Part shown: positions 1-64,000 of the stretch, one piece after another
Numbering within the stretch: position 1 is the stretch's first letter
How the letters are laid out: each line of letters opens with the position of its first letter
DNA from: Candidatus Paceibacter sp.
GTDB taxonomy: Bacteria; Patescibacteriota; Patescibacteriia; Magasanikbacterales; UBA922
Direction of reading: 5' to 3'
Length of the DNA stretch: 64,000 nucleotides
NCBI GenBank assembly: GCA_020725175.1
Contig: DYFM01000005.1
Location: 1,855 to 65,854, forward strand
The notes under the pieces: model-generated
Database searches by the model: none
What the model was told of the DNA's origin: nothing
The model's input: the letters and a program-made list of their open reading frames with translations, nothing else
Translations under genes and position numbers: made by a program

Positions 1-1076
1 TCAAGCAAACGTTTCAAATCGCCAAGCAGGCTGGTATTCGAGTAACTATGATAACGGGAGATCATCGACGAACCGCAGTCGCTATTGCTAAAGAACTAGG
101 ACTCAAAACCGATGACCATATGATTCTCGACGGCGCTGAGCTAGAAGAGATGAATGACACGCAACTTGCAGAAGCCGTAAACACCACAACGGTCTTTGCA
201 CGGGTAAATCCGAAGCATAAAATACGTATCGTACGAGCACTTCAGGCAAATGGTGAGGTGGTAGCCATGACCGGAGACGGTGTGAATGACGCCCCAGCTA
301 TCAAGGGTGCGGATATCGGTGTAGCGGTCGGGTCTGGCACAGATGTAGCGCGTGAGACCGCGGACGTAGTGCTACTGGACGATAGTTTTTCAGCGATTGT
401 TGCAGCGGTTGAAGAAGGTCGTCGTATCTACCAAAATGTCAAAAAAGTGGTATTATATCTTTTGGTCGGTTCTTTGGCGGAAGTACTTTTGATTGTTACG
501 AGTATTATTGCTGGCATGCCACTTGCTCTTCTACCGGCTCAAATTTTGTGGATTAATATTGTCAAAGAAACGTTTCCGGCAATTGCGTTTGCCTTTGATC
601 CGGGAAACCCCGGTCTCATGCGAGAACCACCTCGAAAAAAACAACGTTCTTTGTTTGATCCGATTATGAAGACGTTGATTGTAACAGTATCACTCGTAAC
701 AAATATCTTACTCTTTGTCGTCTTTGTATTCTATCTGAGAAATAATGAGACAATTGCTTTGGCGCGAACTATGATGTTTGCCGGTCTCGGTATAGGTTCG
801 TTGTTTTATTTGTATTCCATTCGAGCACAACATGAACCGGTTTGGAGTGTTTCTTTGTGGAACAATTGGTATGTCACTGCCGCTGTCTTGTTTGGTGCGG
901 CAATGATGTTGATTGGAATTTATGTTCCGCCGGTGCAATATGTTCTTCAGACAGTTCCATTGGATATTATCGACTGGATCGTTGTTATAGGTTTTTCGTT
1001 TCTTAATCTTGTATTAATAGAAATAGTAAAGTATGTTACTAGAAAACACAAATCATATGTTCAATCCTCCTCTTAG
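1..1076 (+). CDS. P-type cation-transporting ATPase, C-terminal part; the 5' end lies outside the window
   Basis: The translation contains the MITGDHRRTA and GDGVNDAPAIKGADIGVAVG motifs of the P-type ATPase hinge region, followed by C-terminal transmembrane helices. The ORF runs open to the window edge. Confidence 0.85.
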   Translation, partial: KQTFQIAKQAGIRVTMITGDHRRTAVAIAKELGLKTDDHMILDGAELEEMNDTQLAEAVNTTTVFARVNPKHKIRIVRALQANGEVVAMTGDGVNDAPAIKGADIGVAVGSGTDVARETADVVLLDDSFSAIVAAVEEGRRIYQNVKKVVLYLLVGSLAEVLLIVTSIIAGMPLALLPAQILWINIVKETFPAIAFAFDPGNPGLMREPPRKKQRSLFDPIMKTLIVTVSLVTNILLFVVFVFYLRNNETIALARTMMFAGLGIGSLFYLYSIRAQHEPVWSVSLWNNWYVTAAVLFGAAMMLIGIYVPPVQYVLQTVPLDIIDWIVVIGFSFLNLVLIEIVKYVTRKHKSYVQSSS

Positions 1077-1135
1077 AATGTATATCTCTTGATAGCCATT
1101 AAACGAATTAACAATTTATCTCATTATCTTATACT

Positions 1136-1720
1136 ATGCAACATATCAACACCACCTATCTCAACACGCTCAAAAATAATCTTCATGAGTATCACACCAA
1201 GCGCAGAGACATTATCAATAAATCAGGTGACGCGCAACATCATGCCAAACGAGCGATTTTTGCTATGCACCGAGGCGATATGAAGGAAGCCGATGAACGA
1301 TTGAAATTGGCCGGTGACACATTTATCAAGCTGTATAAAGAAATCAAAAAAGATGCCCGTATGCTGAACGAGGGCTCCTACCGTGCCGGAGTAGAGGAAT
1401 ATGTGGAAGCAATACTTTTTCATCAGTTTTTGACCAAAGGTAAAGTGGATAAAGTTCCAGGACTACCTATTGATACAGAGGTGTATCTCGGAGGGCTTTG
1501 TGATGTGCCGGGAGAATTGTATCGATATGCGATAAAATCCGCCAGTGAAAAGAACTTTGCGATGGTAAGACAGTGTGCGGAAATGGGAGAAGAAATAATC
1601 GGCGCGTTGATTGAGTTTAATCTGACCAGTTACTTGCGGAATAAGTTTGATCAAGCAAAGCAGGCGGTGCATAAGCTTGAGATTGTGGTGTATGAGGTTT
1701 CGTTGCGCAATGAAAAATAA
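1136..1720 (+). CDS. Translin-family protein
   Basis: AKRAIFAMHRGD near the N-terminus and EVYLGGLCDVPGELYRYAI ... KLEIVVYEVSLRN at the C-terminus match the conserved translin pattern (SKEAIFLLHR ... EDYLSGVLILASEL ... KVEEVVYDLSIRG). Confidence 0.55.
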   Translation: MQHINTTYLNTLKNNLHEYHTKRRDIINKSGDAQHHAKRAIFAMHRGDMKEADERLKLAGDTFIKLYKEIKKDARMLNEGSYRAGVEEYVEAILFHQFLTKGKVDKVPGLPIDTEVYLGGLCDVPGELYRYAIKSASEKNFAMVRQCAEMGEEIIGALIEFNLTSYLRNKFDQAKQAVHKLEIVVYEVSLRNEK

Positions 1721-1723
1721 TCA

Positions 1724-2305
1724 ATGGAAGGTATGGAAGTATATATTGATGAATCAGGAATTCATAAATTTTCCGGTTATAGTGTTGTTTGTTTTGTTTA
1801 TGTACAAACTGATGGAGTAAAAGAAGTAGAAAAAGCACTGATAAAAGTTGAAAATTTACTTGGAATTAGAAAGTTTCGTTGGTCCGATTTTGGTTCCAAA
1901 CGAGGATGGGTGGTACGAGAAAGTTTTATTCGTCATATAATACCACTACCGTTTCTTTTCAATATTATATATTTTCAAAACCCTATCGCATTTCATTCTG
2001 CTTTTGAGCATGTTCTACATTCTGTTATTCAGCATGATAGAATAAGGAAAATCATTATTGATGGTAAAAAATCGAGAACGTATTCTCGGCGCATAAAAAA
2101 TGTACTACGTAAACATAACATTTCTGTGAAAAAAGTAGTTATGGCAAATGATGGGGGTACTCCAGGGTTACGATTAGCAGATGCTCTTGCCGGGTTATAT
2201 CGATCACATATGGAGAAACCAACGAGCAAAACAAATGATCTGATAAGTTTAATCACTCGTAACAACAAAAAACCGTCCATTATGGACGGTCAGATTGCCC
2301 GGTAG
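1724..2305 (+). CDS. DUF3800-domain protein
   Basis: N-terminal VYIDESG and C-terminal LRLADALAG motifs are typical of DUF3800. The start lies 4 nt after the translin-like gene. Confidence 0.5.
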   Translation: MEGMEVYIDESGIHKFSGYSVVCFVYVQTDGVKEVEKALIKVENLLGIRKFRWSDFGSKRGWVVRESFIRHIIPLPFLFNIIYFQNPIAFHSAFEHVLHSVIQHDRIRKIIIDGKKSRTYSRRIKNVLRKHNISVKKVVMANDGGTPGLRLADALAGLYRSHMEKPTSKTNDLISLITRNNKKPSIMDGQIAR

Positions 2306-2467
2306 TTTGGAAGTCTTCCAAACTCTCCCCATACGGCGGATTTGTCCCGGGTTCTTGTTCTAGATAAACTATATCATTATTTAAGAAGATTGTCAATCAT
2401 TATGTCTCGATACATGTGCTGTGACTTAGACAATTAGCCAAAACCCTCTATTTCCTAAAATTAGAAA

Positions 2468-2535
2468 CAGAGGGGATTGGAGGACTGACGGTGGTGCTAG
2501 GAAGCGCCGGGAGGGGGTGTGTCAGTCCTTTTCGA
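2468..2535 (+). terminator. GC-rich hairpin (GGACTGAC ... GTCAGTCC) followed by TTTT; a terminator or small structured RNA
   Basis: An 8-bp perfect stem encloses a GC-rich 37-nt loop and is followed by a T-run. It sits inside a 630-bp ORF-free region. Confidence 0.3.
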
Positions 2536-2882
2536 ATGCTGTGGAAGTGATCATGAGGAAAATCCCCATAAAGAAGAAAAGAGGATCTTTCCCTTCCATA
2601 CAGTCCTCAATACCGATGGAAAGGACCCCAAGCCCCACATAAAATAGAAGATTTGCCACATTCTCACCTTTTCGCCTCCAGTCGACAACCAAGTCGTCCC
2701 AACCACGGGATAACTTGTGTCAGCAAGGCGAACTGGAAATAATAGCATAGAGAGAGAGTTGTCAAGGTCTTCAATGTAGGGTAAAATATCTTTGTTCTAC
2801 TCGGCTTTAGACGAGGTTTGGTTGACCTTTAGGTTAAAAGACTCAAAAAAAACGAATGCAGTTTGTGCTCTAAAGGGTACTT

Positions 2883-2905
2883 GCCCCCGCCTTCCACCCA
2901 AGGCG
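2883..2905. repeat. GC-rich hairpin repeat (CCGCC ... CCACCCAAGGCGGACA), copy 1
   Basis: The 16-mer ccacccaaggcggaca recurs identically at 4776-4791, and a related copy lies at 7803-7835. Confidence 0.5.
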
Positions 2906-2934
2906 GACAAGAAAAGTGGGCAGAATGTTGAACT

Positions 2935-4314
2935 ATGTTTATTAAACAAACCCTCAAAAAACTCATTCCCAAAAAAATCCTCAACCTTCGCCATCTTTTT
3001 TTTGCCTGGTATGGGGCAGTGAAATATCGACATCCGTCGGAGGAGCTTTTTGTGATTGGAATTACCGGCACGAGTGGAAAATCAACGACGGTTTTTTTGT
3101 TACGACAATTACTTGAGGCGGCCGGATACACCGTTGGTTCACTTTCTACAATTGATTTTTATATTGCCGGAGAAAACAAACTCAATGATCAAAAAATGAC
3201 CATGCTTGGAAAAACAGCCATTCAGAAATATTTACGCGAGATGGTTGATAAGCAGTGTGACATTGCAATTGTCGAGACAACTTCTGAGGGGCGGGTTCAG
3301 CATCGGCATCGGGTTATCAATTACGACATGATGCTTTTGACAAACTTATATCCGGAACATATAGAATCACATGGAGGATTTGACAATTATAAACAAGCAA
3401 AAGTGGATTTGTTTGAATATACCGGGAATGCAAAACATAAAAAACAGATAAAACATATAAAACCGATAAAACAAATTGAAAACAAAGTTGTGCCAAAGAC
3501 CGCAATTGTAAACGGTGAGAGTGAATATGCGAGAGAATTTTTACAATGTTCCTTTGATAATACATACATCTTTGGTAGAGAAAAACAATACAACAGTATA
3601 GCGATACAACAAAACAACAATACAACTACCGTCTCAAACATTTCAGTTGATAAAACAGGATTGCATTTTGCTATTGATGGACATACTATGAACGCGCCCA
3701 TGTTTGGTGAGCATAACGTGATGAATATTTTGGCGGCTGTGACAGTTGCTAAAACGCTTGGGATTTCGTGGAATGTCATAACCAAGGTTGTTTCTTTGTT
3801 TCAAAATGTTCCCGGGCGTTGTGAATTTATTCGTGAGGCGGAAAAACGAGGATTCCAAGTCATTGTTGATTATGCCTTTGAACCAAAAGCGATTGCGGCA
3901 TTGTATCATGTAGTTGACTTGTTACAGCCCAAACGTATTATCCATATATTTGGTTCTACCGGAGGTGGAAGAGATGTTGAGCGGAGATTTACGGTTGGGT
4001 CATTTGTTGCTCAAAGAGCTGATGTTTGTATCGTTACTGATGAGGACCCATATGATGATGATCCGGTAAGTATTATGAATGATGTAGCTTCAGCAGTCAG
4101 AAAAGAAGGAAAGAAAGATGGAGAAGGTTTATTTGTAGTCTTAGATAGAAAAGAGGCGGTGAGAACAGCTCTACAGTTGGCACGATCTGGGGATTTGGTG
4201 TTATTAACTGGAAAAGGAAGCGAACAAAAAATGTGCGTTGCGGGTGGAAAAATGATTCCTTGGGATGATAGAACAGTAGTACGAGAAGTACTCGCCGATT
4301 TACCAGAAGTATGA
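2935..4314 (+). CDS. Mur ligase family protein (MurE-like UDP-N-acetylmuramoyl-tripeptide synthetase)
   Basis: GITGTSGKSTT P-loop, Mur ligase middle and C-terminal domains. It also carries an in-frame 9-bp repeat insertion at about 3430-3485 encoding KHKKQIKHIKPIKQIENK. Confidence 0.7.
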   Translation: MFIKQTLKKLIPKKILNLRHLFFAWYGAVKYRHPSEELFVIGITGTSGKSTTVFLLRQLLEAAGYTVGSLSTIDFYIAGENKLNDQKMTMLGKTAIQKYLREMVDKQCDIAIVETTSEGRVQHRHRVINYDMMLLTNLYPEHIESHGGFDNYKQAKVDLFEYTGNAKHKKQIKHIKPIKQIENKVVPKTAIVNGESEYAREFLQCSFDNTYIFGREKQYNSIAIQQNNNTTTVSNISVDKTGLHFAIDGHTMNAPMFGEHNVMNILAAVTVAKTLGISWNVITKVVSLFQNVPGRCEFIREAEKRGFQVIVDYAFEPKAIAALYHVVDLLQPKRIIHIFGSTGGGRDVERRFTVGSFVAQRADVCIVTDEDPYDDDPVSIMNDVASAVRKEGKKDGEGLFVVLDRKEAVRTALQLARSGDLVLLTGKGSEQKMCVAGGKMIPWDDRTVVREVLADLPEV

Positions 4315-4327
4315 TATACTTCTTTTC

Positions 4328-4744
4328 ATGAACCAACTAGAGCACTCACAATCAGCCAGACGGTTTTTTCGTTCACGTCTGTTTTTACTTATACTACTAG
4401 GAATCGCTATTCTTATTTCTTTTAATTACGCTCGAGTATATTATCAAGATTATGAGATTCGGAAAGAAATTCGACAGCTTGAAGAAGAAGTGCGAAGTTT
4501 GGAACAAAAAAAGCTGGAATCGCTCAATATTTTGCAGTATGTAACAAGTAATTCTTTTGTGGAAGAAAAAGCGAGAACAGAACTCAATATGAAAAAACCT
4601 GGTGAGCAAGTCGCTATTATTCACACACCGTCCATCGAAATGGGAGAAGCTGTGGTATCACCTGAAGAAGACACCTTGACAGATGTCGCGAATCCGCTAA
4701 AATGGTGGTACTATTTTGTGAAGAAAAAAGGTTCTGAAGAATAA
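4328..4744 (+). CDS. Septum formation initiator (FtsB/DivIC-like)
   Basis: Single N-terminal transmembrane helix followed by a coiled coil (EIRKEIRQLEEEVRSLEQKK). It lies immediately downstream of the Mur ligase. Confidence 0.55.
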   Translation: MNQLEHSQSARRFFRSRLFLLILLGIAILISFNYARVYYQDYEIRKEIRQLEEEVRSLEQKKLESLNILQYVTSNSFVEEKARTELNMKKPGEQVAIIHTPSIEMGEAVVSPEEDTLTDVANPLKWWYYFVKKKGSEE

Positions 4745-4757
4745 ACGGTACATTTGA

Positions 4758-4797
4758 ATCCGCCGACAGTCCCCACCCAAGGCGGACACATGCTGCG
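4758..4797. repeat. GC-rich hairpin repeat (CCGCC ... CCACCCAAGGCGGACA), copy 2
   Basis: Shares the identical 16-mer ccacccaaggcggaca with the copy at 2883-2905. Confidence 0.5.
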
Positions 4798-4919
4798 GGG
4801 AAATTCATTACATGCTAGATATTACAAACAACAATTAATTCAATTAACCTCACTATTCTAATTAACCAATAAATTCATAAACAATAAACTCATTTATCAA
4901 ATAAACTAATATCTCTTTT

Positions 4920-6050
4920 ATGGAACAACATGAACACGAACAACAGCCTGTTCACGAAGAAACTACTCATGAGCAACCAGTAACCTCACAGGAATCACCT
5001 ACAGTAAGAACACAGCGATCCCCGTGGATTCTTTTTGGTGTAGGTATTGCTGCCGGGGTAGTAATCTGTGGTGCAGTCCTATTTACTACTGTGTTTCGAG
5101 GGACTGAACCAGGGTCAGATAGTAAGGTGGCAGGATTTTTTACTAATTTGGGAAACACGTTTAAAGGATCGGTTGCTTCAATCAATGGGAGTTCCGTATC
5201 TTATGCCAAATACGTAAGTGATTTGGCAACCTTGAAAAAATTTGTGGAAAACACTCCAGAAGCCGGGTTCAATTTTTCCGATGAAGAACTTTCTGATCAG
5301 GTACTCAGTCGCCTACTGATCAATGAACTCATGAAGCAAATGGCCGAGGATCTCGGAGTAAGTACCTCAAAAGAAGATATTGAGAAAGCCCGTCAAGACT
5401 TTTTGTCACAATTTGAAACAGAAGAGGCGGCAGCCAAAGAGCTTCAGGAACGATATGGTTGGACCTTGGAAGATTTCATGAATAATGTCGTGAAACCGGC
5501 TGTACTGGAAGGGAAGGTCTCTGAAGCATTTGCGTCGAGCACCAATCCGGAATTTGAAAAATATGGTGGTGTGCAACAAGTACGTGCCCGACACATTTTG
5601 TTCAAAGTAGATGATCCGGAAAAAGAAGCTGCGGTAAAAAAACAAGCTGAGTCTGTATTGCAACAAATCAAAGACGGCGCAGACTTTGCAGAAATGGCCA
5701 AAAAACACGGGAGCGATGGTACCAAAGACACCGGCGGTGATCTAGGATTCTTTGGCCGAGGGGCAATGGTACCGGAATTTGAATTAGCCGCGTTTGCTCT
5801 TGACGCAGGGGAGCTTAGTCAGGAACTGGTAAAAACTCAGTTTGGTTACCATATTATCAAAACCGAAGAAGTGCAACGTGGGTTAAACTTCCAACAGTAT
5901 TTAATTGATCGAGTAAAGAGTTCAAATATTAAAATTGACAAGGGTGTCCACAATCCATTTGAGGAGCTTATGAATCAACCATCTGTTTCTGATGAACCAG
6001 TAGTTGAGGTGGCTCCGGAAGAAACTGCTCCGGTTGAAGAAAACTCATAG
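4920..6050 (+). CDS. Parvulin-type peptidyl-prolyl cis-trans isomerase (PrsA/SurA-like), membrane-anchored
   Basis: PpiC-domain motifs ARHILFKV, GGDLGFFGRGAMVPEFE and GYHIIK. There is an N-terminal transmembrane segment. Confidence 0.7.
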   Translation: MEQHEHEQQPVHEETTHEQPVTSQESPTVRTQRSPWILFGVGIAAGVVICGAVLFTTVFRGTEPGSDSKVAGFFTNLGNTFKGSVASINGSSVSYAKYVSDLATLKKFVENTPEAGFNFSDEELSDQVLSRLLINELMKQMAEDLGVSTSKEDIEKARQDFLSQFETEEAAAKELQERYGWTLEDFMNNVVKPAVLEGKVSEAFASSTNPEFEKYGGVQQVRARHILFKVDDPEKEAAVKKQAESVLQQIKDGADFAEMAKKHGSDGTKDTGGDLGFFGRGAMVPEFELAAFALDAGELSQELVKTQFGYHIIKTEEVQRGLNFQQYLIDRVKSSNIKIDKGVHNPFEELMNQPSVSDEPVVEVAPEETAPVEENS

Positions 6051-6087
6051 TCACGTATCGGTACAGCCAATCATATCGGTTGGCTGA

Positions 6088-6158
6088 GCGGGATTCGTAC
6101 AGTGGCAGTACGCCAGCTTCCCAAGCTGGATGCGCCAGTTCGATTCTGGTATCCCGCT
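6088..6158 (+). tRNA. tRNA-Gly (anticodon CCC)
   Basis: I folded the cloverleaf by hand: acceptor GCGGGAT/ATCCCGC, D-stem GTAC, anticodon stem CCAGC/GCTGG with loop TTCCCAA, T-arm GCCAG TTCGATT CTGGT. Confidence 0.75.
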
Positions 6159-6169
6159 CTACCGACCGA

Positions 6170-6215
6170 TACTAAAAAAGAGAGTGCGAAATTGTACTCT
6201 CTCTTTTTTGTATGA
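6170..6215. terminator. Bidirectional rho-independent terminator between tRNA-Gly and folK
   Basis: aaaaaagagagtgcgaaattgtactctctctttttt: a hairpin flanked by an A-run on one side and a T-run on the other. Confidence 0.55.
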
Positions 6216-6232
6216 AGTGGTAGGGTAAATTA

Positions 6233-6718
6233 TTATTCTGCTGTGTGTAACATAATTCCCTTATCTCTCGGTAAACTTTTTTCTATATCAATCACTCGTT
6301 GGTTGAGAATCGGATGAAGGATGTCTGGTTCAATGTCTTTGAGTGGTGTCATGACAAAGAGTCTTTCGTGCATGCGAGGGTGGGGGATGGTGAGATGCTC
6401 GGTATCAAGCACTAGATCATCGTACAAAAGAACGTCGATATCAATGGTTCGCGGACCATTTTTTATGAGTCGTATACGTTTCATATCAAGCTCAATTGCT
6501 TGAGTGGCTTCCAAGAGTTCATCTGGATAGAGAGTGGTATCAAGTTTTACGACGCAGTTGAGAATCCATGGTTGATTTGTGTATCCAATCGGTTCAGTTT
6601 TGTAGAGTGGAGATACGGTTACAATGGTTCCAAGTTCACCAAGGCGTCGTACTGCGTCACGAATTTGCGATTCTGGCTTTCCTACATTACTACCAAGTCC
6701 TAAATATACTGTAGCCAT
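6233..6718 (-). CDS. folK: 2-amino-4-hydroxy-6-hydroxymethyldihydropteridine pyrophosphokinase (HPPK)
   Basis: VYLGLGSN, DIDVLLYDD and HPRMHERLFV are the HPPK signatures. Confidence 0.85.
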   Translation of the reverse strand: MATVYLGLGSNVGKPESQIRDAVRRLGELGTIVTVSPLYKTEPIGYTNQPWILNCVVKLDTTLYPDELLEATQAIELDMKRIRLIKNGPRTIDIDVLLYDDLVLDTEHLTIPHPRMHERLFVMTPLKDIEPDILHPILNQRVIDIEKSLPRDKGIMLHTAE

Positions 6719-6730
6719 ACAAATTAAAGG

Positions 6731-7543
6731 TTATTCTGATTGGGAATAGTGAATAGCATCTGAAATTTGGAGTGCGCGAGCTGTTTGTCTTACATCATGT
6801 ACACGAACAATTGAGGTACCATTTAGACTGGCAACGACATTGGCAGCGAGTGTTCCTTCCAGTCGATTAGTAACAGGTAGACCAGTAATATGTCCGATAA
6901 ATGATTTTCTTGAAGCGCCGACAAGCAGTGGAAATCCAAGATCGGTAAATTCAGACAACCGTCGTAATAGTTCAAGATTGTGCTGAACGGTTTTCCCAAA
7001 CCCTATTCCTGGATCAAGAATAATGTCTGAAATTCCGTCAGCCGTTGCGGCATCGATTTGACGAAGGAAAAATTCTTTGATTTCGGCTACTACATCGTCA
7101 TATGTAGGACACTCCTGCATGGTTTTCGGATCACCCTTCATGTGCATGATAATAGCGGTTGCCTTGTGTTCAGCTACAATATATCGCATTTTTGGGTCAG
7201 TAAGTCCGGTGATATCATTGATAATACTAGCGCCGTTTTCTAGCGCCACTTTTGCGACAGCTGGTTTAAAGGTGTCTACTGATATCGGAACACGAATTTC
7301 ATCTTTTAGTTCTTGTAGAATAGGGAGAATTCGATCAATTTCTTCTTCTGGCGGGATAATATCAGCTCCCGGACGACTACTTTGTCCACCGAGATCAATA
7401 ATGTCTGCCCCGTCCGCAATCATTACTTCGGTGTGGCGTAGCGCCAATTCAGTATTATGATAATAAATACCGCCATCGGAAAATGAGTCCGGGGTGATGT
7501 TGAGAATACCCATGATAGCAGTTTTGTATGGTGGAAGATGCAT
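6731..7543 (-). CDS. folP: Dihydropteroate synthase
   Basis: The pterin-binding motif GILNITPDSFSDGG and the overall DHPS fold pattern are present. I placed the start at the internal ATG (MHLPPYK...), because the longer ORF runs antisense through tRNA-Thr. Confidence 0.85.
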   Translation of the reverse strand: MHLPPYKTAIMGILNITPDSFSDGGIYYHNTELALRHTEVMIADGADIIDLGGQSSRPGADIIPPEEEIDRILPILQELKDEIRVPISVDTFKPAVAKVALENGASIINDITGLTDPKMRYIVAEHKATAIIMHMKGDPKTMQECPTYDDVVAEIKEFFLRQIDAATADGISDIILDPGIGFGKTVQHNLELLRRLSEFTDLGFPLLVGASRKSFIGHITGLPVTNRLEGTLAANVVASLNGTSIVRVHDVRQTARALQISDAIHYSQSE

Positions 7544-7707
7544 AGAACAGTGTTTACTGCTAATATTGTAATGTAATTTCAATTTTTTGCAAGAGGGGAT
7601 GTGGTCTTTGCTTATCTTGACCTTTTGACTGTTTTTATATATACTTTTTTTGCTTTTTGTTATCGGTATATAAAAGAAAAAGCAATATTCAGTAGTCAAT
7701 TTGCTAC

Positions 7708-7780
7708 GCCGAGATAGCTCAGTTGGTAGAGCGGCACATTCGTAACGTGCAGGTCGTGGGTTCAATCCCCATTCTCGGCT
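7708..7780 (+). tRNA. tRNA-Thr (anticodon CGT)
   Basis: Acceptor GCCGAGA/TCTCGGC, D-arm GCTC AGTTGGTA GAGC, anticodon loop TTCGTAA, T-arm GTGGG TTCAATC CCCAT. Confidence 0.8.
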
Positions 7781-7802
7781 CAATAAAAAAAATGTGGAGT
7801 TC

Positions 7803-7835
7803 TCCGCCCAAGGCGGATCCGCCTCGGGCGGAGAT
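7803..7835. repeat. Tandem GC-rich hairpins (TCCGCC-CAA-GGCGGA and TCCGCC-TCG-GGCGGA)
   Basis: Two adjacent short GC stems related to the CCCAAGGCGGA repeat family. Confidence 0.45.
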
Positions 7836-7857
7836 CCTCCGAGGTGGCTCAATCGGG

Positions 7858-7883
7858 ATAACGTGCAGGTCGTGGGTTCTTTG
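7858..7883 (+). repeat. Partial duplicate of the tRNA-Thr 3' half (taacgtgcaggtcgtgggttc)
   Basis: A 21-nt exact match to the anticodon-stem-to-T-stem segment of tRNA-Thr lies about 80 bp downstream of the gene. There is no acceptor stem. Confidence 0.5.
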
Positions 7884-8017
7884 AAAATACGAATTCGCCT
7901 CGGGTGGAAATCTATATTCTCGACTCAAAGAAGTTATTCACACGTTTAGACTTTCTAAACGTGTTTTTGTTCTAGGAGAAAAAAGGGAAATGTGGTATAC
8001 TTTGTTTTGTAAATCAA

Positions 8018-8085
8018 AAATCATAAATCATAAATCCAAAGTTGTGTTGTTGATTTTAGATTTATGATTTTAGATTTATGATCTC
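8018..8085. promoter_or_regulatory. Long imperfect inverted repeat immediately upstream of ftsE; candidate operator
   Basis: The arms atcataaatcataaatc and gatttatgattttagatttatgat flank a short spacer. The repeat ends 4 nt before the ftsE start codon. Confidence 0.4.
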
Positions 8086-8088
8086 ACA

Positions 8089-8769
8089 ATGATTACTCTC
8101 AATAACGTCTCAAAATATTATACCAAAGATAGTGTAGGGCTTCGTGATGTGCATCTGCATATTGATGCGGGTGAGTTTGTGTCTGTGGTGGGGCAAAGTG
8201 GAACAGGGAAAACTACTTTGGTAAAGCTCCTAATAGCCGAAGAGCGTCCAACTTCAGGTCAAATTATTATTGGTAGTTGGGATGTGACTCATATTCCACA
8301 TCGCGATGTGCCGTTTTTACGTCGTCAAATCGGAGTAATTTTCCAAGATTTTAAACTACTACAAAAAAAGACTGTTGCGGAAAATGTAGCGTTTGCGCTT
8401 CAGGTAGCAGGGGAGCGACCAAAACGTATTCGAGAGGTTGTTCCGCGAGTACTCGACATTGTAGGCTTGAAGCATAAAGCAGACCGTTACCCTGATCAAA
8501 TTTCCGGAGGAGAACAGCAACGAGTGGTTATTGCTCGGTCACTTGTTCATCGTCCAAAAATTTTAGTGGCAGATGAGCCAACCGGAAATCTCGATACAAT
8601 CAATTCACATGAAATTATTGAAATACTTAAAAAAATTAATGAGTTTGGAACAACCATTCTTCTCGTGACACACAATCGAGATATCGTGAACCAGCTTCAA
8701 AAGCGGGTGGTTACCATTCATGATGGTCATATTGTGTCCGATGAAGAAAAAGGGTCGTACCGACTGTGA
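8089..8769 (+). CDS. ftsE: Cell division ABC transporter ATP-binding protein FtsE
   Basis: Walker A GQSGTGKTT, ABC signature LSGGEQQRV, Walker B ILVADEPTGNLD. Confidence 0.85.
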   Translation: MITLNNVSKYYTKDSVGLRDVHLHIDAGEFVSVVGQSGTGKTTLVKLLIAEERPTSGQIIIGSWDVTHIPHRDVPFLRRQIGVIFQDFKLLQKKTVAENVAFALQVAGERPKRIREVVPRVLDIVGLKHKADRYPDQISGGEQQRVVIARSLVHRPKILVADEPTGNLDTINSHEIIEILKKINEFGTTILLVTHNRDIVNQLQKRVVTIHDGHIVSDEEKGSYRL

Positions 8770-8850
8770 CTAAGTATACTACGTCTGCTAAGTGGCTTAG
8801 TCAACTAAGTCAACTCAGAAAACTCAGATAACTCAGAATCAGAAACAGCT

Positions 8851-9759
8851 ATGATCACTTTCTTTCGAGCTATAAAATTTGCTTTTCAAGACATGGGAAG
8901 AAACCTGAGTTTATCCCTCATGACGGTATTTATTTTGGTATTGATGCTTTTATCCATGAATACTCTTCTTATAATACGAACCTTGACTACTGAAGCAACA
9001 TCGTCTATCAAGGATCAGCTTGATATTAGTATCTACTTTAGAGAAGAAACGACCGATGAGCAGGTGGAGGAAGTACGAAAATATTTGGAAACATTTCCCG
9101 AAGTGGTGGAGTTGACAGTCAAAAGTAGAGATGAAGTACTGTCGGAATTTCAAGCAAATTATGAAGGAAATAAGGATGTTCTTGATGCACTTGCTGAACT
9201 TGATGAGAACCCACTTGGGGCAACGATTATTGTAAAAACCAAAGACCCAATTGATTATGAAAAAATCATTGCGTCACTGACGGTCCCTGAGTACAAAAAT
9301 ATCATTGTGGATAAGCCATTTGAAGACAGTAAGACTGCTATTTCTCGTATTGATATTATTACAAAACAGGTGGAGAGATTTACCATTGCTCTCAGTGCAT
9401 TTTTTGCTTTTATTGCTTTTCTCATTATTTTCAACACGATTCGGGTGTCTATTTTTACCCAAAGAGTAGAAATTAACATTAAAAAGTTGGTAGGCGCGAC
9501 AAATTGGTTTATTCGTTCCCCATATGTTATTAGTGCCTTTATTTTCAATCTAGTGAGTGTGGGAATCGCAACTGCAATTGTCTACTACTCTGTAGGTTTT
9601 CTTGATCCCTATACAAGCGTTATTTTTGGTTCAAGCAATATCTTGACAAATTACTACAATTCGCATATACTGATGCTGCTTGGAATTCAGTTTGTGGGTG
9701 TTCTTCTTTTGACTAGTACCACTAGTTGGTTGGCAATGAGAAGACATTTAAGAGTATGA
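8851..9759 (+). CDS. ftsX: Cell division permease FtsX
   Basis: Four transmembrane helices with a large periplasmic loop, plus the conserved KLVGATNWFIRSPYV segment. It is adjacent to ftsE. Confidence 0.8.
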   Translation: MITFFRAIKFAFQDMGRNLSLSLMTVFILVLMLLSMNTLLIIRTLTTEATSSIKDQLDISIYFREETTDEQVEEVRKYLETFPEVVELTVKSRDEVLSEFQANYEGNKDVLDALAELDENPLGATIIVKTKDPIDYEKIIASLTVPEYKNIIVDKPFEDSKTAISRIDIITKQVERFTIALSAFFAFIAFLIIFNTIRVSIFTQRVEINIKKLVGATNWFIRSPYVISAFIFNLVSVGIATAIVYYSVGFLDPYTSVIFGSSNILTNYYNSHILMLLGIQFVGVLLLTSTTSWLAMRRHLRV

Positions 9760-9830
9760 CTAAGTCTTCTGAGGAGGCTGAGTTTCTGAGTAACTGAGTT
9801 GAAATATTCTTAATTTTAGGTAAAAAAAGT

Positions 9831-10193
9831 ATGGGGGGTACGGCCAATTTTAAGAATTTGTTTGTTTATCAGTGTTCATTCAAAAATGCCCTAGAGATAT
9901 ATCGTTTCTCTCAACAGTTGCCTCAATACCTACGATATGATATTGCAGATGACCTGAGAAGAGCAGCTAGATCAGTCCCTTCCAATATTGCTGAAGGATA
10001 TGGAAGGAATAAATCAAATGCTGATATTGTAAACTTTTTACGAACTTCGTTGGGATCGAATGATGAAGTGGTGTTTAATCTAGAGTTTTTAAAAGGATTA
10101 TCCTTGATTAACGAAGAGCAGTATCAACATTTTACAGGTCAAAGCAAACTTATTGGGTCGGGCTTACAAAAATTAATACAGTCACTTTCCTAG
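9831..10193 (+). CDS. Four-helix-bundle protein (TIGR02436 / 23S rRNA intervening-sequence protein family)
   Basis: NIAEGYGR motif and an overall ~120-aa helical pattern. Confidence 0.65.
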   Translation: MGGTANFKNLFVYQCSFKNALEIYRFSQQLPQYLRYDIADDLRRAARSVPSNIAEGYGRNKSNADIVNFLRTSLGSNDEVVFNLEFLKGLSLINEEQYQHFTGQSKLIGSGLQKLIQSLS

Positions 10194-10308
10194 TTTTTAC
10201 ATTTGTTGATTTTGATAGAAGTCAACAAATATGAAAAACTAAGAGAACATAAAGTTCTTAGTGAACTCAGAAGACCTAGTTTACTCAGGTCACTCAGAAA
10301 ACTCAGAC

Positions 10309-10379
10309 TCGGGGATCGTCTAATGGTAGGACTCCAGGTTTTGGTCCTGGCTATCGGGGTTCGAATCCCTGTCCCCGAA
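10309..10379 (+). tRNA. tRNA-Gln (anticodon TTG)
   Basis: Acceptor TCGGGGA/TCCCCGA, anticodon stem CCAGG/CCTGG with loop TTTTGGT, T-arm CGGGG TTCGAAT CCCTG. Confidence 0.7.
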
Positions 10380-10513
10380 CGAGGCTATTTGCTCATCTTT
10401 TTTCAGATTGACAATGGCCTGTAAATATAGTAAACTAATGTCGAAGTTTTTAGTGCGCTAAGTTATCTGAGTAGGCTCAGTCAACTTAGAACTCTTAGAA
10501 AACTCAAAAACAT

Positions 10514-10677
10514 TCGGAAGTAGCTCAGTGGTAGTCCCGACAGTGGTCGGGAGTATATCCTCAAGAGCTATATACGGATGAGAATTACAACATATTCGGA
10601 AGTAGCTCAGTGGTAGTCCCGACAGTGGTCGGGAGTATATCCTCAAGAGCTATATACGGATGAGAATTACAACATAT
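10514..10677 (+). repeat. Two tandem 82-bp units, each beginning with the first ~22 nt of tRNA-Asn
   Basis: catattcggaagtagctcagtggtagtcccgacagtggtcgggagtatatcctcaagagctatatacggatgagaattacaa appears twice with period 82. The third unit is the genuine tRNA gene. Each unit contains the hairpin tcccgac/gtcggga. Confidence 0.75.
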
Positions 10678-11087
10678 TCGGAAGTAGCTCAGTGGTAGAG
10701 CAGTTGGCTGTATATCACGGAATGCGTGTTTTATTACGCATACGACTAGCAGCTCTCGATAGGAATATCGGGATGAAGAACAAGGTGAATTGCTGGAAAC
10801 CCTATCAGGTTATGCTGAGGGTAATCAGCAGCCAAGCCCTATATCTCTACGGAGATCAGTAGGGAAGGTTCAGAGACTATCCTGTAATGGGAGTAGGCTG
10901 GTACATGTATCAGTCGAAGCGCCTTGCACCCCATCGCTTTCGAGCAATCGAAATTTGGCGAGGGTGAAGATATAGTCCACGCTTTCCTGACTATATTGTC
11001 GGGACGATAAACCGTTTCGGTTGTCGCTGGAAACAGGAGATATTACGTGTAACCAATTGGTCGTGGGTTCGAATCCCACCTTCCGAG
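10678..11087 (+). tRNA. tRNA-Asn (anticodon GTT) interrupted by a group I intron; exons 10678-10711 and 11050-11087
   Basis: The exons fold as acceptor TCGGAAG/CTTCCGA with discriminator G, D-arm GCTC AGTGGTA GAGC, anticodon stem GTTGG/CCAAT, and T-arm GTGGG TTCGAAT CCCAC. The anticodon loop becomes CT GTT AA when the exons are joined after U35. U1-A72 with G73 fits Asn identity; Thr-UGU is the alternative if the splice site is two nt upstream. Confidence 0.65.
10712..11049 (+). ncRNA. Group I self-splicing intron in the tRNA-Asn anticodon loop, ~338 nt, no endonuclease ORF
   Basis: The conserved core elements are present: P (aattgctggaaa), Q (aatcagcagc), R (gttcagagacta) and S (aagatatagtcc). 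The 5' exon ends in U and the intron ends in G. Confidence 0.7.
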
Positions 11088-11311
11088 CAAAAAAGGGTGA
11101 GCAGGTTCTAACGAGCCTGTTTTCTTGTATATGGAGCCATTTTTGAGAAGTTCGGAAGTGAGAAAAAAAGCACTAACTATTTTTTGCTTCAAATAAGACA
11201 TACTTAATTTATCTCGGTGACTAGTGTCGGTGGGGTTCGGACTACGTGTACATAATAAACAAAATAAGAGTATCATTACTCTTATTTTGAAAAATCATTG
11301 TTTTGGTTAAT

Positions 11312-12079
11312 TTATGTGACTTTTCTCAGCACTTCCCATCGGTCATTTCCTTGATTTGTGTAAAATCCTATTTTGAGAGTCTCATTAAAAATTCTTTGTA
11401 CAAACTCGTTATACTCATCTGCATTTCTATCAAATCGTGGCATTCCTTGTGGATCTAAATATGTACTCCACAAATCTGCTAATCTTCTAAAAGTATTTAC
11501 ATCAATAAGATGCGCATCACTGCTTATTTGTGCCATATCTATATTTCCATTTCCTCTAACTACATATATTTGCTTTATTGAATTTCTCCCATTTGAAAAA
11601 TGATTATATATATCCGCCAAGGAAAAAGAATATTCAGCGTTGTGGCTATGTAGTACCGCAGAAATTACTTCGTCTCGGTAAACAATGAGTCCGGAGGGCG
11701 TAGTTATTTCAGTTCGTTTCAACGGTGCAGAAATCGGAGCGCTATATTTCTCTCCTTGTATCAGTGGTCCAAGTTTGAGGTTTCCCTCATGATCGGCCAC
11801 TACCGAACAACTAAATTCAGTATCATATGAATCATGCAGGTAACGTAACTCATCAGCAATTCGAGAAAAATCGCTTGTCGGCCCGTATTCTGCAATGTCG
11901 TCGTAGGCCTCATCCATGAAATCTAATGGTCTATCAATGAGAACAGAGCTGGGCAAATTTTCAAAACTGGGGGGGGTTTCCAGAATAGAATGTCTTAATA
12001 GATCGTGTGCATCCACAAGTTGTTCACTTCTTCTATCTCTGGAATCTCCTCCAAATCTCTTTGATTCGGAATATGGCAT
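11312..12079 (-). CDS. Hypothetical protein, no recognisable domain
   Basis: 255-aa ORF flanked by a hairpin terminator at 11265-11290. It is the first gene downstream of the tRNA cluster. Confidence 0.45.
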   Translation of the reverse strand: MPYSESKRFGGDSRDRRSEQLVDAHDLLRHSILETPPSFENLPSSVLIDRPLDFMDEAYDDIAEYGPTSDFSRIADELRYLHDSYDTEFSCSVVADHEGNLKLGPLIQGEKYSAPISAPLKRTEITTPSGLIVYRDEVISAVLHSHNAEYSFSLADIYNHFSNGRNSIKQIYVVRGNGNIDMAQISSDAHLIDVNTFRRLADLWSTYLDPQGMPRFDRNADEYNEFVQRIFNETLKIGFYTNQGNDRWEVLRKVT

Positions 12080-12325
12080 ATGGTTATTTTATGAATTATA
12101 GATTTTGATATGGATAAAATATATCAAATCTTGTTGTTATAGGCAAATTTTTGCACTTGATAAATTTAAGGTAGGTGGATTTACAATCAAAAGATTTTGG
12201 AACTTGTTCCTATATTCGAGCAAACACTCTTCCATACACACTGGTATGGTAAAGACAAAAACATACTCAAAAGAGTATGTTTTTGTTATACTGTACTTGC
12301 TACTTAAACCAGTATTTATTTCTGT

Positions 12326-13197
12326 ATGAATAAAAGAGAATGCAAACAAAAAATACTTGCTGTATATCCAGGGATGGTAAATAGAAGTTTTGAGTACATA
12401 ACAACTGGTAGTGACGATGATGTGGTTATTGTCGGTAAAAAAAATGTTTTTACGTTTCCAAAAAACAAGCCTGGATGTCGTGAAAAATTTGTAACTGAAA
12501 TTAATATACTACCCTTGTTTCAACCTATTGTTAGTCTGTCAATTCCAAAATTAATCTATATTGCCCCGGATATTTCTTTTGGCATGTATAAATATGTGCC
12601 AGGTGTACCATTTACAAAAAAATTGGCCTTGACACTGACTGCAAGACAAAAAACCGCAGCTGCAAAAAAAATTGCCACGTTTCTTTCTGCATTGCATAGC
12701 TTTTCTGCGAACAAAGCCAAGAAGCATGGAGTAACTGATGCATGGTCTGAACGTGACGCACGCTCTTTCTATCTGAAACGAGCAAGGACTGTTTTCAAAA
12801 CACTGAGCTATGATTTTGGTATTGTGCAACGCTTGTTCCGAAAGTACCCGCTCAGCGAAACAACTTACCAAGCTGTTGTTCATCAAGATTTTACCAGCGA
12901 TCATATCTTATTTGACCCAGCAAAAAAGAAGATAATTGTGTTATTGACTTTGGTGATGTACAGATTGCGGATCCGGCAGTTGATATGAGTCGCCTCTGGG
13001 AGTATGGTGAAGATTTTATAGATTTGGTGTTACAATTTTATAAACGAGTAGACATCGATATAAAACAACGAAGTTACCGATGGTGGATATATCACAATAT
13101 AAACTTGATTGAATATGGGTATGAGAAAAAAAAGATTTCTATGATGAAACGAGGTTACAGGAATTTGAAACATATGTATAAAAACCGCTCTCAATAA
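12326..13197 (+). pseudogene. Aminoglycoside/choline-kinase-type phosphotransferase (APH family) broken by a frameshift in an A6 tract
   Basis: Frame 1 carries the Brenner motif HQDFTSDHILFDP. After gcaaaaaag (about 12920-12930) the +1 frame carries VIDFGDVQIADPAVD, the DFG-type motif. Reading A7 instead of A6 would fuse the two ORFs 12326-12988 and 12985-13197. Confidence 0.6.
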
Positions 13198-13228
13198 TGA
13201 AAGCGGTTTTTATGTTTAACATGTATCA

Positions 13229-16200
13229 TCACCCTCCCGTCACATAATACACAATCTCCACCGGCTTCACACTATATTCTCCGGTAATCATCAACGTCAG
13301 AGGTCCTTCGGTAACGTCAGTTGGGATGATATAGGTATCATTTGAGAAACTTCCACTTGTATTAGCATTGAACGAATGAACCACCTCCTCGCCGGTTCGA
13401 TCGGTTCGAATTTGAATTGGTTCGTTTGGCAGATAGCCGCTACCGATAAATTGTATAGCAGTACCAGGTGCCCCGGCGTATGAGCCAAGTTCTGCCCCGA
13501 GATATACTTCTCCGTGGATAAAGTTTGCTGTAGCTGTGCTACCGGTAGAGGCTCCGGTAGCAGACACGGTTCGTTCACCGGACAGAAAACCGGGGACAGT
13601 GGTGTTGAAGATAAGGTTGCCAGATTCATCGGCAGTAGTTGTACCAAGTAGAAGTCCGTCAAACGTCACTATAACATCTTCACCAGCTCCAAAACCCATA
13701 CCGCTAACAGTAAGCGCTTCTCCACCAAAGCCATAGTAGTGTGATAGTTCAATTCCGGAAGTAAGAGGGGCTACTGTGATTGGTACGGAAACAATAGTAG
13801 CACTGAGTTGTCCGGAAAAAGTAAAAATTACTTCTGTCGCTCCATACGGAATCTGTAATTTGGTATCTGCAAAGGTACCAAATTCATTGGTAGAAAGGGT
13901 AGAAAGAGGTGTGTCGTTTAGTGTAACACGGATCTCTTCACTGGCTGCAAAACCGCTACCTTCAAATGTAACATATGATCCGGCTGGAGTATACCATGTG
14001 TTTGGAGTTACTTCAGGAGTAAAACCGGATAGAGTGATTGTTACCTCTGAAAACGCGCCACTGTTTGTTCCTGAAATGATAAACGTAGCTCCACCGGTAG
14101 TCGTAACCGGGATAGTAATAGGCTCAGTATCAATTTCTCCGGCTGTACTTGAAACTGTTTCAGCAAGTATTTCATCATTTAGAGAAATGGAAACAGGTTC
14201 TTCGCCGCTAAATCCGGTACCTGAGAAGGAGATCTGGCTTCCTGGAGCGGTATACCAGGTACTTGGGGTAACTTGTGGAGTAAATGGTGCAAGCGTAAGA
14301 GTCGTGATGCCGGTCGCGTTACTCATGCCTCCGGTTATCTTTACCGGTACGGTTGAGTTTGATAGACCAAGTGGAATGACTACCGGGGTAGGAGAGACGG
14401 TTCCGTCATGTTCTGCATAGGCATTGATTGACGTTTCACCAACTTCAATTGTTACCGGCTCATTTGGAGCAAACCCAACTCCTGAAACATGTACTGGTGT
14501 TCCGGGGAGAGCATAGTATGAATCTAGTTCAATATATGGAGTAAGTGCGGCAATAGTAACCGTAACTTCAGATGTACCACCACTTTCTTGCCCGATAAAG
14601 ACATACGTTTCTGAGCCATCAGATTCGAAGCCGGTTGTAACGGTTAGGTTCTCAAAATGTCCGTCAATATCTGCCTGTGTTGTTTCTAACATGTTTCCAT
14701 CATTCCTCATGATAATGTTTTCACCGGGAGCAAATCCATCTCCGGAAAAAGTGAGGGGGCTTCCGGCTGGAAGATACCATGTCTGTGGCGTAACCATCGG
14801 ATACAAGCTGCCGAGAGAAATTTCTAGTTTACTTTCTAATCCACTCTTCATTCCTGTTGCATGAATTGTAATACGTGATCCGGAAAGGGGAGCGACAAAC
14901 GGCGCATTCTCGATAAGCACGCCTTCCTCATCGGTTTCAACTTCTATCGGTGCTCGATCATTCATACGAATTTCAACAATGTCCTCTGGAGCAAATCCGC
15001 TACCACTTACCGTAAATGGTTCTGCTGGAAGAATGTAATAAGAAGAAGGGGAGAGAGTGGGGTAAAAGGTGCCAATACTTAGTGATACAGTTGCTTTTGC
15101 TTGGCTCTCCTGACCTTCAAACCGCACTAGACGTGTTTCTTGCCAGGTGTAGGGAATAGTTATTGCCCCAGCTTCGGTAAATGCACCATCAACATCAGTT
15201 GTTATAGTAGTTAATAACTCTCCTGTTACATCGTCCATAACTTGCACCTCTTCATCCGTTCCAAATCCAGTTCCGGTAAATGAAACGTCTGTTCCGGGAA
15301 GAATATAATAGTTATTTGGTGAAACCTGGGGTGTAAATGGAGCAATGGTAATGAGTACAGTTGCTTCGGTTTTACTATTTGTTCCGGAAAGAACTATCGT
15401 GCGACTACTGTTTGACCAGGTAAAAGGAATGGTAAATGTTCCGGCAGTGAGAAATGTGCCGGTACTGTCTGAAGTAAATGAAGCGAGAGGTGTAGAATTG
15501 TTTCCTTCTGTTACCACAATCGTTTCACTATTCCCAAACCCGCTACCGGAAAAAGAAATGGTATGTCCAGCAATGTTGTGATAGCTTGATGGTTCAACGA
15601 GAGAATTGAACGAACCAATCGTGAGCGCAACCTCAGCTTGACCACCACTCGTTTGTCCAATGAGGGTAAATGTGCGAATGCTGTTTAGCCAATCATATGG
15701 AATGACAATTGCGCCGGCATCAAAAAAATTACCGTCTGAATCTGAGCTGAACGTTGCAATAGGTTCGGTGGGGTTACTGGTTTCGTACACGTCAATTGTT
15801 TCGTGGATTGCATACCCTCCACCGGAAAACATGAGCGTTTCTTCCGGAAGAAGATAGTGGGTAGAAGGAGTAACATTTGGAGTAAAGGTACCAATTGTAA
15901 TGTCTACCGAAGCCTCGGCATTACTCGTATTTCCTCGTAACGTAAACGTTTGCGATCCGGTCAGGCTGAGCGGAATAGGTATCGTACCGGCATCTGTAAA
16001 CGATCCATTTGCATCAGCCTGAATAGAGGCGAGTGGAGAGCCATCGTCTCCTTTGTAGACCTGTATTTCTTCATGGGTCGCAAATCCACTGCCGGAAAAA
16101 CTGAGTGATTGAGTAGGAAGCACATAATACGTGGACGGAGAAATACTCGGGAAAAAACCACCAACGTAAAAATAGTCAATGGTTGTTGCGGCAGAGGATT

Positions 16201-16765
16201 GCCCGGTAGCGGTGAGCTCATATGTACCAAATGCAATTGTGGGAACAGTAGCCGACGCGTCTTGAAATGAACCGTCTGCGTTGGCGGTGGTAATTCCTAT
16301 TTCTTTGCCTTGGATAGTAAACGAAATTGTTTCGTCTGGGGCAAAACCGTTTCCGTCAATTGAAAGTAGGCTGCCGGGAGTGTTATTTCCGGATACTGTG
16401 ATTGTTGGTGTGAACGGAACTATGTAATAGCTATTGCTTTGCAGCTCTTGTGTTTCAGACCCTTTGGCAAAGATGGGTAATGGGCCCTGTGGTGTATTAT
16501 CCGGAATATTAATTTGAACATTGAAAAAGCTATCCTCTCCGGCAGTTACGGTCGCAACTTCACCACTTTCCGGAGTAAACAAATACAGTGTTATCGTCTC
16601 TCCCGGTATCCAACCACCTCCTTGTACTTCAACCTCCGTGGCTGGGCCGCTAAAAGAGCTTAAGGTAAGATATGCGGCTGCTTGTATATATTGAAAAGGG
16701 ATAATTAGCATAAGACCGGCTACAGTTATAGCGGTTATGCGAAAGAAGAAAAGCCGTGTTCTCAT
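13229..16765 (-). CDS. Large secreted tandem-repeat protein (1178 aa; about 13 Ig-like/IPT-TIG-like repeats of roughly 85-90 aa)
   Basis: Signal peptide MRTRLFFFRITAITVAGLMLIIPFQYIQA, then repeated blocks such as PSTYY.LP...SFSGSGF...E.I.V. The region is noticeably richer in GC than its surroundings. Confidence 0.7.
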   Translation of the reverse strand: MRTRLFFFRITAITVAGLMLIIPFQYIQAAAYLTLSSFSGPATEVEVQGGGWIPGETITLYLFTPESGEVATVTAGEDSFFNVQINIPDNTPQGPLPIFAKGSETQELQSNSYYIVPFTPTITVSGNNTPGSLLSIDGNGFAPDETISFTIQGKEIGITTANADGSFQDASATVPTIAFGTYELTATGQSSAATTIDYFYVGGFFPSISPSTYYVLPTQSLSFSGSGFATHEEIQVYKGDDGSPLASIQADANGSFTDAGTIPIPLSLTGSQTFTLRGNTSNAEASVDITIGTFTPNVTPSTHYLLPEETLMFSGGGYAIHETIDVYETSNPTEPIATFSSDSDGNFFDAGAIVIPYDWLNSIRTFTLIGQTSGGQAEVALTIGSFNSLVEPSSYHNIAGHTISFSGSGFGNSETIVVTEGNNSTPLASFTSDSTGTFLTAGTFTIPFTWSNSSRTIVLSGTNSKTEATVLITIAPFTPQVSPNNYYILPGTDVSFTGTGFGTDEEVQVMDDVTGELLTTITTDVDGAFTEAGAITIPYTWQETRLVRFEGQESQAKATVSLSIGTFYPTLSPSSYYILPAEPFTVSGSGFAPEDIVEIRMNDRAPIEVETDEEGVLIENAPFVAPLSGSRITIHATGMKSGLESKLEISLGSLYPMVTPQTWYLPAGSPLTFSGDGFAPGENIIMRNDGNMLETTQADIDGHFENLTVTTGFESDGSETYVFIGQESGGTSEVTVTIAALTPYIELDSYYALPGTPVHVSGVGFAPNEPVTIEVGETSINAYAEHDGTVSPTPVVIPLGLSNSTVPVKITGGMSNATGITTLTLAPFTPQVTPSTWYTAPGSQISFSGTGFSGEEPVSISLNDEILAETVSSTAGEIDTEPITIPVTTTGGATFIISGTNSGAFSEVTITLSGFTPEVTPNTWYTPAGSYVTFEGSGFAASEEIRVTLNDTPLSTLSTNEFGTFADTKLQIPYGATEVIFTFSGQLSATIVSVPITVAPLTSGIELSHYYGFGGEALTVSGMGFGAGEDVIVTFDGLLLGTTTADESGNLIFNTTVPGFLSGERTVSATGASTGSTATANFIHGEVYLGAELGSYAGAPGTAIQFIGSGYLPNEPIQIRTDRTGEEVVHSFNANTSGSFSNDTYIIPTDVTEGPLTLMITGEYSVKPVEIVYYVTGG

Positions 16766-17057
16766 AGATTTTGTAATAAAAAAGAATACAGATGAGCTAT
16801 CCCGGTTTGGATGCTGCTATTTCTATTGTCCATATTTATGTAGCAATTGTCAAATTTTTTACTCTATGTGTATTTTTTTCAATATACTTGTTAATTTTTG
16901 CTTTTAGCCTATTACAGCCTGTTACTCTGTCCCAAGAAGGCAAATAAGACATGAAAGAAATGTGAATTTAAAGAAACCTTCTCATCTATACTTATTATTG
17001 CAGGGTTACAATAAAAAAAGATACCTGTGAAGTATCAATTAAAGACAAAAACTATTG

Positions 17058-17555
17058 TTATGCGCGTATCGAAAGTATACTAAATTTTTTTTCACTATCG
17101 CGAATGACAATACTACCGGTATCATGCGCTTTTTTCCCTAGTAGTGCCGCACCAATAGGCGAGGTATGAGAGATTATTCCTTGAGACGGATTTGTTTCTG
17201 AGGAGCCAAGAATTGTGAATGTTTTTTCTTCTCCATCGAGAAGAATGGTGACAGTACTGCCGACTTGTACTGTATCAGTTTGGGATAGAGTAATAATTTC
17301 CGCTCGCTTCAACTGTTCTTCAAGAACAAGAATACGACTGTTGATTCCCCGCAATCTTCCTTTGGCGAGTTGATATTCAACATTTTCTGAAAAATCACCT
17401 AGCTCTGCTAATCGAGATACTTCCAGTGTGGCAGGCTGTCTACGTTTGTATAAACTTTTTAGTTCATGTTCAAGTTCATCGTATTTCTCTTGTGTCATGA
17501 GCGGGTCCTGCCTTTGAGTCATGTATTTTCCAGGTTTTCGTTTGGGTAGTTGCAT
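17058..17555 (-). CDS. greA: Transcription elongation factor GreA, copy 1
   Basis: N-terminal coiled coil with ELGDFSENVEYQLAKGRL, and a C-terminal FKBP-like domain. The true start may be an internal ATG (MTQEKYDEL). Confidence 0.8.
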   Translation of the reverse strand: MQLPKRKPGKYMTQRQDPLMTQEKYDELEHELKSLYKRRQPATLEVSRLAELGDFSENVEYQLAKGRLRGINSRILVLEEQLKRAEIITLSQTDTVQVGSTVTILLDGEEKTFTILGSSETNPSQGIISHTSPIGAALLGKKAHDTGSIVIRDSEKKFSILSIRA

Positions 17556-17589
17556 ACATTGTATTAGTAGGGATCAAACGAATGAGGCG

Positions 17590-17630
17590 GATTACAACGA
17601 ATTCGTTATAATCCGTTCAATTCGATCAAT
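17590..17630. repeat. Palindromic element cggattacaacgaa/ttcgttataatccg; member of the AACGGAT-core family
   Basis: 14-bp near-perfect inverted repeat centred on AACGAATTCGTT. Confidence 0.45.
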
Positions 17631-17643
17631 CCGTGGTCTATTA

Positions 17644-18096
17644 TTATCGTACTTCAATTGTATCAACCACAGCATCTAGTAATTCCTTCATCTTTCGATC
17701 ATTCATTTGATAAAAAAGTTTTACCACGAATGATCCGGAAGCACCGGTGAGTGTTTTGATATCTTTGGGGATATTTCGGTCGGCATAGTCTTGTGTCTGC
17801 CCATCTTCTACACCAAATGGTAAGTCTTGTGCGTCAGAAGTTGAAACAATTTCGATACGTGAATTATCTCCTGTTATCAAAAGTATGTCTGTTTCTGGTT
17901 CACGTTCCACAACATACCCATCAGGATATTGAAATGTCATTGCGTCTGATGTGTATGAATGTTTCAATTTGTATATCTCAGCCTGGGTTGGTTCTGGGGC
18001 AGATTCATTGGAACTATCATTTCTAAACACAAAAAATGTAATGCTCGCAAGAATAATAATTCCCGATACAACCGGCAAAAAGATTTTTTTGTTCAT
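17644..18096 (-). CDS. Hypothetical secreted or membrane-anchored protein
   Basis: N-terminal transmembrane/signal segment MNKKIFLPVVSGIIILASITFFVF. Confidence 0.45.
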   Translation of the reverse strand: MNKKIFLPVVSGIIILASITFFVFRNDSSNESAPEPTQAEIYKLKHSYTSDAMTFQYPDGYVVEREPETDILLITGDNSRIEIVSTSDAQDLPFGVEDGQTQDYADRNIPKDIKTLTGASGSFVVKLFYQMNDRKMKELLDAVVDTIEVR

Positions 18097-18249
18097 ATCA
18101 AAATATTTGTTGAGAAGTAATAGATAAAAAATGCAGTAACCACACTTCCGCGGTAATCACTCATCAATCAGGACTACTCAGTAAACAAAACCAACTTAAC
18201 TTACTCCAAAAACTTAGCTTACCCAGAGAACTCAGAAAACCCAGTCAAC

Positions 18250-19125
18250 TTAGACTCTCTCCACCCAATGCACATCAACACCAACATCAAGTTCCAAAAA
18301 TACTTTCTTGTTGGTTGCTTGTTCCAGTTCTTTTCTCGCCATTTGACCAATTTCCTTGATTTTACTTCCGCGAGCACCGATAATCATGCGCTTGTATCGC
18401 TCTTCGTTGGTCAAAATCCGAGCAGAAATGACAAAGAGATCTGGTTTTTCCTCAACACTGTCTACCTCAACAGAAATAGAGTAGGGTACTTCCTTATCAA
18501 AAATTGAGAAGGTTTTTTCTCGAATTATTTCAGAAATCCAAAAGTGATGATCTACGTTCGTTAGCTGATCCTCCGGGTAGAGTGGCTCACCTTCAGGAAG
18601 AAGTTCAATAACTTTATCACGCAGTGGCTGTACATGACTGGCTCGAAGCGCAGAAACCGGAAGAACAGCATCAAAATCGTTGCCCCAAAATTCATAATCG
18701 GCTTGAAACGCGCGTTCACTACGAGATAAATCACTTTTGTTAATGACGAGTATTTTAGGTTTTTCCACATGACGAATCATACCATATACTGCTCGTTCTT
18801 CTTGACCTATTTCTCTGGTAGGATCTACGACATATACAATGACATCAATATCTTGCAGTGCCTCGTGAACTTTATTTGTTAGTTTGGCGGTAAGCGGATT
18901 TTTTCTATCTTTAAATACCCCTGGGGTATCCACAAAAATCGCTTGCCCGTGAGGAGTGTTCATGACTCCGTGTATGATATGGCGGGTCATTTGCGCACGA
19001 AAACTAGTGGCAGCAATTTTAGTGCCAACGAGTGTGTTCAATAGGGTAGATTTGCCCACGTTTGACCGACCGACGAGGACGACAAAGCCGGACTTTGGTT
19101 GGGGGGTTGTTTGTTCTTTCTTCAT
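18250..19125 (-). CDS. era: GTPase Era
   Basis: G1 motif GRSNVGKST, G3 DTPG, G4 NKSD, and a C-terminal KH domain. Confidence 0.9.
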   Translation of the reverse strand: MKKEQTTPQPKSGFVVLVGRSNVGKSTLLNTLVGTKIAATSFRAQMTRHIIHGVMNTPHGQAIFVDTPGVFKDRKNPLTAKLTNKVHEALQDIDVIVYVVDPTREIGQEERAVYGMIRHVEKPKILVINKSDLSRSERAFQADYEFWGNDFDAVLPVSALRASHVQPLRDKVIELLPEGEPLYPEDQLTNVDHHFWISEIIREKTFSIFDKEVPYSISVEVDSVEEKPDLFVISARILTNEERYKRMIIGARGSKIKEIGQMARKELEQATNKKVFLELDVGVDVHWVERV

Positions 19126-19130
19126 AGGTT

Positions 19131-19302
19131 TTACGGATTACGGATAATACGGAGCTACGGATATTGCTTATCAAAAGTGTGTATGAAAATAGGGTGTGTA
19201 TTTAGTATAAAGTAACTAGCTTATTTTACATAATTTATTTTTGAACTTAATCTTACAATTTCCATCAAACATCCGTAGCTCCGTATTATCCGTAATCCGT
19301 AA
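19131..19302. mobile_element. 172-bp element bounded by 32-bp perfect inverted repeats (ttacggattacggataatacggagctacggat); MITE-like or a divergent-promoter operator
   Basis: The left arm at 19131-19162 is the exact reverse complement of the right arm at 19271-19302. An AT-rich ~108 bp core separates them. It lies between the era and rplI starts. Confidence 0.5.
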
Positions 19303-19377
19303 CGTCATATTCAAATGTGGATATTATTATACCTAACTATTGCCAAAAAATCAACCTCGGGGTATACTGAATGGTAT

Positions 19378-19821
19378 ATGAAAGTAATTCTTCTCAAAGA
19401 CGTCCCCGGAACCGGTAAACGGGGAGAAATAAAAGAAGTGGCTGATGGGTATGCTCACAATTTTTTGATTAAGAAAAAATTGGCTGAACCAGCATCAAAG
19501 CAGTCCGTTCGTTCTGTGCAAGAAAAAGAAGCTAAGAAGCTACGAGATAACCAAAAAAATCGCCAACGCACCGAACAAATGGTCTCACGTCTTGATGGTG
19601 CGGAAATTGAAGTATCAGAAAAAACCAATGATGAAGGAAGATTGTACGCAGCCATAACGGCGCAAAAGCTATCGAGCTATATTCAAAAAAAATGTGGGAT
19701 TACTGTAGACCCAAAGCAAATCATTATTGAAGATCCAATCAAAGAAATTGGTGATCACCGAGTGCGCATCGACCTCGGTTACGGACTCGAGGCCGAACTA
19801 TCCGTCATTGTCTCCGATTAA
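19378..19821 (+). CDS. rplI: 50S ribosomal protein L9
   Basis: MKVILLKDVPGTGKRGEIKEVADGYAHNFLIKKKLA is the L9 N-terminus. The track ORF starts 63 nt earlier, but this internal ATG is the plausible start. Confidence 0.85.
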   Translation: MKVILLKDVPGTGKRGEIKEVADGYAHNFLIKKKLAEPASKQSVRSVQEKEAKKLRDNQKNRQRTEQMVSRLDGAEIEVSEKTNDEGRLYAAITAQKLSSYIQKKCGITVDPKQIIIEDPIKEIGDHRVRIDLGYGLEAELSVIVSD

Positions 19822-19823
19822 CC

Positions 19824-19852
19824 CTTTCATCCACTGAAAGGGTTTTTTATTT
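19824..19852 (+). terminator. Rho-independent terminator after rplI
   Basis: ccctttcatccactgaaagggttttttatttt: stem plus T-run. Confidence 0.6.
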
Positions 19853-20047
19853 TATTGTGATGTGCTATACTGATGGGGTTTTAAAAGTGTATCAACTATT
19901 TTGATAAACAGTTATTTCAGATGGACGCTAATTTTCTGAATGTAACAGAATTGTTACAAAATTACGTTTTGATTCGTTTTATTTATCCGATCTGTATTCC
20001 ATCAAAAGTTAGTAACTAACTCTTACTTGTAATTTATTTGTACAACT

Positions 20048-21709
20048 ATGTCAAAAAAGAAGAATCGAAAGTTCATCTTTGTGGTAGGAGGAGTATTGAG
20101 CGGGGTAGGAAAAGGGGTTACCAGTGCGTCGATCGGTGCAATATTAAAGAGAAAAGGGTTTTCCGTGACAGCACTCAAAGCCGATCCATACATCAATGTT
20201 GATGCCGGTACGATGAATCCAACAGAACACGGAGAAGTATTTGTAACGGACGACAAAGATGAGTGTGATCAAGATATGGGAAATTACGAACGTTTTTTGG
20301 ATACAGACCTAACCTCTGCGAATTACATGACTACTGGTCGAGTATATTTGGAAGTTATTGAGAAGGAACGAGCCATGAAATACAAGGGAAAGTGTGTTCA
20401 GGTTGTTCCGCATATTCCAGAGGAAATTATTCGGCGAATTACTCGAGCGGCTGAGTTGAATGATTCAGATATTACGATTATTGAGATCGGTGGTACGGTC
20501 GGAGAATATGAAAATATCCTTTTTTTGGAGGCTGTTCGGGAAATGAAGTTGACTCGGCCTCTCGATATAGCAGTAGTCCTCGTAAGTTATTTGCCAGTGC
20601 CGGCTCATATTGGTGAAATGAAAACAAAACCAACCCAGCATGCACAACGATCATTGAATCAAACCGGATTACATGCGGATCTTATTGTCGCTCGAGGCCG
20701 ACTTGAACTTGATTCTGTCCGAAGAGAAAAATTGGCAAACTTGTGTGGTATTAAAAAAGAAAATGCTATTTCCGCGCCAGATGTTTCTTCAATTTACGAA
20801 ATTCCATTGAAACTTGAGGAGCAGGATATGGGAAACAAGTTATTAAAAGCAGTAAATCTCAAACCTCGCAAAAGCAACATGTCAGATTGGGAATCATTTA
20901 TTTCCAAAGTACGAAACGGAAAACGAGAAATCAACATTGCTGTTGTTGGAAAATATTTTGGCACGGGAAATTTTACACTGGCTGATTCATACATTTCTGT
21001 TATTGAAGCGGTAAAGCATGGGGCATGGCATCATGATGTAAAACCGAAGTTGGATTGGATTGACTCAGAAGAGTTTGAGAAAAATTTAACTGCTACCAAA
21101 AAATTAGCTGAATATGATGGAGTGATTGTTCCCGGTGGATTTGGTACCCGTGGGGTGGAGGGAATCATAAGAGCCATTCAGTTTGCTCGCGAAAACAAGA
21201 TTCCATATCTCGGCCTGTGTTACGGTATGCAACTTGCAACAATTGAATTTGTCCGTAATGTGCTTGGGAAGAAGAAAGCCAATACTGTAGAAATGGATCC
21301 AAAAACTCCGGAACCGGTCATTCACATTAATCCAAATCAAGCGGAAAACGTCAAGAATAATCGATACGGTGGTACTATGCGTCTTGGAGCCTACCCCGCA
21401 ATTATTCGAAAAGGAACAAAAGTGTACAAGGCATACAATGAAGACATGATATCCGAGCGTCATCGTCACCGCTATGAATTTAACAATGACTATCGAGAAG
21501 CAATTGATGCTGCCGGCTTGAAAGTCGTGGGTATAAATCCGGAATCAGATTTAGTTGAAATTGTTGAGCTTGAAGACCATCCATTTTTTGTTGGTACGCA
21601 GTTTCATCCGGAATTTAAATCTCGACCAATGCGACCTCATCCGTTGTTTCGAGAGTTTATGAGGGCGGCTATTACTCGAAATAAAGAAATAGAGAAACTA
21701 GCCGTGTAA
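20048..21709 (+). CDS. pyrG: CTP synthase
   Basis: N-terminal synthetase domain (FVVGGVLSGVGKG) and a C-terminal glutamine amidotransferase domain (GLCYGMQ, HPEF). Confidence 0.9.
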   Translation: MSKKKNRKFIFVVGGVLSGVGKGVTSASIGAILKRKGFSVTALKADPYINVDAGTMNPTEHGEVFVTDDKDECDQDMGNYERFLDTDLTSANYMTTGRVYLEVIEKERAMKYKGKCVQVVPHIPEEIIRRITRAAELNDSDITIIEIGGTVGEYENILFLEAVREMKLTRPLDIAVVLVSYLPVPAHIGEMKTKPTQHAQRSLNQTGLHADLIVARGRLELDSVRREKLANLCGIKKENAISAPDVSSIYEIPLKLEEQDMGNKLLKAVNLKPRKSNMSDWESFISKVRNGKREINIAVVGKYFGTGNFTLADSYISVIEAVKHGAWHHDVKPKLDWIDSEEFEKNLTATKKLAEYDGVIVPGGFGTRGVEGIIRAIQFARENKIPYLGLCYGMQLATIEFVRNVLGKKKANTVEMDPKTPEPVIHINPNQAENVKNNRYGGTMRLGAYPAIIRKGTKVYKAYNEDMISERHRHRYEFNNDYREAIDAAGLKVVGINPESDLVEIVELEDHPFFVGTQFHPEFKSRPMRPHPLFREFMRAAITRNKEIEKLAV

Positions 21710-21744
21710 CTCACGCCTTTGGCTGAATATATTCAAAAGACCAC

Positions 21745-21775
21745 CTAACGGTGGTCTTTTATAATAATTCTAGCA
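21745..21775. terminator. Bidirectional terminator between pyrG and cysS
   Basis: aaaagaccacctaacggtggtctttta: a perfect hairpin flanked by A and T runs. Confidence 0.6.
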
Positions 21776-21821
21776 TTTTCATGTCCGTACTCAGGGGTAA
21801 AACTATGAGTTACTTTTTTCA

Positions 21822-23189
21822 TTACGGCCTCACCACCCGCTGCCCATCCGTACCATCCTCAACCGAAAAACCGAGCTTTTGAATTTCGTCTCGCAATCGG
21901 TCACTTTCTTCCCAATTTTTTTGTGATCGAGCGGTAGCACGTAGATCAATCAATTGTTGAACTTCAAGCGGAATCTCAGTTGGACCTTCTTGTTCATGAA
22001 GATTCAAATTTAGCCCAAGCACTTTATCAAACCGCACAATCATGTCACGATTCATTTTTTTCTCTTTGAGCGCTGTCCAAACTATCGCTAGTGCTTCCGG
22101 TGTATTCAGATCATCATTGATCGCTGACTCAAATTCATGGACGACATGAAAATCTACCGGATCAGTCGTATCCAGTGCATCAACTTGAGCACGAAGACGC
22201 TTTAGACCTTGTTCTGCCGCCTCAAGTGCTTCCCAAGAAAAACTGAGCTGTTTTCGGTAATGAGCCTGAAGCAAGAAGTATCGGTAGGCGAGAGGAGAGA
22301 ATCCGCGATCTTTTATAGTTTGCAGTGTGATAAAGTTCTCTCCGGATTTTGCCATTTTATCTGCTCCAACATTCAAGAATTCATTGTGCAACCAATAAGA
22401 TACCCATGGTTTTTCAGATACAATTCCTTCGGCTTGGGCGATTTCATTGGTATGGTGTACCGGAATATGATCAATGCCGCCACTATGAATGTCAAAATGT
22501 TGTCCGAGATACTTCATACTCATAGCCGAACATTCAATGTGCCAACCCGGAAACCCCATTCTCCCAAATGCTTCCCACTCCATTTGTCGTTGCTCGCCGG
22601 GCTTACTAAATTTCCAGAGGGCAAAGTCATTCGGGTGTTTTTTTTCTCCCATCTCCACTCGTGCTCCAGCCTTGAGGTCTTGTTTTTCAAGCATGGCCAG
22701 TTTGCCGTAATCTGCAATCTTGGCTGTATCAAAATATATTCCATCACTGGTTTCATAGGTGAGACCGCGATGAATCAATTCTTCCACTTGAGAAATTTGT
22801 TCACTGATATGATCAGTCGCTTTCGGAAGTTCGTTTGGGGGAAGAATGTTCAAATCTTTTAAGTCAGATAAAAAAGCCTTTGTGTAGTGCTCAGCTATCT
22901 CCCAGGCGGTCTTACCTTCGCGCTTGGAACCTTTTTCCATTTTATCTTCACCGGCGTCAGCGTCATCAGTCAAGTGTCCAACGTCGGTAATATTCATTAC
23001 AAAGTTGACGTCATATTCATTGTATTTCAAAATACGATGCACTATGTCGGCGAAAACAAAGTTTCGCAGGTTTCCGAGGTGTACATAATGATACACAGTG
23101 GGACCGCAATTGTAATAACCCACTTGTTTCCCACTTATGGGGCGAAAGTCTTCTTTGGTTTTGGTAAGGGTATTGTACAATTTCAACAT
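21822..23189 (-). CDS. cysS: Cysteine--tRNA ligase
   Basis: HIGH-type motif (CGPTVYHYVHLGN), KMSKS variant KMAKSG, and a Zn-binding Cys. Confidence 0.9.
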   Translation of the reverse strand: MLKLYNTLTKTKEDFRPISGKQVGYYNCGPTVYHYVHLGNLRNFVFADIVHRILKYNEYDVNFVMNITDVGHLTDDADAGEDKMEKGSKREGKTAWEIAEHYTKAFLSDLKDLNILPPNELPKATDHISEQISQVEELIHRGLTYETSDGIYFDTAKIADYGKLAMLEKQDLKAGARVEMGEKKHPNDFALWKFSKPGEQRQMEWEAFGRMGFPGWHIECSAMSMKYLGQHFDIHSGGIDHIPVHHTNEIAQAEGIVSEKPWVSYWLHNEFLNVGADKMAKSGENFITLQTIKDRGFSPLAYRYFLLQAHYRKQLSFSWEALEAAEQGLKRLRAQVDALDTTDPVDFHVVHEFESAINDDLNTPEALAIVWTALKEKKMNRDMIVRFDKVLGLNLNLHEQEGPTEIPLEVQQLIDLRATARSQKNWEESDRLRDEIQKLGFSVEDGTDGQRVVRP

Positions 23190-23344
23190 AAGAAAAAAGA
23201 TATTTCTTTCAGTATATCGAACTTCATATTTTCTGTAAAGAGAGCTATTTTGTTAAAGAGACCTGGGAGTAATTATTGACAGAAGCGGTGTGTCTGTGGC
23301 CCAATAAAGTAGAGTATGTGAATAGATGTATATTGAAACTGTTT

Positions 23345-23851
23345 ATGAATGTTGTTATTGGAGCTATTATTTTACTGTTTGTCATCGTCTTGGTAGGTGG
23401 AACGTTTTACTGGACGAAAAAAAAGACCGACAACACAGAACTACAGAAAGAAAGTAAACAGGGTTTTCTTCTTATTATTTTGATTGTTATCCTTGGTTTT
23501 TTCATGTTGTATGCCTATGCATGTACTGACCTACCTGAAGATGTTCCGACCACCACCATGGATGAACAACCCGGAAATCAAAACAACGGTTCTTTAGGGT
23601 CTGATCAAATTATTACTCCTGAACCGGAAGCAACTACCAATGATGTATCCTTTCCTGAGCAAATACTGTTATGCAATCAAGCAACCGAAGAATGTTATGA
23701 CGCGGCAGCTCGATTTTCCGGTGAGGAAACTCTTACAGCAATCATTTTTTCCGAAGATGTACTGTTTGACTATAATTCATTTCGTTGCGAGTCAAAAGGG
23801 AACTGTTTTATTCAATCTCAAACAGGGGAGAGTTGGCGAATGGTGTTTTGA
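23345..23851 (+). CDS. Hypothetical membrane protein
   Basis: Two N-terminal transmembrane helices, then a Cys-containing extracellular domain. I placed the start at the internal ATG (MNVVIGAII). Confidence 0.4.
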   Translation: MNVVIGAIILLFVIVLVGGTFYWTKKKTDNTELQKESKQGFLLIILIVILGFFMLYAYACTDLPEDVPTTTMDEQPGNQNNGSLGSDQIITPEPEATTNDVSFPEQILLCNQATEECYDAAARFSGEETLTAIIFSEDVLFDYNSFRCESKGNCFIQSQTGESWRMVF

Positions 23852-23899
23852 CTCATCCACACTACCAAAAATTACTACTTCCTGATATGATGTGCTCAT

Positions 23900-24445
23900 A
23901 TGACATATCTTCCACAGGCCTTTTCCTTGGTATACACAAAAAAAACCCAGTATTTCGTTATAACACTTGTATTGAGTGTATTTATTTTTTTGTTTGCCCT
24001 ATATCTTCCACAAAAAGATTTTGTTGCCGCTATTCTTGCTGAAAATACTTTTTCTTTTTTAACAAAGCTTCGTTTGATTGTTGGTGCAAGTGGAAGCTTC
24101 ATCACAAATTTTTCTTTATTTTCACAGCTTTCTATTATCATCATCTCTTTGTTGTTTGGAATCAACGGTGCGTTTTTGGTTTATTACTTAATAAGAAAAG
24201 TTGCCGCTGACGTGGCTTCCGGATTGAGTTTGTTTGGAATTATCGGTGGATTGTTTGGTGTAGGGTGTTCGGCATGTGGGTCTGTGTTACTTTCATCGTT
24301 TATCGGAGTTGCCGGAACAGTGCAAATACTCGGAGTACTTCCGTTTCATGGAAAAGAGTTTTCTATATTTGGAATTGGTTTGATTATGTTTTCTATTTTG
24401 TATATTGCAAAAAAAATCGCAAGACCGCCGACATGTTCTATCTAG
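23900..24445 (+). CDS. Hypothetical multi-pass membrane protein with a GCSACG motif
   Basis: Four to five predicted transmembrane helices and a CxxC-like motif in a hydrophobic context. Confidence 0.4.
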   Translation: MTYLPQAFSLVYTKKTQYFVITLVLSVFIFLFALYLPQKDFVAAILAENTFSFLTKLRLIVGASGSFITNFSLFSQLSIIIISLLFGINGAFLVYYLIRKVAADVASGLSLFGIIGGLFGVGCSACGSVLLSSFIGVAGTVQILGVLPFHGKEFSIFGIGLIMFSILYIAKKIARPPTCSI

Positions 24446-24500
24446 CCAAACATCCATGTATACAAAAATACCTGCCTTTGACGGCAGATATTTTTTTGTC

Positions 24501-24884
24501 TTACATTTCTTCTCTACCGGGGGTTGAAACACCTCCCCAAGTTGCCAGAGCAGCAACGATGATACCAAGAATGATATCGTTCCATAGTGCGGCTGACACA
24601 AAGGAGTATCCTAAGATGAATGGCGCAAAAATAAGCCAAATACCAATAACCACATTTACCCAGCTTGGCCACGCTACTTTGATTCCTTCACGAGTGGTAC
24701 GAGAAATGGCGAGTACTGCCACCACAATACCAACGATAATATCATTCCATACTGCTGCCGTAACGGCTGAATACCCCAAAATAAACGGAGCAAAAATCAA
24801 CCAAATACCGGCTAGTACATCGAGACCGTTTGCGGTTCGCACAGAGGTTTGTTGTTGTTGAAAAGTCATTGCCATACGTTTCAC
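24501..24884 (-). CDS. SPW-repeat membrane protein
   Basis: Two internal copies of GIWLIFAPFILGYS...A.WNDII.GI.VA.LA. Confidence 0.55.
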   Translation of the reverse strand: MKRMAMTFQQQQTSVRTANGLDVLAGIWLIFAPFILGYSAVTAAVWNDIIVGIVVAVLAISRTTREGIKVAWPSWVNVVIGIWLIFAPFILGYSFVSAALWNDIILGIIVAALATWGGVSTPGREEM

Positions 24885-25021
24885 CTCCCTTCTTGGTGAG
24901 ATCTATATTCCTATTTTTAGTATACGCTTCTCAAGTAAACAGTCAAATAACCTGTCCTAATTTTCGTTTATTTTGACGAAAAAAAAACGCTATGTTATGA
25001 TATATTTATAACAATCTTTCT

Positions 25022-26965
25022 ATGACCAGCCAATTCACAGCCCAGAAAAAAAATTGTACCCACGACTATACCATTGAACTAAAAACTTTGTTGCACCGTT
25101 CAAAGGATCTCTACGAAGAACTTCTTGTGAATCTCCAAAACAATGATTCGGTATTTCTTGAGGTATTTAATAAAGTGACTATAGCAATTGGAAATACCGC
25201 TAACCTGGCGGAACTCATGATGGAAGTTCATCCTGATGTGTCGGTACGAGAATCGGCTGAGCATGTTGCTCAAGAAATAGATTCTTTGACTACTTCACTT
25301 TCTCTCAATCAAGATATATACAAACGTTTTGTTCGGGTGAACACCGATGAGCATGATGATGAAACCCAACGCATGATAGAAAAAACAATTCGCGATTTTC
25401 ACCGTTCCGGAGTTGATAAAGATGAGTCGCTTAGAAAAAAATTACAGAAACTATCGGAACAAATTACCAAAGTTGGACAGGAATATAGTCGACATATTCG
25501 TGATGATGTAAAAACAGTAGAATTACCAGATCGTGAGGGGTTACAAGGGCTACCCCAAGATTATATTGCTCGACACCAGCCGAACCAACAGGGGAACATC
25601 ATTATTACTACTGATTATCCGGATTTTACTCCAGTCATGAAGTATGCACATGACGCAACACTACGAAGGGAATTGCTTCTCCTTTTCTCAAACAGAGCTT
25701 ATCCAAAAAATATACCTGTTTTACAACAGTTACTTCACCTGCGTCATGAATATGCGACACTTCTGGGATATCAATCCTGGGTAGAATATATTACTGAAGA
25801 CAAAATGGTTAACAGTGGTGTGCGAGTAAAAGAATTTATTGCTACATTACATGAAGTTGCGAAAGAACGATGTGCTAAGGATTATCACCAACTTTTATTA
25901 GAAAAGCAAAAGGTTGAGCCTACTGCAACAGAAGTGTATGAATGGGAAATCAGCTATCTTCTTGAAAAAGTACGCGCAACAGAATGTGCCTTTGATTCAC
26001 AAACAGTACGTCAATATTTTGAATATGAGCGTGTAACAGAAGGGTTGTTGTCACTGACGAGTACCATGTTTGGTATCACCTATAGACAGAATGATTCCGT
26101 ACCGGTCTGGCACGAATCTGTTATTGTTTATGATGTATATGAGGATGAGCAGTGTATTGGCAGAATATATCTCGATATGCATCCACGGGAAGGAAAATAC
26201 AAACATGCCGCGCAGTTTTCTATTGCGAACGGAATAACGGGGGTGCAACTTCCCGAAGGTGTGTTGGTCTGCAATTTTCCCAATCCACACACCAGCAGTG
26301 AACCGGCACTCCTCGATATTCGAGAAGTAGAAACGTATTTTCATGAGTTTGGGCATTTACTCCACTTCATTCTTTCCGGCAAACAACGCTGGTATCGTCT
26401 TTCCGGACTGAGTATGGAATGGGATTTTGTGGAAGCACCATCGCAACTCTTTGAAGAGTGGGTATGGGAATATGATGTACTAAAACAATTTGCTAAACAT
26501 ATAGAAACCGGTGAAGTAATTCCTGAATCACTGGTTCAGGCGCTCCAAGCATCTGATAAACTAGGAAAAGGTCTTTTTATTGCCAGACAACTAGTCTTTA
26601 CTGCTTTTTCGTATGAACTGTACCGCACGAATCCTGAAGGATTAGATCCGGGACACTTGCTGCAAGAGCTCCAGTCAAAATATTACCCTGTCTCCATGAC
26701 TCCTGATACACATGCGGAAGCAAACTTTGGTCATTTGGTGGGTTATTCTGCGATTTATTATACCTACATGTGGTCACTCGTCATTGCCAAAGATTTGAAG
26801 TCACGATTTGATTCCCGTCACGGTCTTCTTGACGTGGAAGTGGCGATGCAATACAGAAAAACAGTATTGGAACAGGCCGGTTCAAAAGATGCTTCAGAAA
26901 TGATTGAAGCGTTTTTAGGGAGAAAATATTCCTTTAAAGCGTTTCAGCAGTGGTTGACTGAATAA
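25022..26965 (+). CDS. M3-family zinc metallopeptidase (oligoendopeptidase / thimet-like)
   Basis: HEFGHLLH zinc-binding motif with a downstream E ligand, and a ~650-aa length typical of M3. Confidence 0.75.
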   Translation: MTSQFTAQKKNCTHDYTIELKTLLHRSKDLYEELLVNLQNNDSVFLEVFNKVTIAIGNTANLAELMMEVHPDVSVRESAEHVAQEIDSLTTSLSLNQDIYKRFVRVNTDEHDDETQRMIEKTIRDFHRSGVDKDESLRKKLQKLSEQITKVGQEYSRHIRDDVKTVELPDREGLQGLPQDYIARHQPNQQGNIIITTDYPDFTPVMKYAHDATLRRELLLLFSNRAYPKNIPVLQQLLHLRHEYATLLGYQSWVEYITEDKMVNSGVRVKEFIATLHEVAKERCAKDYHQLLLEKQKVEPTATEVYEWEISYLLEKVRATECAFDSQTVRQYFEYERVTEGLLSLTSTMFGITYRQNDSVPVWHESVIVYDVYEDEQCIGRIYLDMHPREGKYKHAAQFSIANGITGVQLPEGVLVCNFPNPHTSSEPALLDIREVETYFHEFGHLLHFILSGKQRWYRLSGLSMEWDFVEAPSQLFEEWVWEYDVLKQFAKHIETGEVIPESLVQALQASDKLGKGLFIARQLVFTAFSYELYRTNPEGLDPGHLLQELQSKYYPVSMTPDTHAEANFGHLVGYSAIYYTYMWSLVIAKDLKSRFDSRHGLLDVEVAMQYRKTVLEQAGSKDASEMIEAFLGRKYSFKAFQQWLTE

Positions 26966-26991
26966 TTTTACAACTCAATGTTAATAACTGT

Positions 26992-27387
26992 ATGTCAGAA
27001 CAAACAATCGGAAAAAGAATGGTAAAAGTATTATTCTTTACTCTTGTGAGCATACTGTCATTGATAGGATTAGCTACCATTATTTTAGGTATTTGGTTTT
27101 TTACGACTGATCCACTGCATATGTTTGATAAACGTACAGATGTGTCTCCGGTATCTTCAGATACAGCTACTACAACATTTGATCATCCGTATCTTTCACC
27201 GGAACAGGAGGAACAATTACAACAATATGGATTTGATATACAAAAACTACCCACAAACATAACGCCTGAGCTTCAAGCATGTGCTATTGAGAAATTAGGT
27301 GCTTCAAGAGTTGAAGCGTTGCGAGCCGGGGCTAAACCAACTGCAACCGACTTTTTTCGCGCACGAGGCTGTTTAGAGTTAAAATAA
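26992..27387 (+). CDS. Hypothetical membrane-anchored protein
   Basis: Single N-terminal transmembrane helix. Confidence 0.4.
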   Translation: MSEQTIGKRMVKVLFFTLVSILSLIGLATIILGIWFFTTDPLHMFDKRTDVSPVSSDTATTTFDHPYLSPEQEEQLQQYGFDIQKLPTNITPELQACAIEKLGASRVEALRAGAKPTATDFFRARGCLELK

Positions 27388-27437
27388 CACCTTGTTGAAT
27401 TTGGAGAGGGTGTTATACTAGCTCTATAACATAGCGT

Positions 27438-27866
27438 ATGAAATATTTTCTTCTATTCACTACCATACTATTTGTATTTATTCTCACAAATCCGGTCTAT
27501 ACACAAACAACGACACCGGCAACCTCGACTCCGCAGCCTGCCGTTTCAGAATTGGGAATCGAAGTGGGGGATTTGTTTGGCCTTCAAGCAATACAAAACA
27601 ATATTAATCTCGGAAGTAACGATCCCAGGCTTATCGCAACAAGTCTTATCAATTTATTGCTCGGGTTTTTAGGAATAATCACGGTAATAATGATTCTCTG
27701 GTCCGGAGTGCTTTGGCTATTTTCTTTTGGGAATGAAGAACGAACCACAAGAGCCAAGCGAACTCTCTTGAATACCATCATTGGTCTTATTATTATTCTT
27801 AGTGCCAATAGTATTGTAGTCTTTGTATTAAATTCCCTTACCAATGGAACTGCGCCGAATTTATAA
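27438..27866 (+). CDS. Hypothetical secreted protein with two C-terminal hydrophobic helices (possible VirB2/TrbC-like pilin)
   Basis: Signal peptide, a Thr/Pro-rich linker, then two transmembrane helices separated by a short basic loop (GNEERTTRAKR). Confidence 0.35.
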   Translation: MKYFLLFTTILFVFILTNPVYTQTTTPATSTPQPAVSELGIEVGDLFGLQAIQNNINLGSNDPRLIATSLINLLLGFLGIITVIMILWSGVLWLFSFGNEERTTRAKRTLLNTIIGLIIILSANSIVVFVLNSLTNGTAPNL

Positions 27867-27964
27867 GCCTTTTCAATGTCTTCAATATATGCTATGATGG
27901 TGGGCGTAACTCACAACACCATCACACGAGGCAGTATAAACTTCGGTGAGTAAGTTTTTTTTGT

Positions 27965-28318
27965 ATGCAAGATATTCAAGAAATTTTTAATAAAATTCAG
28001 GCGACTAGAAAACAGATAAAAGATATAAAAAAAATGATGAAAGACGCACTTGACGGAACGCAAGAGTATACAGAAATCAACGAGCAGATGAAAATATTGC
28101 GTGAAAAAAAGAAACGAGTAGAACAAGTAATAAAAGAAACCATGAGTTCAGAGCTAACAAAACTTGAAGATTTGCAAATTGATCTAGCGAGCGATCTCGA
28201 GATGATGAATGACATTTCTCTTACCAAGGCTATGAATGGTGAAACAATTACTCTAAAAGATGAGTATGACAATGAATACGAGCCGATTTTTGCAGTGAAG
28301 TTTAAAAAGGTGAATTAA
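27965..28318 (+). CDS. Hypothetical coiled-coil protein
   Basis: Charged heptad-like sequence with no recognised motif. Confidence 0.35.
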   Translation: MQDIQEIFNKIQATRKQIKDIKKMMKDALDGTQEYTEINEQMKILREKKKRVEQVIKETMSSELTKLEDLQIDLASDLEMMNDISLTKAMNGETITLKDEYDNEYEPIFAVKFKKVN

Positions 28319-28388
28319 AGTTATCCACATATTGAATGAAATAGTAAGAGGAGTATAATCGACTCAGTAATTCTTAAGCGCCTTTTAT

Positions 28389-28619
28389 ATGAGCGTTACT
28401 GTATACTCTACGCCATCTTGCCCATATTGTGTGATGGTGAAAAATTATCTAACGGAAAAGAATATTCCGTTTGAGGACCACAATGTTGGTGCCGACCGAG
28501 CCAAAGCCGAGGAGATGGTTCAAAAGTCCGGTCAAATGGGTGTTCCGGTGGTTGATATCAACGGCACCATCATCGTAGGATTTGACCAAGCTCGTATCAA
28601 TCAAGCCCTCGGAATCTAA
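28389..28619 (+). CDS. Glutaredoxin-like protein (NrdH/Grx family)
   Basis: CPYC active site, 76 aa, and a GVP...V motif. Confidence 0.75.
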   Translation: MSVTVYSTPSCPYCVMVKNYLTEKNIPFEDHNVGADRAKAEEMVQKSGQMGVPVVDINGTIIVGFDQARINQALGI

Positions 28620-28781
28620 CGGAAGTACAAGTTTACAGAACAAAAGTACCATCTAGCGGTACTTTTCTGTTTTTACAAAATATGATACACTCATGTAGTT
28701 CATTGATTCCTAGGAATTATTTCGCCCCTCCAATGAGAAACGTACAATCAACCAATAAACTATTAAACTAATAAACCAATT

Positions 28782-29378
28782 ATGTCCAAAGAAGTCATTT
28801 TCGATATAGAAACCATCGGTGATATAAAAGATCTGAGCACTATGAAAATCACAGTCGTTTCTATTTACGACTATGAAACCAACGCATACTATTCATTTGA
28901 CGAACATGAGTTACATGGTCTTTGGCCATACATGGAAAAAGCGGAACGAATTATTGGGTACAACAGTGAACACTTTGATTTGCCTATTCTCAATCGCTAT
29001 TACGCCGGTGATCTGACGAAGTTTCCGCACTTGGATTTATTGGTCGTCATTAAAGAAATGGCCGGTAAACGCTACAAACTGGATGATATAGCAAAAGCAA
29101 CACTTCAAATAAGTAAAAGTGCCGATGGATTACAAGCAATGAAATGGTATGAGGAGGGGAGAATTGATGAGATTAAAAAATACTGTGAACAAGATGTAAA
29201 AGTTACCAAAGAAGTGTATGAGTTTGGATTAAAAAATAAAATGCTTTATTATCCAACCCTCACCGGCGATCTTATGCCAATTGCCGTTAATTTTGATATG
29301 CCGGTTCAACCGGTGGGAGTATCTGGAGGAGAAGTGGGGAATGATGGAAAAAGTTTTAACTTGACTTTGCCCTTCTAA
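28782..29378 (+). CDS. DEDDy-type 3'-5' exonuclease domain protein
   Basis: Exo I FDIET, Exo II HFDLPIL, Exo III YCEQDVK. Confidence 0.55.
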   Translation: MSKEVIFDIETIGDIKDLSTMKITVVSIYDYETNAYYSFDEHELHGLWPYMEKAERIIGYNSEHFDLPILNRYYAGDLTKFPHLDLLVVIKEMAGKRYKLDDIAKATLQISKSADGLQAMKWYEEGRIDEIKKYCEQDVKVTKEVYEFGLKNKMLYYPTLTGDLMPIAVNFDMPVQPVGVSGGEVGNDGKSFNLTLPF

Positions 29379-29554
29379 GCATTGATTATACAGATTTTAG
29401 ACGGATTACGCAGAGATGTCTAAACATTGATTACACAGATTAAAAAAGATTGCACAGAGGTGTAATCTTTTTTGTCTGAATTTAGTTATAAGTAGGTTTA
29501 AGACCGATCAGTGTAATCATCCTGTAATCCCTCTAAAATCTGTATAATCAATGC
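29379..29554. mobile_element. 176-bp MITE-like element with 23-bp perfect terminal inverted repeats (gcattgattatacagattttaga), flanked by TAA on both sides
   Basis: The left TIR at 29379-29401 is the exact reverse complement of the right TIR at 29532-29554. Internal sub-repeats (gattacgcagag, gattacacagat, gattgcacagag) are present. It fills the convergent gap between two genes and abuts both stop codons. Confidence 0.55.
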
Positions 29555-30246
29555 TAAAAGATTTCAAAATGCACTTCCTTTGCATCCACTCCATTTTTTA
29601 GAAGAATCTCTCGAACATCTTTCACCATAGCAGCGCTGCCACAAAGGTAAAAACTATGGGAAACCAAATGGTGAAGAATATGTTCTGTTACACGACCGCG
29701 TAGTCCAGACCAGCCTCCATCCGGTTTTGGTTGAGAGAGAGTAATTTGATAGTCAAATAGAGGATGTTGTTGTTTTAAGACTTCTAATCTATCTGCCCAA
29801 AACACATCTTCTTCATTTCGAACTCCAAAAAGTAGTCGGATTTCTTTGCCGGTTTTTTTTACTTCCAGTTCTTCTCGTATCATTCCCATAATCGGAGCCA
29901 GTCCGGCTCCGGTAGCGACAAAATAGTAGGCCTGTACATCATTTGTGCAAACAAACCGCCCCCGTGGACCACGAAATTCAGCTGTTTCTCCTACAGTTAG
30001 ATTTTGAAAATAATTTGATGCTTTTCCATCCGGAAGACACTTTACACACAATTCCAAGTGCTCATCTTGTGAGGTGGACGCAAGTGAATATGACCGGATA
30101 ATAGGTTCATCACCGGGTACAAAAAATTGAATAAACTGCCCGGCTTCAAAAGTGAAATCAGTAGGCTTAGTGAAATGAAGTTCTAGGGTATTATTGGCAA
30201 TTTTTTCTTTTGAGATGAGCGTTGTGGTGTAGCGTTCGTTGGACAT
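29554..30246 (-). CDS. FAD/NAD(P)-binding oxidoreductase (ferredoxin-NADP reductase-like)
   Basis: RSYSLAS FAD-binding motif, a GTGLAP-like NAD motif (ATGAGLAP), and a ~230-aa length. Confidence 0.7.
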   Translation of the reverse strand: MSNERYTTTLISKEKIANNTLELHFTKPTDFTFEAGQFIQFFVPGDEPIIRSYSLASTSQDEHLELCVKCLPDGKASNYFQNLTVGETAEFRGPRGRFVCTNDVQAYYFVATGAGLAPIMGMIREELEVKKTGKEIRLLFGVRNEEDVFWADRLEVLKQQHPLFDYQITLSQPKPDGGWSGLRGRVTEHILHHLVSHSFYLCGSAAMVKDVREILLKNGVDAKEVHFEIF

Positions 30247-30295
30247 ACTGAGAGGAAATATTATTCTTTTAATTTTATGTGTGGGTGAATAGACC

Positions 30296-30352
30296 TCGGA
30301 TATAACAGATGAAACGGATCAGTTCTAATCCGTTTCATCTGTTATATCCGTG
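30296..30352. repeat. Perfect 23-bp-arm palindrome (cggatataacagatgaaacggat ... atccgtttcatctgttatatccg); AACGGAT-core family
   Basis: Inverted repeat with a 9-nt loop, upstream of the Rrf2 regulator promoter. Confidence 0.55.
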
Positions 30353-30380
30353 TTGCTATTATTTATATAAGTGTAATGAT

Positions 30381-30410
30381 TGACAATTCGCTAAATTTCC
30401 TATATCATAC
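30381..30410 (+). promoter_or_regulatory. Sigma-70-like promoter for the Rrf2-suf operon
   Basis: TTGACA, a 17-bp spacer, then TATCAT, about 30 bp upstream of the Rrf2 start. Confidence 0.45.
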
Positions 30411-30439
30411 TCCGCAAGTATGATTTTTTCAAGCTGTGT

Positions 30440-30829
30440 ATGATCAAAATCAGCAAACAAGTCGATTATGGTATTCAATTTTTGCAAGAATTAGCTAAAA
30501 AAGAAGCTAATTCACCGCTTAGTATAGCAGATTTTTCCAAAAAGTCCAGTATTTCTTTTCTTTTTCTACAAAAAATAGCCAAAAAACTGAAAGATGCCAA
30601 CATGGTTACTGCTACCAAAGGTGCCAATGGTGGATATATATTAAAACGACCACTGTCAACCATCAATATGAAAGAACTTATTGAAACCATTGATGGCTCA
30701 TTTGGAGTTGTTGATTGCCAAAAAAAAGGAAAGGCTTGCCCAAAAGAAAAGAAATGTGGAGTAAAGCCATTGTTTGAAGGAGTGAATGAACAAGTCTTGT
30801 CAGTGTTGTCTTCGACCTATCTAATGTAA
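30440..30829 (+). CDS. Rrf2-family transcriptional regulator (IscR/SufR-like) with a Cys cluster
   Basis: N-terminal winged helix (SKQVDYGIQFL) and C-terminal CxxxxxxCxxxxxC. It is the first gene of the suf operon. Confidence 0.75.
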   Translation: MIKISKQVDYGIQFLQELAKKEANSPLSIADFSKKSSISFLFLQKIAKKLKDANMVTATKGANGGYILKRPLSTINMKELIETIDGSFGVVDCQKKGKACPKEKKCGVKPLFEGVNEQVLSVLSSTYLM

Positions 30830-30897
30830 ATAATTGTTATTCGTCAGTTCAAATCCGCTTTATCTGTTTTATTCGCAGATCAATCAAGTTCAACGTT

Positions 30898-32307
30898 ATG
30901 CCTAAAAAAAAGTCACAACTTCATTTTGACGTAAACCGAACACTCTACGAACAAGCCAACGAAGATCGATCGCGATACAGAGCGACTCCGGGGCTTACAG
31001 AAGATGTGGTACGAGAAATTTCATCTCAAAAAAATGAGCCGAATTGGATGTTGGAAAAACGACTGAAGGCACTTGCGTTATTTCAAGAAAAACCGATACC
31101 CACGTGGGGACCAAGCCTAGCAAACCTCAATTTGGATGAGATTGTATATTTTGTTCGCCCTGATACCGAAGAAGCCAGAAAATGGGAAGATGTGCCGGAT
31201 GATATCAAAAAAACCTTTGAGCGTTTGGGAATTCCTGAAGCTGAGCGAACCGCTCTTGCTGGTGTCGGCGCACAATATGATTCTGATGTAGTCTATCATA
31301 GTATCAAAGAAGATCTTCAAAAAAAGGGAGTAATTTTTGAAAACATGGATGTGGCGGTAAAGGAATATCCTGAACTGGTACAAAAGTACTTTATGACACA
31401 GTGCGTACCAATTCATGATCATAAATTTGTTATGCTTCACGCAGCCGTGTGGTCAGGCGGGACATTTATTTATATACCAAAAGGTGTCAAAGTAGAACTT
31501 CCGCTCCAAGCATATTTTCGAATGAATGCTGAAAGTGGGGGGCAATTTGAGCATACACTCATTATTGCGGATGAAGACGCGGAGGTTTCTTACATTGAGG
31601 GCTGCTCTGCACCACGCTATACCACAAATTCACTTCATGCCGGTTGTGTAGAAATTTTTGTTCATAAAAATGCAACAGTGCGATATTACTCTATTGAAAA
31701 TTGGTCCAAAAATACCTACAACTTAAATACCAAGCGTGCCCTCGTCGATGCCGGTGGAAGAATTGAGTGGGTGAGTGGTAATATGGGTTCTGGAACTACT
31801 ATGCTGTATCCGGCATCAATTTTGCGTGGTGAAGGAGCTTCAGCAGATAATCTCGGCATTGCAGTAGCCGGTCCGGGACAGCATCAGGATATTGGAGCGA
31901 AAACGTTTCATGTGGCACCAAGAACCAAATCAGTTACTCGTTCTCGGTCAATTTCGTTTGGGGGAGGTATTGCCAGTTTTCGAGGAATAGTAAAAGTAAG
32001 TAGAAACGCGGTTGAAAGTGATTGTTCGGTCTCGTGTGATGCTTTACTCCTTGATGGAAAGTCCAGCGCCTACACATATCCCGGAATGGAAATAAATACC
32101 AATGATGTGACAGCAGCTCACGAAGCGAAGACGGGGAAAATTGACGAGGAAGTATTGTTTTATTTGATGAGTAGAGGACTGTCGCAAGAACAGGCGACAC
32201 AATTGGTCGTTGGGGGATTTGTCGAACCGATTGTGAAAGCACTACCGCTTGAATACGCACTCGAGCTGAATCGATTGGTGGAGATGGAGATTGAGGGGTC
32301 TGTCTAG
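30898..32307 (+). CDS. sufB: Fe-S cluster assembly protein SufB
   Basis: SufB/SufD beta-helix family and 469-aa length. Confidence 0.8.
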   Translation: MPKKKSQLHFDVNRTLYEQANEDRSRYRATPGLTEDVVREISSQKNEPNWMLEKRLKALALFQEKPIPTWGPSLANLNLDEIVYFVRPDTEEARKWEDVPDDIKKTFERLGIPEAERTALAGVGAQYDSDVVYHSIKEDLQKKGVIFENMDVAVKEYPELVQKYFMTQCVPIHDHKFVMLHAAVWSGGTFIYIPKGVKVELPLQAYFRMNAESGGQFEHTLIIADEDAEVSYIEGCSAPRYTTNSLHAGCVEIFVHKNATVRYYSIENWSKNTYNLNTKRALVDAGGRIEWVSGNMGSGTTMLYPASILRGEGASADNLGIAVAGPGQHQDIGAKTFHVAPRTKSVTRSRSISFGGGIASFRGIVKVSRNAVESDCSVSCDALLLDGKSSAYTYPGMEINTNDVTAAHEAKTGKIDEEVLFYLMSRGLSQEQATQLVVGGFVEPIVKALPLEYALELNRLVEMEIEGSV

Positions 32308-32391
32308 CTAAACATTGTCATCCTGAATGTAGCCGAAGCGATGTGAAGGATTTGTCAAAAATAAAAAGAAAATAATTGATAGAGCTTCGGA

Positions 32392-32455
32392 TTTAACGGA
32401 TTGGACGAATTAGAACGGATCAGTTAATATCCGTTTCATCCGTTAAATCCGAAGG
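32392..32455. repeat. Palindromic element cttcggatttaacggat ... atccgttaaatccgaag; AACGGAT-core family
   Basis: Long imperfect inverted repeat between sufB and sufS. Confidence 0.5.
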
Positions 32456-32524
32456 TCTATTCAACCCTTAAAAATGTAGAAGCCCGCCGTGATTCTCTCG
32501 AATGGCGGCGGGCAGTGCTCACCC

Positions 32525-32611
32525 TCACCTGTTTTTCCCCCAAAACAGGAAGAGGGCGAGCAGTACTTGGAATCCACCGAGGATTCCAAGTACGATAAAG
32601 ACGGCTTCCAT
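32525..32611 (-). CDS. Candidate small hydrophobic peptide (28 aa: MEAVFIVLGILGGFQVLLALFLFWGKNR)
   Basis: Perfect Shine-Dalgarno sequence AGGAGGTAAAAATG, a single predicted transmembrane helix, and a GC-rich hairpin (gcccgccg ... cggcgggc) with a T-run immediately downstream. It sits in a GC-rich islet antisense to the spurious N-terminal extension of the sufS ORF. Coordinates are +/-2 nt. Confidence 0.3.
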   Translation of the reverse strand: MEAVFIVLGILGGFQVLLALFLFWGKNR

Positions 32612-32665
32612 TTTTACCTCCTTTCCACCCGTAGCCGTCATTGGGTGGCTAGACTAGTATATCAT

Positions 32666-33895
32666 ATGCTTTTAAATCTAAAAGAATGTAAGATTTGCTT
32701 TCCAATATTCCAAAAACACCCCAATCTAGTCTATCTAGATTCAGCTTCCAGTACCCAAACACCACAAACTGTTCTTGATGCAGTGAACGATTACTATATA
32801 AACTACCGAGCAAATATTCATCGAGGATTATATGATTTGAGTGGTACTGCAACACAGAAATATGAGGAAGCCAGAAAAACAGTAGGAAAGTTTATCAGCG
32901 CAAGTTCGAAAGAAATTGTCTTCACATCCGGAACAACTCATGGTCTAAATCTACTCGCCTCAGGAGTACAAAATACTCTTCAGCCGGGTGATAATATTGT
33001 GTTGACTGAAATGGAACATCATGCGAATTTAATTCCGTGGCAAAAAATTGCAAAGAAGAAGGGGATGGAGCTACGATTTATACCAATGAACAGGGAACAG
33101 AGGACAGGGAACAGTTACGAATTGGGTGTTTCTGACATTGAAAATTTGATTGATGAAAAGACGAAAATCGTATCTTTTACTCTGGTATCAAATACGCTCG
33201 GAACAATTAATCCGGCGGAAGAAATTATTGCTCGAGCAAAAAAAATTGGTGCAATCACAATTGTCGACGCAGCACAGGCAATGGCGCACATGCCGATTGA
33301 TGTAAAGATATTAGACTGCGATTTTATGGTATTTTCCGGACATAAAATGTATGGTCCAACCGGAATTGGTGTTTTATACGGAAAAAAAGAAAGGTTGGAA
33401 GCACTTGAACCATTTTTTTATGGCGGAGACATGGTCCGTTCTGTATCGTATGAAGATGCAACTTGGGCAGATGTACCGGAAAAATTTGAAGGGGGTACGC
33501 CAAATATTGCGGGTGCGATTGGACTTGGTGCTGCGGTTGAATTTATTCAGTCTACTGGGTTTGATAAAATACAGAATCACGAAACACAATTAACTAATAA
33601 ACTAATAAACCAATTAAATAGTATACCTGATGCTCGGATAATTGGATTGAATTCAGAGGAAAAAAGAATTGGAGTAGTCTCATTTTTACTAAAAGACATT
33701 CATCCTCACGATGTGGCGGAAATATTGAATCGCGACCAGGTATGTGTCCGTACTGGGCATCACTGCACTATGCCACTTATGAAGAAACTTGGTTTACCAG
33801 GAACAGTACGTGCTTCAGTTGGGATTTACAATACGGAAGATGATATTGATAAACTTTTTGCGTCTTTAGCGAGAGTTATGGCTGTTTTTAAATAG
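32666..33895 (+). CDS. sufS: Cysteine desulfurase SufS (class V aminotransferase)
   Basis: YLDSASSTQ start region, PLP-binding SGHK, and the active-site Cys motif RTGHHC. I placed the start at the internal ATG (MLLNLKE). The exact coordinate is +/-1 nt because my manual count disagrees by one with the ORF track in this region. Confidence 0.8.
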   Translation: MLLNLKECKICFPIFQKHPNLVYLDSASSTQTPQTVLDAVNDYYINYRANIHRGLYDLSGTATQKYEEARKTVGKFISASSKEIVFTSGTTHGLNLLASGVQNTLQPGDNIVLTEMEHHANLIPWQKIAKKKGMELRFIPMNREQRTGNSYELGVSDIENLIDEKTKIVSFTLVSNTLGTINPAEEIIARAKKIGAITIVDAAQAMAHMPIDVKILDCDFMVFSGHKMYGPTGIGVLYGKKERLEALEPFFYGGDMVRSVSYEDATWADVPEKFEGGTPNIAGAIGLGAAVEFIQSTGFDKIQNHETQLTNKLINQLNSIPDARIIGLNSEEKRIGVVSFLLKDIHPHDVAEILNRDQVCVRTGHHCTMPLMKKLGLPGTVRASVGIYNTEDDIDKLFASLARVMAVFK

Positions 33896-33897
33896 AC

Positions 33898-33968
33898 CGC
33901 GGATTTAACGGATGGAACGAATTAAAACGGATCCGTTCCAATCGGTCTAATCTGTTAAATCTGCGGTC
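33898..33968. repeat. Palindromic element gaccgcggatttaacggat ... atctgttaaatctgcggtc; AACGGAT-core family
   Basis: Long inverted repeat between sufS and sufU. Confidence 0.5.
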
Positions 33969-33983
33969 TATTAAGCATAATCT

Positions 33984-34376
33984 ATGAAGCAAACCGACCC
34001 AATCTACAAAGAAATGATCCTATATCTATATAAAAATCCACTAAACAAAAAACAGTTGGCCGATTTTGATTGTTCACATAAAGAATACAATCCCAGCTGT
34101 GGAGACGAAATAGAAATCATGATCAAATTTGATGAGTCCGGTAAAATTATCGATATTGGACACCAAGGTGAAGGCTGTGCTGTTTCACAAGCAGCGGTTT
34201 CTTTGTTGACAGAAGAAGTAAAGGGTAAAAGCAAAGAAGAGGTGATGAGTTTGACTGAAGAGGAAATGATTAACATGCTGGAAATTCCTATTTCTCACAC
34301 GAGATCAAAATGTGCATTACTGGGTTTGAAAACTATTCTATTTTGTTTTGATAGACCTTCGAATAAGACGAATTAA
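33984..34376 (+). CDS. sufU: SufU/IscU-like zinc-dependent sulfur-transfer scaffold
   Basis: NPSCGDE, GEGCAVSQA and KCA give three conserved Cys in the NifU-N-like fold. Confidence 0.7.
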   Translation: MKQTDPIYKEMILYLYKNPLNKKQLADFDCSHKEYNPSCGDEIEIMIKFDESGKIIDIGHQGEGCAVSQAAVSLLTEEVKGKSKEEVMSLTEEEMINMLEIPISHTRSKCALLGLKTILFCFDRPSNKTN

Positions 34377-34430
34377 ACGGATATTAACAGATCCCTTCTA
34401 ATCAGTTGCACTCGTTAAATCCGAAGATCT
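34365..34430. repeat. Imperfect palindromic element (gacgaattaaacggat ... cgttaaatccgaagatc); AACGGAT-core family
   Basis: Located between sufU and sufC. It shares the ttaaacggat and atccg words with the other copies. Confidence 0.4.
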
Positions 34431-34443
34431 ATCAACATTTTAT

Positions 34444-35172
34444 ATGCTACAAACAAAAAATCTCCATGTATCAGTAGAAGAAAAAGAAATTCTTCAAAAC
34501 ATCAATCTCTCCATTAAGCCCGGTGAACTTCATGTAATTCTCGGCCCAAACGGATCTGGAAAATCTACACTTGCCAATAGTCTTATGGGACATCCATCAT
34601 ATAACGTCACAGATGGTAAAATAGAGATTGATGGTATTGATATCACACATGAACAAGTGAATAAGCGAGCCAAGGCTGGACTATTTCTTTCGTTACAAAA
34701 CACACCGGAAATTCAAGGTGTTACTGTTTCAAATTTTTTACGAACAGTGATCAGTAGCAAAACAGGTGAGAAGCTTCATCCGGTAAAATTTTATAAGACC
34801 CTACAAGAAAAAATGAAGGAGCTTCAAATAAATCCTGAGTTTGCAAAACGGTACATTAATGTCGGATTTTCCGGTGGAGAAAAGAAACGGCTAGAGATTC
34901 TTCAACTGTTGCTCCTTAACCCAAAATATGCTATTCTCGATGAAACAGATTCTGGGCTTGATGTTGATGCACAAAAAATAGTAGCTGAAGGAATAACAAC
35001 ATTTCATGGAGCAGGAAACGCGGTATTACTTATCACTCATCATCATAAACTGTTAGATTATCTGAATCCTGATATGGTACACATTATGAAAGAAGGCAAA
35101 ATCATGAAAACCGGCACCGCTGAACTAGCTAAAACAATCTTACAACAAGGTTTTTCCAATCTAACCATATGA
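34444..35172 (+). CDS. sufC: Fe-S cluster assembly ATPase SufC
   Basis: Walker A GPNGSGKST, ABC signature FSGGEKKR, Walker B ILDETDSGLD. Confidence 0.9.
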   Translation: MLQTKNLHVSVEEKEILQNINLSIKPGELHVILGPNGSGKSTLANSLMGHPSYNVTDGKIEIDGIDITHEQVNKRAKAGLFLSLQNTPEIQGVTVSNFLRTVISSKTGEKLHPVKFYKTLQEKMKELQINPEFAKRYINVGFSGGEKKRLEILQLLLLNPKYAILDETDSGLDVDAQKIVAEGITTFHGAGNAVLLITHHHKLLDYLNPDMVHIMKEGKIMKTGTAELAKTILQQGFSNLTI

Positions 35173-35456
35173 TCACAAAAGAACGAATTATTGAGGAACT
35201 TGAAACCATTATCGATCCGGAAATTGGTCTTGATTTGTGGACACTTGGACTCATTTACAACATCAATATCGAAAGTGAAGAAAAAGTCATTATTACTCTC
35301 ACATACACAACCCCCCTGTGCCCATATGGTCCAGCTATCAATACTGAGGTCACTGATGCCATGCGGTCACTCGGCTTTAAGGCAGTAGAAATTGATCTGA
35401 CGTTTGATCCGCCTTGGAAACCACCGGAGAATCTGCGAGAGATGATGGGGGTGTAA
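35169..35456 (+). CDS. DUF59/MIP18-family Fe-S assembly factor (SufT-like)
   Basis: DPEIG.....LGLIY and TLTYTTPLCP are the DUF59 signature. It overlaps the sufC stop by 4 nt. Confidence 0.65.
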   Translation: MITKERIIEELETIIDPEIGLDLWTLGLIYNINIESEEKVIITLTYTTPLCPYGPAINTEVTDAMRSLGFKAVEIDLTFDPPWKPPENLREMMGV

Positions 35457-35461
35457 TACTT

Positions 35462-35872
35462 ATGAGTACAAAATGCAGTACACCCGCATTTCGTATTTCA
35501 CGTGTAGACAGAATTATGAAAGTTCAAAAAAAAGTTCGCGTCTGCTCCTCGCGTTCCTGCACGGTATTTGGGAGTAAAAGAATCATGCAGAGTATTACAG
35601 ATGCTACTGGCTTGAAACCAGGAGAAAAAGATGATACAATGGATCTTGATTGGTGTGGTTGTTTGGGGTACTGTGCCAAGTCTCCAAATGTTCAGATCAA
35701 TGATGATCAGTATATTTTTACTGCTAAACCAGATACTATTATGCAAGATATTCAACAAGGAGGCGTCAACATGGTCGGAAAAGAACTTGATATCGAACGA
35801 GTATATCAAGATTTATTTAAAGATGATATATTGGAGCAACCATTACCAACAGTTGATATTTCAGAGGAGTAA
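35462..35872 (+). CDS. Thioredoxin-like [2Fe-2S] ferredoxin (NuoE-like)
   Basis: The four Cys in CSSRSC ... CGCLGYC fit the CxxxxC ... CxGxC pattern of the thioredoxin-like [2Fe-2S] ferredoxin fold. I placed the start at the internal ATG (MSTKC). Confidence 0.5.
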   Translation: MSTKCSTPAFRISRVDRIMKVQKKVRVCSSRSCTVFGSKRIMQSITDATGLKPGEKDDTMDLDWCGCLGYCAKSPNVQINDDQYIFTAKPDTIMQDIQQGGVNMVGKELDIERVYQDLFKDDILEQPLPTVDISEE

Positions 35873-35945
35873 TACACAGTGTAGCGCAAATAGTTAGGAC
35901 TGCACGTTAATTTAACCTACCGCAGTGTTACAATTGTAATGTTCT

Positions 35946-36266
35946 ATGCTAGATACAGCAAATAACAACACCCCACACAACGACGTGATACTTCCAAACG
36001 ATTTACCGGATGATATCTCCCAAAACGTTCGCAAAGAAGGAAAGATTCGACGTATTGTTGTAGACAGACAAGCCTGTATTGGAGCTAGATCTTGTGTATT
36101 GGTAGCCGAAAAAGTGTTTCAAATGGATGACCAGAATCTCGCGTACGTCACTACTGATGTTGACAGTACCGATGAAGATACGATCAAAATGGCCGCTGAA
36201 GTGTGTCCGGTACTAGCAATTCATTTGTACGACAAAGAGGGGAATAAGCTGTTTCCGGAAGAATAA
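35946..36266 (+). CDS. Single-cluster ferredoxin ([3Fe-4S]/[4Fe-4S])
   Basis: CIGARSC ... CP Cys pattern and a ~100-aa length. Confidence 0.55.
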   Translation: MLDTANNNTPHNDVILPNDLPDDISQNVRKEGKIRRIVVDRQACIGARSCVLVAEKVFQMDDQNLAYVTTDVDSTDEDTIKMAAEVCPVLAIHLYDKEGNKLFPEE

Positions 36267-36275
36267 TATATGGTA

Positions 36276-36305
36276 ACAAATCTAACACGACCGCTTATTC
36301 GGTCG
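36276..36305 (+). terminator. Rho-independent terminator after the ferredoxin gene
   Basis: acacgaccgcttattcggtcgtgtttttt. Confidence 0.65.
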
Positions 36306-36371
36306 TGTTTTTTGTTTAATGGGAAGTGGGCGGGCGGGTACTCGGCAACGTGCTTTTCCCCGCCCCCCTGC

Positions 36372-36464
36372 CTAGATCGACTGGTGGCACTGCCACCAGT
36401 CGACCAGGCATAGGATCACCGCCAACACTGCGTTGACGGTGATCACCCACAGGAGGATAACCAT
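36372..36464 (-). CDS. Candidate small hydrophobic peptide (30 aa: MVILLWVITVNAVLAVILCLVDWWQCHQSI)
   Basis: Perfect Shine-Dalgarno sequence AGGAGGTGAAAAATG. The SD and start codon sit inside a hairpin (cacaggagg ... cctcctgtg). The gene lies in a 170-bp GC-rich islet that contains a 27-bp perfect palindrome (tcgactggtggcactgccaccagtcga). The overlapping 61-aa track ORF has no ribosome-binding site. Confidence 0.3.
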   Translation of the reverse strand: MVILLWVITVNAVLAVILCLVDWWQCHQSI

Positions 36465-36535
36465 TTTTCACCTCCTGTGCCAAAAGTATAACAATAAACA
36501 CAGCTCATTGTAAGCTGTGTTTATTTAGTAGGTGT

Positions 36536-39178
36536 TTATTTCTTATTTATCTCAATTTTATTTTTCTTAATTCCAACGGTCACCGTATCGCCTTCAGCAA
36601 TAGTTCCTTCCACAATTTGGAGTGCCAGCGCATCAAGGAGCTCATGCTGAATAACCCGTTTCAATGGCCGTGCACCTAGGTTTGGATCATAGCCTTTTTT
36701 AGAAAGCCATTCCTTTGCCTTGTCCGTAACTTCAAGTACAATACGTTTTTCATGCATACGGCGATAGACTTGCTCCAGTTGGGTATCGACAATTTGACGA
36801 ATTTGTTTTTCTGTCAGCGGATGAAATACAATAATTTCATCAATTCGATTCAAAAATTCCGGTTTAAAATTTTCTCGAAGAGCTTCCATTACCCGAGAAC
36901 TGATTTTTTCTTCTCGTTTTGCTTTGGTGATAGTATCACTTTTTTCTGCAAATCCAAATTCACCCTTTCGTCCGAGTTGCATGATCATGTCACTCGCAAT
37001 ATTACTGGTCATGATAATAACCGTATTTTTGAAATTTACTTTTCTTCCTTTTGCGTCAGTCAAATGTCCATCTTCGAGAATCTGCAACATGATATTGAAT
37101 ACATCCGGATGGGCTTTTTCCACTTCATCAAACAAAACAACTGAATATGGTTTGCGGCGAATAACTTCAGTAAGCTGTCCACCCTCCTCATAGCCAACAT
37201 ATCCCGGTGGAGAACCAATAATTTTACTGGCCGTATGTTTTTCCATGTATTCAGACATATCCACCCGAACCAAAGCATTTTCATCGTTGAACATGAATTC
37301 AGCCAGAGTTTTAGCAAGTTCAGTTTTCCCTACACCAGTCGGGCCAAGAAAGATAAATGAACCAATCGGTCGTTTTTCCTCAGAAATACCGGCTCGTGAA
37401 CGGCGAATAGCATTTGCTACCGCTTTGATTGCTTCTTCTTGCCCAATAACTCGTTTGGCAAGTACACATTCTAAATGGGCAAGCTTACGTGTCTCATCCT
37501 CAAGCATTTTTTGAACCGGAATTCCAGTCCAACGCGCAACTACTCGCGCAATATCTTCTTCTGTCACTTCTTCCTTGAGAATCGCACGCTTACCTTGGAG
37601 TTCAGACAGTTTCTTTTCGTCCTGAGCAATTTGACGTTCCAATTCCGGAATGCGAGCATAGCGAATTTCAGCAACTTTTTGCAGATCTCCTTTTCGTTCT
37701 TCTATGTCAGCCTGCTGTTTCAGCTTGTCAATTTCTTTTTTTGCTTCCCGAATCTTGGTAATAATTTCTTTCTCGTGTTTCCAATGTACTTCTAGTTCGT
37801 TGCTTTGTTCTTTCAGATCTGCCAGTTCTTTGGAAAGCTTAGATTTCCGTTCCTCCGCCTCCGGATCATTTTCTTTTTTGAGCGCTCTTAGTTCAATCTC
37901 GGTTTTCATGATTCTTCGTTTCAGATGATCTAGGTCATCCGGCATAGATTCTATCTCCATTCGAATCGCAGAGGTTGCTTCATCAATAAGATCGATTGCT
38001 TTGTCAGGAAGAAATCGGTCGGTAATATAACGACTCGCCAATTTTACCGCAGAAACCACTGCTGAGTCAGTAATACGTACCCCGTGGTGTACTTCATATT
38101 TTTCTTTAATTCCACGAAGTATTGCGACAGCATCATCTTCACTTGGTTCTTTCACCATGACTGGCTGAAAACGGCGTTCAAAAGCCGCGTCTTTTTCAAT
38201 ATACTTCTGATATTCTTTGATGGTTGTCGCGCCAATAGTACGAAGTTCTCCACGGGCAAGTGCCGGCTTCAACATGTTTGACGCGTCTACCGCACCTTCA
38301 GAACTTCCAGCACCAATAATAGTATGAAGTTCGTCAATAAAAAGAATGATTTTTCCTTTGGAATTGGTTACTTCTTTCAATACAGCTTTTAGTCGTTCTT
38401 CAAACTCACCACGAAATTTTGTTCCGGCCACCAGTGCACCTATATCCAATCCTACCAATTCTTTTCCCTGTAAACTTTCCGGCACATCACCTTTGACAAT
38501 TCGTTGTGCCAACCCTTCTACAATGGCTGTTTTTCCAACACCTGGTTCACCAATAAGAACTGGATTATTCTTAGTTCTTCGGGTCAACACTTGCATAACC
38601 CGCCGAATTTCATCGTCTCGTCCGATCACTGGATCAAGTTTTTCCTTGCGAGCCATTTCAGTAAAATTTTGACCATACTTTTCAAGCGATTGATAGGTTG
38701 ATTCCGGAGTAGGGGAACTGACTTTTTGTGAACCACGAACTCCTGCCAATACTTTTAACACCATATCATAATCTATTCCTTCAGAAAGGAGCATGTCGCT
38801 AATGGGGTTTTTATTACTGAGAAAGGCCAGGAGAAGATGTTCAACACTTATATAGTCATCACCCATTTTTTTCGATTCTTGTTGAGCGTTTTTTAAAATA
38901 TACATGGCCCCTTGTCCCATAAGAACTTGCCCCATAGCGCCCGGACTCATACCAAACTGTCGAGGGAGCACATTCATCAGTGATTCAACGTCACCTTTAA
39001 GCTGATCAAGGTTTACGTTTAATTTTTGAAAAACTGCAATAACCACACCATCCTGTTGCTCCAATAGAGCGGCAAACAAGTGTGGCGGCTCTATCTGTGG
39101 CTGTCCATGATCGTTGGCGATTTCTTGAGCCCGCTGAATTGCTTCTTGTGATTTTTGGGTAAAATTTTGTGGATTCAT
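36536..39178 (-). CDS. clpB: ATP-dependent chaperone ClpB
   Basis: Clp N-domain, two AAA+ modules (GEPGVGKT and GPTGVGKT) and a long middle coiled coil; 880 aa. Confidence 0.9.
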
Positions 39179-39237
39179 AATGTGTATTTAAAAGACAAAA
39201 TTGACTATTTTCTCAATCAAACTGTCCGAAGAGGATT

Positions 39238-39262
39238 ATCACTCTAATATAGAGAGTGCTAA
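39238..39262. promoter_or_regulatory. CIRCE-like inverted repeat (HrcA operator) upstream of clpB
   Basis: On the clpB strand it reads TTAGCACTC-TCTATATTA-GAGTGAT, compared with the consensus TTAGCACTC-N9-GAGTGCTAA. One half is perfect and the other matches 7 of 9. It is 60-85 bp upstream of the clpB start. Confidence 0.5.
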
Positions 39263-39348
39263 TACTATACCATACTGGAAATTGTTGTCAATATATGTTA
39301 AAGTTACGTATACTATAACAAATTTTTCAGTTACTGTGGAAAAAAATT

Positions 39349-39909
39349 ATGAAACATCGGGTTTTTGTTTCATTTCCAATACCAGAAGAAATCCAGGAGG
39401 AGCTCGCACTGTTCCAGCTTCAACTAAAGAAAAAAATCGGGGATAGAGAAATAAAATGGGTAAAAAAGCACCAATTTCACATTACCGGAGTATTTATCGG
39501 CAATATTCTCGACGTACAAGTCCATACTATTGAATCTGTCTTGCTAGATATAGGACAAACGTTTACGCCACTCTTCTTCCGTGCCAATTCTATTACATAT
39601 TTTCCTCACAGAAGTAAGCCGAAACTCCTCGTGATAGACATGAAGGATATGAATGGAGTGGGTGAAAAAATGGTAAAAACAATAAAAAAACAATTACGGA
39701 TAAACAATTTTTCTATGAACGACACAGCTTGGCGACCACACGTGACGCTCGGAAGAGTAAAACAAGAACTAGAAATACTCCCAGCACCTAAACTTCTTTT
39801 AGAGACTAAACTCGAGTGGCCAGTCAATACCATTGAACTTGTGAAAAGTACGCTCACTCCCTGTGGCCCTGTATATGAAGCACTTTTTATCGGTAAACTA
39901 AATCAATAA
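39349..39909 (+). CDS. thpR: RNA 2',3'-cyclic phosphodiesterase (2H phosphoesterase, LigT/ThpR)
   Basis: Two H-x-T/S-x motifs (HITGVF and HVTLGRV) and a ~185-aa length. Confidence 0.7.
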   Translation: MKHRVFVSFPIPEEIQEELALFQLQLKKKIGDREIKWVKKHQFHITGVFIGNILDVQVHTIESVLLDIGQTFTPLFFRANSITYFPHRSKPKLLVIDMKDMNGVGEKMVKTIKKQLRINNFSMNDTAWRPHVTLGRVKQELEILPAPKLLLETKLEWPVNTIELVKSTLTPCGPVYEALFIGKLNQ

Positions 39910-39926
39910 GTTTATTTGTACCGACT

Positions 39927-40754
39927 ATGCCAATATCACGGTGTGAAACAGTTTTAGGTGTTCGGGTTGACTCTGCTTCTGCAGCTGATTTTTTACATAT
40001 AGTTGAAAATCATATTTCCAGTGCTCACAGGAGTAATCCTTGTGTTATCTTTACTCCAAATCCGGAAATGCTAGTTGCCAGTACAAAAGATACTTATTTT
40101 CAAGACGTACTAAATGAAGCCTCAATTAATCTCTGCGACGGATTCGGAACTGTATTGCTATATAAGGTATTATACCCGCGCAAGAAAAAAATTCAAAGAG
40201 TTACCGGAACAGACTTCATGCTTTCAATTTGTCAAATGGCCGCGTCCCTAGGTAAAACAGTGTACTTTCTAGGCAGTGGCCAGCAAGCTGTGCTGCAGCA
40301 AACTGTGGCCTACTTCAAAAAACACGTGCCAGGTCTTGCTATTGCTGGCTCACATCCAGGAATTTCAATTAGTATTGTAGAAAAAAAAGTTTATGGCTTG
40401 AGACGACGTGTGCTTGAAATGAACGAAACCGCGCACGATGAAATGATTCATGATATAATACTCAGAGCTCCGGATATATTGTTTGTCGCATTTGGACACG
40501 AAAAACAGGAAAAGTGGGTTATTGAAACTATCAAACATTTACCAAGCGTACAGGTAGTCATGGGAGTAGGCGGTGCCTTTGATTTTTACAGCGGAACAAT
40601 ACGACGAGCGCCACGGTTGCTCCAGTTACTCGGGCTCGAATGGTTTTGGAGAGGTATCCTCCAACCAGCTCGTTTCCGAAGAATCTTTACAGCAACTGTA
40701 CTATTTTCATTCCTAATGATTAAAGAACGATATACCAGTACTAAACATACTTAG
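39927..40754 (+). CDS. WecB/TagA/CpsF-family glycosyltransferase
   Basis: Family pattern VLGV.VD ... FTPNPE ... DG.G. Confidence 0.7.
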   Translation: MPISRCETVLGVRVDSASAADFLHIVENHISSAHRSNPCVIFTPNPEMLVASTKDTYFQDVLNEASINLCDGFGTVLLYKVLYPRKKKIQRVTGTDFMLSICQMAASLGKTVYFLGSGQQAVLQQTVAYFKKHVPGLAIAGSHPGISISIVEKKVYGLRRRVLEMNETAHDEMIHDIILRAPDILFVAFGHEKQEKWVIETIKHLPSVQVVMGVGGAFDFYSGTIRRAPRLLQLLGLEWFWRGILQPARFRRIFTATVLFSFLMIKERYTSTKHT

Positions 40755-40764
40755 TAAAACATAT

Positions 40765-41526
40765 ATGCTCACAAATACCATGAAACAACACGTGACAAAG
40801 CTGCAACAGAAGAAGTATCGATACGAATTTCAAGAATTTATTATTGAAGGAAAAAAAGCAATAGATGAAGCATTCCAAAACACAGCAAAATTGACTACAA
40901 TTTTTATTCAAGAAGAAAAATCAGAATCTGAAGAATTTGATCAGGTTATTCAACGTGCAAAAAAAGAGCATATACCAGTCTACTTTGTTAGTAAAAAAGA
41001 TATTAAAGATATTAAAACCACATCAACGTATCCTGGCATATCGGCAATCGTTACTTTTCAGCCGCAAACATTGGCAACTATCACACAAAACACACCGATA
41101 ATTGTACTTGACAGTATCAATGACCCCGGGAACCTGGGTACTATTATTCGCACTGCGGATTGGTTTGGATTTACTACTATTCTTTTGTCAGAAAATTGTG
41201 TCGACCCGTACAATGAAAAAGTGGTACGATCGACCATGGGCTCTATATTTCACATGAACCTTATTCAGAGTACAAATATTGTTCAGGATGTCGCCCTGTT
41301 AAAACAAAAGAAATACAAAGCCTATGGCTTCACTATGAAGGGTAAAAACATCAAAGGCTTGAAAAAAAGTAAGAAATCTGTTTATATATTTGGCAGTGAA
41401 TCGCACGGAATTCAGGAGGACCTACTTCCTCTCTGTAATGGATTATATTCAATTCCTGGTAAAGGAAAAGCTGAATCATTGAACGTGGCTGTATCGGCGG
41501 CGGTTGTAATGTATAAAGTAGTGTAG
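40765..41526 (+). CDS. TrmH/SpoU-family RNA 2'-O-methyltransferase
   Basis: SpoU motifs LDSINDPGNLGTIIRTADWFG and GSESHG, plus an N-terminal substrate-binding domain. Confidence 0.75.
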   Translation: MLTNTMKQHVTKLQQKKYRYEFQEFIIEGKKAIDEAFQNTAKLTTIFIQEEKSESEEFDQVIQRAKKEHIPVYFVSKKDIKDIKTTSTYPGISAIVTFQPQTLATITQNTPIIVLDSINDPGNLGTIIRTADWFGFTTILLSENCVDPYNEKVVRSTMGSIFHMNLIQSTNIVQDVALLKQKKYKAYGFTMKGKNIKGLKKSKKSVYIFGSESHGIQEDLLPLCNGLYSIPGKGKAESLNVAVSAAVVMYKVV

Positions 41527-41559
41527 TTATTCATTATTTATTCAGAATCGTAATGTTAT

Positions 41560-43038
41560 ATGATAAAGACCAGAATCGCCCCAAGTCCAACCGGTTTTCT
41601 ACACGTCGGCAATCTTCGCACGGCCTTATTTTGCTACTTATACGCCAAAAAGAACCAAGGTCAATTTTTTATTAGAGTTGAAGACACTGATCGAGAGCGT
41701 TTGGTAGAAGGAGCAATTGAAAATATGCTTCAGTCATTGCATTGGGTAGGTATTATTCCGGATGAAGGGGTTGATTATGACGGACAAAAAGTTATTCAAA
41801 AAGGGGATAAAGGACCTTATGTCCAATCGGAGAGATTGGATATATATCAAACTTATATCAACCAGCTTATTCAGCAAAAAGACGCTTACCATTGTTTTTG
41901 TAGTCGAGAGCGTTTGGAAGAATTACGTAAAGTCCAGGAGTTGAATAAGCAGCCGGTTGGTTACGATGGTCATTGTCGATCTCTTGCTTCGGAATTTGTG
42001 GAGGAGCAGTTAAATAATAAAACACCATTTGTTATTCGCATGAAAATGCCCAAAGAAGGTACAACCACTTTTACAGATTTGGTTCGTGGAGATGTTACTT
42101 TTGAAAACAAACTTGTCGATGATCAGGTACTAATGAAAACAGACGGATTTCCCACATATCATTTTGCGGTGGTGGTTGATGATCATCTTATGGGAACCAG
42201 CCATGTTATGCGTGGAGAAGAGTGGATTTCTTCGACACCTAAACACATCACTCTTTATAAAATGTTTGGCTGGGAGGCTCCACAGTTTGCTCACTTATCA
42301 CTTTTGGTAAATGAAGAAAAGAAAAAACTGAGCAAGCGACACGGTGATGTATTTGTGAATGATTTTAAGGAAAAAGGCTACCTACCGGAAGCTTTGTTGA
42401 ATTTTATCGCTTTTCTGGGCTGGAATCCAGGTACTGATCAGGAAATTTTCTCTCTCGATGAACTTATCGCCAATTTTGATTTTTCAAAAGTTTCCAAAGC
42501 ACCGGCAGTTTTCAACCGAGAAAAATTAAACTGGTTCAACAAGCAATACTTGACCGTGATGAGTGACGATACATTGGTGGATAGGGCCTTACCATTTTTT
42601 ATAAATTCCGGACTATTATCTTCTCCTAAACAATACCCAAAACAATGGCTTTCTCGAGTAGTTTCACTGGAAAAAACTCGTTCAGCTACATTGGTGGAAT
42701 TGGTGGAACATGTTTCGTTCATCTTTGCCGATTCACTTGTCTACGATTCGGAGTTGCTAGTATGGAAAAAAAGTACTGCTGAAGATGCTAAAGAAAAACT
42801 AGTACAACTATCAAATCTTTTGACTACTTTTTCTGATCAAGAATGGAACAAGGGAGATCTTGAAACTAAAGTTCTCACCTGGATTAAAGAAAATGAATTT
42901 GGAGTTGGAGATGTTTTATGGCCCACTCGAGTTGCCCTATCCGGACAAAAAAATTCCCCCGGACCCTTTGAGATTATGGATGTATTGGGGAAGGAAAAAA
43001 CTCTATCTCGCCTGAACCAAGCCATTTCCTTGCTATAA
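41560..43038 (+). CDS. gltX: Glutamate--tRNA ligase
   Basis: RIAPSPTGFLHVGN (HIGH) and KLSKR (KMSKS) motifs; 492 aa. Confidence 0.9.
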   Translation: MIKTRIAPSPTGFLHVGNLRTALFCYLYAKKNQGQFFIRVEDTDRERLVEGAIENMLQSLHWVGIIPDEGVDYDGQKVIQKGDKGPYVQSERLDIYQTYINQLIQQKDAYHCFCSRERLEELRKVQELNKQPVGYDGHCRSLASEFVEEQLNNKTPFVIRMKMPKEGTTTFTDLVRGDVTFENKLVDDQVLMKTDGFPTYHFAVVVDDHLMGTSHVMRGEEWISSTPKHITLYKMFGWEAPQFAHLSLLVNEEKKKLSKRHGDVFVNDFKEKGYLPEALLNFIAFLGWNPGTDQEIFSLDELIANFDFSKVSKAPAVFNREKLNWFNKQYLTVMSDDTLVDRALPFFINSGLLSSPKQYPKQWLSRVVSLEKTRSATLVELVEHVSFIFADSLVYDSELLVWKKSTAEDAKEKLVQLSNLLTTFSDQEWNKGDLETKVLTWIKENEFGVGDVLWPTRVALSGQKNSPGPFEIMDVLGKEKTLSRLNQAISLL

Positions 43039-43043
43039 TATGT

Positions 43044-43295
43044 ATGTTGGTTAGAAGAAAACATGACCTTCTTTCAAAAGAAAAACGTGAAGTAGTCATT
43101 GAAAAAATTATTAGCTATTTTCATACCGAAAGAAACGAAACTATCGGTATTATAGCAGCCGGAGAATTTTTAGACATGCTACTACAAATGATTGCGGAAG
43201 ATATTTACAACCTCGCCATTGAGGATGCGAAAGTAACAGTAAAACAATCCTTTGAAAATCTGGAAGTAAACTTGGGTCTTTTGCTAAATAAGTAA
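43044..43295 (+). CDS. Hypothetical small protein (DUF2164-like)
   Basis: 83 aa, starting 6 nt after the gltX stop. Confidence 0.35.
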   Translation: MLVRRKHDLLSKEKREVVIEKIISYFHTERNETIGIIAAGEFLDMLLQMIAEDIYNLAIEDAKVTVKQSFENLEVNLGLLLNK

Positions 43296-43371
43296 GCATC
43301 ACTCTCCCTATTTTATCAACACCAAACAACCTTTCTCAAACCCTCGACATATGCTATACTAAACATAGCAT

Positions 43372-44616
43372 ATGAAACGTTTCTTCGTAATACTTCTCAT
43401 TATTAGCATCGGCGCCGCGAGTCAGCCGTTTTTTGCGTATACCACGACACCCGCTACCGGAGGTACACAAGAGGAAATTAACTCGCTTAATAAAGAAATA
43501 GAAGCTAAAAAAGCCAAGATAAAGCAAATTGAAGAGACTATTTCTGCTTACAAAAAGAAGATTGAAGAAAAACGCACAGAAGCAGTTTCTATTTCCAACC
43601 AACTTGCCATTCTTGATAATCGAATAGCTCAGGTAGAACTTGATATTGAAGCAACTACCGCTACTCTTGAGGCAATTGAACTTGAGATCAAGCAACTACA
43701 GCTTTCTATCAACGAAAAACAACAGATTGTAGATAAACAAAAAGACATGCTCGGCGAGTTAGTTCGACTCCTTCACTACCAACAATCAAAGAAAACCATT
43801 GAAGTGTTGGCAGCATACGACAGTTTTTCAGAATTTTATACCACAGTTCAACACCTAGAAAATCTGGAGCGCAATCTAGGAAAACAAGCAAAAATGATTC
43901 GCCTTGCCAAAGAAGAATTGGAAACAAAACGAACCGAACAAGAAAAACGTCGTGAGTCATACAAAGAACTAACAGCTAAGCTTGAAAAGCAAAAAGAAGA
44001 CCTTGATCACCGAATTGACGGAAAAGAAGTGCTTCTAGCTGCCGCCCAATCATCCGAGTTGGAATATAAGACTGTTGTTAATAGTCTTAAAAAGCAATAC
44101 CAGGCAGTTGAAGGGGAAATTTCCACTATTGAGCGGCAAGTACGACAAAAACTTGAATCAGAAAAGAAAATCACCAAAGAACCGGAATCCCCAACCGGTG
44201 AGGTCATTCTTTCCTGGCCGGTAAATAGCCGGTATGTTACCGCCTATTTTTACGATCCATCTTACCCATATCGAAACGTCTTTGAACATAATGCCATCGA
44301 TATCGCAGTTGGGCAGGGGACAACGGTACGTGCGGCAGCCAGTGGCTATGTAGCTAGAGCCAAACGTTGTACTACCGCATCATGCTATGCCTATGTTATG
44401 ATTGTGCATTCTGGTGGCATTTCTACTGTTTATGGTCATTTGAGTCGAATTGATGTAGCTGAAGATCAGTTTGTAACTCGCGGTGATGTGATCGGTCTTT
44501 CCGGTGCCAGACCGGGTACTATTGGTGCCGGCCCTTTCACTACCGGTCCACATCTTCATTTTGAAACTCGTAAAAATGGTATTCCGGTGAATCCGTTGAA
44601 TTATTTAGAAAAATAG
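43372..44616 (+). CDS. M23-family peptidoglycan metalloendopeptidase with an N-terminal coiled coil (EnvC-like)
   Basis: Signal peptide, long coiled coil, and a C-terminal M23 domain (HLHFETRKNG, H.H). Confidence 0.8.
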   Translation: MKRFFVILLIISIGAASQPFFAYTTTPATGGTQEEINSLNKEIEAKKAKIKQIEETISAYKKKIEEKRTEAVSISNQLAILDNRIAQVELDIEATTATLEAIELEIKQLQLSINEKQQIVDKQKDMLGELVRLLHYQQSKKTIEVLAAYDSFSEFYTTVQHLENLERNLGKQAKMIRLAKEELETKRTEQEKRRESYKELTAKLEKQKEDLDHRIDGKEVLLAAAQSSELEYKTVVNSLKKQYQAVEGEISTIERQVRQKLESEKKITKEPESPTGEVILSWPVNSRYVTAYFYDPSYPYRNVFEHNAIDIAVGQGTTVRAAASGYVARAKRCTTASCYAYVMIVHSGGISTVYGHLSRIDVAEDQFVTRGDVIGLSGARPGTIGAGPFTTGPHLHFETRKNGIPVNPLNYLEK

Positions 44617-44664
44617 TAGCTCTCACAAACAACAGACTATTATTAGTCATGTTGAACAAGTAAA

Positions 44665-44742
44665 CAGACCGCGAATGAAACGGATTAAACAAAATGCAAC
44701 GAATTCGTTTTTATCTATCTAATCTGTTTCATTCGCGGTCTA
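44665..44742. repeat. Palindromic element agaccgcgaatgaaacggat ... atctgtttcattcgcggtct; AACGGAT-core family
   Basis: A 20-bp near-perfect inverted repeat around a ~38-bp core that contains AACGAATTCGTT. Confidence 0.5.
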
Positions 44743-44781
44743 TTTTGCTTCATAGCTATATAACTAAAAAATTATCTAAAA

Positions 44782-44806
44782 CTACACCAATTTGTGTAGT
44801 TTTTTC
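44782..44806 (+). terminator. Rho-independent terminator after the M23 peptidase gene
   Basis: ctacaccaatttgtgtagttttttc. Confidence 0.55.
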
Positions 44807-44824
44807 TTTGTGGATAACCCACCT

Positions 44825-44853
44825 TTGACAAGAGAACAAATGTTCTCTATACT
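44825..44853 (+). promoter_or_regulatory. Near-consensus sigma-70 promoter (TTGACA-17-TATACT) with an embedded LexA/Cheo-type SOS box
   Basis: The 17-bp spacer is the palindrome AGAGAACAAATGTTCTCT, which contains GAAC-N4-GTTC. It is about 160 bp upstream of the LexA-like gene. Confidence 0.55.
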
Positions 44854-44896
44854 ACAGACATCTTCTACCGCGGGAGGAGGAGAGAGGAGTATGTCT

Positions 44897-44982
44897 GAAC
44901 TTACGAATTGAGTACGAACATACGAAGTAAAATTATCGTTTTGTTCGTAGTTCGTACGTTCGTATTTACTGTTCGTAAGTTC
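44897..44982. repeat. Long imperfect palindrome rich in TACGAA/TTCGTA words in the lexA leader
   Basis: The outer arms gaacttacgaa (44897-44907) and ttcgtaagttc (44972-44982) are exact reverse complements, and the inner arms pair as tacgaac.tacgaa. Confidence 0.5.
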
Positions 44983-45014
44983 GAATACATATTGAATTTT
45001 AAACTAAATATAAT

Positions 45015-45593
45015 ATGACAGCTGACCTATATAACCAGCGTAAAGAAGAGTTGGTCCAATATTACAAAAAATACAAACAACTCCCAACCTACGATGAATT
45101 GGTTGAGTTGTTTCATCTGCGTTCCAAAGGATCACTACACAAATACATTCAAAAATTTATTGATGATGAACTGATTGGAAAAAGTGATACTGGCAAACTT
45201 ATTCCAACAACAAAATTGTACGGACTGAGGGTACTTGGCTCTGTACAAGCCGGGTTCCCAACCGCCGCCGAAGAAGAAGATGTAGATACCATGAGTCTTG
45301 ATGAGTACCTTATTGGCAATCCGCAAGCTAGTTTCATGCTTACTGTTTCCGGAGACTCGATGATTGACGCCGGAATCATGGAAGGAGACATGGTGATTGT
45401 GGATCGAGGGAGAGTGCCAAAAAGTGGTGATATCGTTGTTGCCGAAGTCGATCATGACTGGACTCTCAAATACTTTATCAAACGTGGTAGCACTCTGTTT
45501 CTAAGAGCTGCCAATAAAAAATACCCAGACATTCATCCACAAGAAGAACTCAAAATTGGAGGGGTAGTCACAAGCGTCATTCGCAAATACTAA
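45015..45593 (+). CDS. lexA: LexA-like repressor (winged-helix N-domain plus S24 peptidase domain)
   Basis: VSGDSM (catalytic Ser) and a downstream Lys in IKRG, a GD.VVAEV beta-strand pattern, and an N-terminal DNA-binding-like domain. 192 aa is LexA-sized rather than UmuD-sized. Confidence 0.7.
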   Translation: MTADLYNQRKEELVQYYKKYKQLPTYDELVELFHLRSKGSLHKYIQKFIDDELIGKSDTGKLIPTTKLYGLRVLGSVQAGFPTAAEEEDVDTMSLDEYLIGNPQASFMLTVSGDSMIDAGIMEGDMVIVDRGRVPKSGDIVVAEVDHDWTLKYFIKRGSTLFLRAANKKYPDIHPQEELKIGGVVTSVIRKY

Positions 45594-45688
45594 CCAACTT
45601 CTTAGAAAAAAAAGAAATCTACCTATTTTTTATAGCTCATTTTTTCGACCTCAAATAACAAAATAAACCATCTCTAACACCTACACAT

Positions 45689-47014
45689 ATGAAACACACC
45701 ACCCACAATCACCGCATGATTTTACATGTTGACGCTGATGCTTTTTTTGCTAGCTGTACCCAAGCCACTCATGTAACGTATCAAGGCAAGCCCTTGGTAA
45801 CCGGTCGAGATAGGGGGATGGTAATAGCGGTAAGTTATGAAGCAAAAGCTCGTGGAGTGCGACGCGGTATGTTGATCAGTGAGGCAAAAAAAATCTGTCC
45901 AGAGCTTATTGCGGTAGAAAGTGATTACGAAACGTACAGCCTTTTTTCCAGACGTTTGTTTGCTATTTTACGTCGATACACCTCGGAGGTAGAGGAGTAT
46001 AGTGTTGATGAAGCATTTCTAGATATTACTGGACTACGCAAACCACTCAAAATGAGTTATGAAAAAATAGCAAAAGATATTCAAAAAACTATCAAACAAG
46101 AACTCAACATCACTGTCTCGGTTGGTCTTGCACCTACCAAAGTACTGGCAAAAGTGGCCTCAAACAAAAACAAACCATACGGATTTGTGAAAATCAGCAA
46201 CTTTTCTATTGAAAAATATCTAAAAAGTTTACCAGTACATGAAATTTGGGGAGTAGGTAATAATACCGCCAGTTATATGAACAAACTGGGAATTTTTACC
46301 GCCCTTGACTTTGTTCGCATATCACCTGAATCTGTCATATATAATTTCACCAAACCACACCAAGAAATTTGGCGTGAGTTGCAAGGAGAGTTGGTCTATC
46401 CGGTTATTACCGAAGAAAAAACCAGTTACGCCTCTATATCAAAAACTCGCACTTTTAGCCCAGCAAGTAGCAATAAAACCACTGTATACGCCGAACTCAT
46501 TCGCAATTTAGAAGGGGCTTGTAGTAAAGCACGCTTCCATGGTCTAGTTGCCAAACGCATTACTATCTTCTTAAAAACACAACAATTTACCACTGTCGCT
46601 CTTGAAGCTTGCCTGACTCGCGCTTCTGCCTATCCAAAAGATATTACTGCTATTGCACACCAGCTGTTCGACTCACTTTACAAGAATACGGTACAGTACC
46701 GAGCTACCGGTATTGTACTATCGGATTTACAAGAAAATACCTCTATCCAACAATCTCTTTTTGAATCTCCGGTGGAGTTGCAACGTCTTCAGCATGTATA
46801 CGATGCAGTTGACAATCTTACCAGAAAATTTGGCTCAAAAACCATTCATCTGGCTGCCAGCATGAAACCAAAAGCCACACCATTATCACCTGTAAAGACT
46901 GTTCGTGAAATGAAAGAAGAAAAAGAACTAGCTTTTTCTGAATGGCTAAAAAATGGCGGTATTTTAGGCAATAAACACTTGAACATTCCGCAATTATTTG
47001 GTACGATGGGGTAG
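45689..47014 (+). CDS. Y-family translesion DNA polymerase (DinB/UmuC-like)
   Basis: ILHVDADAFFASC, SVDEAFLDITG, and thumb/little-finger domains; 441 aa. Confidence 0.8.
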   Translation: MKHTTHNHRMILHVDADAFFASCTQATHVTYQGKPLVTGRDRGMVIAVSYEAKARGVRRGMLISEAKKICPELIAVESDYETYSLFSRRLFAILRRYTSEVEEYSVDEAFLDITGLRKPLKMSYEKIAKDIQKTIKQELNITVSVGLAPTKVLAKVASNKNKPYGFVKISNFSIEKYLKSLPVHEIWGVGNNTASYMNKLGIFTALDFVRISPESVIYNFTKPHQEIWRELQGELVYPVITEEKTSYASISKTRTFSPASSNKTTVYAELIRNLEGACSKARFHGLVAKRITIFLKTQQFTTVALEACLTRASAYPKDITAIAHQLFDSLYKNTVQYRATGIVLSDLQENTSIQQSLFESPVELQRLQHVYDAVDNLTRKFGSKTIHLAASMKPKATPLSPVKTVREMKEEKELAFSEWLKNGGILGNKHLNIPQLFGTMG

Positions 47015-47035
47015 TAAAAAGATATTTTATATCCT

Positions 47036-47572
47036 ATGAACCCCTTTTCCAATAATATCATCTTCTACGATTCAGAATTTACGTTTCTCGATCCACGAAA
47101 AGGGGAGTTGCTTTCTATAGGACTGGTGAAGTACACCGGTGAAGAACTGTATGTGGAGTTTGAATATGAAGGAGAGATGGATCCGTGGGTAGTGGAACAT
47201 GTAATTCCACACCTCCATGGGCCAAGATACTCAAAATCAATAGCCAAAGAGCTGATCAGAGATTTCATTGGACCGTCAAAAAATGAAAAAGAAAAACCAT
47301 TTCTTGTTTCATACGTGAATCAATTCGATTCAGTTTTTTGGTACGACTTGTTTGATTCACCAACAGACCATCCGGTATTTCGTACGCCGATAGATTTTGC
47401 ATCCATCTTGTTTGGGTATGGGTATCATCCAAACAGTCTAGGACGTCACGATTTTTGGAAACAGTATGGGATAGAAGGGTTACAGTATGAGGATCGGGAT
47501 CACAATGCTCTTGAAGATGCAAAAATTCTACGAGAGGTATATATACAATTTTACAAAGAACAAGACACATAA
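47036..47572 (+). CDS. DnaQ-like DEDDh 3'-5' exonuclease
   Basis: Exo I YDSEFT, Exo II in the NQFDSVFW region, Exo III HNALEDA. Confidence 0.6.
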   Translation: MNPFSNNIIFYDSEFTFLDPRKGELLSIGLVKYTGEELYVEFEYEGEMDPWVVEHVIPHLHGPRYSKSIAKELIRDFIGPSKNEKEKPFLVSYVNQFDSVFWYDLFDSPTDHPVFRTPIDFASILFGYGYHPNSLGRHDFWKQYGIEGLQYEDRDHNALEDAKILREVYIQFYKEQDT

Positions 47573-47858
47573 ACCCAAACATAAACCATAGGTGTAAAAC
47601 CCATCTTATTACATCCAAAAAAAATTGGTTATATGTCGTACAATATAATTATAGTATATTGTATACGGTATAGACATTACAGGTACAAATGTAAATTGAT
47701 ACATAAGAATCTTATCGCAATCTAGCTAGTTAGAAGTAGATGAAATTGGATACAAAAAACATTTAAAGAAAGCGGAAAATATACTGTAAGCAATCATGTA
47801 TCAACAAATCACTAATTCTATAAAAATAACCCACTCTGTACATTCGCTTTACATATAT

Positions 47859-47888
47859 TGTGCGAATATAAATGTTATATTATAGTGG
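47859..47888. promoter_or_regulatory. Candidate dif-like recombination site upstream of the Xer-like recombinase
   Basis: GTGCGAATATAAATGTTATATTATAGTG resembles the Xer arm / 6-bp spacer / arm layout of E. coli dif (GGTGCGCATAATGTATATTATGTTAAAT). A flanking palindrome acattcgc/gcgaatat is also present. Confidence 0.3.
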
Positions 47889-47958
47889 ATAGTATTGATC
47901 AGTTAACCAGAAACTTCTTATACCCTCCTCTCTCTAATTTCTCTTAAAGTACTCTAAT

Positions 47959-48921
47959 ATGATGCACAATTCGGACAAGCCGATTATAAAACACATTCCG
48001 AACTTTCTAGATTACTGTGAGGTTGAAAAAGGTTTGCGGGATAACACACAAAAAAATTACTCTCGATACCTCAATGTATTCGAAAAATGGCTCACTCACA
48101 CAGGAGAAACTACTAAACTCCCCCACCAACTCACAGCAGAAGATGTATGGAACTATCGCTTGTTTTTAGCAAGAAGATATCAAACAAAAAAAAAGAAAAC
48201 ACTTTCAAAAAAGTCACAAAATTATTACCTAATTGCCTTAAGATCACTACTTGATTATTTTACCGATCGGGACATTAATTCATTACCTGCGAGTAAAATC
48301 AAGTTAGCGAAAGATACTCATTCTAACAGTGTAAAATTTTTAACTCTGGAACAGGTTGAACGTTTGCTGAGGGTGCCAAAAGTTGCTACAAAAGTAGGAC
48401 TACGTGATAGAGCTATCATGGAAACATTATTTTCTACAGGGCTACGAGTATCAGAATTGGTATCGTTAAATCGTGAACAAATACACTTTAGAGATCCTGA
48501 TGGACTTGAACTAACAATCCAAGGAAAAGGCGGGTCTATTAGAACTGTCTACTTCTCTCCTAGAGCATTGTACTGGGTCAAAAAGTATCTGGAGACAAGA
48601 CAAAATGATATGGAACCAGCCCTATTTATAAATTATCAAACAAAAAATGAGGAGGAACGACGTCTTAATCAGCGTTCCGTACAGTCAAATATCAAAAAAT
48701 ATTCAAGATTGGCAGGAATACCAATTTCGGTAACACCTCATGTACTAAGACATTCTTACGCAACCGACCTACTTGTTCAGGGAGTAGATTTACGTACTGT
48801 ACAAGAATTTTTAGGGCATAAAAATGTTGCAACCACCCAAATATATACCCACATAACAAGTAAACGACTTAAGGAAATTCACAGTAAGTTTCATGGCGGA
48901 AATAAATTAGACAAAAAATAA
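47959..48921 (+). CDS. Tyrosine site-specific recombinase (Xer/integrase family)
   Basis: The C-terminal catalytic region carries R ... HVLRHSYATDLL ... GH ... TTQIYTH, giving the R-H-R-Y active-site residues. An N-terminal SAM-like domain is also present. Confidence 0.8.
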   Translation: MMHNSDKPIIKHIPNFLDYCEVEKGLRDNTQKNYSRYLNVFEKWLTHTGETTKLPHQLTAEDVWNYRLFLARRYQTKKKKTLSKKSQNYYLIALRSLLDYFTDRDINSLPASKIKLAKDTHSNSVKFLTLEQVERLLRVPKVATKVGLRDRAIMETLFSTGLRVSELVSLNREQIHFRDPDGLELTIQGKGGSIRTVYFSPRALYWVKKYLETRQNDMEPALFINYQTKNEEERRLNQRSVQSNIKKYSRLAGIPISVTPHVLRHSYATDLLVQGVDLRTVQEFLGHKNVATTQIYTHITSKRLKEIHSKFHGGNKLDKK

Positions 48922-48932
48922 ACAAGTAAAGT

Positions 48933-49514
48933 ATGTACGTAAGACCAACTGTCGAAGAGTTAGTCAATATAATTCATTCCGGGGGGAATGAATTTAGGGT
49001 AGACAAACAGCAAGTTACAGATATTCACTTTCTTATACAAGAAAACTATCTTTGTCTGAGTAAAGTATTTTTTGGCGAAAAGATTCAATACGAAAAAACT
49101 GTTGAAGAGTTGTATAAAACAAAAAAAGAACACTTTGATCTTTCAGGTGGAAGTGTGGGCCACATGGCTCTCAAAAAATTGGCTAAAAATTTTTTTTCTG
49201 CTAGCTATCCTACATTTATTATAAATGTAGAGGATGAGTTTATGGGCTATCGACCTGACATACTTATAGAGGATAGTTGCGAAAAGTCAATCTACTTAGT
49301 CGAGTGTGGCAATACAGAATCTGATAAGTTTTTTAAATATTTCACGAGCGACAAGGTAAAAAGAATGTACATACTCCCCTATCCTGAAGATTTAAGTACA
49401 AAAATATTTATGTTTACTTTTACACCTACAGAGAATACGCAAGATTTTTTGTTATATCTTGAATCCGAAAGAAGAAGTAAAATAAAAAGTATAGTAAACC
49501 AGAGAACAACATAG
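48933..49514 (+). CDS. Hypothetical protein, possible PD-(D/E)xK-like nuclease fold
   Basis: GYRPDILIEDSCEKSIYLVECG resembles a D ... E.K nuclease core. The match is weak. Confidence 0.3.
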   Translation: MYVRPTVEELVNIIHSGGNEFRVDKQQVTDIHFLIQENYLCLSKVFFGEKIQYEKTVEELYKTKKEHFDLSGGSVGHMALKKLAKNFFSASYPTFIINVEDEFMGYRPDILIEDSCEKSIYLVECGNTESDKFFKYFTSDKVKRMYILPYPEDLSTKIFMFTFTPTENTQDFLLYLESERRSKIKSIVNQRTT

Positions 49515-49521
49515 ATTACTT

Positions 49522-50619
49522 TTATCGCCAATATATTTTTCCCGGAAAACGCAAATCAACATATTGTAACGCAGATCGATTAACCTTACCTTGTAACAAA
49601 GATTTGAATTCATCAAACTGTTCCTCAGGAGCCCGGTCAAGACGAACGAGTATTTCCCATCCCTCCCCTGTTTTTAGACGTGCATCGCCAAGGACATTCT
49701 CGATATACGTATACAAGACAGAAACATCTGTATAAGAAGATAAAAGTGTGATCCAAGAAATGATTGCTCGGGTGTATTGCGGCTCTAAAATAATGCTATT
49801 TACACCAGCTTCTTTCTTTCGTTGGTCGTAAATAACTGGATATAAACCCAGCTCCTGAGTAAGCTTATTCACGGGCGGAATATGTGTTCGAGACACCTCT
49901 TTTTCTTCAGTAATTTCTTTAGCTACACGTGCTAACATGCCATCTGGTAATGTGGTGGTCACCATGACAGTGCTTGTAACAGTTTCTTTATGAATGTACC
50001 ATTCATCATCGGTTACCCGACGAAGAGGCTCTATCACCTTCCCATCACTATCAACAAAAAAGTACTGTTTTTCATTATCATATATAGCAATCGGCACTTT
50101 TTCTTCAACTAAAATAGTGAGTGTGTTAGGGAAAACAGTATTTACAACCACTTCCTCGAGGGGATATCGAGCTAAAAGAATATCTTGCACCTCCTCTGTA
50201 TCAAGTAAAAAAAAGTTACTTCCAGGAAAAACATAATAATGCTTTTTTGCTAAAATTCCATTGACCGTATCTTCTACTTCAGAAGATACTATTCGCTGAA
50301 ATCCACTTACCTGCAACTGCTTTACTTGAAAAAAAGGATGGAATAAAAGAAGACCAACACTTCCACCAATCAATAAACAAATGACAATAAGAAGGATGGG
50401 TCGTTTAACTTTTTCTAGAGATGTTTGTTCTGAGACACCATGAAACGGATTTTGTTTTCTCTGTCGCCAAGCAAAATCACGCCGTGTAGCAAACGACGGA
50501 TTTGGGTCAAGCATTTCAGAACGAACTTTATTGAAACGTTTTCCCCAAATACGTTTCATTTTGTATGGATTTAATGACATGAAATAAAATCTACAAATAC
50601 TGTTCATCAAAAGTGACAA
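49522..50619 (-). CDS. Cell division protein FtsQ/DivIB-like (TM plus POTRA)
   Basis: Single transmembrane helix (ILLIVICLLIGGSVGLLLF) followed by a POTRA-like beta/alpha domain. The true start is probably an internal ATG (MSLNPYK or MKRIW). Confidence 0.55.
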   Translation of the reverse strand: MSLLMNSICRFYFMSLNPYKMKRIWGKRFNKVRSEMLDPNPSFATRRDFAWRQRKQNPFHGVSEQTSLEKVKRPILLIVICLLIGGSVGLLLFHPFFQVKQLQVSGFQRIVSSEVEDTVNGILAKKHYYVFPGSNFFLLDTEEVQDILLARYPLEEVVVNTVFPNTLTILVEEKVPIAIYDNEKQYFFVDSDGKVIEPLRRVTDDEWYIHKETVTSTVMVTTTLPDGMLARVAKEITEEKEVSRTHIPPVNKLTQELGLYPVIYDQRKKEAGVNSIILEPQYTRAIISWITLLSSYTDVSVLYTYIENVLGDARLKTGEGWEILVRLDRAPEEQFDEFKSLLQGKVNRSALQYVDLRFPGKIYWR

Positions 50620-50731
50620 GTATGAAAGGTAATCAAGACAAGAGATACCGCAAACTTCCCATGCTAATACCCTATCCCCGACTGGGCAAAGTTGGAAAAC
50701 TTAATGATACATCACCGAACAATATTGCCTA

Positions 50732-51760
50732 CTAAAATCCTCTTTTGATTCGACGAATAGTCTCTATTCCTCGAGTTATCCAATATCGAGGTGAAATAGA
50801 AAGATCATGGCACGGTAATAGATCAAATTGTCTTCCCCCAAAGCCCTTCTTAAAATGAGTAATACCGTAAAACGGATGGTCTTTTTCTGCATTTCGTGGT
50901 GCTACACCCCAAAAGTTATAGGTACGTATGCCCCGACGTTTCGCTTCTTGAATTACTCGCCACTGAATGAGGTAAGAAGAAGGAAGGCGTTTATCGAGAT
51001 AATAGGACGCACTGTGTCGATAACACGCCATAGTGCCATAAAACATAATAATTGCAGCTGCGTCAATTTGCCCATTCGGTAAATACGAAAGAAATATCTC
51101 AGCCTCACCCTTATCAGCAAAAACAGAAAATTCCTGCTCCACAAATTGTCTTGAAAACCGATGAAAATGATGTTTTTTTGCGGTTACGTCAAGCATATCA
51201 TTAAGAATTTGAAGTGCCTCCTTGTCTTTTCTTATCTCTACTTTTACTCCTTCTTTTTCACATCGACGAATAAGATTGCGATGGTTTTTATCCATTTGCT
51301 TAAATATTTCTTCTTCATTTCTATCACTGGAAATATCCAGTAACCAGGTATTTTCTGCTAGTACATGAATGGGTGAGGAACGAAAGCCAACAGAATTGTA
51401 AAGTTTTTGATGAAAAGGGGTTTCAGCGACGAAAGGACTTACTCTGACAAAATGAAACTTCTGCTTTTGTGCAAAATACTTAAGATGATTAAAAAAAACT
51501 AAGAATTTTTCCTCAGTGGGCTCAGGGATAATAGGACCATATGGTAGATATAAAAAATTTCCCCGTTTGGCATGTGTAGAGACCACCAACGATCCACCAA
51601 TTAAAACTCCGTTTTTGTATAAACCAAATATCCAACCTCTCTCCCCCATTTTTTTATAAAAGTCAATATATGCGGCAGATTGAACAAACAACGTATACGG
51701 TTGTAGTAAATTAAACTGTTCCCACTCTTCAGAATGTAGTACTTCTCTTACTTCGTACAT
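50732..51760 (-). CDS. FemAB-family peptidoglycan interpeptide-bridge aminoacyltransferase
   Basis: FemAB-type tandem GNAT-fold pattern, ~340 aa. Confidence 0.65.
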   Translation of the reverse strand: MYEVREVLHSEEWEQFNLLQPYTLFVQSAAYIDFYKKMGERGWIFGLYKNGVLIGGSLVVSTHAKRGNFLYLPYGPIIPEPTEEKFLVFFNHLKYFAQKQKFHFVRVSPFVAETPFHQKLYNSVGFRSSPIHVLAENTWLLDISSDRNEEEIFKQMDKNHRNLIRRCEKEGVKVEIRKDKEALQILNDMLDVTAKKHHFHRFSRQFVEQEFSVFADKGEAEIFLSYLPNGQIDAAAIIMFYGTMACYRHSASYYLDKRLPSSYLIQWRVIQEAKRRGIRTYNFWGVAPRNAEKDHPFYGITHFKKGFGGRQFDLLPCHDLSISPRYWITRGIETIRRIKRGF

Positions 51761-51761
51761 A

Positions 51762-53063
51762 CTATGTAACGTCTAACAAATATTGATTGATATGAAAACA
51801 TATGCTCTCAGCATCTACTTCAGAAATATTTCGATGCGTGGGTAACAATAAAACACGAGAGGAAATGTTTAATGCACTTGAACATTTTTCCTGTTCATAT
51901 TGAGCGACTTGTAGTGATACGTCTTTTGGTGCGACAGGACTGCCTGACCAAGCCGTGGAAAGTTGGATACCAAACTGTAATAAATGTGTCCTTAACGAAA
52001 AAGGTTTGTCGACAACAATAGGAAACTGAAGAAAAACGGATACTTCTAAAAGATCTTGATCAAATGGTAGTTGAATTTCTTTTGGTAATTGAGAGACATA
52101 TATTTGAGAGATTTTTTTTCTGTGGACATTGTTCGCGTCAATATCAAGAAGCTGCGGAAAGACGACTGTCGCTAATGCGTTTGGGAATGCTGTTGGATAT
52201 TCCGGTTGCCTCTCCCCTATTTTTTCACGTGATGAAATGATAGAAGGAATTAGGTGTAGTTTTTTGGCAATTGCTAGAAAAAATTTTCCAATTGAATGCT
52301 GAAAATACCAAGGTTTTGCTAGGAAAAATAAAAGGAATGAAATCAAGTACTGAACAACGACTCGAATGCTCATTTGCGGTAAAGCTTCTTGTGCCTGTCT
52401 CAGTTGATTTCCATACTGAAAATTATTTGTTATAGCTACACCGCCTCTACCACACGAAACCACCTTTTCTGACCCAAAACTAAAAATTGATATGTCCCCC
52501 CATGACCCCAGTGCTCTCCCTTTAAATGACCCACCGATAGTATGTGCCACGTCCTCAATAAGAACCAAATTATACTTATTTGCAATCTCTCGTAATTTTT
52601 CAATTTGTTCCGGAACTCCAAAAGTATGCTGAACAATGATAGCTTTGATATTCTGTTTTTTACTTGAAGAAAAAAACGTATCCAAAACATCAAGATCCAT
52701 TTGAAGAGTACTAGTAATATCCACATACACTGGCTTTGCTCCGAGTTGTGTCACTGCATTTGCCACAACAATACAAGTGTAACCTGGAATAAGAACCACA
52801 TCTCCCTCTCCAATCCTCGCGGCTTTCAAGGCAGCCTGAAGTGCACTTCTCCCACTATCAAAGGTAACAGCATACTGTGCTTGAAACCGACGTTCAAACC
52901 ATTGTTCTACTTTTTTCACTTCATTCCCACGTTGAAGCAGTGACCATTTCCAAGGAAAAAATAAAAAAGCTGCGGCAATTCGCACATCCTTCTGATTCAA
53001 GTTTGGCGCTAAACCCGTAAAGATCGGCATACGGAAAAAATAGTTTCTTATTCTGAAGAACAT
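51762..53063 (-). CDS. DegT/DnrJ/EryC1/StrS-family PLP-dependent aminotransferase
   Basis: The DSGRSAL...A motif and a conserved Lys region (SFGSEKVVS). Confidence 0.65.
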   Translation of the reverse strand: MFFRIRNYFFRMPIFTGLAPNLNQKDVRIAAAFLFFPWKWSLLQRGNEVKKVEQWFERRFQAQYAVTFDSGRSALQAALKAARIGEGDVVLIPGYTCIVVANAVTQLGAKPVYVDITSTLQMDLDVLDTFFSSSKKQNIKAIIVQHTFGVPEQIEKLREIANKYNLVLIEDVAHTIGGSFKGRALGSWGDISIFSFGSEKVVSCGRGGVAITNNFQYGNQLRQAQEALPQMSIRVVVQYLISFLLFFLAKPWYFQHSIGKFFLAIAKKLHLIPSIISSREKIGERQPEYPTAFPNALATVVFPQLLDIDANNVHRKKISQIYVSQLPKEIQLPFDQDLLEVSVFLQFPIVVDKPFSLRTHLLQFGIQLSTAWSGSPVAPKDVSLQVAQYEQEKCSSALNISSRVLLLPTHRNISEVDAESICFHINQYLLDVT

Positions 53064-54676
53064 TCTTCTTTCGTATGGTTCAAGATATATTGATAAACCA
53101 TAGGGGAAATTCTATTTTCTAGTAAAACAACACAGTCATCCTTTATTATTCGCTTTACATACTCGAGCAACGCTTCCGGCTCTGTGATAAGTCTAACGGT
53201 TGTATTGAATTTTTCTCCTACCCCTCGTTTAAGAGGTTTGTAGCTATCCTGACTAATCACCACCAACTCATCAGTCAAAAAAGCAATTTCTTCACCAATT
53301 CTCTCGTGCAGTTCATCGCTTTTTTCACCTAATTCAGCCATACCTCTGGTTATAACAATTCTTTTTTTTGATGAAGAAAAGTTTGTAAGGTATACTAGTG
53401 CCGCCTTAAAACCGACCGGGTTTGAATTATAACTATCATCCACAAAGATACATTTCTCAGATGTACGAATAATGAGTGAACGATTATTTCTCAATGTTGC
53501 ATATCGAGGTAGGCGCTCTTCTCTTGTCATTCCAAGATATTCTGCCACCAACACACAAGGCGCTAAATTGACTAAATTATGCTCCCCTTTAATCGGCAAT
53601 TCGAGCGTCACTTCTCGACCAAAAAATCTTCCTGTTGCACGAATACCGTTGTTTGTAGATTTGGCATCTGTAATAAGACACGTTGGTGAATACTCTTCAT
53701 CCAGTCCAAATGTTTGAACTTGACATCGCAGCTGAGGTAAAAACTCTCGACAATACGGATTATCACTATTCACAACCGCAAGCCCATCTTCCGGTAATGA
53801 TCGTAACAATTCATATTTTGCTTGTTGAATGTTTTCAATTGAACCAAACAAGGAAAGATGTTGTTCAATAATAGCAGTGAGTATACCAATTTTTGGCTTT
53901 ACCATATCGCAAATGAGTTTAATCTCACCCATTTTATACGCACCCATTTCAACGATGAAAATATCTTTATCATCAAATGATGTGCGTAAAATAAAACGAG
54001 CAACTCCAATCTCTGTATTCGTATTCCCCGGAGTAGTAATCACAGAGAATTTTCCGGATAGAATATGTGTAAGAAACTCCTTCACACTGGTTTTCCCATA
54101 ACTACCAGTAATTCCGATGACTACCAAACGTGGGTAGCGTTTTATTTTTCTTTTAGCTAAAAAAATATAAAGAAATTTTACAACTTTTGTTGGTAACCAA
54201 AACAGTGAAACGACAAACGAAATAATGTAAAATCGCAAGGCCATAAAGAAAACAAGATATGACCAATCTTGCGTCAAAAGTATTACGACCGCCTCAAAAA
54301 GAAGTGAGATACCAAACACTAGTACCGCCTTTGACGTAAGATCCGGTTTACGAATCAAATGTTGTCGAAATCGAAAAACATTGAAAACTAAATCAGACAC
54401 AAGAATAAACAACACGAAAAACTGCAGAGAATAAAACGTATTGTTTGGCCAAAAAAACGCGATCATCGCCAAGAGCAGTCGGACGGTGATTGGGTGACGC
54501 AAAAAATACTGTCTCCCCTGCTCTGTGGAAAGATAGTCACGAAATTTATCCCAACGATATTCTTTTAACTGCCAAACATAACAAAATTCACTATAGTCAA
54601 CAACCGCGCTAATAGACCACAGGGCAGCAATGATAATATTTAGTGGAATAATAAGAGTTGCAAGTTGATCAAGCAT
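53048..54676 (-). CDS. MurF-like Mur ligase fused to an N-terminal ~170-aa multi-pass membrane domain
   Basis: Four or five N-terminal transmembrane helices, then the GITGSYGKTS P-loop and the Mur ligase middle and C-terminal domains. Confidence 0.65.
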   Translation of the reverse strand: MLDQLATLIIPLNIIIAALWSISAVVDYSEFCYVWQLKEYRWDKFRDYLSTEQGRQYFLRHPITVRLLLAMIAFFWPNNTFYSLQFFVLFILVSDLVFNVFRFRQHLIRKPDLTSKAVLVFGISLLFEAVVILLTQDWSYLVFFMALRFYIISFVVSLFWLPTKVVKFLYIFLAKRKIKRYPRLVVIGITGSYGKTSVKEFLTHILSGKFSVITTPGNTNTEIGVARFILRTSFDDKDIFIVEMGAYKMGEIKLICDMVKPKIGILTAIIEQHLSLFGSIENIQQAKYELLRSLPEDGLAVVNSDNPYCREFLPQLRCQVQTFGLDEEYSPTCLITDAKSTNNGIRATGRFFGREVTLELPIKGEHNLVNLAPCVLVAEYLGMTREERLPRYATLRNNRSLIIRTSEKCIFVDDSYNSNPVGFKAALVYLTNFSSSKKRIVITRGMAELGEKSDELHERIGEEIAFLTDELVVISQDSYKPLKRGVGEKFNTTVRLITEPEALLEYVKRIIKDDCVVLLENRISPMVYQYILNHTKEECSSE

Positions 54677-54682
54677 AGTGTT

Positions 54683-55402
54683 CTATGTAGAAAAAGCTAT
54701 TATTTTTTCTACCAGTAATTCTTTATGAGTGAGATGAAGCCCATGTTTTCCGTTTTTTACAACAATACAAGTACAGTGTGGTATTTTTTTTGCAATTCTC
54801 TTTCCTTGATTAAGTGGTACATAAGAATCAAGTTCTCCCCACATGACCAAGGTTGGTGTTTGTATGGTTGTTAAGAGGTGGGACATGTCTTCCTTGGTAA
54901 TTTTTTGAAAAATTTGTCGCTGAATACCAGATGTCTTATTATAGTCCGGTGAATCTGCCACTTTGTAGAGGACCTTTTTTCCTATTGATTCAAATGAGTG
55001 AATAAACGGTAAACGAAACACTTGTTTTCCTATTTTAGCAAGAATCAGAAAAAAATACCATCGTAAACCATTTCTTTTTCGATAAATCGGACTCCCACTA
55101 AGAACTAATTTTTCCACAGCACCATGGTTGTGGGCCACGAGGTATGTTGCAACCACTCCGCCAAACGAATGTCCAAGTAGTATTACATTTTTATATTGGT
55201 TAGTAGAAAGTTTTTTCTCTACAAACTCTGCGTACTCCTTCACCCCCCAAACAGAATTCGGGCAGGGCTCATCCCCAAAACACGGTAAATCAATTACTGA
55301 AACATCAGCAAAAAAATCTTTTGCGTAGGAAACAAAATCAGCCCATGTTTCATGACTACCGCCCCAGCCGGGAAGAATGATGAGGGTAGATTGGCTATTC
55401 AT
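54683..55402 (-). CDS. Alpha/beta-hydrolase fold protein
   Basis: GHSFGG nucleophile elbow; ~240 aa. Confidence 0.65.
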   Translation of the reverse strand: MNSQSTLIILPGWGGSHETWADFVSYAKDFFADVSVIDLPCFGDEPCPNSVWGVKEYAEFVEKKLSTNQYKNVILLGHSFGGVVATYLVAHNHGAVEKLVLSGSPIYRKRNGLRWYFFLILAKIGKQVFRLPFIHSFESIGKKVLYKVADSPDYNKTSGIQRQIFQKITKEDMSHLLTTIQTPTLVMWGELDSYVPLNQGKRIAKKIPHCTCIVVKNGKHGLHLTHKELLVEKIIAFST

Positions 55403-56003
55403 ATATCATTTCAATTTTAGTTCCCAAAAAAAGCCCTGTGCCTTCATAGACGGTACCAAGTACATTTTTGTAAGTAAAATGAATCTTGTTACAAAATTTT
55501 TCATCACCGAACTGTGTACTTATCTCATCTGACGTTAAGTAAGGGGATAAAGGGTGTAAATATTTTCTAAACTTCTCACCATTATAAAATTCAGTTGTTC
55601 CACTTATTGTTTGCTTTTTTATATCTATTACTACAACTTCATTTGGTTCTAAAGATGATTTTTTAGGTAAAAAGTTAAAAAATTGATTTTCATTAACCAC
55701 AAGATCAGTAAATCGTAAATCTTGCACAAAATTACTACTTATATTTTTTATACAAAAATTTGATTTTGAATCAAATTCAAATTTTAAAACAGGTTTAATT
55801 GTTAGTTGAAAAGAACTGTTTTGAATTTCTCTAAGTCTATAGGTTTCTATTGTATAACTTATTACTGCAAAAAGTGTAGCAACTAAAATATAATCACCTA
55901 TTTTATAATAATCTTTAATGTAAAATAAAGACAATATTGTAAAAGCAATGACAATTAGTATTATAACTAGATGAGGTAGAATTTCTTTATGATTTTTTTT
56001 CAT
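55395..56003 (-). CDS. Hypothetical membrane protein
   Basis: Two N-terminal transmembrane helices. Confidence 0.4.
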   Translation of the reverse strand: MKKNHKEILPHLVIILIVIAFTILSLFYIKDYYKIGDYILVATLFAVISYTIETYRLREIQNSSFQLTIKPVLKFEFDSKSNFCIKNISSNFVQDLRFTDLVVNENQFFNFLPKKSSLEPNEVVVIDIKKQTISGTTEFYNGEKFRKYLHPLSPYLTSDEISTQFGDEKFCNKIHFTYKNVLGTVYEGTGLFLGTKIEMIYE

Positions 56004-57274
56004 AAAAAGTTTTCTTTCCCGCCCATATACCCCCGCAACACTTCCGGAATTACTATAGTTCCGTCTTCACATTGATTATTTTCAAAAATAGCAATTGGGA
56101 AACGACTCAACACTACCGCAGTTCCGTTCAACGTATGAACAAATTCTGTTGATCCGTCCTCTTTTCTATATCGTATGTTCAACCGTCGAGCCTGATAATC
56201 GGTACAGTTACTGGTACTTGTAATTTCTCCGTATGCACCCTGCGCACCATCTTCAGACTTCATCGTCATCCATGCTTCAACATCATATTTTCTGTATGCA
56301 GGTCCACCAAGATCTCCGGACGGAATATCGATCACTCGATACGGAAATCCCAACCCATCACAAATTTCTTTTTCAATTTTTAAAAGTTCTTCATGCATCT
56401 TTTCACTATCTTCCGGCTTACAGAAAATAAACATTTCCAGTTTTGTAAATTGGTGAACACGGTACATTCCTTTTGATGTTCTTCCATAGGCGCCGGCTTC
56501 AGTGCGGAAACAATGTGATAATGCAACGTATTTTTTTGGTCCAGTACTTAAATCAAGTATCTCATTGGCGTGATAACCGCCAACAGTAATCTCAGCAGTA
56601 CCAATAAGACTTAAATCTGTATTTTGAATTGAGTAGACTTGAGTTTCTTCTCCCCGAGGGTTAAAACCAACCCCCTCAAGAATATCAGTTTTAGCAACGT
56701 CAGGTGTTTCGATCAATTCATAACCATGCTTTGTTACAACATCAATCCCATATTGAACTAGTGCCAAATTTAGGCGTACAAGATCGTTTTTTGAAAAGAA
56801 ATACTTACTTCCTGCCACTTTCGCTCCTCGTTCGAAATCAATCAAATTCAAATTGGTCATAAGTTCCTCATGGTCTTTTGGCTGAAATGGGAAATGTTCC
56901 GGTTCACGGTTTTTAAAAAGAACCCTGTAATTATCTTCTCCACCCACAGGACTGTCCGGATGTGTAAGGTTTGGGATTTGCATGAGGATGGATTTGTATT
57001 CTGCATCAGAAGCTTTTAAACGTTCTTCTTGATTTTTTAATTTCTCATTAACAAGCTTAATTCTTTGGATCTCTTCAGGTGAAGGTTTAGATTTCGAAGT
57101 TCGATTTTTTTCCGCTCGAAACTCTTCAATATTAGTTTGCCATTTTCTTCGTGCCACATCTAGTTCAATAAGTCGATCAACATCAACAGTAACATGACGA
57201 TGTTGACAGTTTTGTTTTATGAGTTCTGTGTTTTCTCGGATGAATTTTATGTCGAGCATACGTTTATTGAACAT
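56000..57274 (-). CDS. serS: Serine--tRNA ligase
   Basis: N-terminal coiled coil, class II motifs, and the FRTEAGAYGRTSKGMYRVHQF ... GSALAVGRT-like core. Confidence 0.9.
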   Translation of the reverse strand: MFNKRMLDIKFIRENTELIKQNCQHRHVTVDVDRLIELDVARRKWQTNIEEFRAEKNRTSKSKPSPEEIQRIKLVNEKLKNQEERLKASDAEYKSILMQIPNLTHPDSPVGGEDNYRVLFKNREPEHFPFQPKDHEELMTNLNLIDFERGAKVAGSKYFFSKNDLVRLNLALVQYGIDVVTKHGYELIETPDVAKTDILEGVGFNPRGEETQVYSIQNTDLSLIGTAEITVGGYHANEILDLSTGPKKYVALSHCFRTEAGAYGRTSKGMYRVHQFTKLEMFIFCKPEDSEKMHEELLKIEKEICDGLGFPYRVIDIPSGDLGGPAYRKYDVEAWMTMKSEDGAQGAYGEITSTSNCTDYQARRLNIRYRKEDGSTEFVHTLNGTAVVLSRFPIAIFENNQCEDGTIVIPEVLRGYMGGKENFL

Positions 57275-57881
57275 CTAAAATAAAGAAGTTAGACATACAT
57301 TCCCCGGGACCTAGTGAATATGGATAATTTGGATCCCAGAGAATAGTCATTGTCACGGGTTTAGAAACTGACGATAACTTGATTCTACTCATCAATTCTT
57401 CACTTGGCTTAAACACAGGAGAGATTGGCATTATGGTTGGAAGGGTTATTTTTTCCCCAATCTTCATTTGTTCTGGAGAAGAAGTAATCGTAAAAACATC
57501 GCACTCAACCTGCCCTTCATTGCCAAAATAACGATCTCTCTTTTCGGTTTCGTAAAAACCAACAACTGTCGTGACACCAACGCGTTTTCCTGCGTTATTT
57601 TCAAAAACACAGTTTACCAAACCACAAGAATCACCAACAAGAGAAAAATCTTCCATATCGGAAAGTTTTTTTTGATTATCCTGATTTACTTTTTCACTCA
57701 AGAGAAGGTTTTGATTTTGTTGACGTAATTCACTTTCTGAAATAAATGATTTATTGTATAACATTTTATATTTTTCAACCTCATTTGTTTGTTTATAACC
57801 AAAATGTAGGCTAACAAACAAACCTAGAAGTGAGGCGATAGTAATTGAGATCATTATTACGTAAATATATTTGTTTTTCAT
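57264..57881 (-). CDS. Hypothetical membrane-anchored protein
   Basis: N-terminal transmembrane helix. The ORF overlaps serS by 11 nt. Confidence 0.4.
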   Translation of the reverse strand: MKNKYIYVIMISITIASLLGLFVSLHFGYKQTNEVEKYKMLYNKSFISESELRQQNQNLLLSEKVNQDNQKKLSDMEDFSLVGDSCGLVNCVFENNAGKRVGVTTVVGFYETEKRDRYFGNEGQVECDVFTITSSPEQMKIGEKITLPTIMPISPVFKPSEELMSRIKLSSVSKPVTMTILWDPNYPYSLGPGECMSNFFILDVQ

Positions 57882-57887
57882 AAAGAA

Positions 57888-58922
57888 TTATTTGAAAAAA
57901 TATTTAATTTCAGGTAACCAAATTTTATACATCTCTGCGTTTGTTCCCATCAAATCATACTTTAACACCTCATCCAACTCAAACCAGCGAGATTCCAAAA
58001 CCTCTTCATCATTAAACACACCATCACCAGAAACAACCTCACAGAGATACGCAATTAAGTAAACTTGATAATGAACATTTTTTTCAGGTAAAAAAACTTC
58101 TTCTGTACCAATATGAGAAAGTTGTTTCACCACTCTCACATCATACCCGGCTTCTTCTTTTACCTCCCGTACAACACACTCTTCAATTCCTTCCCCCATT
58201 TCAACCCCACCACCCGGAAACTCCCATTTTTTATGATACTTTGGTTGATGTGGATCGTTACGAAGATTCATAAGAATTTTACCGTCTTTTATAATGAGTG
58301 CAACCGGTACAATAAAGTGTTTTCCATCATATTGATTTTTGAGATAATACTTTACACGGACCAATGCCTTTCCTCGATGACTCAAGCCATTTTTTTCATC
58401 TACCGTCATTTCAGCATACGACTTTTCCGCTACATCAACATAAAAAATTGGGTCATATCCAAAACCTCCCACAGAAGTTTTTATTGGTTCTTCAAGCACT
58501 CTTCCTCGAGTTTCTCCGTATCCGATAAAAGATTCTTTTCGCATTGGGTCATACACTGCCAAGACAGCCTTAAAGGTGGCGGCTCTTTCTAACTCAATTT
58601 TTCCTGACAACTTTTCAAATACCATGTTCCAACGTTCCTCAGAAGTAGAGGCAATGCGTGCACTATGTACCCCTGGCCAACCCTGGAGAGCATCAATAAA
58701 TATTCCACCATCGTCAGACAAGGTAACAAGTCCGGTTTTATCAGCGTAGTACTTTGCTTTGTGTATCGCATTTGCTTCTAGTGTATCATATGGTTCATCC
58801 GGCTCTGGAATTCTCTCCGGTAGATCTTCCAACGTCAAAAGATTCAGATTGGGGGTGGTCTGAAGTGCGTACTTTAACTCGACAATTTTACCGGGATTAC
58901 TTGTTCCTAGGAGAATATCCAT
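57888..58922 (-). CDS. RdgB/Ham1 non-canonical NTP pyrophosphatase fused to a NUDIX hydrolase
   Basis: The N-terminal half carries TSNPGK, GFGYDPIF and SHRGKA (Ham1). The C-terminal half carries the NUDIX box GGGVEMGEGIEECVVREVKEEAGYDV. Confidence 0.75.
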   Translation of the reverse strand: MDILLGTSNPGKIVELKYALQTTPNLNLLTLEDLPERIPEPDEPYDTLEANAIHKAKYYADKTGLVTLSDDGGIFIDALQGWPGVHSARIASTSEERWNMVFEKLSGKIELERAATFKAVLAVYDPMRKESFIGYGETRGRVLEEPIKTSVGGFGYDPIFYVDVAEKSYAEMTVDEKNGLSHRGKALVRVKYYLKNQYDGKHFIVPVALIIKDGKILMNLRNDPHQPKYHKKWEFPGGGVEMGEGIEECVVREVKEEAGYDVRVVKQLSHIGTEEVFLPEKNVHYQVYLIAYLCEVVSGDGVFNDEEVLESRWFELDEVLKYDLMGTNAEMYKIWLPEIKYFFK

Positions 58923-58948
58923 AGTGTTTTCAGGCAGGAAGGGTTGAG

Positions 58949-59347
58949 CTACATTAGTTTAATAAGGCTTGATTTATATGTTTTATATTGTTTTAATCGA
59001 ACAATTTTTGTGTTCAGTTTAAACTCTCTTATTTTTTCTTTCATCAGATCCACAAAGAAGGTTTGGTCATACCCTAGTGCGATAACATCAGGTTTCACTT
59101 TTTTTAAAACCGCATACACATCTGTTTTGCTTCCCAACAATACTTGATCTACATACCGTATAGCTGAAACAATTTTCTTTCGATCCTGCTCACTATGAAT
59201 TGGTTTTTGATGTTTTACTCGCTCAACCGTTTCATCTCTCGCAATAACTACCACTAGTCTATCTCCCAATTTTCGAGCTTGTTTGATCAGCGCCAGATGA
59301 CCAGCGTGAAAAAAGTCAAAGGTACCGAAAATGAGGATGGTTTTCAT
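58949..59347 (-). CDS. Cytidylyltransferase-like nucleotidyltransferase (HxGH class; TagD/RibL-like)
   Basis: FGTFDFFHAGH motif and 132-aa length. Confidence 0.6.
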   Translation of the reverse strand: MKTILIFGTFDFFHAGHLALIKQARKLGDRLVVVIARDETVERVKHQKPIHSEQDRKKIVSAIRYVDQVLLGSKTDVYAVLKKVKPDVIALGYDQTFFVDLMKEKIREFKLNTKIVRLKQYKTYKSSLIKLM

Positions 59348-59349
59348 AA

Positions 59350-60816
59350 TTATTCATCGGTGGTGTGAAGTGGTTTCATTAGCGGAAACAATTGACATTC
59401 ACGAATCGGCTTATTGACCATAAATGCAAACAGACGCTCACCGAATCCAAAACCACAGGTCGGCGGCATTCCATGCTCTAACATTTCAACAAATTCCCAG
59501 TCCGGCATCATTGCTTCTTCATCACCTTTTTCAATAAGTTTTTGCTGCAACTCAAATCGTTCACGCTGGTCAATCGGATCATTTAATTCAGAGAAACCAT
59601 TTCCAATCTCGCTCCCAGCAATAATAATTTGAAATCGTTCCGTTAAGCCTGGCCGATCGGTATTTTCTTTGGATAGCGGGGAAACTAATTTTGGATGATT
59701 CACCAAAAATGCCGGACCTGCGATATTTTTTCGACAGTATTTCCAGAGTGTGTCAGTGAGTCGTTCCCGATTTGCACCTTCATACTTTACTCCCAACTCG
59801 TCAAGTTTTTTTGTCATGTCTTCTTCTGAAGCGGTGAGGATATCAATTCCGGTTTGTTTTTTTACTTCATCTTGATAGTCGATCTCAGGCCACTCATCAG
59901 CCAAGTCATAAGTAAATTGTTTGGAGGTAAATTTGGTAGTACCAAATACTTCTAAGCCAATTGTTCGATATAGTTCTTGAACCAACTTCATACCATCTTT
60001 ATAATTTGCGTAGGCCCAATAAAATTCCATATTAGTAAACTCCTGCAGATGATCAGGGCTAGAGCCTTCATTACGAAATACTTTGCCAATTTCAAAAGTT
60101 TTCTCAAATCCAGCCGCCATTAAGCGTTTCTGCCAAAGCTCTCCAACAGAAATACGCAAAAATACATCCAAATCAAAGTCATTGTGATGAGTTGCAAACG
60201 GAGCAGCTTCTGCGCCACCGGTCGTAGTTTCTAAGTACGGAGTTTCAACCTCAAAAAAACCTTTTGCCTTCATGAAGGTTCTTGTCACATCCCAAAATTT
60301 TGATTTTTTATAAAATAGTTCCCGGAGTTCTGAATTCAGTAGTAAGTCAAGGTAGCGTTTTCTATATCGCAACTCTTCATCCTGAATCCCGTGAAACTTA
60401 TCCGGCAGTGGCAAGAGTGCCTTTGTTAACAATTGCCAAGATTCCACCAATACTGATTCCTCACCTTTATGTGTCAGAAACCTACTTCCTTGAACAGAAA
60501 TTATGTCTCCGACATCAATTTTTTTGACAAACAACTTGTACTGCTCGTCTCCAAGTTGATCCTTTTTGAAGGCAAGTTGTATTTTTCCACTATCATCCTG
60601 TAAGTGAGAAAACGTCAGATTTCCCATTTCTCGCTTACTCATCAAGCGACCAGAAATTTTAACGTTCGTGTCTTCTTGACTTTGCAACGCCTCTCTTACA
60701 GTTTCTTCACGAACAGCTCGAGCAGGGTACGGGTTCATTCCCATATCTCGCAATTCCTGCATTTTTCGAAGTCGCACCTCACGTTCATCATTAATATTGA
60801 GTGGTTGGTTGGTCAT
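59350..60816 (-). CDS. lysS: Lysine--tRNA ligase (class II)
   Basis: N-terminal OB anticodon-binding domain, class II motifs 1-3, and the GGAEAAPF and GFGFGERL segments. Confidence 0.9.
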   Translation of the reverse strand: MTNQPLNINDEREVRLRKMQELRDMGMNPYPARAVREETVREALQSQEDTNVKISGRLMSKREMGNLTFSHLQDDSGKIQLAFKKDQLGDEQYKLFVKKIDVGDIISVQGSRFLTHKGEESVLVESWQLLTKALLPLPDKFHGIQDEELRYRKRYLDLLLNSELRELFYKKSKFWDVTRTFMKAKGFFEVETPYLETTTGGAEAAPFATHHNDFDLDVFLRISVGELWQKRLMAAGFEKTFEIGKVFRNEGSSPDHLQEFTNMEFYWAYANYKDGMKLVQELYRTIGLEVFGTTKFTSKQFTYDLADEWPEIDYQDEVKKQTGIDILTASEEDMTKKLDELGVKYEGANRERLTDTLWKYCRKNIAGPAFLVNHPKLVSPLSKENTDRPGLTERFQIIIAGSEIGNGFSELNDPIDQRERFELQQKLIEKGDEEAMMPDWEFVEMLEHGMPPTCGFGFGERLFAFMVNKPIRECQLFPLMKPLHTTDE

Positions 60817-60918
60817 ATTTTTAGCTTAAATATCAATAATAAGTGTACCAAATGTTTTATAAAAAAGCAAATCCCAGCTGTGGTTGGCTGGGAAGTGTGA
60901 TAGTAGTTATTTTTTAGC

Positions 60919-61386
60919 TTATTTTACTTCAATTATCTTATACACCTGCACCCCAGCCGGTACAGTGACTTGCACAGAATCCCCTTTTTTCTTACCCAAA
61001 AACGCCTCGCCAAGTGGAGATTCGTTGGAAATTTTTCCGGAAAGTGGATCTGCTTCTTGTTGACCGACTATAGTATACTCTTTTTTCTTTCCATTAAATT
61101 CTACTATGATAGAGGAACCAACCTGCACCACACCGGCTCTGGTAATTTCCTCTGAGATAAGCACAGCATTCTGCAAAATTGCTTCGATTTCGTGCAATCT
61201 ACTTTGAACCCACGCCATTTCTTCTCGGGCTGATTGATATTCGGCATTTTCTGACAGATCTCCCATTTGACGAGCTTCATCAATACGCTTGGCAAGTTCA
61301 GGTGCTTTTTCTTCACGTAAGTGCTTCAATTCTCCCTCAAGTTCTTGTTTTTTCTCTACGGTAATATATTGGATTGCATCCGTCAT
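60919..61386 (-). CDS. greA: Transcription elongation factor GreA, copy 2
   Basis: ITVEKKQELEGELKHL ... GDLSENAEYQSAREE ... SPLGEAFLGKK. I placed the start at the internal ATG (MTDAIQY). Confidence 0.7.
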   Translation of the reverse strand: MTDAIQYITVEKKQELEGELKHLREEKAPELAKRIDEARQMGDLSENAEYQSAREEMAWVQSRLHEIEAILQNAVLISEEITRAGVVQVGSSIIVEFNGKKKEYTIVGQQEADPLSGKISNESPLGEAFLGKKKGDSVQVTVPAGVQVYKIIEVK

Positions 61387-61558
61387 ACGGTTTAACAAAA
61401 AAATAAATCCGCTGCCTGCGGGTTCTATACAGTATAGCAGACCTATGTCTACGGTCAAGTTTGATTATCCACAGAAAGTTACGCATAGACCATAACTCAC
61501 TCTTCGTATCTCAACACTACAAAAACATGATCATGAATATCGGTTTAATCAATGAAGT

Positions 61559-63571
61559 TCATCTATTTTGCCACCACCAGCGATAGAGGTCGTAAGCCAC
61601 TGGGACAGCAAGACGACTTCCTTCCTCTCCTTCCTCAATAAGAACGGTAATTGCAATTTCTGGATTGTCGTATGGTGCAAACGACGTAAACCAGGCATGA
61701 TTGTCTTTATTGACATTCCACTGTGCGGTACCGGTTTTACCGGCAGCAGCAAATGGAAGTGATGCAAGTTGGCGACAAGAACCAGTTGTAACACAATCTC
61801 GCATTCCCAACCGAATCGTTTCTAAATGATTCTTAGATACGGGAAGCTGCAACACTTCCTCTGTCGGGATATCCTGTTCTTCTTTTGTTTCCGGATCAAT
61901 AATACTTTTGACCACATGAGGCTTGTATAGCGATCCACCATTGGCAATCGCGGCAGTCATCATGTTGATCTGAAGCGGAGTAACCAACAAATCCCCCTGT
62001 CCAATGGATAAATTATACGTGTCCCCAATATACCAAGATTCACCTTTCTTTTCTTGCTTCCATGATTTTGATGGAATAAAGCCATTCGTCTCGCCCGGCA
62101 AGTCAATCCCTATCCGTTTTGAAAAACCGAAACGAGTCAAATAAGAGTGTATTTTATCAACACCAAGACCTTCAAAATCTCCATACCCTCCTCCGATATA
62201 GTAATAAAACGTATTGACAGACTGAGCAATAGATTTTCGAACATTGGTCACTCCATGTCCACCGGCTTGCCAGTCGGGAAAAAACCAAGGTCCAATGCCG
62301 AGACCACCTCTACTCAGAAAAGTTGTCTGTGGGGTAATAATTCCCTCTTCAAGAGCCGCAGCTGCTATAGCCGGTTTGATAACTGAACCGGACGGAAAAG
62401 CACCGCCAATCGCTCGATTGAATAATGGTCGTCCCGGATTTTCCAGATACGACGCATAGGTTTCTTTATCAATTCTTCCGGAGAAATCATTGTTATCAAA
62501 CGCTGGCAAACTAACGAGCGCCAATATTTCTCCAGTCTGCGGATTACTTACTACCGCTGAACCACTCACTTTTTCATGTTTTTTTAAAATTGAATTCATG
62601 AGTGATTCCAACTTTGCTTGCAAACGAGCATCAACTGCCAAACGCACATGCTCACCCGGCTGAGGAGCCTCTTCTGAAAGAACTGTTTGTTCTCGACCAT
62701 ACGTATCTACCTCAATTTGTCTTTTTCCATAGACACCTCGCATGTATGACTCATACATCTTTTCTACACCTGTTTTCCCAATTGAATCGGATGTTAAATA
62801 TCCTTTTGGCTTAAACTCGACCAACTCTTCCGGGCTCAACTTCCCTTCGTATCCCAACACATGAGACAAAGATAATACCGGAGTAGTAGACGTCGTACCA
62901 CTTTCGCTATCTTCAAACGCAACAGTATTGAGATACAGCCGCTTACTTCCCCGAACAATGTGAAGCCCAGGTAAATCTGATCCGGCGATTTGAATTGCAA
63001 GCGCGGTATCGTAATCAACATCCTCCTTTATAATAATAGAGTTTAAACTATATGCCCCATATTTATTGAGAGTAGTTCGGATATCTTCTGCCGGTTCTCC
63101 AGTAATGAGTGCCAAACGATCAATAACCGCTTCTCGATGAGGATTTGGCTCACCATTTCGTTTGGCCGGGGGTAATTCTTGAGGAATAAGCGCAAGAGAA
63201 AAATTGGGAATGTTGTTGGTCAACTGAATACCATTTCGATCATAAATAATGCCACGTTCTGAGGGAATCGCAATCGTATTTTGTCGATTTCGTTCAGCTC
63301 GCGCTAGGTAACTACCTCCTTCAATGAGTTGCAAATATCCTACACGTAGCACGATTATTCCAAATAAAATCAACAAGAGAATAAAAAAGAATTGCCCAAT
63401 ATACTGATGAATACTTTTACCAACATGAGAAATACCGGTAGGAGTTGCTACCTGTTTTCCAGTGTTTACATCAAATACAAATACCTCCTCAGCCCACGAT
63501 GAACGAGAGTGATGAGAGACCTTTAGGGCTGACGGATCATCCTGATAGATTAAAAATGGGTCCTTCGACAT
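61559..63571 (-). CDS. mrdA: Penicillin-binding protein 2 (peptidoglycan D,D-transpeptidase)
   Basis: N-terminal transmembrane anchor, dimerisation domain, and transpeptidase motifs (the active-site Ser region SVIKP, SGN-like, KTGT). Confidence 0.85.
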   Translation of the reverse strand: MSKDPFLIYQDDPSALKVSHHSRSSWAEEVFVFDVNTGKQVATPTGISHVGKSIHQYIGQFFFILLLILFGIIVLRVGYLQLIEGGSYLARAERNRQNTIAIPSERGIIYDRNGIQLTNNIPNFSLALIPQELPPAKRNGEPNPHREAVIDRLALITGEPAEDIRTTLNKYGAYSLNSIIIKEDVDYDTALAIQIAGSDLPGLHIVRGSKRLYLNTVAFEDSESGTTSTTPVLSLSHVLGYEGKLSPEELVEFKPKGYLTSDSIGKTGVEKMYESYMRGVYGKRQIEVDTYGREQTVLSEEAPQPGEHVRLAVDARLQAKLESLMNSILKKHEKVSGSAVVSNPQTGEILALVSLPAFDNNDFSGRIDKETYASYLENPGRPLFNRAIGGAFPSGSVIKPAIAAAALEEGIITPQTTFLSRGGLGIGPWFFPDWQAGGHGVTNVRKSIAQSVNTFYYYIGGGYGDFEGLGVDKIHSYLTRFGFSKRIGIDLPGETNGFIPSKSWKQEKKGESWYIGDTYNLSIGQGDLLVTPLQINMMTAAIANGGSLYKPHVVKSIIDPETKEEQDIPTEEVLQLPVSKNHLETIRLGMRDCVTTGSCRQLASLPFAAAGKTGTAQWNVNKDNHAWFTSFAPYDNPEIAITVLIEEGEEGSRLAVPVAYDLYRWWWQNR

Positions 63572-63574
63572 AGG

Positions 63575-63988
63575 TTATGCAAAATATGTACCTGGGCGTT
63601 TCGTTTTTTTTCGTTCCCATAGCTGCCAAAGAGCGTACAGTATCAATACAAATACCATTGTTAGACTCAACTCCCATCCCACCGACTGTAATACCGCTAT
63701 TTTTGATATGGAAACTTCCGCATTAGTAAGATCCGTTACAAACAAAAGTATCATATAAAGTAATCGGTAGATAAAGACAGCAAAAAAGGTTATCCCAAGC
63801 GCCGCGTAGATGGATTGATTAGTGAAAACTGTTTCTGATAACCAAAAAGTAAGCAGTACCGTAATCGTCCCGGAAAACAAAACAATACCAAAAGGAGTAA
63901 TGGTAAACAGTTCAATGAGAAAATAACTTCCAAACGCAACCCAAACAATAGCTCCACTTCCCCGTATGAGCGTGAGAATAATGCACAT
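63575..63988 (-). CDS. MreD-like rod-shape membrane protein
   Basis: 137 aa with four or five transmembrane helices, immediately upstream of PBP2 (the usual mreD-mrdA order). It lies near the window edge. Confidence 0.35.
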   Translation of the reverse strand: MCIILTLIRGSGAIVWVAFGSYFLIELFTITPFGIVLFSGTITVLLTFWLSETVFTNQSIYAALGITFFAVFIYRLLYMILLFVTDLTNAEVSISKIAVLQSVGWELSLTMVFVLILYALWQLWERKKTKRPGTYFA

Positions 63989-64000
63989 ACCAAGAATAAC

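Follow-up and report, generated by a model that had tools for sequence, protein, structure and literature searches.

The '23S rRNA intervening-sequence protein' family is annotated in thousands of genomes without a function, and its rRNA-borne relatives are textbook oddities. Avd, the accessory protein of diversity-generating retroelements, is a pentamer with nucleic-acid affinity. Arrays of short tandem repeats are known from operators and centromeres: in stbDR of R388, 9-bp sites with 2-bp spacers give an 11-bp cycle, and pSM19035 omega heptads and MetJ metboxes are further examples. In Coxiella, the intervening sequence (IVS) of 428-444 nt contains an S23p ORF and is bounded by inverted repeats that pair into a 28-bp stem; RNase III excises it, the S23p protein itself is apparently not made, and proteins of the S23p family are described as toroidal homopentamers (PMC4990558).

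Here we analyze a 64-kb stretch of DNA (the window) with several arrays of a CTNAG word, which belongs to a Candidatus Magasanikbacteria (Patescibacteria) MAG. On balance, these arrays are probably the repeat-built arms of an IVS-like selfish cassette and of its ORF-less derivatives.

Five intergenic arrays of a CTNAG box

The original prediction had placed runs of heptads with a common core at five sites. All five sites are present as intergenic arrays (A1-A5) packed within 9.5 kb, and no further CTNAG array was found in the remaining window or in the 10 kb past its end. Instead of a heptad, however, the unit is a quasi-palindromic CTNAG box recurring every 9 (sometimes 8) bp, with 5-9 boxes per array. 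The arrays and the features between them are:

8770..8850, plus strand: array A1, occupying the entire ftsE-ftsX spacer; 8 units (CTAAGTATA CTACGTCTG CTAAGTGG CTTAGTCAA CTAAGTCAA CTCAGAAAA CTCAGATAA CTCAGAAT) and a tail (CAGAAACAGCT), then the ftsX ATG at 8851
9760..9805, plus strand: array A2, 5' arm of the IVP cassette, directly 3' of the ftsX TGA; units CTAAGTCTT CTGAGGAGG CTGAGTTT CTGAGTAA CTGAGTTGA
9831..10193, plus strand: IVP gene, encoding a 120-aa four-helix-bundle protein of the '23S rRNA-intervening sequence protein' / S23p family
10194..10238, plus strand: AT-rich inverted repeat TTTTTACATTTGTTGA...TCAACAAATATGAAAAA inside the cassette, from the IVP stop to A3
10239..10308, plus strand: array A3, 3' arm of the IVP cassette, reaching tRNA-Gln (10309); units CTAAGAGAA CATAAAGTT CTTAGTGAA CTCAGAAGA CCTAGTTTA CTCAGGTCA CTCAGAAAA CTCAGAC
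10446..10511, plus strand: array A4, ORF-less two-arm copy between a sigma-70-like promoter (10408-10436) and the tRNA-Asn 5' end
18177..18257, minus strand: array A5, solo arm of 9 units in exact 9-bp register, aligning to A3; units on the transcribed (minus) strand CTAAGTTGA CTGGGTTTT CTGAGTTCT CTGGGTAAG CTAAGTTTT ..., the first including the era stop codon; the start codon of the next gene lies about 80 nt beyond the array

There are 14 pairs of CTNAG boxes at a distance of 9 bp versus 0.47 +/- 0.69 expected, and eight runs of three versus 0.003 (300 dinucleotide shuffles in both cases); the distances between boxes peak at 9, 18, 27 and 36 bp (14, 13, 7 and 6 pairs, respectively). The core TCAGAAAACTCAGA, allowing at most two mismatches, occurs six times versus 0.98 expected, a number reached in none of 100 shuffles, and hence exceeds chance as predicted. 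Enrichment over shuffled sequence had been proposed as the test that could refute the prediction; the arrays pass it, a result that does not discriminate between interpretations. Among 37 in-register units, 27 contain an exact CTNAG and seven have one mismatch. The information content is 2.15 bits for C, 1.10 for T, 0.13 for the middle base, 1.43 for A and 1.68 for G, compared to about 0-0.6 bits in the spacers, so that the spacers and the middle base are free. Window positions 7850-10550, which cover A1-A4, are matched with 100% identity by an independent Logan assembly (L002); therefore, these four arrays are no assembly artefact.

A1 and A3, A1 and A4, and A3 and A5 can be aligned in both unit order and spacers, and the 3' half of A1 is homologous to the end of A3. 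Judged by these alignments, the arrays go back to one element whose copies have diverged, and 'a short dispersed repeat', one of the readings offered originally, was right in this respect. On the plus strand it is A2 that is inverted (CTGAGT). The 'opposite orientation' ascribed to A5 holds only relative to its minus-strand neighbour genes; on the plus strand A5 reads like A1. A1, A2 and A5 start right at the preceding gene's stop codon or overlap it (TGA is directly followed by CTAAGT twice, and the era TAA lies inside CTTAG 18249-18253 in A5), and A3 and A4 end 2-6 nt before tRNA 5' ends.

The IVP gene and its two arms

The IVP protein matches PF05635 (E 6.8e-26) and TIGR02436 (E 2.8e-26), and its structural matches are PDB entries 2GSC (E 2e-9) and 2RLD, with five chains each. 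Its gene is present in a single copy in the window, flanked by A2 and A3. The full element (A2, the IVP gene and A3) spans window positions 9760-10308, about 550 bp (549 nt), and occupies exactly the interval that separates the ftsX stop codon from the first base of tRNA-Gln, with the orientation of its neighbours; no convincing promoter of its own was found within the cassette.

When window positions 9757-10310 are folded, an A2:A3 stem closes the cassette in both the MFE and the centroid structure (z -2.63; one of 100 shuffles is as good), and the AT-rich inverted repeat forms a 13-bp helix; Rfam yielded only weak miRNA-like noise for the latter. The A2:A3 flanks form 20 cross-flank base pairs (duplex z -5.0; 20-33 paired bases overall), and CTCAGAAGACCTAG of A3 is complementary to CTAAGTCTTCTGAG of A2 at 13 of 14 positions, spacer included. 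A4 folds on its own into one hairpin by the nested pairs TTTAG/CTTAG, CTAAG/CTTAG and CTGAG/CTCAG (-21.0 kcal/mol, z -4.04, equalled by none of 200 shuffles). A1, A2, A3 and A5 are unstructured when folded singly, with z between -0.7 and +0.7 (A1, z -0.33, forms no hairpin; A5 has z +0.73), as expected of single-arm versus two-arm pieces.

The strongest flank pairing among 64 genes of the window is A1:A2 across ftsX (-41.8 kcal/mol; mean -17.4, sd 6.3). Owing to the palindromic CTNAG core, every arm is able to pair with every other one, and thus A2 and A3 are assigned as partners mainly by their homology to the arms of IVP loci elsewhere. Since arm duplexes are of the same quality on the sense and antisense strands and the use of G-U pairs is unskewed, pairing in RNA and in DNA are not told apart.

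Recurrence of the arm-gene-arm layout

We surveyed 11 IVP loci, which amount to nine different insertion sites, from Patescibacteria, Omnitrophota, Bacteroidota and Cyanobacteria. At all 11 the gene is co-oriented with both neighbours, and it usually lies inside a recognisable operon (ybaB-recR, sdhA-sdhB, sufA-sufB, cas10-cmr3). Complementary flanks were found at nine of the 11 loci, and at eight of these nine the flanks are arrays in which about four words recur every 7-9 bp; the two loci with no clear flank complementarity are L271 (z -2.0) and L274 (z -0.3). The arm-IVP-arm layout is seen at eight loci besides the one in the window:

L262: CTAAGT words, 9 bp; z -9.1, 31 bp
L263: CTNAG words; the 5' arm has CTAAGTCTTCTGAG in common with A2
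L261: between ybaB and recR; CTRGTT/AACYAG, 8 bp
L264: between ybaB and recR; GAAGTT/AACTTC, 9 bp
L266: Omnitrophota, between T2SS-F and pseudopilin genes; GCGGATA/TATCCGC, 7 bp; z -6.5
L268/L270: Flavobacterium, between sdhA and sdhB; 7 bp; z -4.1
L272: Picosynechococcus, between cas10 and cmr3; GGAGATAA, 8 bp
L273: Riemerella, between sufA and sufB; 7 bp; z -7.9

Each of the six loci where units were counted has 3-4 units per arm. The arm word varies by lineage, yet the two arms remain complementary, and thus whole arms covary. Apart from an unrelated ISL3 in L271, no transposase or recombinase adjoins the 11 loci.

In relatives with 58-62% identical FtsX, ftsE-ftsX-tRNA-Gln is tightly packed and has neither IVP nor arrays: the spacers filled by arrays in the window are 6-25 bp long there, the ftsE-ftsX spacer in one relative (L124) being just 6 bp. 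The cassette is thus an insertion.

Possible mechanism and alternative explanations

Each arm of the cassette is a short run of one word with a fixed 8-9 bp period, the two arms being mutually reverse-complementary. In the reading that we favour, they can zip into a 20-30 bp stem in a read-through transcript, so that the cassette is looped out and the ends of the flanking genes are brought together. By analogy with S23p-carrying 23S rRNA intervening sequences, the stem would be a likely substrate of RNase III, whose cut would release the cassette RNA and leave the host genes unharmed; a signature search found no RNase III gene in the 64-kb window. A4 would be a copy with both arms and without the gene, a mini-hairpin. 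A1 and A5, adjoined by neither a partner arm nor an ORF, may be remnants, that is, single arms left by or copied from IVP elements, A1 being also able to pair with A2. While the anatomy of the arrays, the homology of their copies, the complementarity of the arms, the link to IVP in several phyla, the co-orientation with adjoining genes and the lack of the cassette at syntenic loci of relatives are observed, we infer stem formation in RNA, cutting by RNase III and, likewise, the element's mode of movement. The simple stem model does not account for the building of arms from periodic words, and this construction is the most interesting point that it leaves.

Alternatively, the arms could act on double-stranded DNA. 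They would then be terminal inverted repeats composed of several protein sites, possibly sites of the pentameric IVP, with the protein mobilising or regulating the cassette or blocking transcription and with RNA pairing being incidental. The conserved C-T-n-A-G, its centre free to vary, is the usual pattern for a dimer on two half-sites; many loci have about four equally spaced words per arm; the word shifts with the IVP lineage, as co-evolution of a protein and its sites predicts; IVP relatives crystallise as five chains per entry, in line with the toroidal homopentamers described; the sense and antisense duplex energies are equal; and StbA with stbDR sets a precedent of dispersed short direct-repeat arrays bound cooperatively by one small protein. 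However, recombinase chemistry is not known for four-helix bundles, the cassettes are not accompanied by a transposase or recombinase, the constant co-orientation with the host operon is unexpected for a pure DNA transposon, the period ranges from 7 to 9 bp across homologous proteins, and the Coxiella protein is apparently not made. We consider this explanation, in which IVP itself is a candidate array-binding protein, rather unlikely. An unlinked cooperative repressor with a regulon in the style of MetJ, omega or StbA, controlling ftsX, the tRNAs and the gene downstream of era, is improbable. Contiguous boxes with a palindromic core and the precedents of tandem short-repeat operators agree with it, as does A4 just downstream of a good promoter match, but the placement of the arrays with respect to promoters is inconsistent: the only good sigma-70 match (TTGACA-17-TAAACT, 10408-10436) is upstream of A4, A1 separates two cistrons, and A2 and A5 come after stop codons. 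Moreover, relatives do without arrays in their 6-25 bp spacers, no DNA-binding domain was found in the unknown ORFs neighbouring the arrays, CTNAG is not specifically avoided elsewhere (90 occurrences versus 113 +/- 9 expected in coding sequence, like other 5-mer palindromes), and the tight linkage of arms and IVP in other phyla would be unaccounted for. The same inconsistency leaves the transcription-factor sites or sigma-factor upstream elements proposed in the original prediction without support, and the arm-gene-arm layout accompanies the IVP gene into unrelated operons of other phyla, where the word differs from case to case. Since A2 and A3 are inverted arms around the IVP gene, the arrays look like parts of a stem-forming selfish insertion rather than transcription-factor sites.

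Least probable, in our opinion, are neutral, functionless minisatellites generated by replication slippage in AT-rich spacers. The intergenic DNA of the window does abound in 7-9 bp periodic words, and relatives carry other short arrays before start codons. However, the near-identical units and evenly spread variation of a VNTR are not seen: four positions are kept, only the centre base and the spacers vary, and TRF detects only 3-copy fragments within the arrays. Besides, the copies are homologous as whole elements, and in four phyla genes of a single family are framed by two inverted arms.

The arm-gene-arm unit in ordinary operons (ftsX-tRNA, ybaB-recR, sdhA-sdhB, sufA-sufB, cas10-cmr3) offers a concrete, testable view of IVP genes, which would be passengers of a stem-forming insertion that the host tolerates because it can be removed from the transcript by looping or cutting. 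It also accounts for a class of repeats that reduced genomes carry between their genes, short words at a regular period, which could otherwise be mistaken for regulatory motifs. More tentatively, TIGR02436 genes might be the cargo of widespread, undescribed operon-dwelling elements, i.e. intervening sequences of mRNA and tRNA precursors, in at least four phyla. Their arms would consist of about four lineage-specific words of 7-9 nt, either read one per subunit by a pentameric IVP ring or forming register-tolerant RNase III stems; in both cases the element would loop out of the host transcript, and its non-autonomous derivatives would be the many hairpins with periodic arms and no ORF that these genomes contain.

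Comparison with known systems

The IVP protein shares the four-helix-bundle fold family with the Avd accessory proteins of diversity-generating retroelements, and distant IVP hits match PF22296 (bAvd); unlike in Avd systems, neither a reverse transcriptase nor a template/variable repeat pair was found near the IVP gene in the window. As in arrays of the R388 StbA/stbDR type, 2-10 contiguous short repeats occur in either orientation at several intergenic places of a replicon, and, as in cooperative operators, the repeats are contiguous with information concentrated on C, T, A and G (37 units); in contrast to the 11-bp cycle of stbDR, the CTNAG cycle is 8-9 bp and the positions do not appear promoter-centred.

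With REP/BIME and MITE-like hairpins the CTNAG elements share small size, multiple copies, a strictly intergenic location between co-transcribed genes and hairpin formation (A4, and also an ACGGAT family). Unlike these, the CTNAG copies mostly consist of one arm and stay unfolded by themselves, A4 being the only one that folds; the arms are internally periodic, one copy bears a protein gene, and no RAYT or transposase and no target-site duplication at array borders was found.

The S23p-bearing 23S rRNA intervening sequences of Coxiella burnetii and Leptospira lie in helix 9, 25 or 45 and have simple inverted repeats, whereas the element described here has a protein gene on one side and a tRNA gene on the other and is outside any 23S or 16S rRNA helix, its arms are arrays of short words with a fixed 9-bp period, ORF-less and single-arm copies are found near it, and its cleavage by RNase III is presumed. 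It is no classical IVS, since there is no rRNA in the window (Rfam). Like those sequences, it has an ORF of the PF05635/TIGR02436 (S23p) family and complementary termini forming a 20-30 bp stem within a total of about 430-550 nt, is patchily distributed among relatives and depends on host transcription.

Periodic CTNAG arrays in intergenic regions

The core word that the original prediction described does recur far above chance, and it reflects a simpler underlying regularity, namely CTNAG boxes at 9-bp spacing. The histogram of distances between CTNAG boxes has maxima at 9, 18, 27 and 36 bp; pairs at 9 bp were observed 14 times versus 0.47 in shuffles, and runs of three eight times versus 0.003. 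Across the 37 in-register units of the five arrays (A1-A5), information content is 1.1-2.2 bits at each of the C, T, A and G positions, 0.13 bits at the centre base and close to zero over the four-base spacer; 27 of these units have an exact CTNAG. The genes named in the prediction (ftsE, ftsX, era by Pfam, tRNA-Gln) were named correctly. Arrays and neighboring features are as follows:

8089-8769, ftsE
8770-8850, A1, the entire ftsE-ftsX spacer
8851-9759, ftsX
9760-9805, A2, begins directly 3' of the ftsX stop codon
9831-10193, gene of a 23S rRNA-intervening sequence protein (IVP; Pfam 23S_rRNA_IVP)
10239-10308, A3, stops at tRNA-Gln
10309-10380, tRNA-Gln
10446-10511, A4, stops 2 nt short of a repeated tRNA 5' end (10514)
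10722-10999, group I intron in a tRNA with anticodon GUU, by reading of the sequence
18177-18257, A5, with the era stop codon inside its first unit
18250-19125, minus strand, era (Pfam)

No further CTNAG arrays were found in the rest of the window or in the 10 kb past its end. Read along local transcription, all arrays open with CTAAG(T); A1, A3 and A4 continue into ACTCAG with A-rich spacers, and A2 and A5 into the complementary form, CTGAGT with T-rich spacers. A1-A4 are identical in an independent assembly. An 82-bp unit is present 2.3 times at 100% identity (10512-10698), and an independent assembly ends within this repeat. Each copy opens with ~22 nt from the 5' end of tRNA-Asn; the actual tRNA-Asn gene, interrupted by the intron, lies 3' of the repeat.

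In pairwise alignments (A1/A3, A1/A4 and A3/A5) both the order of units and the spacers agree, hence the arrays derive from a single element and did not originate independently. The earlier reading as a dispersed repeat thus holds. The closest relatives of FtsX are only ~62% identical, and those with names belong to Candidatus Magasanikbacteria or Patescibacteria. In three ftsE-ftsX relatives (L123, L124 and L125) there are no CTNAG pairs at 9 or 18 bp and no IVP gene at the ftsE-ftsX-tRNA-Gln locus; the ftsE-ftsX gap is 6 bp in L124, and tRNA-Gln follows ftsX by ~20-25 nt in L124 and L125. As judged by this sequence comparison, the arrays are insertions, the same neighborhood being tightly packed in relatives.

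IVP genes framed by inverted periodic arms

A2 and A3 frame the IVP gene as an inverted pair. Its product is a TIGR02436 member and matches the Xanthomonas structure 2GSC; ~30 homologs have 49-69% identity, the named ones coming from other Magasanikbacteria. The neighborhoods of the fetched homologs differ, while the framing is alike.

Arms and insertion sites of IVP genes at other loci (more distant homologs in the last four rows)
L262; 5' of ATG, TAAGTAG CTAAGTTGG CTAAGTTAC CTAAGTTGC; 3' of stop, ACTTAGATA ACTCAGGT ACTTAGTTA ACTTAGCT ACTTA
L263; CTNAG words, CTAAGTCTTCTGAG common to this locus and A2
L261; ybaB-recR gap; CTRGTT/AACYAG, 8 bp
L264; ybaB-recR gap; GAAGTT/AACTTC, 9 bp
Omnitrophota; T2SS-F/pseudopilin; GCGGATA/TATCCGC, 7 bp
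Flavobacterium; sdhA/sdhB; 7 bp
Riemerella plasmid; sufA/sufB; 7 bp, duplex z -7.9
Picosynechococcus plasmid (L272); cas10/cmr3; GGAGATAA, 8 bp

At L262 the outermost 14 nt of the arms are perfectly complementary, spacers included. Arms comprise 3-4 units (six loci counted), and their duplexes are better than shuffles at nine of 11 loci (z -3.0 to -9.1), being weak at L271 and L274. The IVP gene has the orientation of both its neighbors at all 11 loci, which amount to nine distinct insertion sites, since L261 and L264 share one site and L268 and L270 are one locus. On cyanobacterial plasmids, IVP genes lie within CRISPR-Cas operons (cas10/cmr3 in Picosynechococcus, L272; cas6/cas4 in Anabaena sp. 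90, L274). We found no description of periodic arms around IVP genes in the literature on Patescibacteria repeats, CTNAG, REP in CPR, PF05635 and S23 protein repeats.

Folded as RNA, 9757-10310 is closed by an A2:A3 stem in the MFE structure and again in the centroid (z -2.63). A4 alone forms a strong hairpin (-21 kcal/mol, z -4.04) in which three pairs of words are nested, whereas A1, A2, A3 and A5 folded singly are unstructured; A4 is thus a two-arm copy lacking the ORF, and the other four are single arms. As a caution, the palindromic core allows pairing between any two arms of the CTCAG and CTGAG types, and the strongest flank pairing across the 64 genes of the window is A1:A2, spanning ftsX.

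Searches and other periodic repeats

A scan of the genome collection for runs of five CTNAG boxes spaced 9 bp apart gave at least 120 loci; among the matches listed, nearly all were coding repeats of 9 bp, unrelated and spread over many phyla, the useful ones being a few intergenic arrays in Bacteroidales MAGs (L074:1197-1237 and 6237-6278; L110:1624-1673; L004:2824-2873; L084:94-134). Lying between unrelated housekeeping genes, these consist of TCTNAGA boxes with a strict 9-bp period and a centre base that varies; of four that were folded, two are strong hairpins (z -5.7 and -4.1) and two are single arms, paralleling A4 versus A1/A5. A metagenome scan for ACTNAGNNNACTCAGAAAACTCAGA gave 41 loci, mainly perfect (AACTCAGAA)n repeats and none from the source organism's own contig. 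Three were inspected: in L221 and L238 the match is low-complexity coding sequence, and L218 (contig Ga0209542_10111680, 2350-2530) is a ~170 bp palindromic insert, left arm (AACTCAGAA)n and right arm (TTCTGAGT)n, in frame in a folC/Mur-ligase-like gene directly past the P-loop, adding ~55 low-complexity residues; repeats of tRNA 3' fragments occur close by. The 91 single matches in a viral scan for the 16-mer are likely due to chance. Rfam, at gathering and permissive thresholds, had no family covering the arrays; elsewhere in the window it detected a DUF3800-II RNA motif (2288-2361, minus strand, 54.5 bits) adjoining a DUF3800-like ORF.

Several other periodic repeats were seen. A second family of intergenic palindromes without ORFs has the design of the CTNAG arms with a different word, its ends being AATAGACC...GGTCTATT and its arms (A)CGGAT / ATCCG(T) words with a ~9-bp period; z ranges from -3.8 to -10.1 for the five members folded (all but 34377-34443):

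17556-17643
30285-30365
32388-32480
33896-33983
34377-34443
44655-44740

Directly upstream of the ftsE ATG (8005-8088), four AAATCAT words with a 7-bp period and an inverted copy form a hairpin (z -4.5) that overlaps a weak promoter match. The divergent era/rplI spacer (19126-19314) has four TTACGGAT-type words at one end and an inverted copy (ATCCGTA) at the other, ~110 bp apart. Short tandem arrays of 8-11 bp (AATAAACT, TTAGATGAA, ATTGTTTTATA) lie directly 5' of start codons in this genome (28746-28780, 4863-4893) and relatives (L123:50-87, L124:9281-9314), with no Shine-Dalgarno-like sequence noticed by eye 5' of the start codons inspected. The motif CCACCCAAGGCGGAC (or CCGCCCAAGGCGGA) occurs in three intergenic regions (2890-2915, 4760-4785 and 7800-7830).

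Possible functions of the arrays

Three readings were rejected. For avoidance of a restriction site (CTNAG is the DdeI site), coding depletion is only z ~ -2.3, like that of other palindromic 5-mers; an origin or terminus element is at odds with a GC-skew switch at ~35-49 kb, far from the arrays; and stop codons in all frames are not produced, since by inspection the 9-bp period holds stops to one frame. The region ~35000-49500, with the cumulative GC skew maximum and a change of gene orientation from plus to minus near 49.5 kb, looks like a replication terminus region.

Of the functions originally offered alongside the dispersed repeat, transcription-factor sites and sigma-factor upstream elements found no support, given the inconsistent positions of the arrays and the IVP linkage across phyla. 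The same two observations count against arrays serving an unlinked regulator and against neutral slippage products; moreover, CTNAG is not specifically avoided elsewhere and variation is found only at non-core positions, so both models fit poorly. In the search for a regulator close by, Pfam gave no informative matches for the unknown ORFs at 11-18 kb. A role at the DNA level, with the words bound by a multimeric protein, would fit the C-T-n-A-G logo, the even spacing of approximately four words in each arm and the specificity of the word to the lineage, and dispersed short-repeat arrays have a precedent in StbA and the stbDR sites. The obvious candidate is an IVP pentamer, Xanthomonas S23p being a toroidal homopentamer (PMC4990558). 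The G-U asymmetry of sense and antisense duplexes, which could separate RNA from DNA pairing, showed no difference; as duplex energies are equal on both strands, such a role is possible.

We lean slightly towards the full statement that the CTNAG arrays are the arms and derivatives of an IVS-like cassette (A2, IVP gene and A3) carrying the IVP gene. The structural part of this statement, in which the arrays form the arms of a cassette with an IVP gene, is much more secure than a mechanism by RNase III. The Coxiella IVS, of 428-444 nt, has an S23p ORF and terminal inverted repeats that close it with a 28-bp stem, and RNase III excises it (PMC4990558). Unlike it, the cassette lies outside rRNA, and its cutting by RNase III would be by analogy; we therefore do not class it as a classical IVS. 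By that analogy it may be described as working like one, and it resembles the Coxiella IVS in its size, its cargo and its closing stem.

Follow-up and report, generated by a model that had tools for sequence, protein, structure and literature searches.

tRNA-Asn genes are classic hot spots for integration. Direct repeats of part of a tRNA gene are said, since a description by Reiter in 1989, to lie at the att sites of integrated phages and islands, and integration in tRNA genes reportedly has a sublocation preference, as surveyed by Williams in 2002. In plastid genomes, fragments of tRNA pseudogenes are found at the endpoints of rearrangements, for example those of the cereal plastid DNA inversions. 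Group I introns at position 35/36 of tRNA-Asn and tRNA-Asp form an experimentally validated class in Patescibacteria, and in vitro self-splicing has been demonstrated for members of this class other than the one described here; neither duplicated exons nor tandem repeats or pseudo-copies are mentioned in that study (Nakagawa et al., 2026, mSystems, PMC13011429). In phage T6, a tandem segmental amplification in the tRNA region is recombination-dependent and driven by the GIY-YIG endonuclease SegB (PMC13096335; SegB in PMC2330249). The amplified T6 unit, of 718 bp, consists of a whole tRNA gene together with segB and is selected for dosage, and its junction lies at a short homology that includes a tRNA 5' end (PMC13096335).

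Here we describe a tandem array of tRNA 5' ends that precedes an intron-containing tRNA-Asn gene within a 64-kb stretch of DNA (the window) from the metagenome-assembled genome (MAG) of an uncultured, ultra-small Magasanikbacteria-like (CPR) bacterium. The intron-containing type of tRNA-Asn is already published (PMC13011429), and the upstream 5'-end array comes in addition to it. The features of the locus, in the order of their coordinates, are:

10408..10436, + strand: sigma-70-like promoter TTGACA-17-TAAACT, 10/12 matches, upstream of the whole array
10449..10507, + strand: CTNAG leader array with a 9-nt period, abutting the first pseudo-unit; a like array lies directly 5' of tRNA-Gln
10514..10595, + strand: pseudo-unit 1, with tRNA-Asn nt 1-21 at 10514-10534, a hairpin at 10535-10552 and an AT-rich tail ending in AT
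10596..10677, + strand: pseudo-unit 2, 100% identical to pseudo-unit 1
10678..10711, + strand: 5' exon of tRNA-Asn(GUU), covering canonical positions 1-35 and opening with the third repeat copy (21 nt)
10712..11049, + strand: group I intron of 338 nt with no ORF, at anticodon-loop position 35/36 (RF00028), its boundaries taken from exon joining and from alignment with the relative L096
11050..11087, + strand: tRNA-Asn 3' exon, positions 36-73, discriminator G, CCA not encoded
11099..11122, + strand: terminator-like hairpin and T-run, 3' of tRNA-Asn

Tandem Repeats Finder reported an 82-bp tandem repeat at 10512-10698 (2.3 copies, 100% matches, 0 indels, score 374), which is the sole long-period tandem repeat in the window. 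The 21-mer TCGGAAGTAGCTCAGTGGTAG, corresponding to tRNA-Asn nt 1-21, spans the acceptor 5' strand, the D-stem 5' strand, the D-loop and the first base of the D-stem 3' strand; it occurs exactly three times in the window (at 10514, 10596 and 10678) with none expected by chance, and a 34-mer of the spacer between the copies, which we call X, occurs exactly twice, also against an expectation of zero. Each 82-bp unit is made up of tRNA-Asn nt 1-21 and the 61-nt X, and the tail of X ends in the same AT that stands, as two leader nucleotides, before the first copy, so that the exact direct repeat is 23 nt, plus X. X carries the hairpin TCCCGAC-AGTG-GTCGGGA, with a 7-bp GC stem (10535-10552 and 10617-10634), and, within the AT-rich tail of pseudo-unit 1, the motif GAGCTAT (10565-10571). 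The third copy, which is incomplete, forms the genuine 5' end of the tRNA-Asn(GUU) gene. Head-to-tail identical copies with 23-nt direct repeats bounding X fit a simple tandem duplication, by slippage or unequal crossover. An earlier sequence-only reading had described two 82-bp units, each with a tRNA 5' end, a hairpin and an AT-rich tail, and had taken the third copy for the real intron-containing tRNA-Asn; Tandem Repeats Finder, the k-mer counts and the joining of the exons all confirm this. Its remark that a 5'-end duplication is unusual for integrative elements is fair, the repeat consisting of tRNA nt 1-21 and two leader nucleotides and not of the 3' part.

No cloverleaf was found by ARAGORN within 10514-10677, and the pseudo-units gave no covariance-model match in Rfam at E values up to 10. 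Other readings of the repeat were rejected: that it is coding (82 is not divisible by 3, and the overlapping minus-strand ORF is without a Pfam match), that it is CRISPR-like (the "spacers" are identical, and cas genes were not found nearby), and that it belongs to a DGR (there is no A-to-N variation, an RT gene was not found nearby, and the nearby PF05635 protein is stand-alone). The gene for this PF05635 protein, a 23S rRNA intervening-sequence protein (Avd-like four-helix bundle), lies at 9831-10193 between ftsX and tRNA-Gln; it is absent from that position in all relatives examined, and CTNAG arrays flank it on both sides.

In the unspliced locus the tRNA is not called by ARAGORN, and when 10678-10711 is joined to 11050-11087 the product is a canonical tRNA-Asn(GUU) that the program accepts. 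The exon/intron junctions are GGCTGT/ATATCA (5') and TACGTG/TAACCA (3'); U35 is the last base of the 5' exon, and G that of the intron. The intron matches RF00028 at 10722-10999 with 76.2 bits (gathering score 50; E=1.4e-17). Compared with the intron of L096, that of the window has an extra hairpin of ~29 nt (ATGCGTG-TTTTAT-TACGCAT) in the P1 loop region, within 10714-10752, and an extension of ~41 nt near its 3' end (about 10999-11040); both introns keep the guide sequence GCAGC, the pairing partner of GCUGU in the 5' exon. Judged by these features, the window gene is a member of the published Patescibacteria class of group I introns at 35/36, its self-splicing being a prediction. The gene looks essential, and it may be the organism's only tRNA-Asn.

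A promoter scan placed + strand sites solely at 10402-10436 and found no -35/-10 pair with 16-18 nt spacing inside 10514-10677. Transcription of tRNA-Asn is presumed to start near 10443. Because the promoter is upstream of the array, a terminator-like hairpin follows the 3' exon, and there is no promoter-like site in the units, the pseudo-units are most simply read as part of a ~235-nt 5' leader of the tRNA-Asn transcript.

Arrays with a CTNAG core, a strict 9-nt period and 5-7 repeats (for example, TCAGAAAAC) are present in the window at 8770-8836, 9760-9800, 10257-10306, 10449-10507 and 18214-18253, and the pattern has 33 matches where 1.3 are expected. They occupy intergenic leaders directly 5' of ftsX, the PF05635 gene, tRNA-Gln and the tRNA-Asn array. 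An array of the same kind precedes tRNA-Gln in a relative with 62% FtsX identity (L097, 5909-5950), and the CTNAG arrays are therefore conserved in the clade. The CTNAG leader abuts the first pseudo-copy exactly as the other CTNAG array abuts tRNA-Gln, which suggests that copy 1 marks where the gene first began and has since been moved upstream.

The neighbourhood of the array consists of housekeeping genes (those for a Mur ligase and a PPIase, folP, ftsE and ftsX). In a collection of 5.8 billion proteins, the nearest relatives of FtsX came from Magasanikbacteria/Patescibacteria MAGs, at no more than 63% identity, and in a genome-contig search with FtsX the closest relatives were 59% identical; the tRNA-Asn locus is absent from the relatives of this second search. 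In the distant relatives L008-L010, the synteny of tRNA-Gly, tRNA-Thr, ftsX and tRNA-Gln is kept, and no tRNA-Asn follows tRNA-Gln. In L096, with an FtsX that is 62% identical, tRNA-Asn(GUU) is likewise split by a group I intron at 35/36, its exons are ~94% identical to those of the window, and its promoter (TTGACT-17-TATAAT) is located 15 nt upstream of the gene. L100 and L101 have an orthologous tRNA-Asn, again with a group I intron at 35/36, with an HNH-like ORF within the intron, and in L100 the promoter TTGACA-17-TATTAT is directly 5' of the gene. The distance from promoter to tRNA-Asn is 15-29 nt in these two unit-free lineages (L096 and L100/L101), and no pseudo-units were seen upstream of tRNA-Asn in either. 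Since both have the intron-containing tRNA-Asn without units, this comparison indicates that the intron-containing gene is ancestral and that the array is lineage-specific and young. The strand of tRNA-Asn relative to tRNA-Gln is opposite in L096 and L100 to that in the window, and the region has therefore been rearranged.

The intron ORF of L100 (5549-5941, minus strand) encodes 130 aa with CxxC...HH...CxxCH motifs and a weak HNH Pfam match (E=0.009), and is likely a homing endonuclease. Just downstream of tRNA-Asn in the window, a 255-aa protein with no Pfam domain is encoded on the minus strand at 11312-12079. Its ~50%-identical homologs in other Patescibacteria (L090-L094) are located beside Bro-N, SocA_Panacea, PemK-toxin and HTH genes, in unrelated surroundings of a mobile or defence-like kind, and there is no tRNA-Asn near them. 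The region 3' of tRNA-Asn may be a variable or mobile island.

Partial tRNA copies were also seen at other tRNA genes. In L107 (4017-4424), two GC-rich palindromes break up a pseudo-5' tRNA-Gln (positions 1 to ~41); next come a 92-aa GIY-YIG ORF (Pfam E=1.5e-15) and an intact tRNA-Gln, and the stop codon of the ORF is inside the regenerated tRNA 5' end; in the sister contig L106 (4115-4194), ftsX is followed directly by tRNA-Gln. The arrangement in L107 is what would be expected if an endonuclease cassette had entered a tRNA gene and restored its 5' part. In the window, L097 and L009, tRNA-Thr(CGU) has a partial copy of its own 3' part within ~80-120 nt downstream. The window fragment comprises an exact 21-nt copy of positions 36-56 (7859-7879), a hairpin-bearing insert and a copy of the acceptor 3' strand (7915-7927), and its boundary at 35/36 is the Patescibacteria intron insertion site; the other fragments are at 4200-4262 in L097 and about 121 nt downstream of tRNA-Thr in L009, and each of the fragments is similar to the tRNA-Thr of its own lineage. 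We also note in the window an Rfam match to DUF3800-II RNA (2288-2361, minus strand; 54.5 bits, gathering score 43.2) and, just upstream of ftsE at 8010-8082, AT-rich inverted and tandem repeats (ATCATAAATC / GATTTATGAT; period 14, 2.3 copies, 100% identical).

All of the data underlying the array are short-read metagenome assemblies. Contig DYGQ01000007.1 (MAG GCA_020724605.1) equals the window except for one SNP over 8.8 kb, and carries the identical 2.3-copy array; the two seem to be separate assemblies of one organism. The SNP, G vs A at 12193, is the sole difference of the window from DYGQ01000007.1 or from the Logan contigs over the 8.8 kb. Two Logan contigs (L006 and L007) end at 12192, one base before it, and both alleles seem to co-occur in some samples. 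The junction of leader, tRNA 5' end and X is seen in an independent Logan k=31 contig from another run (L002, which ends at 10550), and that of X, tRNA 5' end and gene in another independent k=31 contig (L004, which starts at 10638, the equivalent of 10556); the junction from X to the next unit, which is the proof of at least two units, is present solely in the long assemblies. From a de Bruijn graph with at least two units, Logan contigs would be expected to break at 10541 and 10669 and not, as observed, at 10550 and the equivalent of 10556. Because Logan contigs break at polymorphisms, as L006 and L007 do before the known SNP, this suggests that a 5-nt block at 10551-10555 is polymorphic in the Logan sample, where the number of units may differ and may possibly be one. 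In a k-mer analysis, a 2-unit array has no repeated k-mer at k of at least 127 and is thus uniquely resolved; at k of 99 or less, two units are not separable from more, and arrays of three or more units are mutually indistinguishable. That tRNA 5' ends flank at least one X is secure, and a count of exactly two units, coming as it does from short-read metagenome assemblies, is plausible.

We compared X with a range of sequences. It has no further copy elsewhere in the 64-kb window, and blastn-short against ~0.9 Mb of related loci returned nothing. A 20-mer of X had no match in viral contigs (IMG/VR), and in JGI metagenomes it gave only a chance hairpin match in an unrelated GC-rich organism; this query spanned 10535-10554 and overlaps the apparently polymorphic block at 10551-10555. 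BLAST of the locus against a phage collection returned solely the conserved group I core, in Vibrio and Shewanella phages. An unanchored local alignment of X with the intron and the rest of the tRNA-Asn gene was not significant, nor was the comparison with the relatives' promoter/leader sequence (p about 0.1-0.14). After its hairpin, X reads GAGC-T-ATAT-ACGGA-TG...ATTAC...CATA, which is collinear with GAGC...T/ATATCACGGAATG...ATTACGCATAC of the gene across the 5' splice site. Anchoring this alignment gives a p of about 0.02 when shuffles are the control and of 0.055 when random genomic targets are, and a second register is about as good; a relationship between X and the D-stem/5' splice-site sequence of the gene is a possibility.

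In fold predictions, one unit reaches -26.5 kcal/mol and is more stable than its shuffles (z=-3.6); GUAGCUC of the tRNA part and GAGCUAU of X form a stem that encloses the GC hairpin. Once the precursor is spliced, each X is predicted to prefer pairing, through GAGCUAU...CGGAUG, with the next tRNA 5' segment (P=0.75-0.89), and the acceptor 3' strand to pair mostly with the first pseudo-copy. Correct acceptor pairing has a predicted probability of 0.99 in a unit-free precursor, which drops to 0.26, 0.17 and 0.04 when one, two and three units, respectively, are present; these are equilibrium predictions that leave tertiary structure and folding kinetics out of account. Shuffling X lowers the value further, to a mean of 0.03 vs 0.17 for native X. 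Because the pseudo-5' ends are predicted to compete with the true 5' end, these calculations argue that the pseudo-units would more probably be a burden, or at best neutral, than a helper module. The z=-3.6 fold and the better pairing with native than with shuffled X could hint at selection for tolerance or function, and if the units truly impair folding of what may be the sole tRNA-Asn, their persistence in at least two assemblies needs explaining.

We hold, with moderate confidence, that the array is a young, lineage-specific, non-functional structural scar in the leader of an intron-containing tRNA-Asn. One simple duplication cannot give 2.3 copies; a first event would therefore have produced two copies of the first 23 nt (AT plus tRNA nt 1-21; t) around X, and a second would have added a unit. 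In the first step, a single event would have put the 61-nt X between the two copies of t, yielding leader-t-X-t-rest, in which the upstream copy is a dead 5' fragment and the downstream copy runs into the intact gene. Candidates for this event are a partial 5'-end duplication with indels, the loss of most of an upstream tandem gene copy, and a cassette with a replacement 5' end. Because the units are 100% identical, the second t-X unit would then have come from replication slippage or unequal homologous recombination across the 23-nt direct repeats, and we infer that the array is both recent and unstable in copy number. The T6 amplification, with its junction at a tRNA 5' end, is a precedent for tandem amplification of this sort (PMC13096335). 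Given the positions of promoter and terminator, the units would be transcribed in the ~235-nt leader from the 10408-10436 promoter and discarded at the RNase P cut at 10677/10678. Unable to form a tRNA and without a promoter consensus, they would be neutral to mildly deleterious passengers and not a device.

Among other explanations, we regard as unlikely the idea that the array is the footprint of a mobile cassette that inserted into the 5' part of the tRNA gene, with its own 5' copy regenerating the gene and X as a decayed remnant that was later duplicated. The related Magasanikbacteria contig L107, with its pseudo-5' tRNA-Gln, GIY-YIG ORF and intact tRNA-Gln, provides a precedent; in its sister L106, ftsX is followed by tRNA-Gln without a cassette. 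As in L107, a displaced piece of tRNA 5' end stands ahead of the intact gene in the window, and GC hairpins interrupt the pseudo-copies in both; the HNH-like ORF in the tRNA-Asn intron of L100 is also in keeping with a cassette. However, X is only 61 nt long, is without an ORF remnant, and has no similarity to the L107 cassette or to anything else compared; the tRNA-5' copies here are three and identical, whereas the displaced copy in L107 is degenerate; there is no endonuclease or integrase gene near the array and no ORF with a Pfam match in or adjoining the units; and the GIY-YIG protein of L107 has no tblastn match in the window. A wider version, in which the array would be the decayed, re-amplified footprint of a CPR cassette class that enters tRNA 5' parts with a replacement 5' end and leader, and of which the L107 cassette would be an intact example, seems to us quite doubtful. 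We likewise give little credence to a decayed partial gene copy, whereby a ~77 bp stretch (running from 2 leader nt through the 5' exon and ~40 nt into the intron) would have been duplicated in tandem; the upstream copy would then have decayed, gaining a 31-nt hairpin in its D-loop and undergoing several deletions, before being re-duplicated. The collinearity of X with GAGC of the D-stem 3' strand and with the 5' splice-site sequence (anchored p about 0.02 against shuffles) speaks for such a history, but the p of 0.055 against random genomic targets, an alternative register that is about as good, and the lack of significance in unanchored tests weaken the match, and the path demands five or six indels with zero substitutions and with the first 23 nt perfectly preserved.

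That the duplication is an assembly artefact, or that the units are not two in number, is very unlikely. All of the data are from short-read metagenome assemblies, two units are indistinguishable from more at k of 99 or less, the Logan k=31 breaks at 10550 and the equivalent of 10556 agree with polymorphism of a 5-nt block and perhaps with only one unit in the sample concerned, and the 20-mer spanning 10535-10554 did not recover the JGI contig of the organism. Against this, a 2-unit array is uniquely resolved at k of at least 127, two assemblies differing by a SNP both carry it, four long contigs span both flanking genes, and a second unit in an assembly demands real reads over the X-to-t-to-X junction. 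A functional cis-acting leader, with decoy 5' ends or an anti-tRNA regulating folding, RNase P or splicing, or giving rise to tRNA-5'-derived small RNAs, we consider highly improbable. The unit is predicted to be structured (z=-3.6), GAGCUAU...CGGAUG of X is predicted to pair with the next tRNA 5' copy (P=0.75-0.89), and the units, co-transcribed with the tRNA to judge from the promoter position, strongly alter the predicted acceptor pairing; yet L096 and L100/L101 have the same intron-tRNA without units, there is no Rfam match, the 100% identity points to recency and not to maintained function, and the complementarity is trivially explained by the D-stem-like GAGC in X. The tRNA-derived small RNA array proposed by the sequence-only reading is therefore left unsupported, with nothing conserved or Rfam-like in the units and two relatives having the same gene without them. 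Its other proposals, duplicated promoter-leader modules or aborted group I intron mobility, are barely credible as explanations of the array. The tail of X is AT-rich, with TATATA and GAGAAT, and in relatives the promoters are immediately upstream of tRNA-Asn, but X has no -35/-10 pair, the promoter regions of the relatives are not significantly like it (p about 0.1-0.14), and the only good sigma-70-like promoter, at 10408-10436, is upstream of the array and not in a unit. Aborted intron mobility has against it that X matches the exon/intron junction only marginally (p about 0.02-0.05), that unanchored tests give no significance, and that the repeat boundary (position 22/23) is 13 nt away from the insertion site of an intron that has no ORF. 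Retro-homing, which was also suggested, is a mechanism of group II and not of group I introns, and the window intron, again, is without an ORF.

If the array is a duplication scar, it matters little, being another local duplication around a tRNA gene. If instead the cassette class were real, tRNA 5' pseudo-fragments would be a general marker of such insertions in reduced genomes, and the 5'-inserting class would be the mirror image of classical 3'-end att integration. For annotators, the locus means that exact 5'-end decoys can precede tRNA-Asn in Patescibacteria and, together with the intron, confuse both tRNA finders and short-read assemblers. The array, the GIY-YIG case of L107 and the conserved tRNA-Thr 3' pseudo-half suggest that the tRNA genes of Magasanikbacteria are recurrent sites of insertion and rearrangement, and the predicted competition for the acceptor strand offers a natural test case for the effects of a leader on pre-tRNA folding, RNase P cleavage and group I splicing.

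The likeness of the array to the 3'-end att-site repeats of phages and islands is that a tRNA fragment is repeated beside an intact gene. At att sites, however, it is the 3' portion of the tRNA that is repeated, on either side of an integrase element of kb scale, whereas in the window the 5' 21 nt are repeated in tandem around a gene-free X; there is no integrase among the ORFs neighbouring the array, and only 61 nt lie between the repeats. With the T6 amplification the array shares head-to-tail identical units in a tRNA locus, a junction at a short homology involving a tRNA 5' end and, on our reading, dependence on recombination, although its unit, unlike that of T6, is 82 bp and includes no complete gene, and an endonuclease gene was not found nearby. 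The L107 locus, from the same clade and likewise downstream of ftsX, also carries a displaced piece of tRNA 5' end ahead of the complete gene, and GC hairpins in the pseudo-copy; it differs in having a 279-nt endonuclease ORF between the copies and one degenerate pseudo-copy that extends to position ~41, with no tandem repetition. Plastid tRNA pseudogene fragments mark recombination breakpoints, and here tRNA-Asn is inverted relative to tRNA-Gln when compared with L096 and L100, but the plastid case is a different system and nothing found here ties the inversion to the array. The window gene itself belongs to the Patescibacteria 35/36 intron class, to which the upstream array adds a further, lineage-specific feature.

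Follow-up and report, generated by a model that had tools for sequence, protein, structure and literature searches.

A tRNA-Asn(GUU) gene very probably split by an IA-like group I intron, and ghost copies of its 5′ end, in a Magasanikbacteria-like genome

The 64-kb window, by which we mean the whole stretch of DNA analysed here, very probably contains a tRNA-Asn(GUU) gene split between U35 and U36 by a 338-nt, IA-like group I intron that is typical of Patescibacteria and lacks an endonuclease gene. This intron is a further example of a catalogued, self-splicing family and not a discovery. Two ghost copies of the first 21 nt of the tRNA precede the gene, and each of them is followed by a hairpin.

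The split gene and the structure of its intron

Under default settings ARAGORN made no call at the locus, but when introns were allowed it returned tRNA-Asn(GTT) with a 338-nt intron and junctions gctgt/atatc...acgtg/taacc (slashes mark boundaries here and below), reproducing exactly the gene range of 10678-11087 and the insert of about 338 nt proposed by the initial annotation. The accompanying claim that a cloverleaf forms only once the insert is removed held as well: when spliced and unspliced sequences were compared in ARAGORN, excision of 10712-11049 gave a canonical 72-73-nt tRNA-Asn(GTT), and the GUU anticodon was restored by splicing only. The junction (GCUGU/...G/UAACC) and the P1 wobble at U35 agree with the annotated insertion point between anticodon positions 35 and 36. 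[quoted passage not shown] The gene and its flanks comprise the following features.

10678-11087, + strand: tRNA-Asn(GUU) gene, from position 1 to discriminator G73 (ARAGORN, introns allowed)
10678-10711, + strand: exon 1, tRNA positions 1-35, last base U35 (ARAGORN, introns allowed)
10712-11049, + strand: group I intron, 338 nt, IA-like, without an ORF, terminal G (omega-G) at 11049 (Rfam RF00028; ARAGORN boundaries; covariation)
11050-11087, + strand: exon 2, U36 to discriminator G73, CCA not encoded (ARAGORN)
10408-10436, + strand: promoter-like site TTGACA-17-TAAACT with putative function, upstream of the leader and repeats (consensus scan, 10 of 12 matches)
11099-11122, + strand: terminator-like hairpin and T-run, 12 nt past the tRNA

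The first 11 nt of exon 2 (TAACCAATTGG) are the same as in an experimentally validated homologue described below, and the D arm and anticodon arm mostly match those of an intronless tRNA-Asn at a related locus, L026. The acceptor stem formed by the exons differs from those of the related loci L011, L024 and L002 by compensatory changes, which indicates that the tRNA is under selection. Neither ARAGORN nor Rfam found a second tRNA-Asn within the 64-kb window. By eye, a similar stem-loop followed by a T-run can be read after the tRNA-Asn of L002. In the public assembly the split gene is evidently unannotated, and a 77-aa ORF, probably spurious, is called over exon 2.

The checks suggested by the initial annotation, a search with the Rfam Intron_gpI model and a P1-P9 secondary-structure model, both bore out a group I intron. 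The Rfam match (RF00028; 10722-10999) covers model positions 1-253 of 253 with E = 1.4e-17 and reaches 76.2 bits, where the gathering score is 50 bits. All four of the core elements that had been named were located within 10788-10978 of the intron, P at 10788-10799, Q at 10823-10832, R at 10868-10879 and S at 10967-10978. For the structure model we counted pairs of in-register helices in a MAFFT alignment (402 columns) and folded peripheral segments sequence by sequence. The P3-P7 core folds: across 12 homologous tRNA-Asn introns, 94.6% of the cells of a 43-pair core model are paired, compared to 32-46% with slid partners. Both sides have changed at 12 pairs, including pairs in P3, P6a, P7.1 and P8, and the covariation score was reached by none of 500 shuffles. 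P7 pairs across P3, forming a pseudoknot, while the P2, P5, P6, P7.1, P7.2, P8 and P9 hairpins recur in homologues with different sequences; P10 has at most 2 bp. The elements of the predicted structure are as follows.

10706-10711, + strand: P1 5′ strand, exon GGCUGU, pairing with the internal guide sequence; CUGU/GCAG invariant in 12 of 12 homologues, with the splice site marked by a U35-G wobble
10722-10741, + strand: extra hairpin in the P1 loop, at the site of the HNH endonuclease ORF of relatives; L011 has a different hairpin there
10749-10754, + strand: internal guide sequence GCAGCU (P1 3′ strand); flanking block ACGACTAGCAGCTCT identical in the window and L011
10755-10772, + strand: P2 hairpin of 7 bp, capped by a GGAA tetraloop; the 8 homologues captured by the anchor pattern also have a hairpin here, each differing in sequence
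10781-10787, + strand: P3 5′ strand CAAGGUG, partner 10920-10926; fully paired (100%) in 12 sequences, with both partners altered at 3 pairs
10791-10830, + strand: P4-P5 domain; P4 (10791-10796 with 10825-10830) invariant and fully paired, P5 hairpin at 10800-10821
10831-10869, + strand: P6/P6a/P6b; 4 of 5 P6a pairs changed on both sides
10875-10879, + strand: P7 5′ strand GACUA of the guanosine-binding helix, partner UAGUC 10973-10977, in the P3/P7 pseudoknot core; invariant, 100% paired in 12
10880-10915, + strand: P7.1 (10880-10892) and P7.2 (10896-10915), between P7 and P3′; each of the 12 homologues has both hairpins, in differing sequence, and P7.1 includes a compensatory switch from C-G to U-A
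10927-10966, + strand: P8, extended; 3 pairs changed on both sides
10983-11040, + strand: P9, closed by a GAAA loop and enlarged by a 40-nt insertion (10987-11026) that is lineage-specific and absent from 11 of 11 other homologues

The motif GACTA occurs twice, and the P7 5′ strand is the copy at 10875-10879. In the 1990 scheme of Michel and Westhof, subgroup IA is reportedly defined by two additional helices, P7.1 and P7.2, that lie between P7 and P3′. Subgroup IC3 has neither helix. We class the intron as IA-like by these two helices.

Host placement and relation to published introns

The window is housekeeping chromosome, and a phage origin of the region was rejected as there was no meaningful phage match. 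A Magasanikbacteria metagenome-assembled genome (MAG) shares with it the synteny FtsE-FtsX-tRNA-Gln-tRNA-Asn, with protein identities of 74% and 52%, and all named FtsX homologues are from Magasanikbacteria or Patescibacteria. This synteny and the FtsX homologues place the host in the Patescibacteria, as a Magasanikbacteria-like member of that group. The 64-kb window holds no rRNA gene, and the protein database offered no relatives close enough for base-level comparison of the spacer, the next FtsX being 62% identical.

The initial annotation had raised the possibility that tRNA-Asn was a new host, and 35/36 a new site, for group I introns, a suggestion overtaken by the literature. The tRNA-Asn 35/36 site is already listed as 'Asn.4Ug' in Williams 2020 (bioRxiv 10.1101/2020.01.27.920355), per Nakagawa et al. 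Their own study (bioRxiv 10.1101/2025.07.03.662931; mSystems 2026, PMC13011429) centres on this site and found 15 tRNA-Asn(GUU) genes with 35/36 introns in 95 complete Patescibacteria genomes and classed 25 of 28 introns at 35/36 as IA. The same study showed precise in vitro self-splicing of the homologue from GCA_016700035.1, with an omega-G to C control, and identified the sequenced spliced product as tRNA-Asn.

Using a pattern built on the P and Q strands of P4, we collected related loci, 11 of 14 of which are tRNA-Asn(GUU) genes split at the same site. Host tRNA, site, phylum and the guide sequence GCAGC are all shared between the window intron and the published Patescibacteria 35/36 introns, and alignment to four published sequences gave 61-69% identity with conserved core blocks. 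Identity to the in vitro-validated GCA_016700035.1 intron is 65%, and the junctions are identical (GGCTGT/...GTG/TAACCAATTGG). In the closest published intron, from GCA_016699245.1, Q and R are letter-identical to those of the window, P and S depart from them by an insertion or a single base, and P7.1 and P7.2 are likewise present. At 338 nt the window intron is longer than the usual 220-260 nt of Patescibacteria 35/36 introns because of three lineage-specific additions, namely the P1-loop hairpin, an enlarged P8 and the 40-nt P9 insertion. Its source also differs in being a MAG outside the complete-genome set of PMC13011429, and an 82-bp tandem repeat with ghost 5′-exon copies lies before the gene, a feature that goes unmentioned in that study, whose text lacks the strings 'duplicat' and 'pseudogene'.

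Like the classical tRNA group I introns (in tRNA-Leu, tRNA-fMet, tRNA-Arg and tRNA-Ile), the window intron belongs to the self-splicing class and sits in the anticodon loop, where a U precedes the 5′ splice site and the last intron base is G. The tRNA-Ile of Azoarcus is one such classical bacterial host. The R and S elements of the classical introns are very similar to those of the window, whereas P4 carries a compensated base-pair change, GCUGG/UCAGC in place of the classical GCGGG/UCCGC. Most classical introns are of subgroup IC and occupy other loop positions, with 34/35 for tRNA-Leu(UAA), 33/34 for tRNA-fMet and 36/37 for tRNA-Arg (PMC13011429), in contrast to the IA-like intron at 35/36 described here.

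Four tRNA-Asn introns in PMC13011429 contain an HNH endonuclease. Three HNH-containing introns among our related loci (L001, L002 and L005) have a homologous ribozyme core at the same site as the window, and in L002 and L005 the 3′ exon is almost the same as that of the window. These introns are 540-551 nt long and carry an HNH ORF of about 105 aa in the P1 loop, where the window intron has its 20-nt hairpin, with the stop codon in the L2 loop. The window intron, in contrast, is without such an ORF, as had been annotated: its only ORFs, of 61 aa and 69 aa, have no Pfam match. The P1 loop thus occurs in three states, which may plausibly form an evolutionary series: with an HNH ORF (L001, L002 and L005), with a small hairpin (the window and L011) and with 3-10 nt (the remaining six homologues). 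The window intron cannot move on its own, and since it has no endonuclease while the HNH ORF of relatives sits at the place of its P1-loop hairpin, it is probably either a derivative that has lost the ORF or a member of a lineage that never gained one.

Predicted splicing and the identity of the tRNA

We propose that transcription, probably driven by the promoter-like site at 10408-10436, would give the gene's RNA a long 5′ leader. The intron would fold into its P3-P9 core, as the covariance-model match and covariation suggest, and the exon end GGCUGU would pair with the guide GCAGCU to form P1, placing at the 5′ splice site a U35-G wobble whose sequence is invariant in all homologues. Free guanosine bound in P7 would then attack after U35, the terminal G at 11049 would take the place of the guanosine, and the exons would be joined to create the GUU anticodon; both of these steps have been demonstrated experimentally in the homologue with identical exon junctions. 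By general tRNA biology, RNase P would cut off the leader together with the ghost repeats, and CCA would be added because it is not encoded. During folding, the true acceptor-stem strand could face competition from the ghost 5′-exon copies that the leader contains.

Two other interpretations of the locus were weighed against a spliced tRNA-Asn. If both boundaries are shifted by two bases, so that exon 1 ends at U33 (10709) and the intron at G 11047, the product would be a tRNA-Thr(UGU) split at 33/34 with the loop CUUGUAA, and a U would still precede the 5′ splice site and a G would still end the intron. ARAGORN in fact labelled the homologues at L009 and L014 'Thr(tgt)', and an ambiguity between the Asn(GUU) and Thr(UGU) boundaries is documented in PMC13011429. 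We nevertheless judge a tRNA-Thr extremely improbable, given that the conserved P1 wobble is U35-G10749 while U33 stands in a Watson-Crick pair with A, that the anticodon and D arms mostly match the intronless tRNA-Asn of L026, that the spliced product sequenced from the identical-junction homologue is a tRNA-Asn (PMC13011429), and that ARAGORN itself gives Asn at the window locus. The locus might instead be a decaying relic, a split pseudogene whose intron no longer splices, with a functional tRNA-Asn elsewhere in the genome. The unusual insertions in the P1 loop, P8 and P9 and the ghost exon fragments upstream would suit such a relic, and our inspection of the genome spanned 64 kb only. Against this, all core pairs are intact and the core blocks are identical with those of active relatives, the tRNA stems have been maintained through compensatory changes, the window holds no further tRNA-Asn, and intronless and intron-containing copies of one anticodon seldom coexist within a genome (PMC13011429); a relic thus seems very unlikely. 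ARAGORN and tFind mis-call many members of the 35/36 tRNA-Asn intron family as tRNA-Thr(UGU).

The upstream tandem repeat and ghost 5′ ends

The ghost copies lie in a tandem repeat that the initial annotation had missed. Its unit consists of two segments, A and B.

10512-10698, + strand: perfect 82-bp tandem repeat, 2.3 copies, unit = A + B (TRF, 100% identity)
10512-10534, 10594-10616 and 10676-10698, + strand: A, 23 nt, comprising 2 flanking nt and tRNA positions 1-21; the third A forms the beginning of the real gene
10535-10593 and 10617-10675, + strand: B, 59 nt, beginning with the hairpin TCCCGAC-AGTG-GTCGGGA

The 82-bp unit has a folding energy of -28.8 kcal/mol (z = -3.65). An assembly artefact was rejected: the leader-A-B and B-A-gene junctions are found in independent Logan contigs, and an NCBI MAG, GCA_020724605.1, has the same 2.3 copies. 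B was also rejected as a decayed exon 1 plus intron start, local alignment being no better than shuffles (p = 0.16 and 0.54), and as a dispersed repeat or mobile element, there being no further copy in the window, the 14 related loci or viral contigs. The core of the B hairpin has two metagenome matches, in an unrelated organism without other similarity. Nor did the leader and repeat correspond to any known RNA family: within 10200-11300, a sensitive search against Rfam picked up only the intron, the tRNA-Gln, a sub-threshold tRNA match to exon 2 and a sub-threshold chance match.

Ghost 5′ ends are not confined to the window. Among these Patescibacteria loci they occur upstream of 5 of 29 tRNA genes, intronless genes included, where they start at -3 to 0 (about 0.003 per gene expected by chance) and lie at a distance of 85-195 nt. 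A stable hairpin comes after each ghost, and some ghosts form arrays. At L026 (OZ246405.1) they precede an intronless tRNA-Asn and an intronless tRNA-Thr, and at both genes a homologous two-hairpin element (...CCTCCGAC-RAAG-GTCGGAGCGTCGGGA) comes right after the ghost. The two copies of this element are 93% identical over 43 nt (E = 9e-14), and hairpin 1 differs between them by compensatory changes. The intron-containing loci L010 and L009 have ghosts as well, and the first ghost of the window adjoins a leader motif that also directly precedes the tRNA-Gln.

We consider it possible, if somewhat doubtful, that the ghosts are scars of insertion or recombination at the 5′ part of the tRNA by a small or decayed integrative element, with a crossover core from -2 to about 21, after which unequal crossing-over between A copies would have produced two identical 82-bp units. 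The excess of ghosts over chance, the shared element at the two L026 genes and the leader motif common to the first window ghost and the tRNA-Gln speak for such scars. Several observations weigh against them: the DNA between ghosts and genes is a mere 59-175 bp and non-coding, the direct repeats in the window enclose 59 bp without an ORF match, there is no integrase near the repeat (the window has a single tyrosine recombinase, an Xer-like one at a distance of 37 kb), and B has no detectable relative elsewhere. To our knowledge, moreover, the part of a tRNA gene that known integrative elements copy is the 3′ one and not the 5′ one. Fragments of tRNA genes are nevertheless a known by-product of integration (PMC9897764), and the fragments associated with integrative elements (Williams 2002; PMC9897764) resemble the window in being partial direct-repeat copies beside an intact tRNA gene, although in those cases the 3′ part is copied and multi-kb islands with an integrase are enclosed, whereas here the 5′ part (-2 to 21) is copied, 59 bp are enclosed and the unit is tandemly repeated.

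The ghosts might also be a footprint of the arrival of the intron, left if double-strand-break repair of an intron-bearing allele had a homologous right junction and an illegitimate left junction in the D arm, so that the resident exon start remained and was followed by the upstream flank of the donor (B). B has a tail (TTACAACATA/TTCGG) similar to the native upstream flank in L011 (TTAACAACATAGATA/TTCGG), relatives encode an HNH endonuclease, and ghosts occur at the intron-containing L010 and L009; yet those at L026 precede intronless tRNA-Asn and tRNA-Thr genes, and B is not significantly similar to the gene (p = 0.16) or to donor-like flanks, making such a footprint improbable. More broadly, and as a rather unlikely conjecture, the ghosts may mark an undescribed mechanism in Patescibacteria, a small hairpin-bearing element or form of recombination that acts on tRNA genes at their 5′ part (the D arm) and leaves the gene rebuilt downstream, with the 82-bp repeat as one instance. 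If true, such a mechanism would mirror classical integration at the tRNA 3′ end.

The intron per se carries little weight, as one more instance, from a Magasanikbacteria-like MAG, of an experimentally validated family. Default tRNA finders are blind to the split gene, and misses of this kind depress apparent genome completeness. The recurrent ghost 5′ ends and their hairpins are a more interesting lead than the intron, and if the pattern is genome-wide, it would point to an undescribed mode of tRNA locus remodelling in the reduced genomes of Patescibacteria.

The split tRNA-Asn gene and its intron

ARAGORN in default mode called only tRNA-Gly, tRNA-Thr and tRNA-Gln across the whole window; with introns allowed, it reported a tRNA-Asn(GTT) that carries a 338-nt insert in its anticodon loop, the junctions being gctgt|atatc...acgtg|taacc. 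The Rfam Intron_gpI search that the initial annotation had proposed as a check gave a match at 10722-10999 over the full model length (76.2 bits versus a gathering score of 50, E = 1.4e-17). Together these searches bear out in full its reading of 10678-11087 as a tRNA-Asn(GUU) gene split by a group I intron, and the core elements it had named were found (P 10788-10799, Q 10823-10832, R 10868-10879 and S 10967-10978); the feature is real and was correctly identified. CCA is not encoded, as CAAAAA directly follows the discriminator G. The public assembly carries a gene call for a 77-aa ORF at 11043-11276 (- strand), overlapping the intron 3' end and exon 2, for which no Pfam match was found; the ORF was probably called in error because the split tRNA had been left unannotated.

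Split tRNA-Asn gene and predicted secondary structure of its intron (window positions)
10678-11087, tRNA-Asn gene, position 1 to discriminator G
10678-10711, tRNA-Asn exon 1
10712-11049, group I intron
11050-11087, tRNA-Asn exon 2
10706-11 with 10749-54, P1, exon GGCUGU with guide sequence GCAGCU
10722-41, hairpin within the P1 loop
10755-72, P2, GGAA loop
10781-87 with 10920-26, P3
10791-96 with 10825-30, P4
10800-21, P5
10831-69, P6
10875-79 with 10973-77, P7
10880-92, P7.1
10896-915, P7.2
10927-66, P8
10983-11040, P9
11049, intron terminal G

We searched one genome per species with a pattern built from the two P4 strands (the P and Q elements), which returned 14 loci, the majority from Patescibacteria MAGs and all with Rfam group I matches. 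When the exon sequences were read by hand, tRNA-Asn(GUU) proved to be split at the identical place, CUGU|...G|UAA, in 11 of the 14 (L001-L005, L008-L012 and L014). ARAGORN calls of Thr, Asp, Ser, Leu or Tyr at several of these 11 loci were rejected as boundary mis-calls, and the same mis-calls have been described for Thr(UGU) and Asp(GUC) (PMC13011429).

The P1-P9 model that the initial annotation had called for was built, and the window's sequence was aligned with the 11 homologues using MAFFT, with the endonuclease ORFs of L001, L002 and L005 taken out first; 43 core pairs were kept in register. Standard pairs occupied 94.6% of cells across the 12 sequences, versus 32-46% when the 3' partners were slid by 1-3 columns. 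Both-sided changes occurred at 12 of the 43 pairs, and the observed covariation score was reached in 0 of 500 shuffles. The compensatory changes lie in P3, P6a, P7.1 and P8, and P4 and P7 are invariant, as is the P1 core CUGU/GCAG, including its U35-G wobble (12/12 sequences). Hairpins P5, P6, P7.1, P7.2, P8 and P9 occupy the same positions with different sequences in every homologue, as does P2 in the eight captured by the anchor pattern; P10 has at most 2 bp. The presence of P7.1 and P7.2 between P7 and P3' marks subgroup IA, and since both are located there in our model, they mark the intron as IA-like, in agreement with the published class of introns at the 35/36 site.

Relation to published introns at the 35/36 site

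Among 95 complete Patescibacteria genomes, group I introns at 35/36 have been reported in 15 tRNA-Asn(GUU) and 3 tRNA-Asp(GUC) genes, where standard tools overlook or mis-call them (PMC13011429). The same study assigned 25 of 28 introns at this site to subgroup IA, found most to be without endonuclease genes but HNH endonucleases in four tRNA-Asn introns, and demonstrated precise self-splicing in vitro by sequencing the product, with a terminal G to C mutant as control (PMC13011429). According to that study, the 35/36 tRNA-Asn site appears earlier as 'Asn.4Ug' in Williams 2020 (bioRxiv 10.1101/2020.01.27.920355). Given these precedents, the suggestion that tRNA-Asn might be a new host and 35/36 a new insertion site is out of date.

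Compared with four sequences taken from the supplementary table of PMC13011429, the window's gene showed 61-69% overall identity, and the core blocks were conserved. Its exon junctions, GGCTGT|...GTG|TAACCAATTGG, are those of the validated intron of GCA_016700035.1, and the closest of the four, from GCA_016699245.1 (Paceibacteria), also bears a hairpin in its P1 loop, together with P7.1 and P7.2 as in the window. The window's intron adds a member to a family that is already known and has experimental support, and is not novel as a kind. Strong comparative evidence and the published experiments on a homologue indicate that it is most likely a functional, self-splicing group I intron; its excision would create the GUU anticodon.

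The intron is long, at 338 nt versus 223-267 nt in most relatives, with additions comprising the P1-loop hairpin, a larger P7.2 and a larger P8; a 40-nt P9 insertion at 10987-11026 is absent in all 11 other homologues. In L001, L002 and L005 (introns of 540-551 nt) the P1 loop is occupied by an HNH endonuclease ORF of ~105 aa, whose final codons extend into the internal guide sequence and whose stop codon falls within the L2 tetraloop; a 20-nt hairpin takes this position in the window's intron. In the window and L011, the guide sequence is directly preceded by ACGACTAGCAGC, which resembles the end of the ORF in L002 and L005, GGAATTAGCAGC; this similarity is compatible with, and hints weakly at, loss of an ORF from the window's intron.

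Genomic setting and distribution of the intron

The window is identical to contig DYGQ01000007.1 of NCBI assembly GCA_020724605.1 save one SNP, and its genes are housekeeping in character (Mur ligase, SurA/PpiC-like isomerase, HPPK, FtsE/FtsX, Era, CTP synthase, CysRS, SufB/SufS, ClpB, GluRS, DinB, Xer-type recombinase and LysRS). The order FtsE-FtsX-tRNA-Gln-tRNA-Asn(intron) is common to the window and L011, a Candidatus Magasanikbacteria MAG, with 74% and 52% protein identity, and named FtsX homologues all belong to Magasanikbacteria or 'Patescibacteria group', the nearest being just 62% identical. From this synteny and these homologues, the source is a Magasanikbacteria-like Patescibacterium without a close sequenced relative. 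Between ftsX and tRNA-Gln, the window carries a '23S rRNA intervening sequence protein' gene (9831-10193; four-helix bundle) that is absent at the syntenic L011, and an Rfam DUF3800-II RNA (RF02961) match is found at 2288-2361 (- strand; 54.5 bits versus a gathering score of 43.2).

Five further relatives were sampled through FtsX for tRNA-Asn. One (L024) carries an intron-containing gene in inverted orientation, one (L026, a complete genome) has an intronless gene, and in the other three no tRNA-Asn was found nearby, so that the distribution of the intron is patchy even within the clade. L024 is the nearest relative by FtsX (62% identity); its inverted intron-bearing tRNA-Asn lies at 1007-1667 between tRNA-Thr and tRNA-Gln, implying rearrangement around this gene.

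Partial 5' copies upstream of tRNA genes

Directly upstream of tRNA-Asn lies a perfect 82-bp tandem repeat (10512-10698, 2.3 copies) that was missing from the initial annotation. Each unit consists of part A (23 nt), in which two flanking bases precede tRNA positions 1-21, and part B (59 nt), which opens with the hairpin TCCCGAC-AGTG-GTCGGGA. Of the three A copies, the last forms the start of the real gene, and the two upstream are partial copies of the gene's own 5' end (positions -2 to 21), here called ghosts, each followed by B. The repeat is not an artefact of a single assembly, as it is also present in the MAG GCA_020724605.1, and leader-A-B and B-A-gene junctions both occur in independent Logan contigs (SRR5011275), which break inside the repeat. 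The A+B unit has an unusually stable predicted fold (-28.8 kcal/mol, z = -3.65). No further copy of B was found in the window, related loci or viral contigs, metagenomes gave only chance matches, B had no significant similarity to the tRNA-Asn gene, and the leader had no Rfam match. A short intergenic motif, CTYAGAAAACTCARA (+ strand; 8814-8837, 10257-10307, 10494-10508 and 18222-18245), has 7 matches versus 1.1 expected, often as overlapping copies 9 nt apart. Motif copies stop 1 nt upstream of tRNA-Gln, 5 nt upstream of the first ghost and a short way upstream of the ftsX start codon.

Elements flanking the window's tRNA-Asn, and ghosts at related loci
10408-10436, promoter-like site upstream of the whole array
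11099-11122, terminator-like hairpin downstream of tRNA-Asn
L010, 7459-7480 (oriented), tRNA-Asn ghost, 22 nt
L009, about -211, -152 and -65 from the gene, tRNA-Asn ghosts, 11-13 nt twice plus a degenerate third
L026, 5838-5853, ghost of intronless tRNA-Asn, 16 nt
L026, 2526-2540, ghost of intronless tRNA-Thr, 15 nt

For all 29 tRNA genes in the Patescibacteria loci that had been fetched, we compared the start of the gene with its own 500-nt upstream region; ghosts, as exact copies of at least 11 nt, were detected at five (tRNA-Asn of the window, L010 and L009, and tRNA-Asn and tRNA-Thr of L026), against a chance expectation of about 0.003 per gene. Each copy starts at a base equivalent to -3 to 0 of its gene and lies 85-195 nt upstream. 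A GC-rich hairpin is immediately 3' of the ghost in L010, likewise in the window. In L026 (OZ246405.1), a homologous two-hairpin element of ~70 nt directly follows both ghosts (2541-2615 and 5854-5927; about -37 kcal/mol). The two copies match at 93% over 43 nt (E = 9e-14), hairpin 1 shows compensatory changes, and D-loop sequence resumes 3' of the element.

The L026 genes are both intronless, so the ghosts are linked neither to the intron nor to tRNA-Asn, and the possibility that they are a footprint of intron acquisition appears improbable for the same reason. Our tentative best guess is that they may be scars left at the 5' part of the tRNA by a small or decayed element or a recombination event, with unequal crossing-over afterwards. 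To our knowledge, the tRNA fragments left by integrative elements are 3' fragments enclosing multi-kb islands with an integrase, whereas the ghosts are 5' fragments enclosing 59-175 bp, and no integrase was found near those of the window. That tRNA gene fragments arise as by-products of integrative elements is itself well known (PMC9897764). At L008 the last 15 nt of tRNA-Asn, ATCTCGCCCCCGGAG, recur 116 nt downstream, which is the classical 3' pattern of an integrative element, unlike the 5' ghosts at other loci.

Overall we consider the interest of this locus to be low to moderate, with the moderate part lying in its lesson for annotation and in the ghost-exon repeats, which merit a genome-wide survey.
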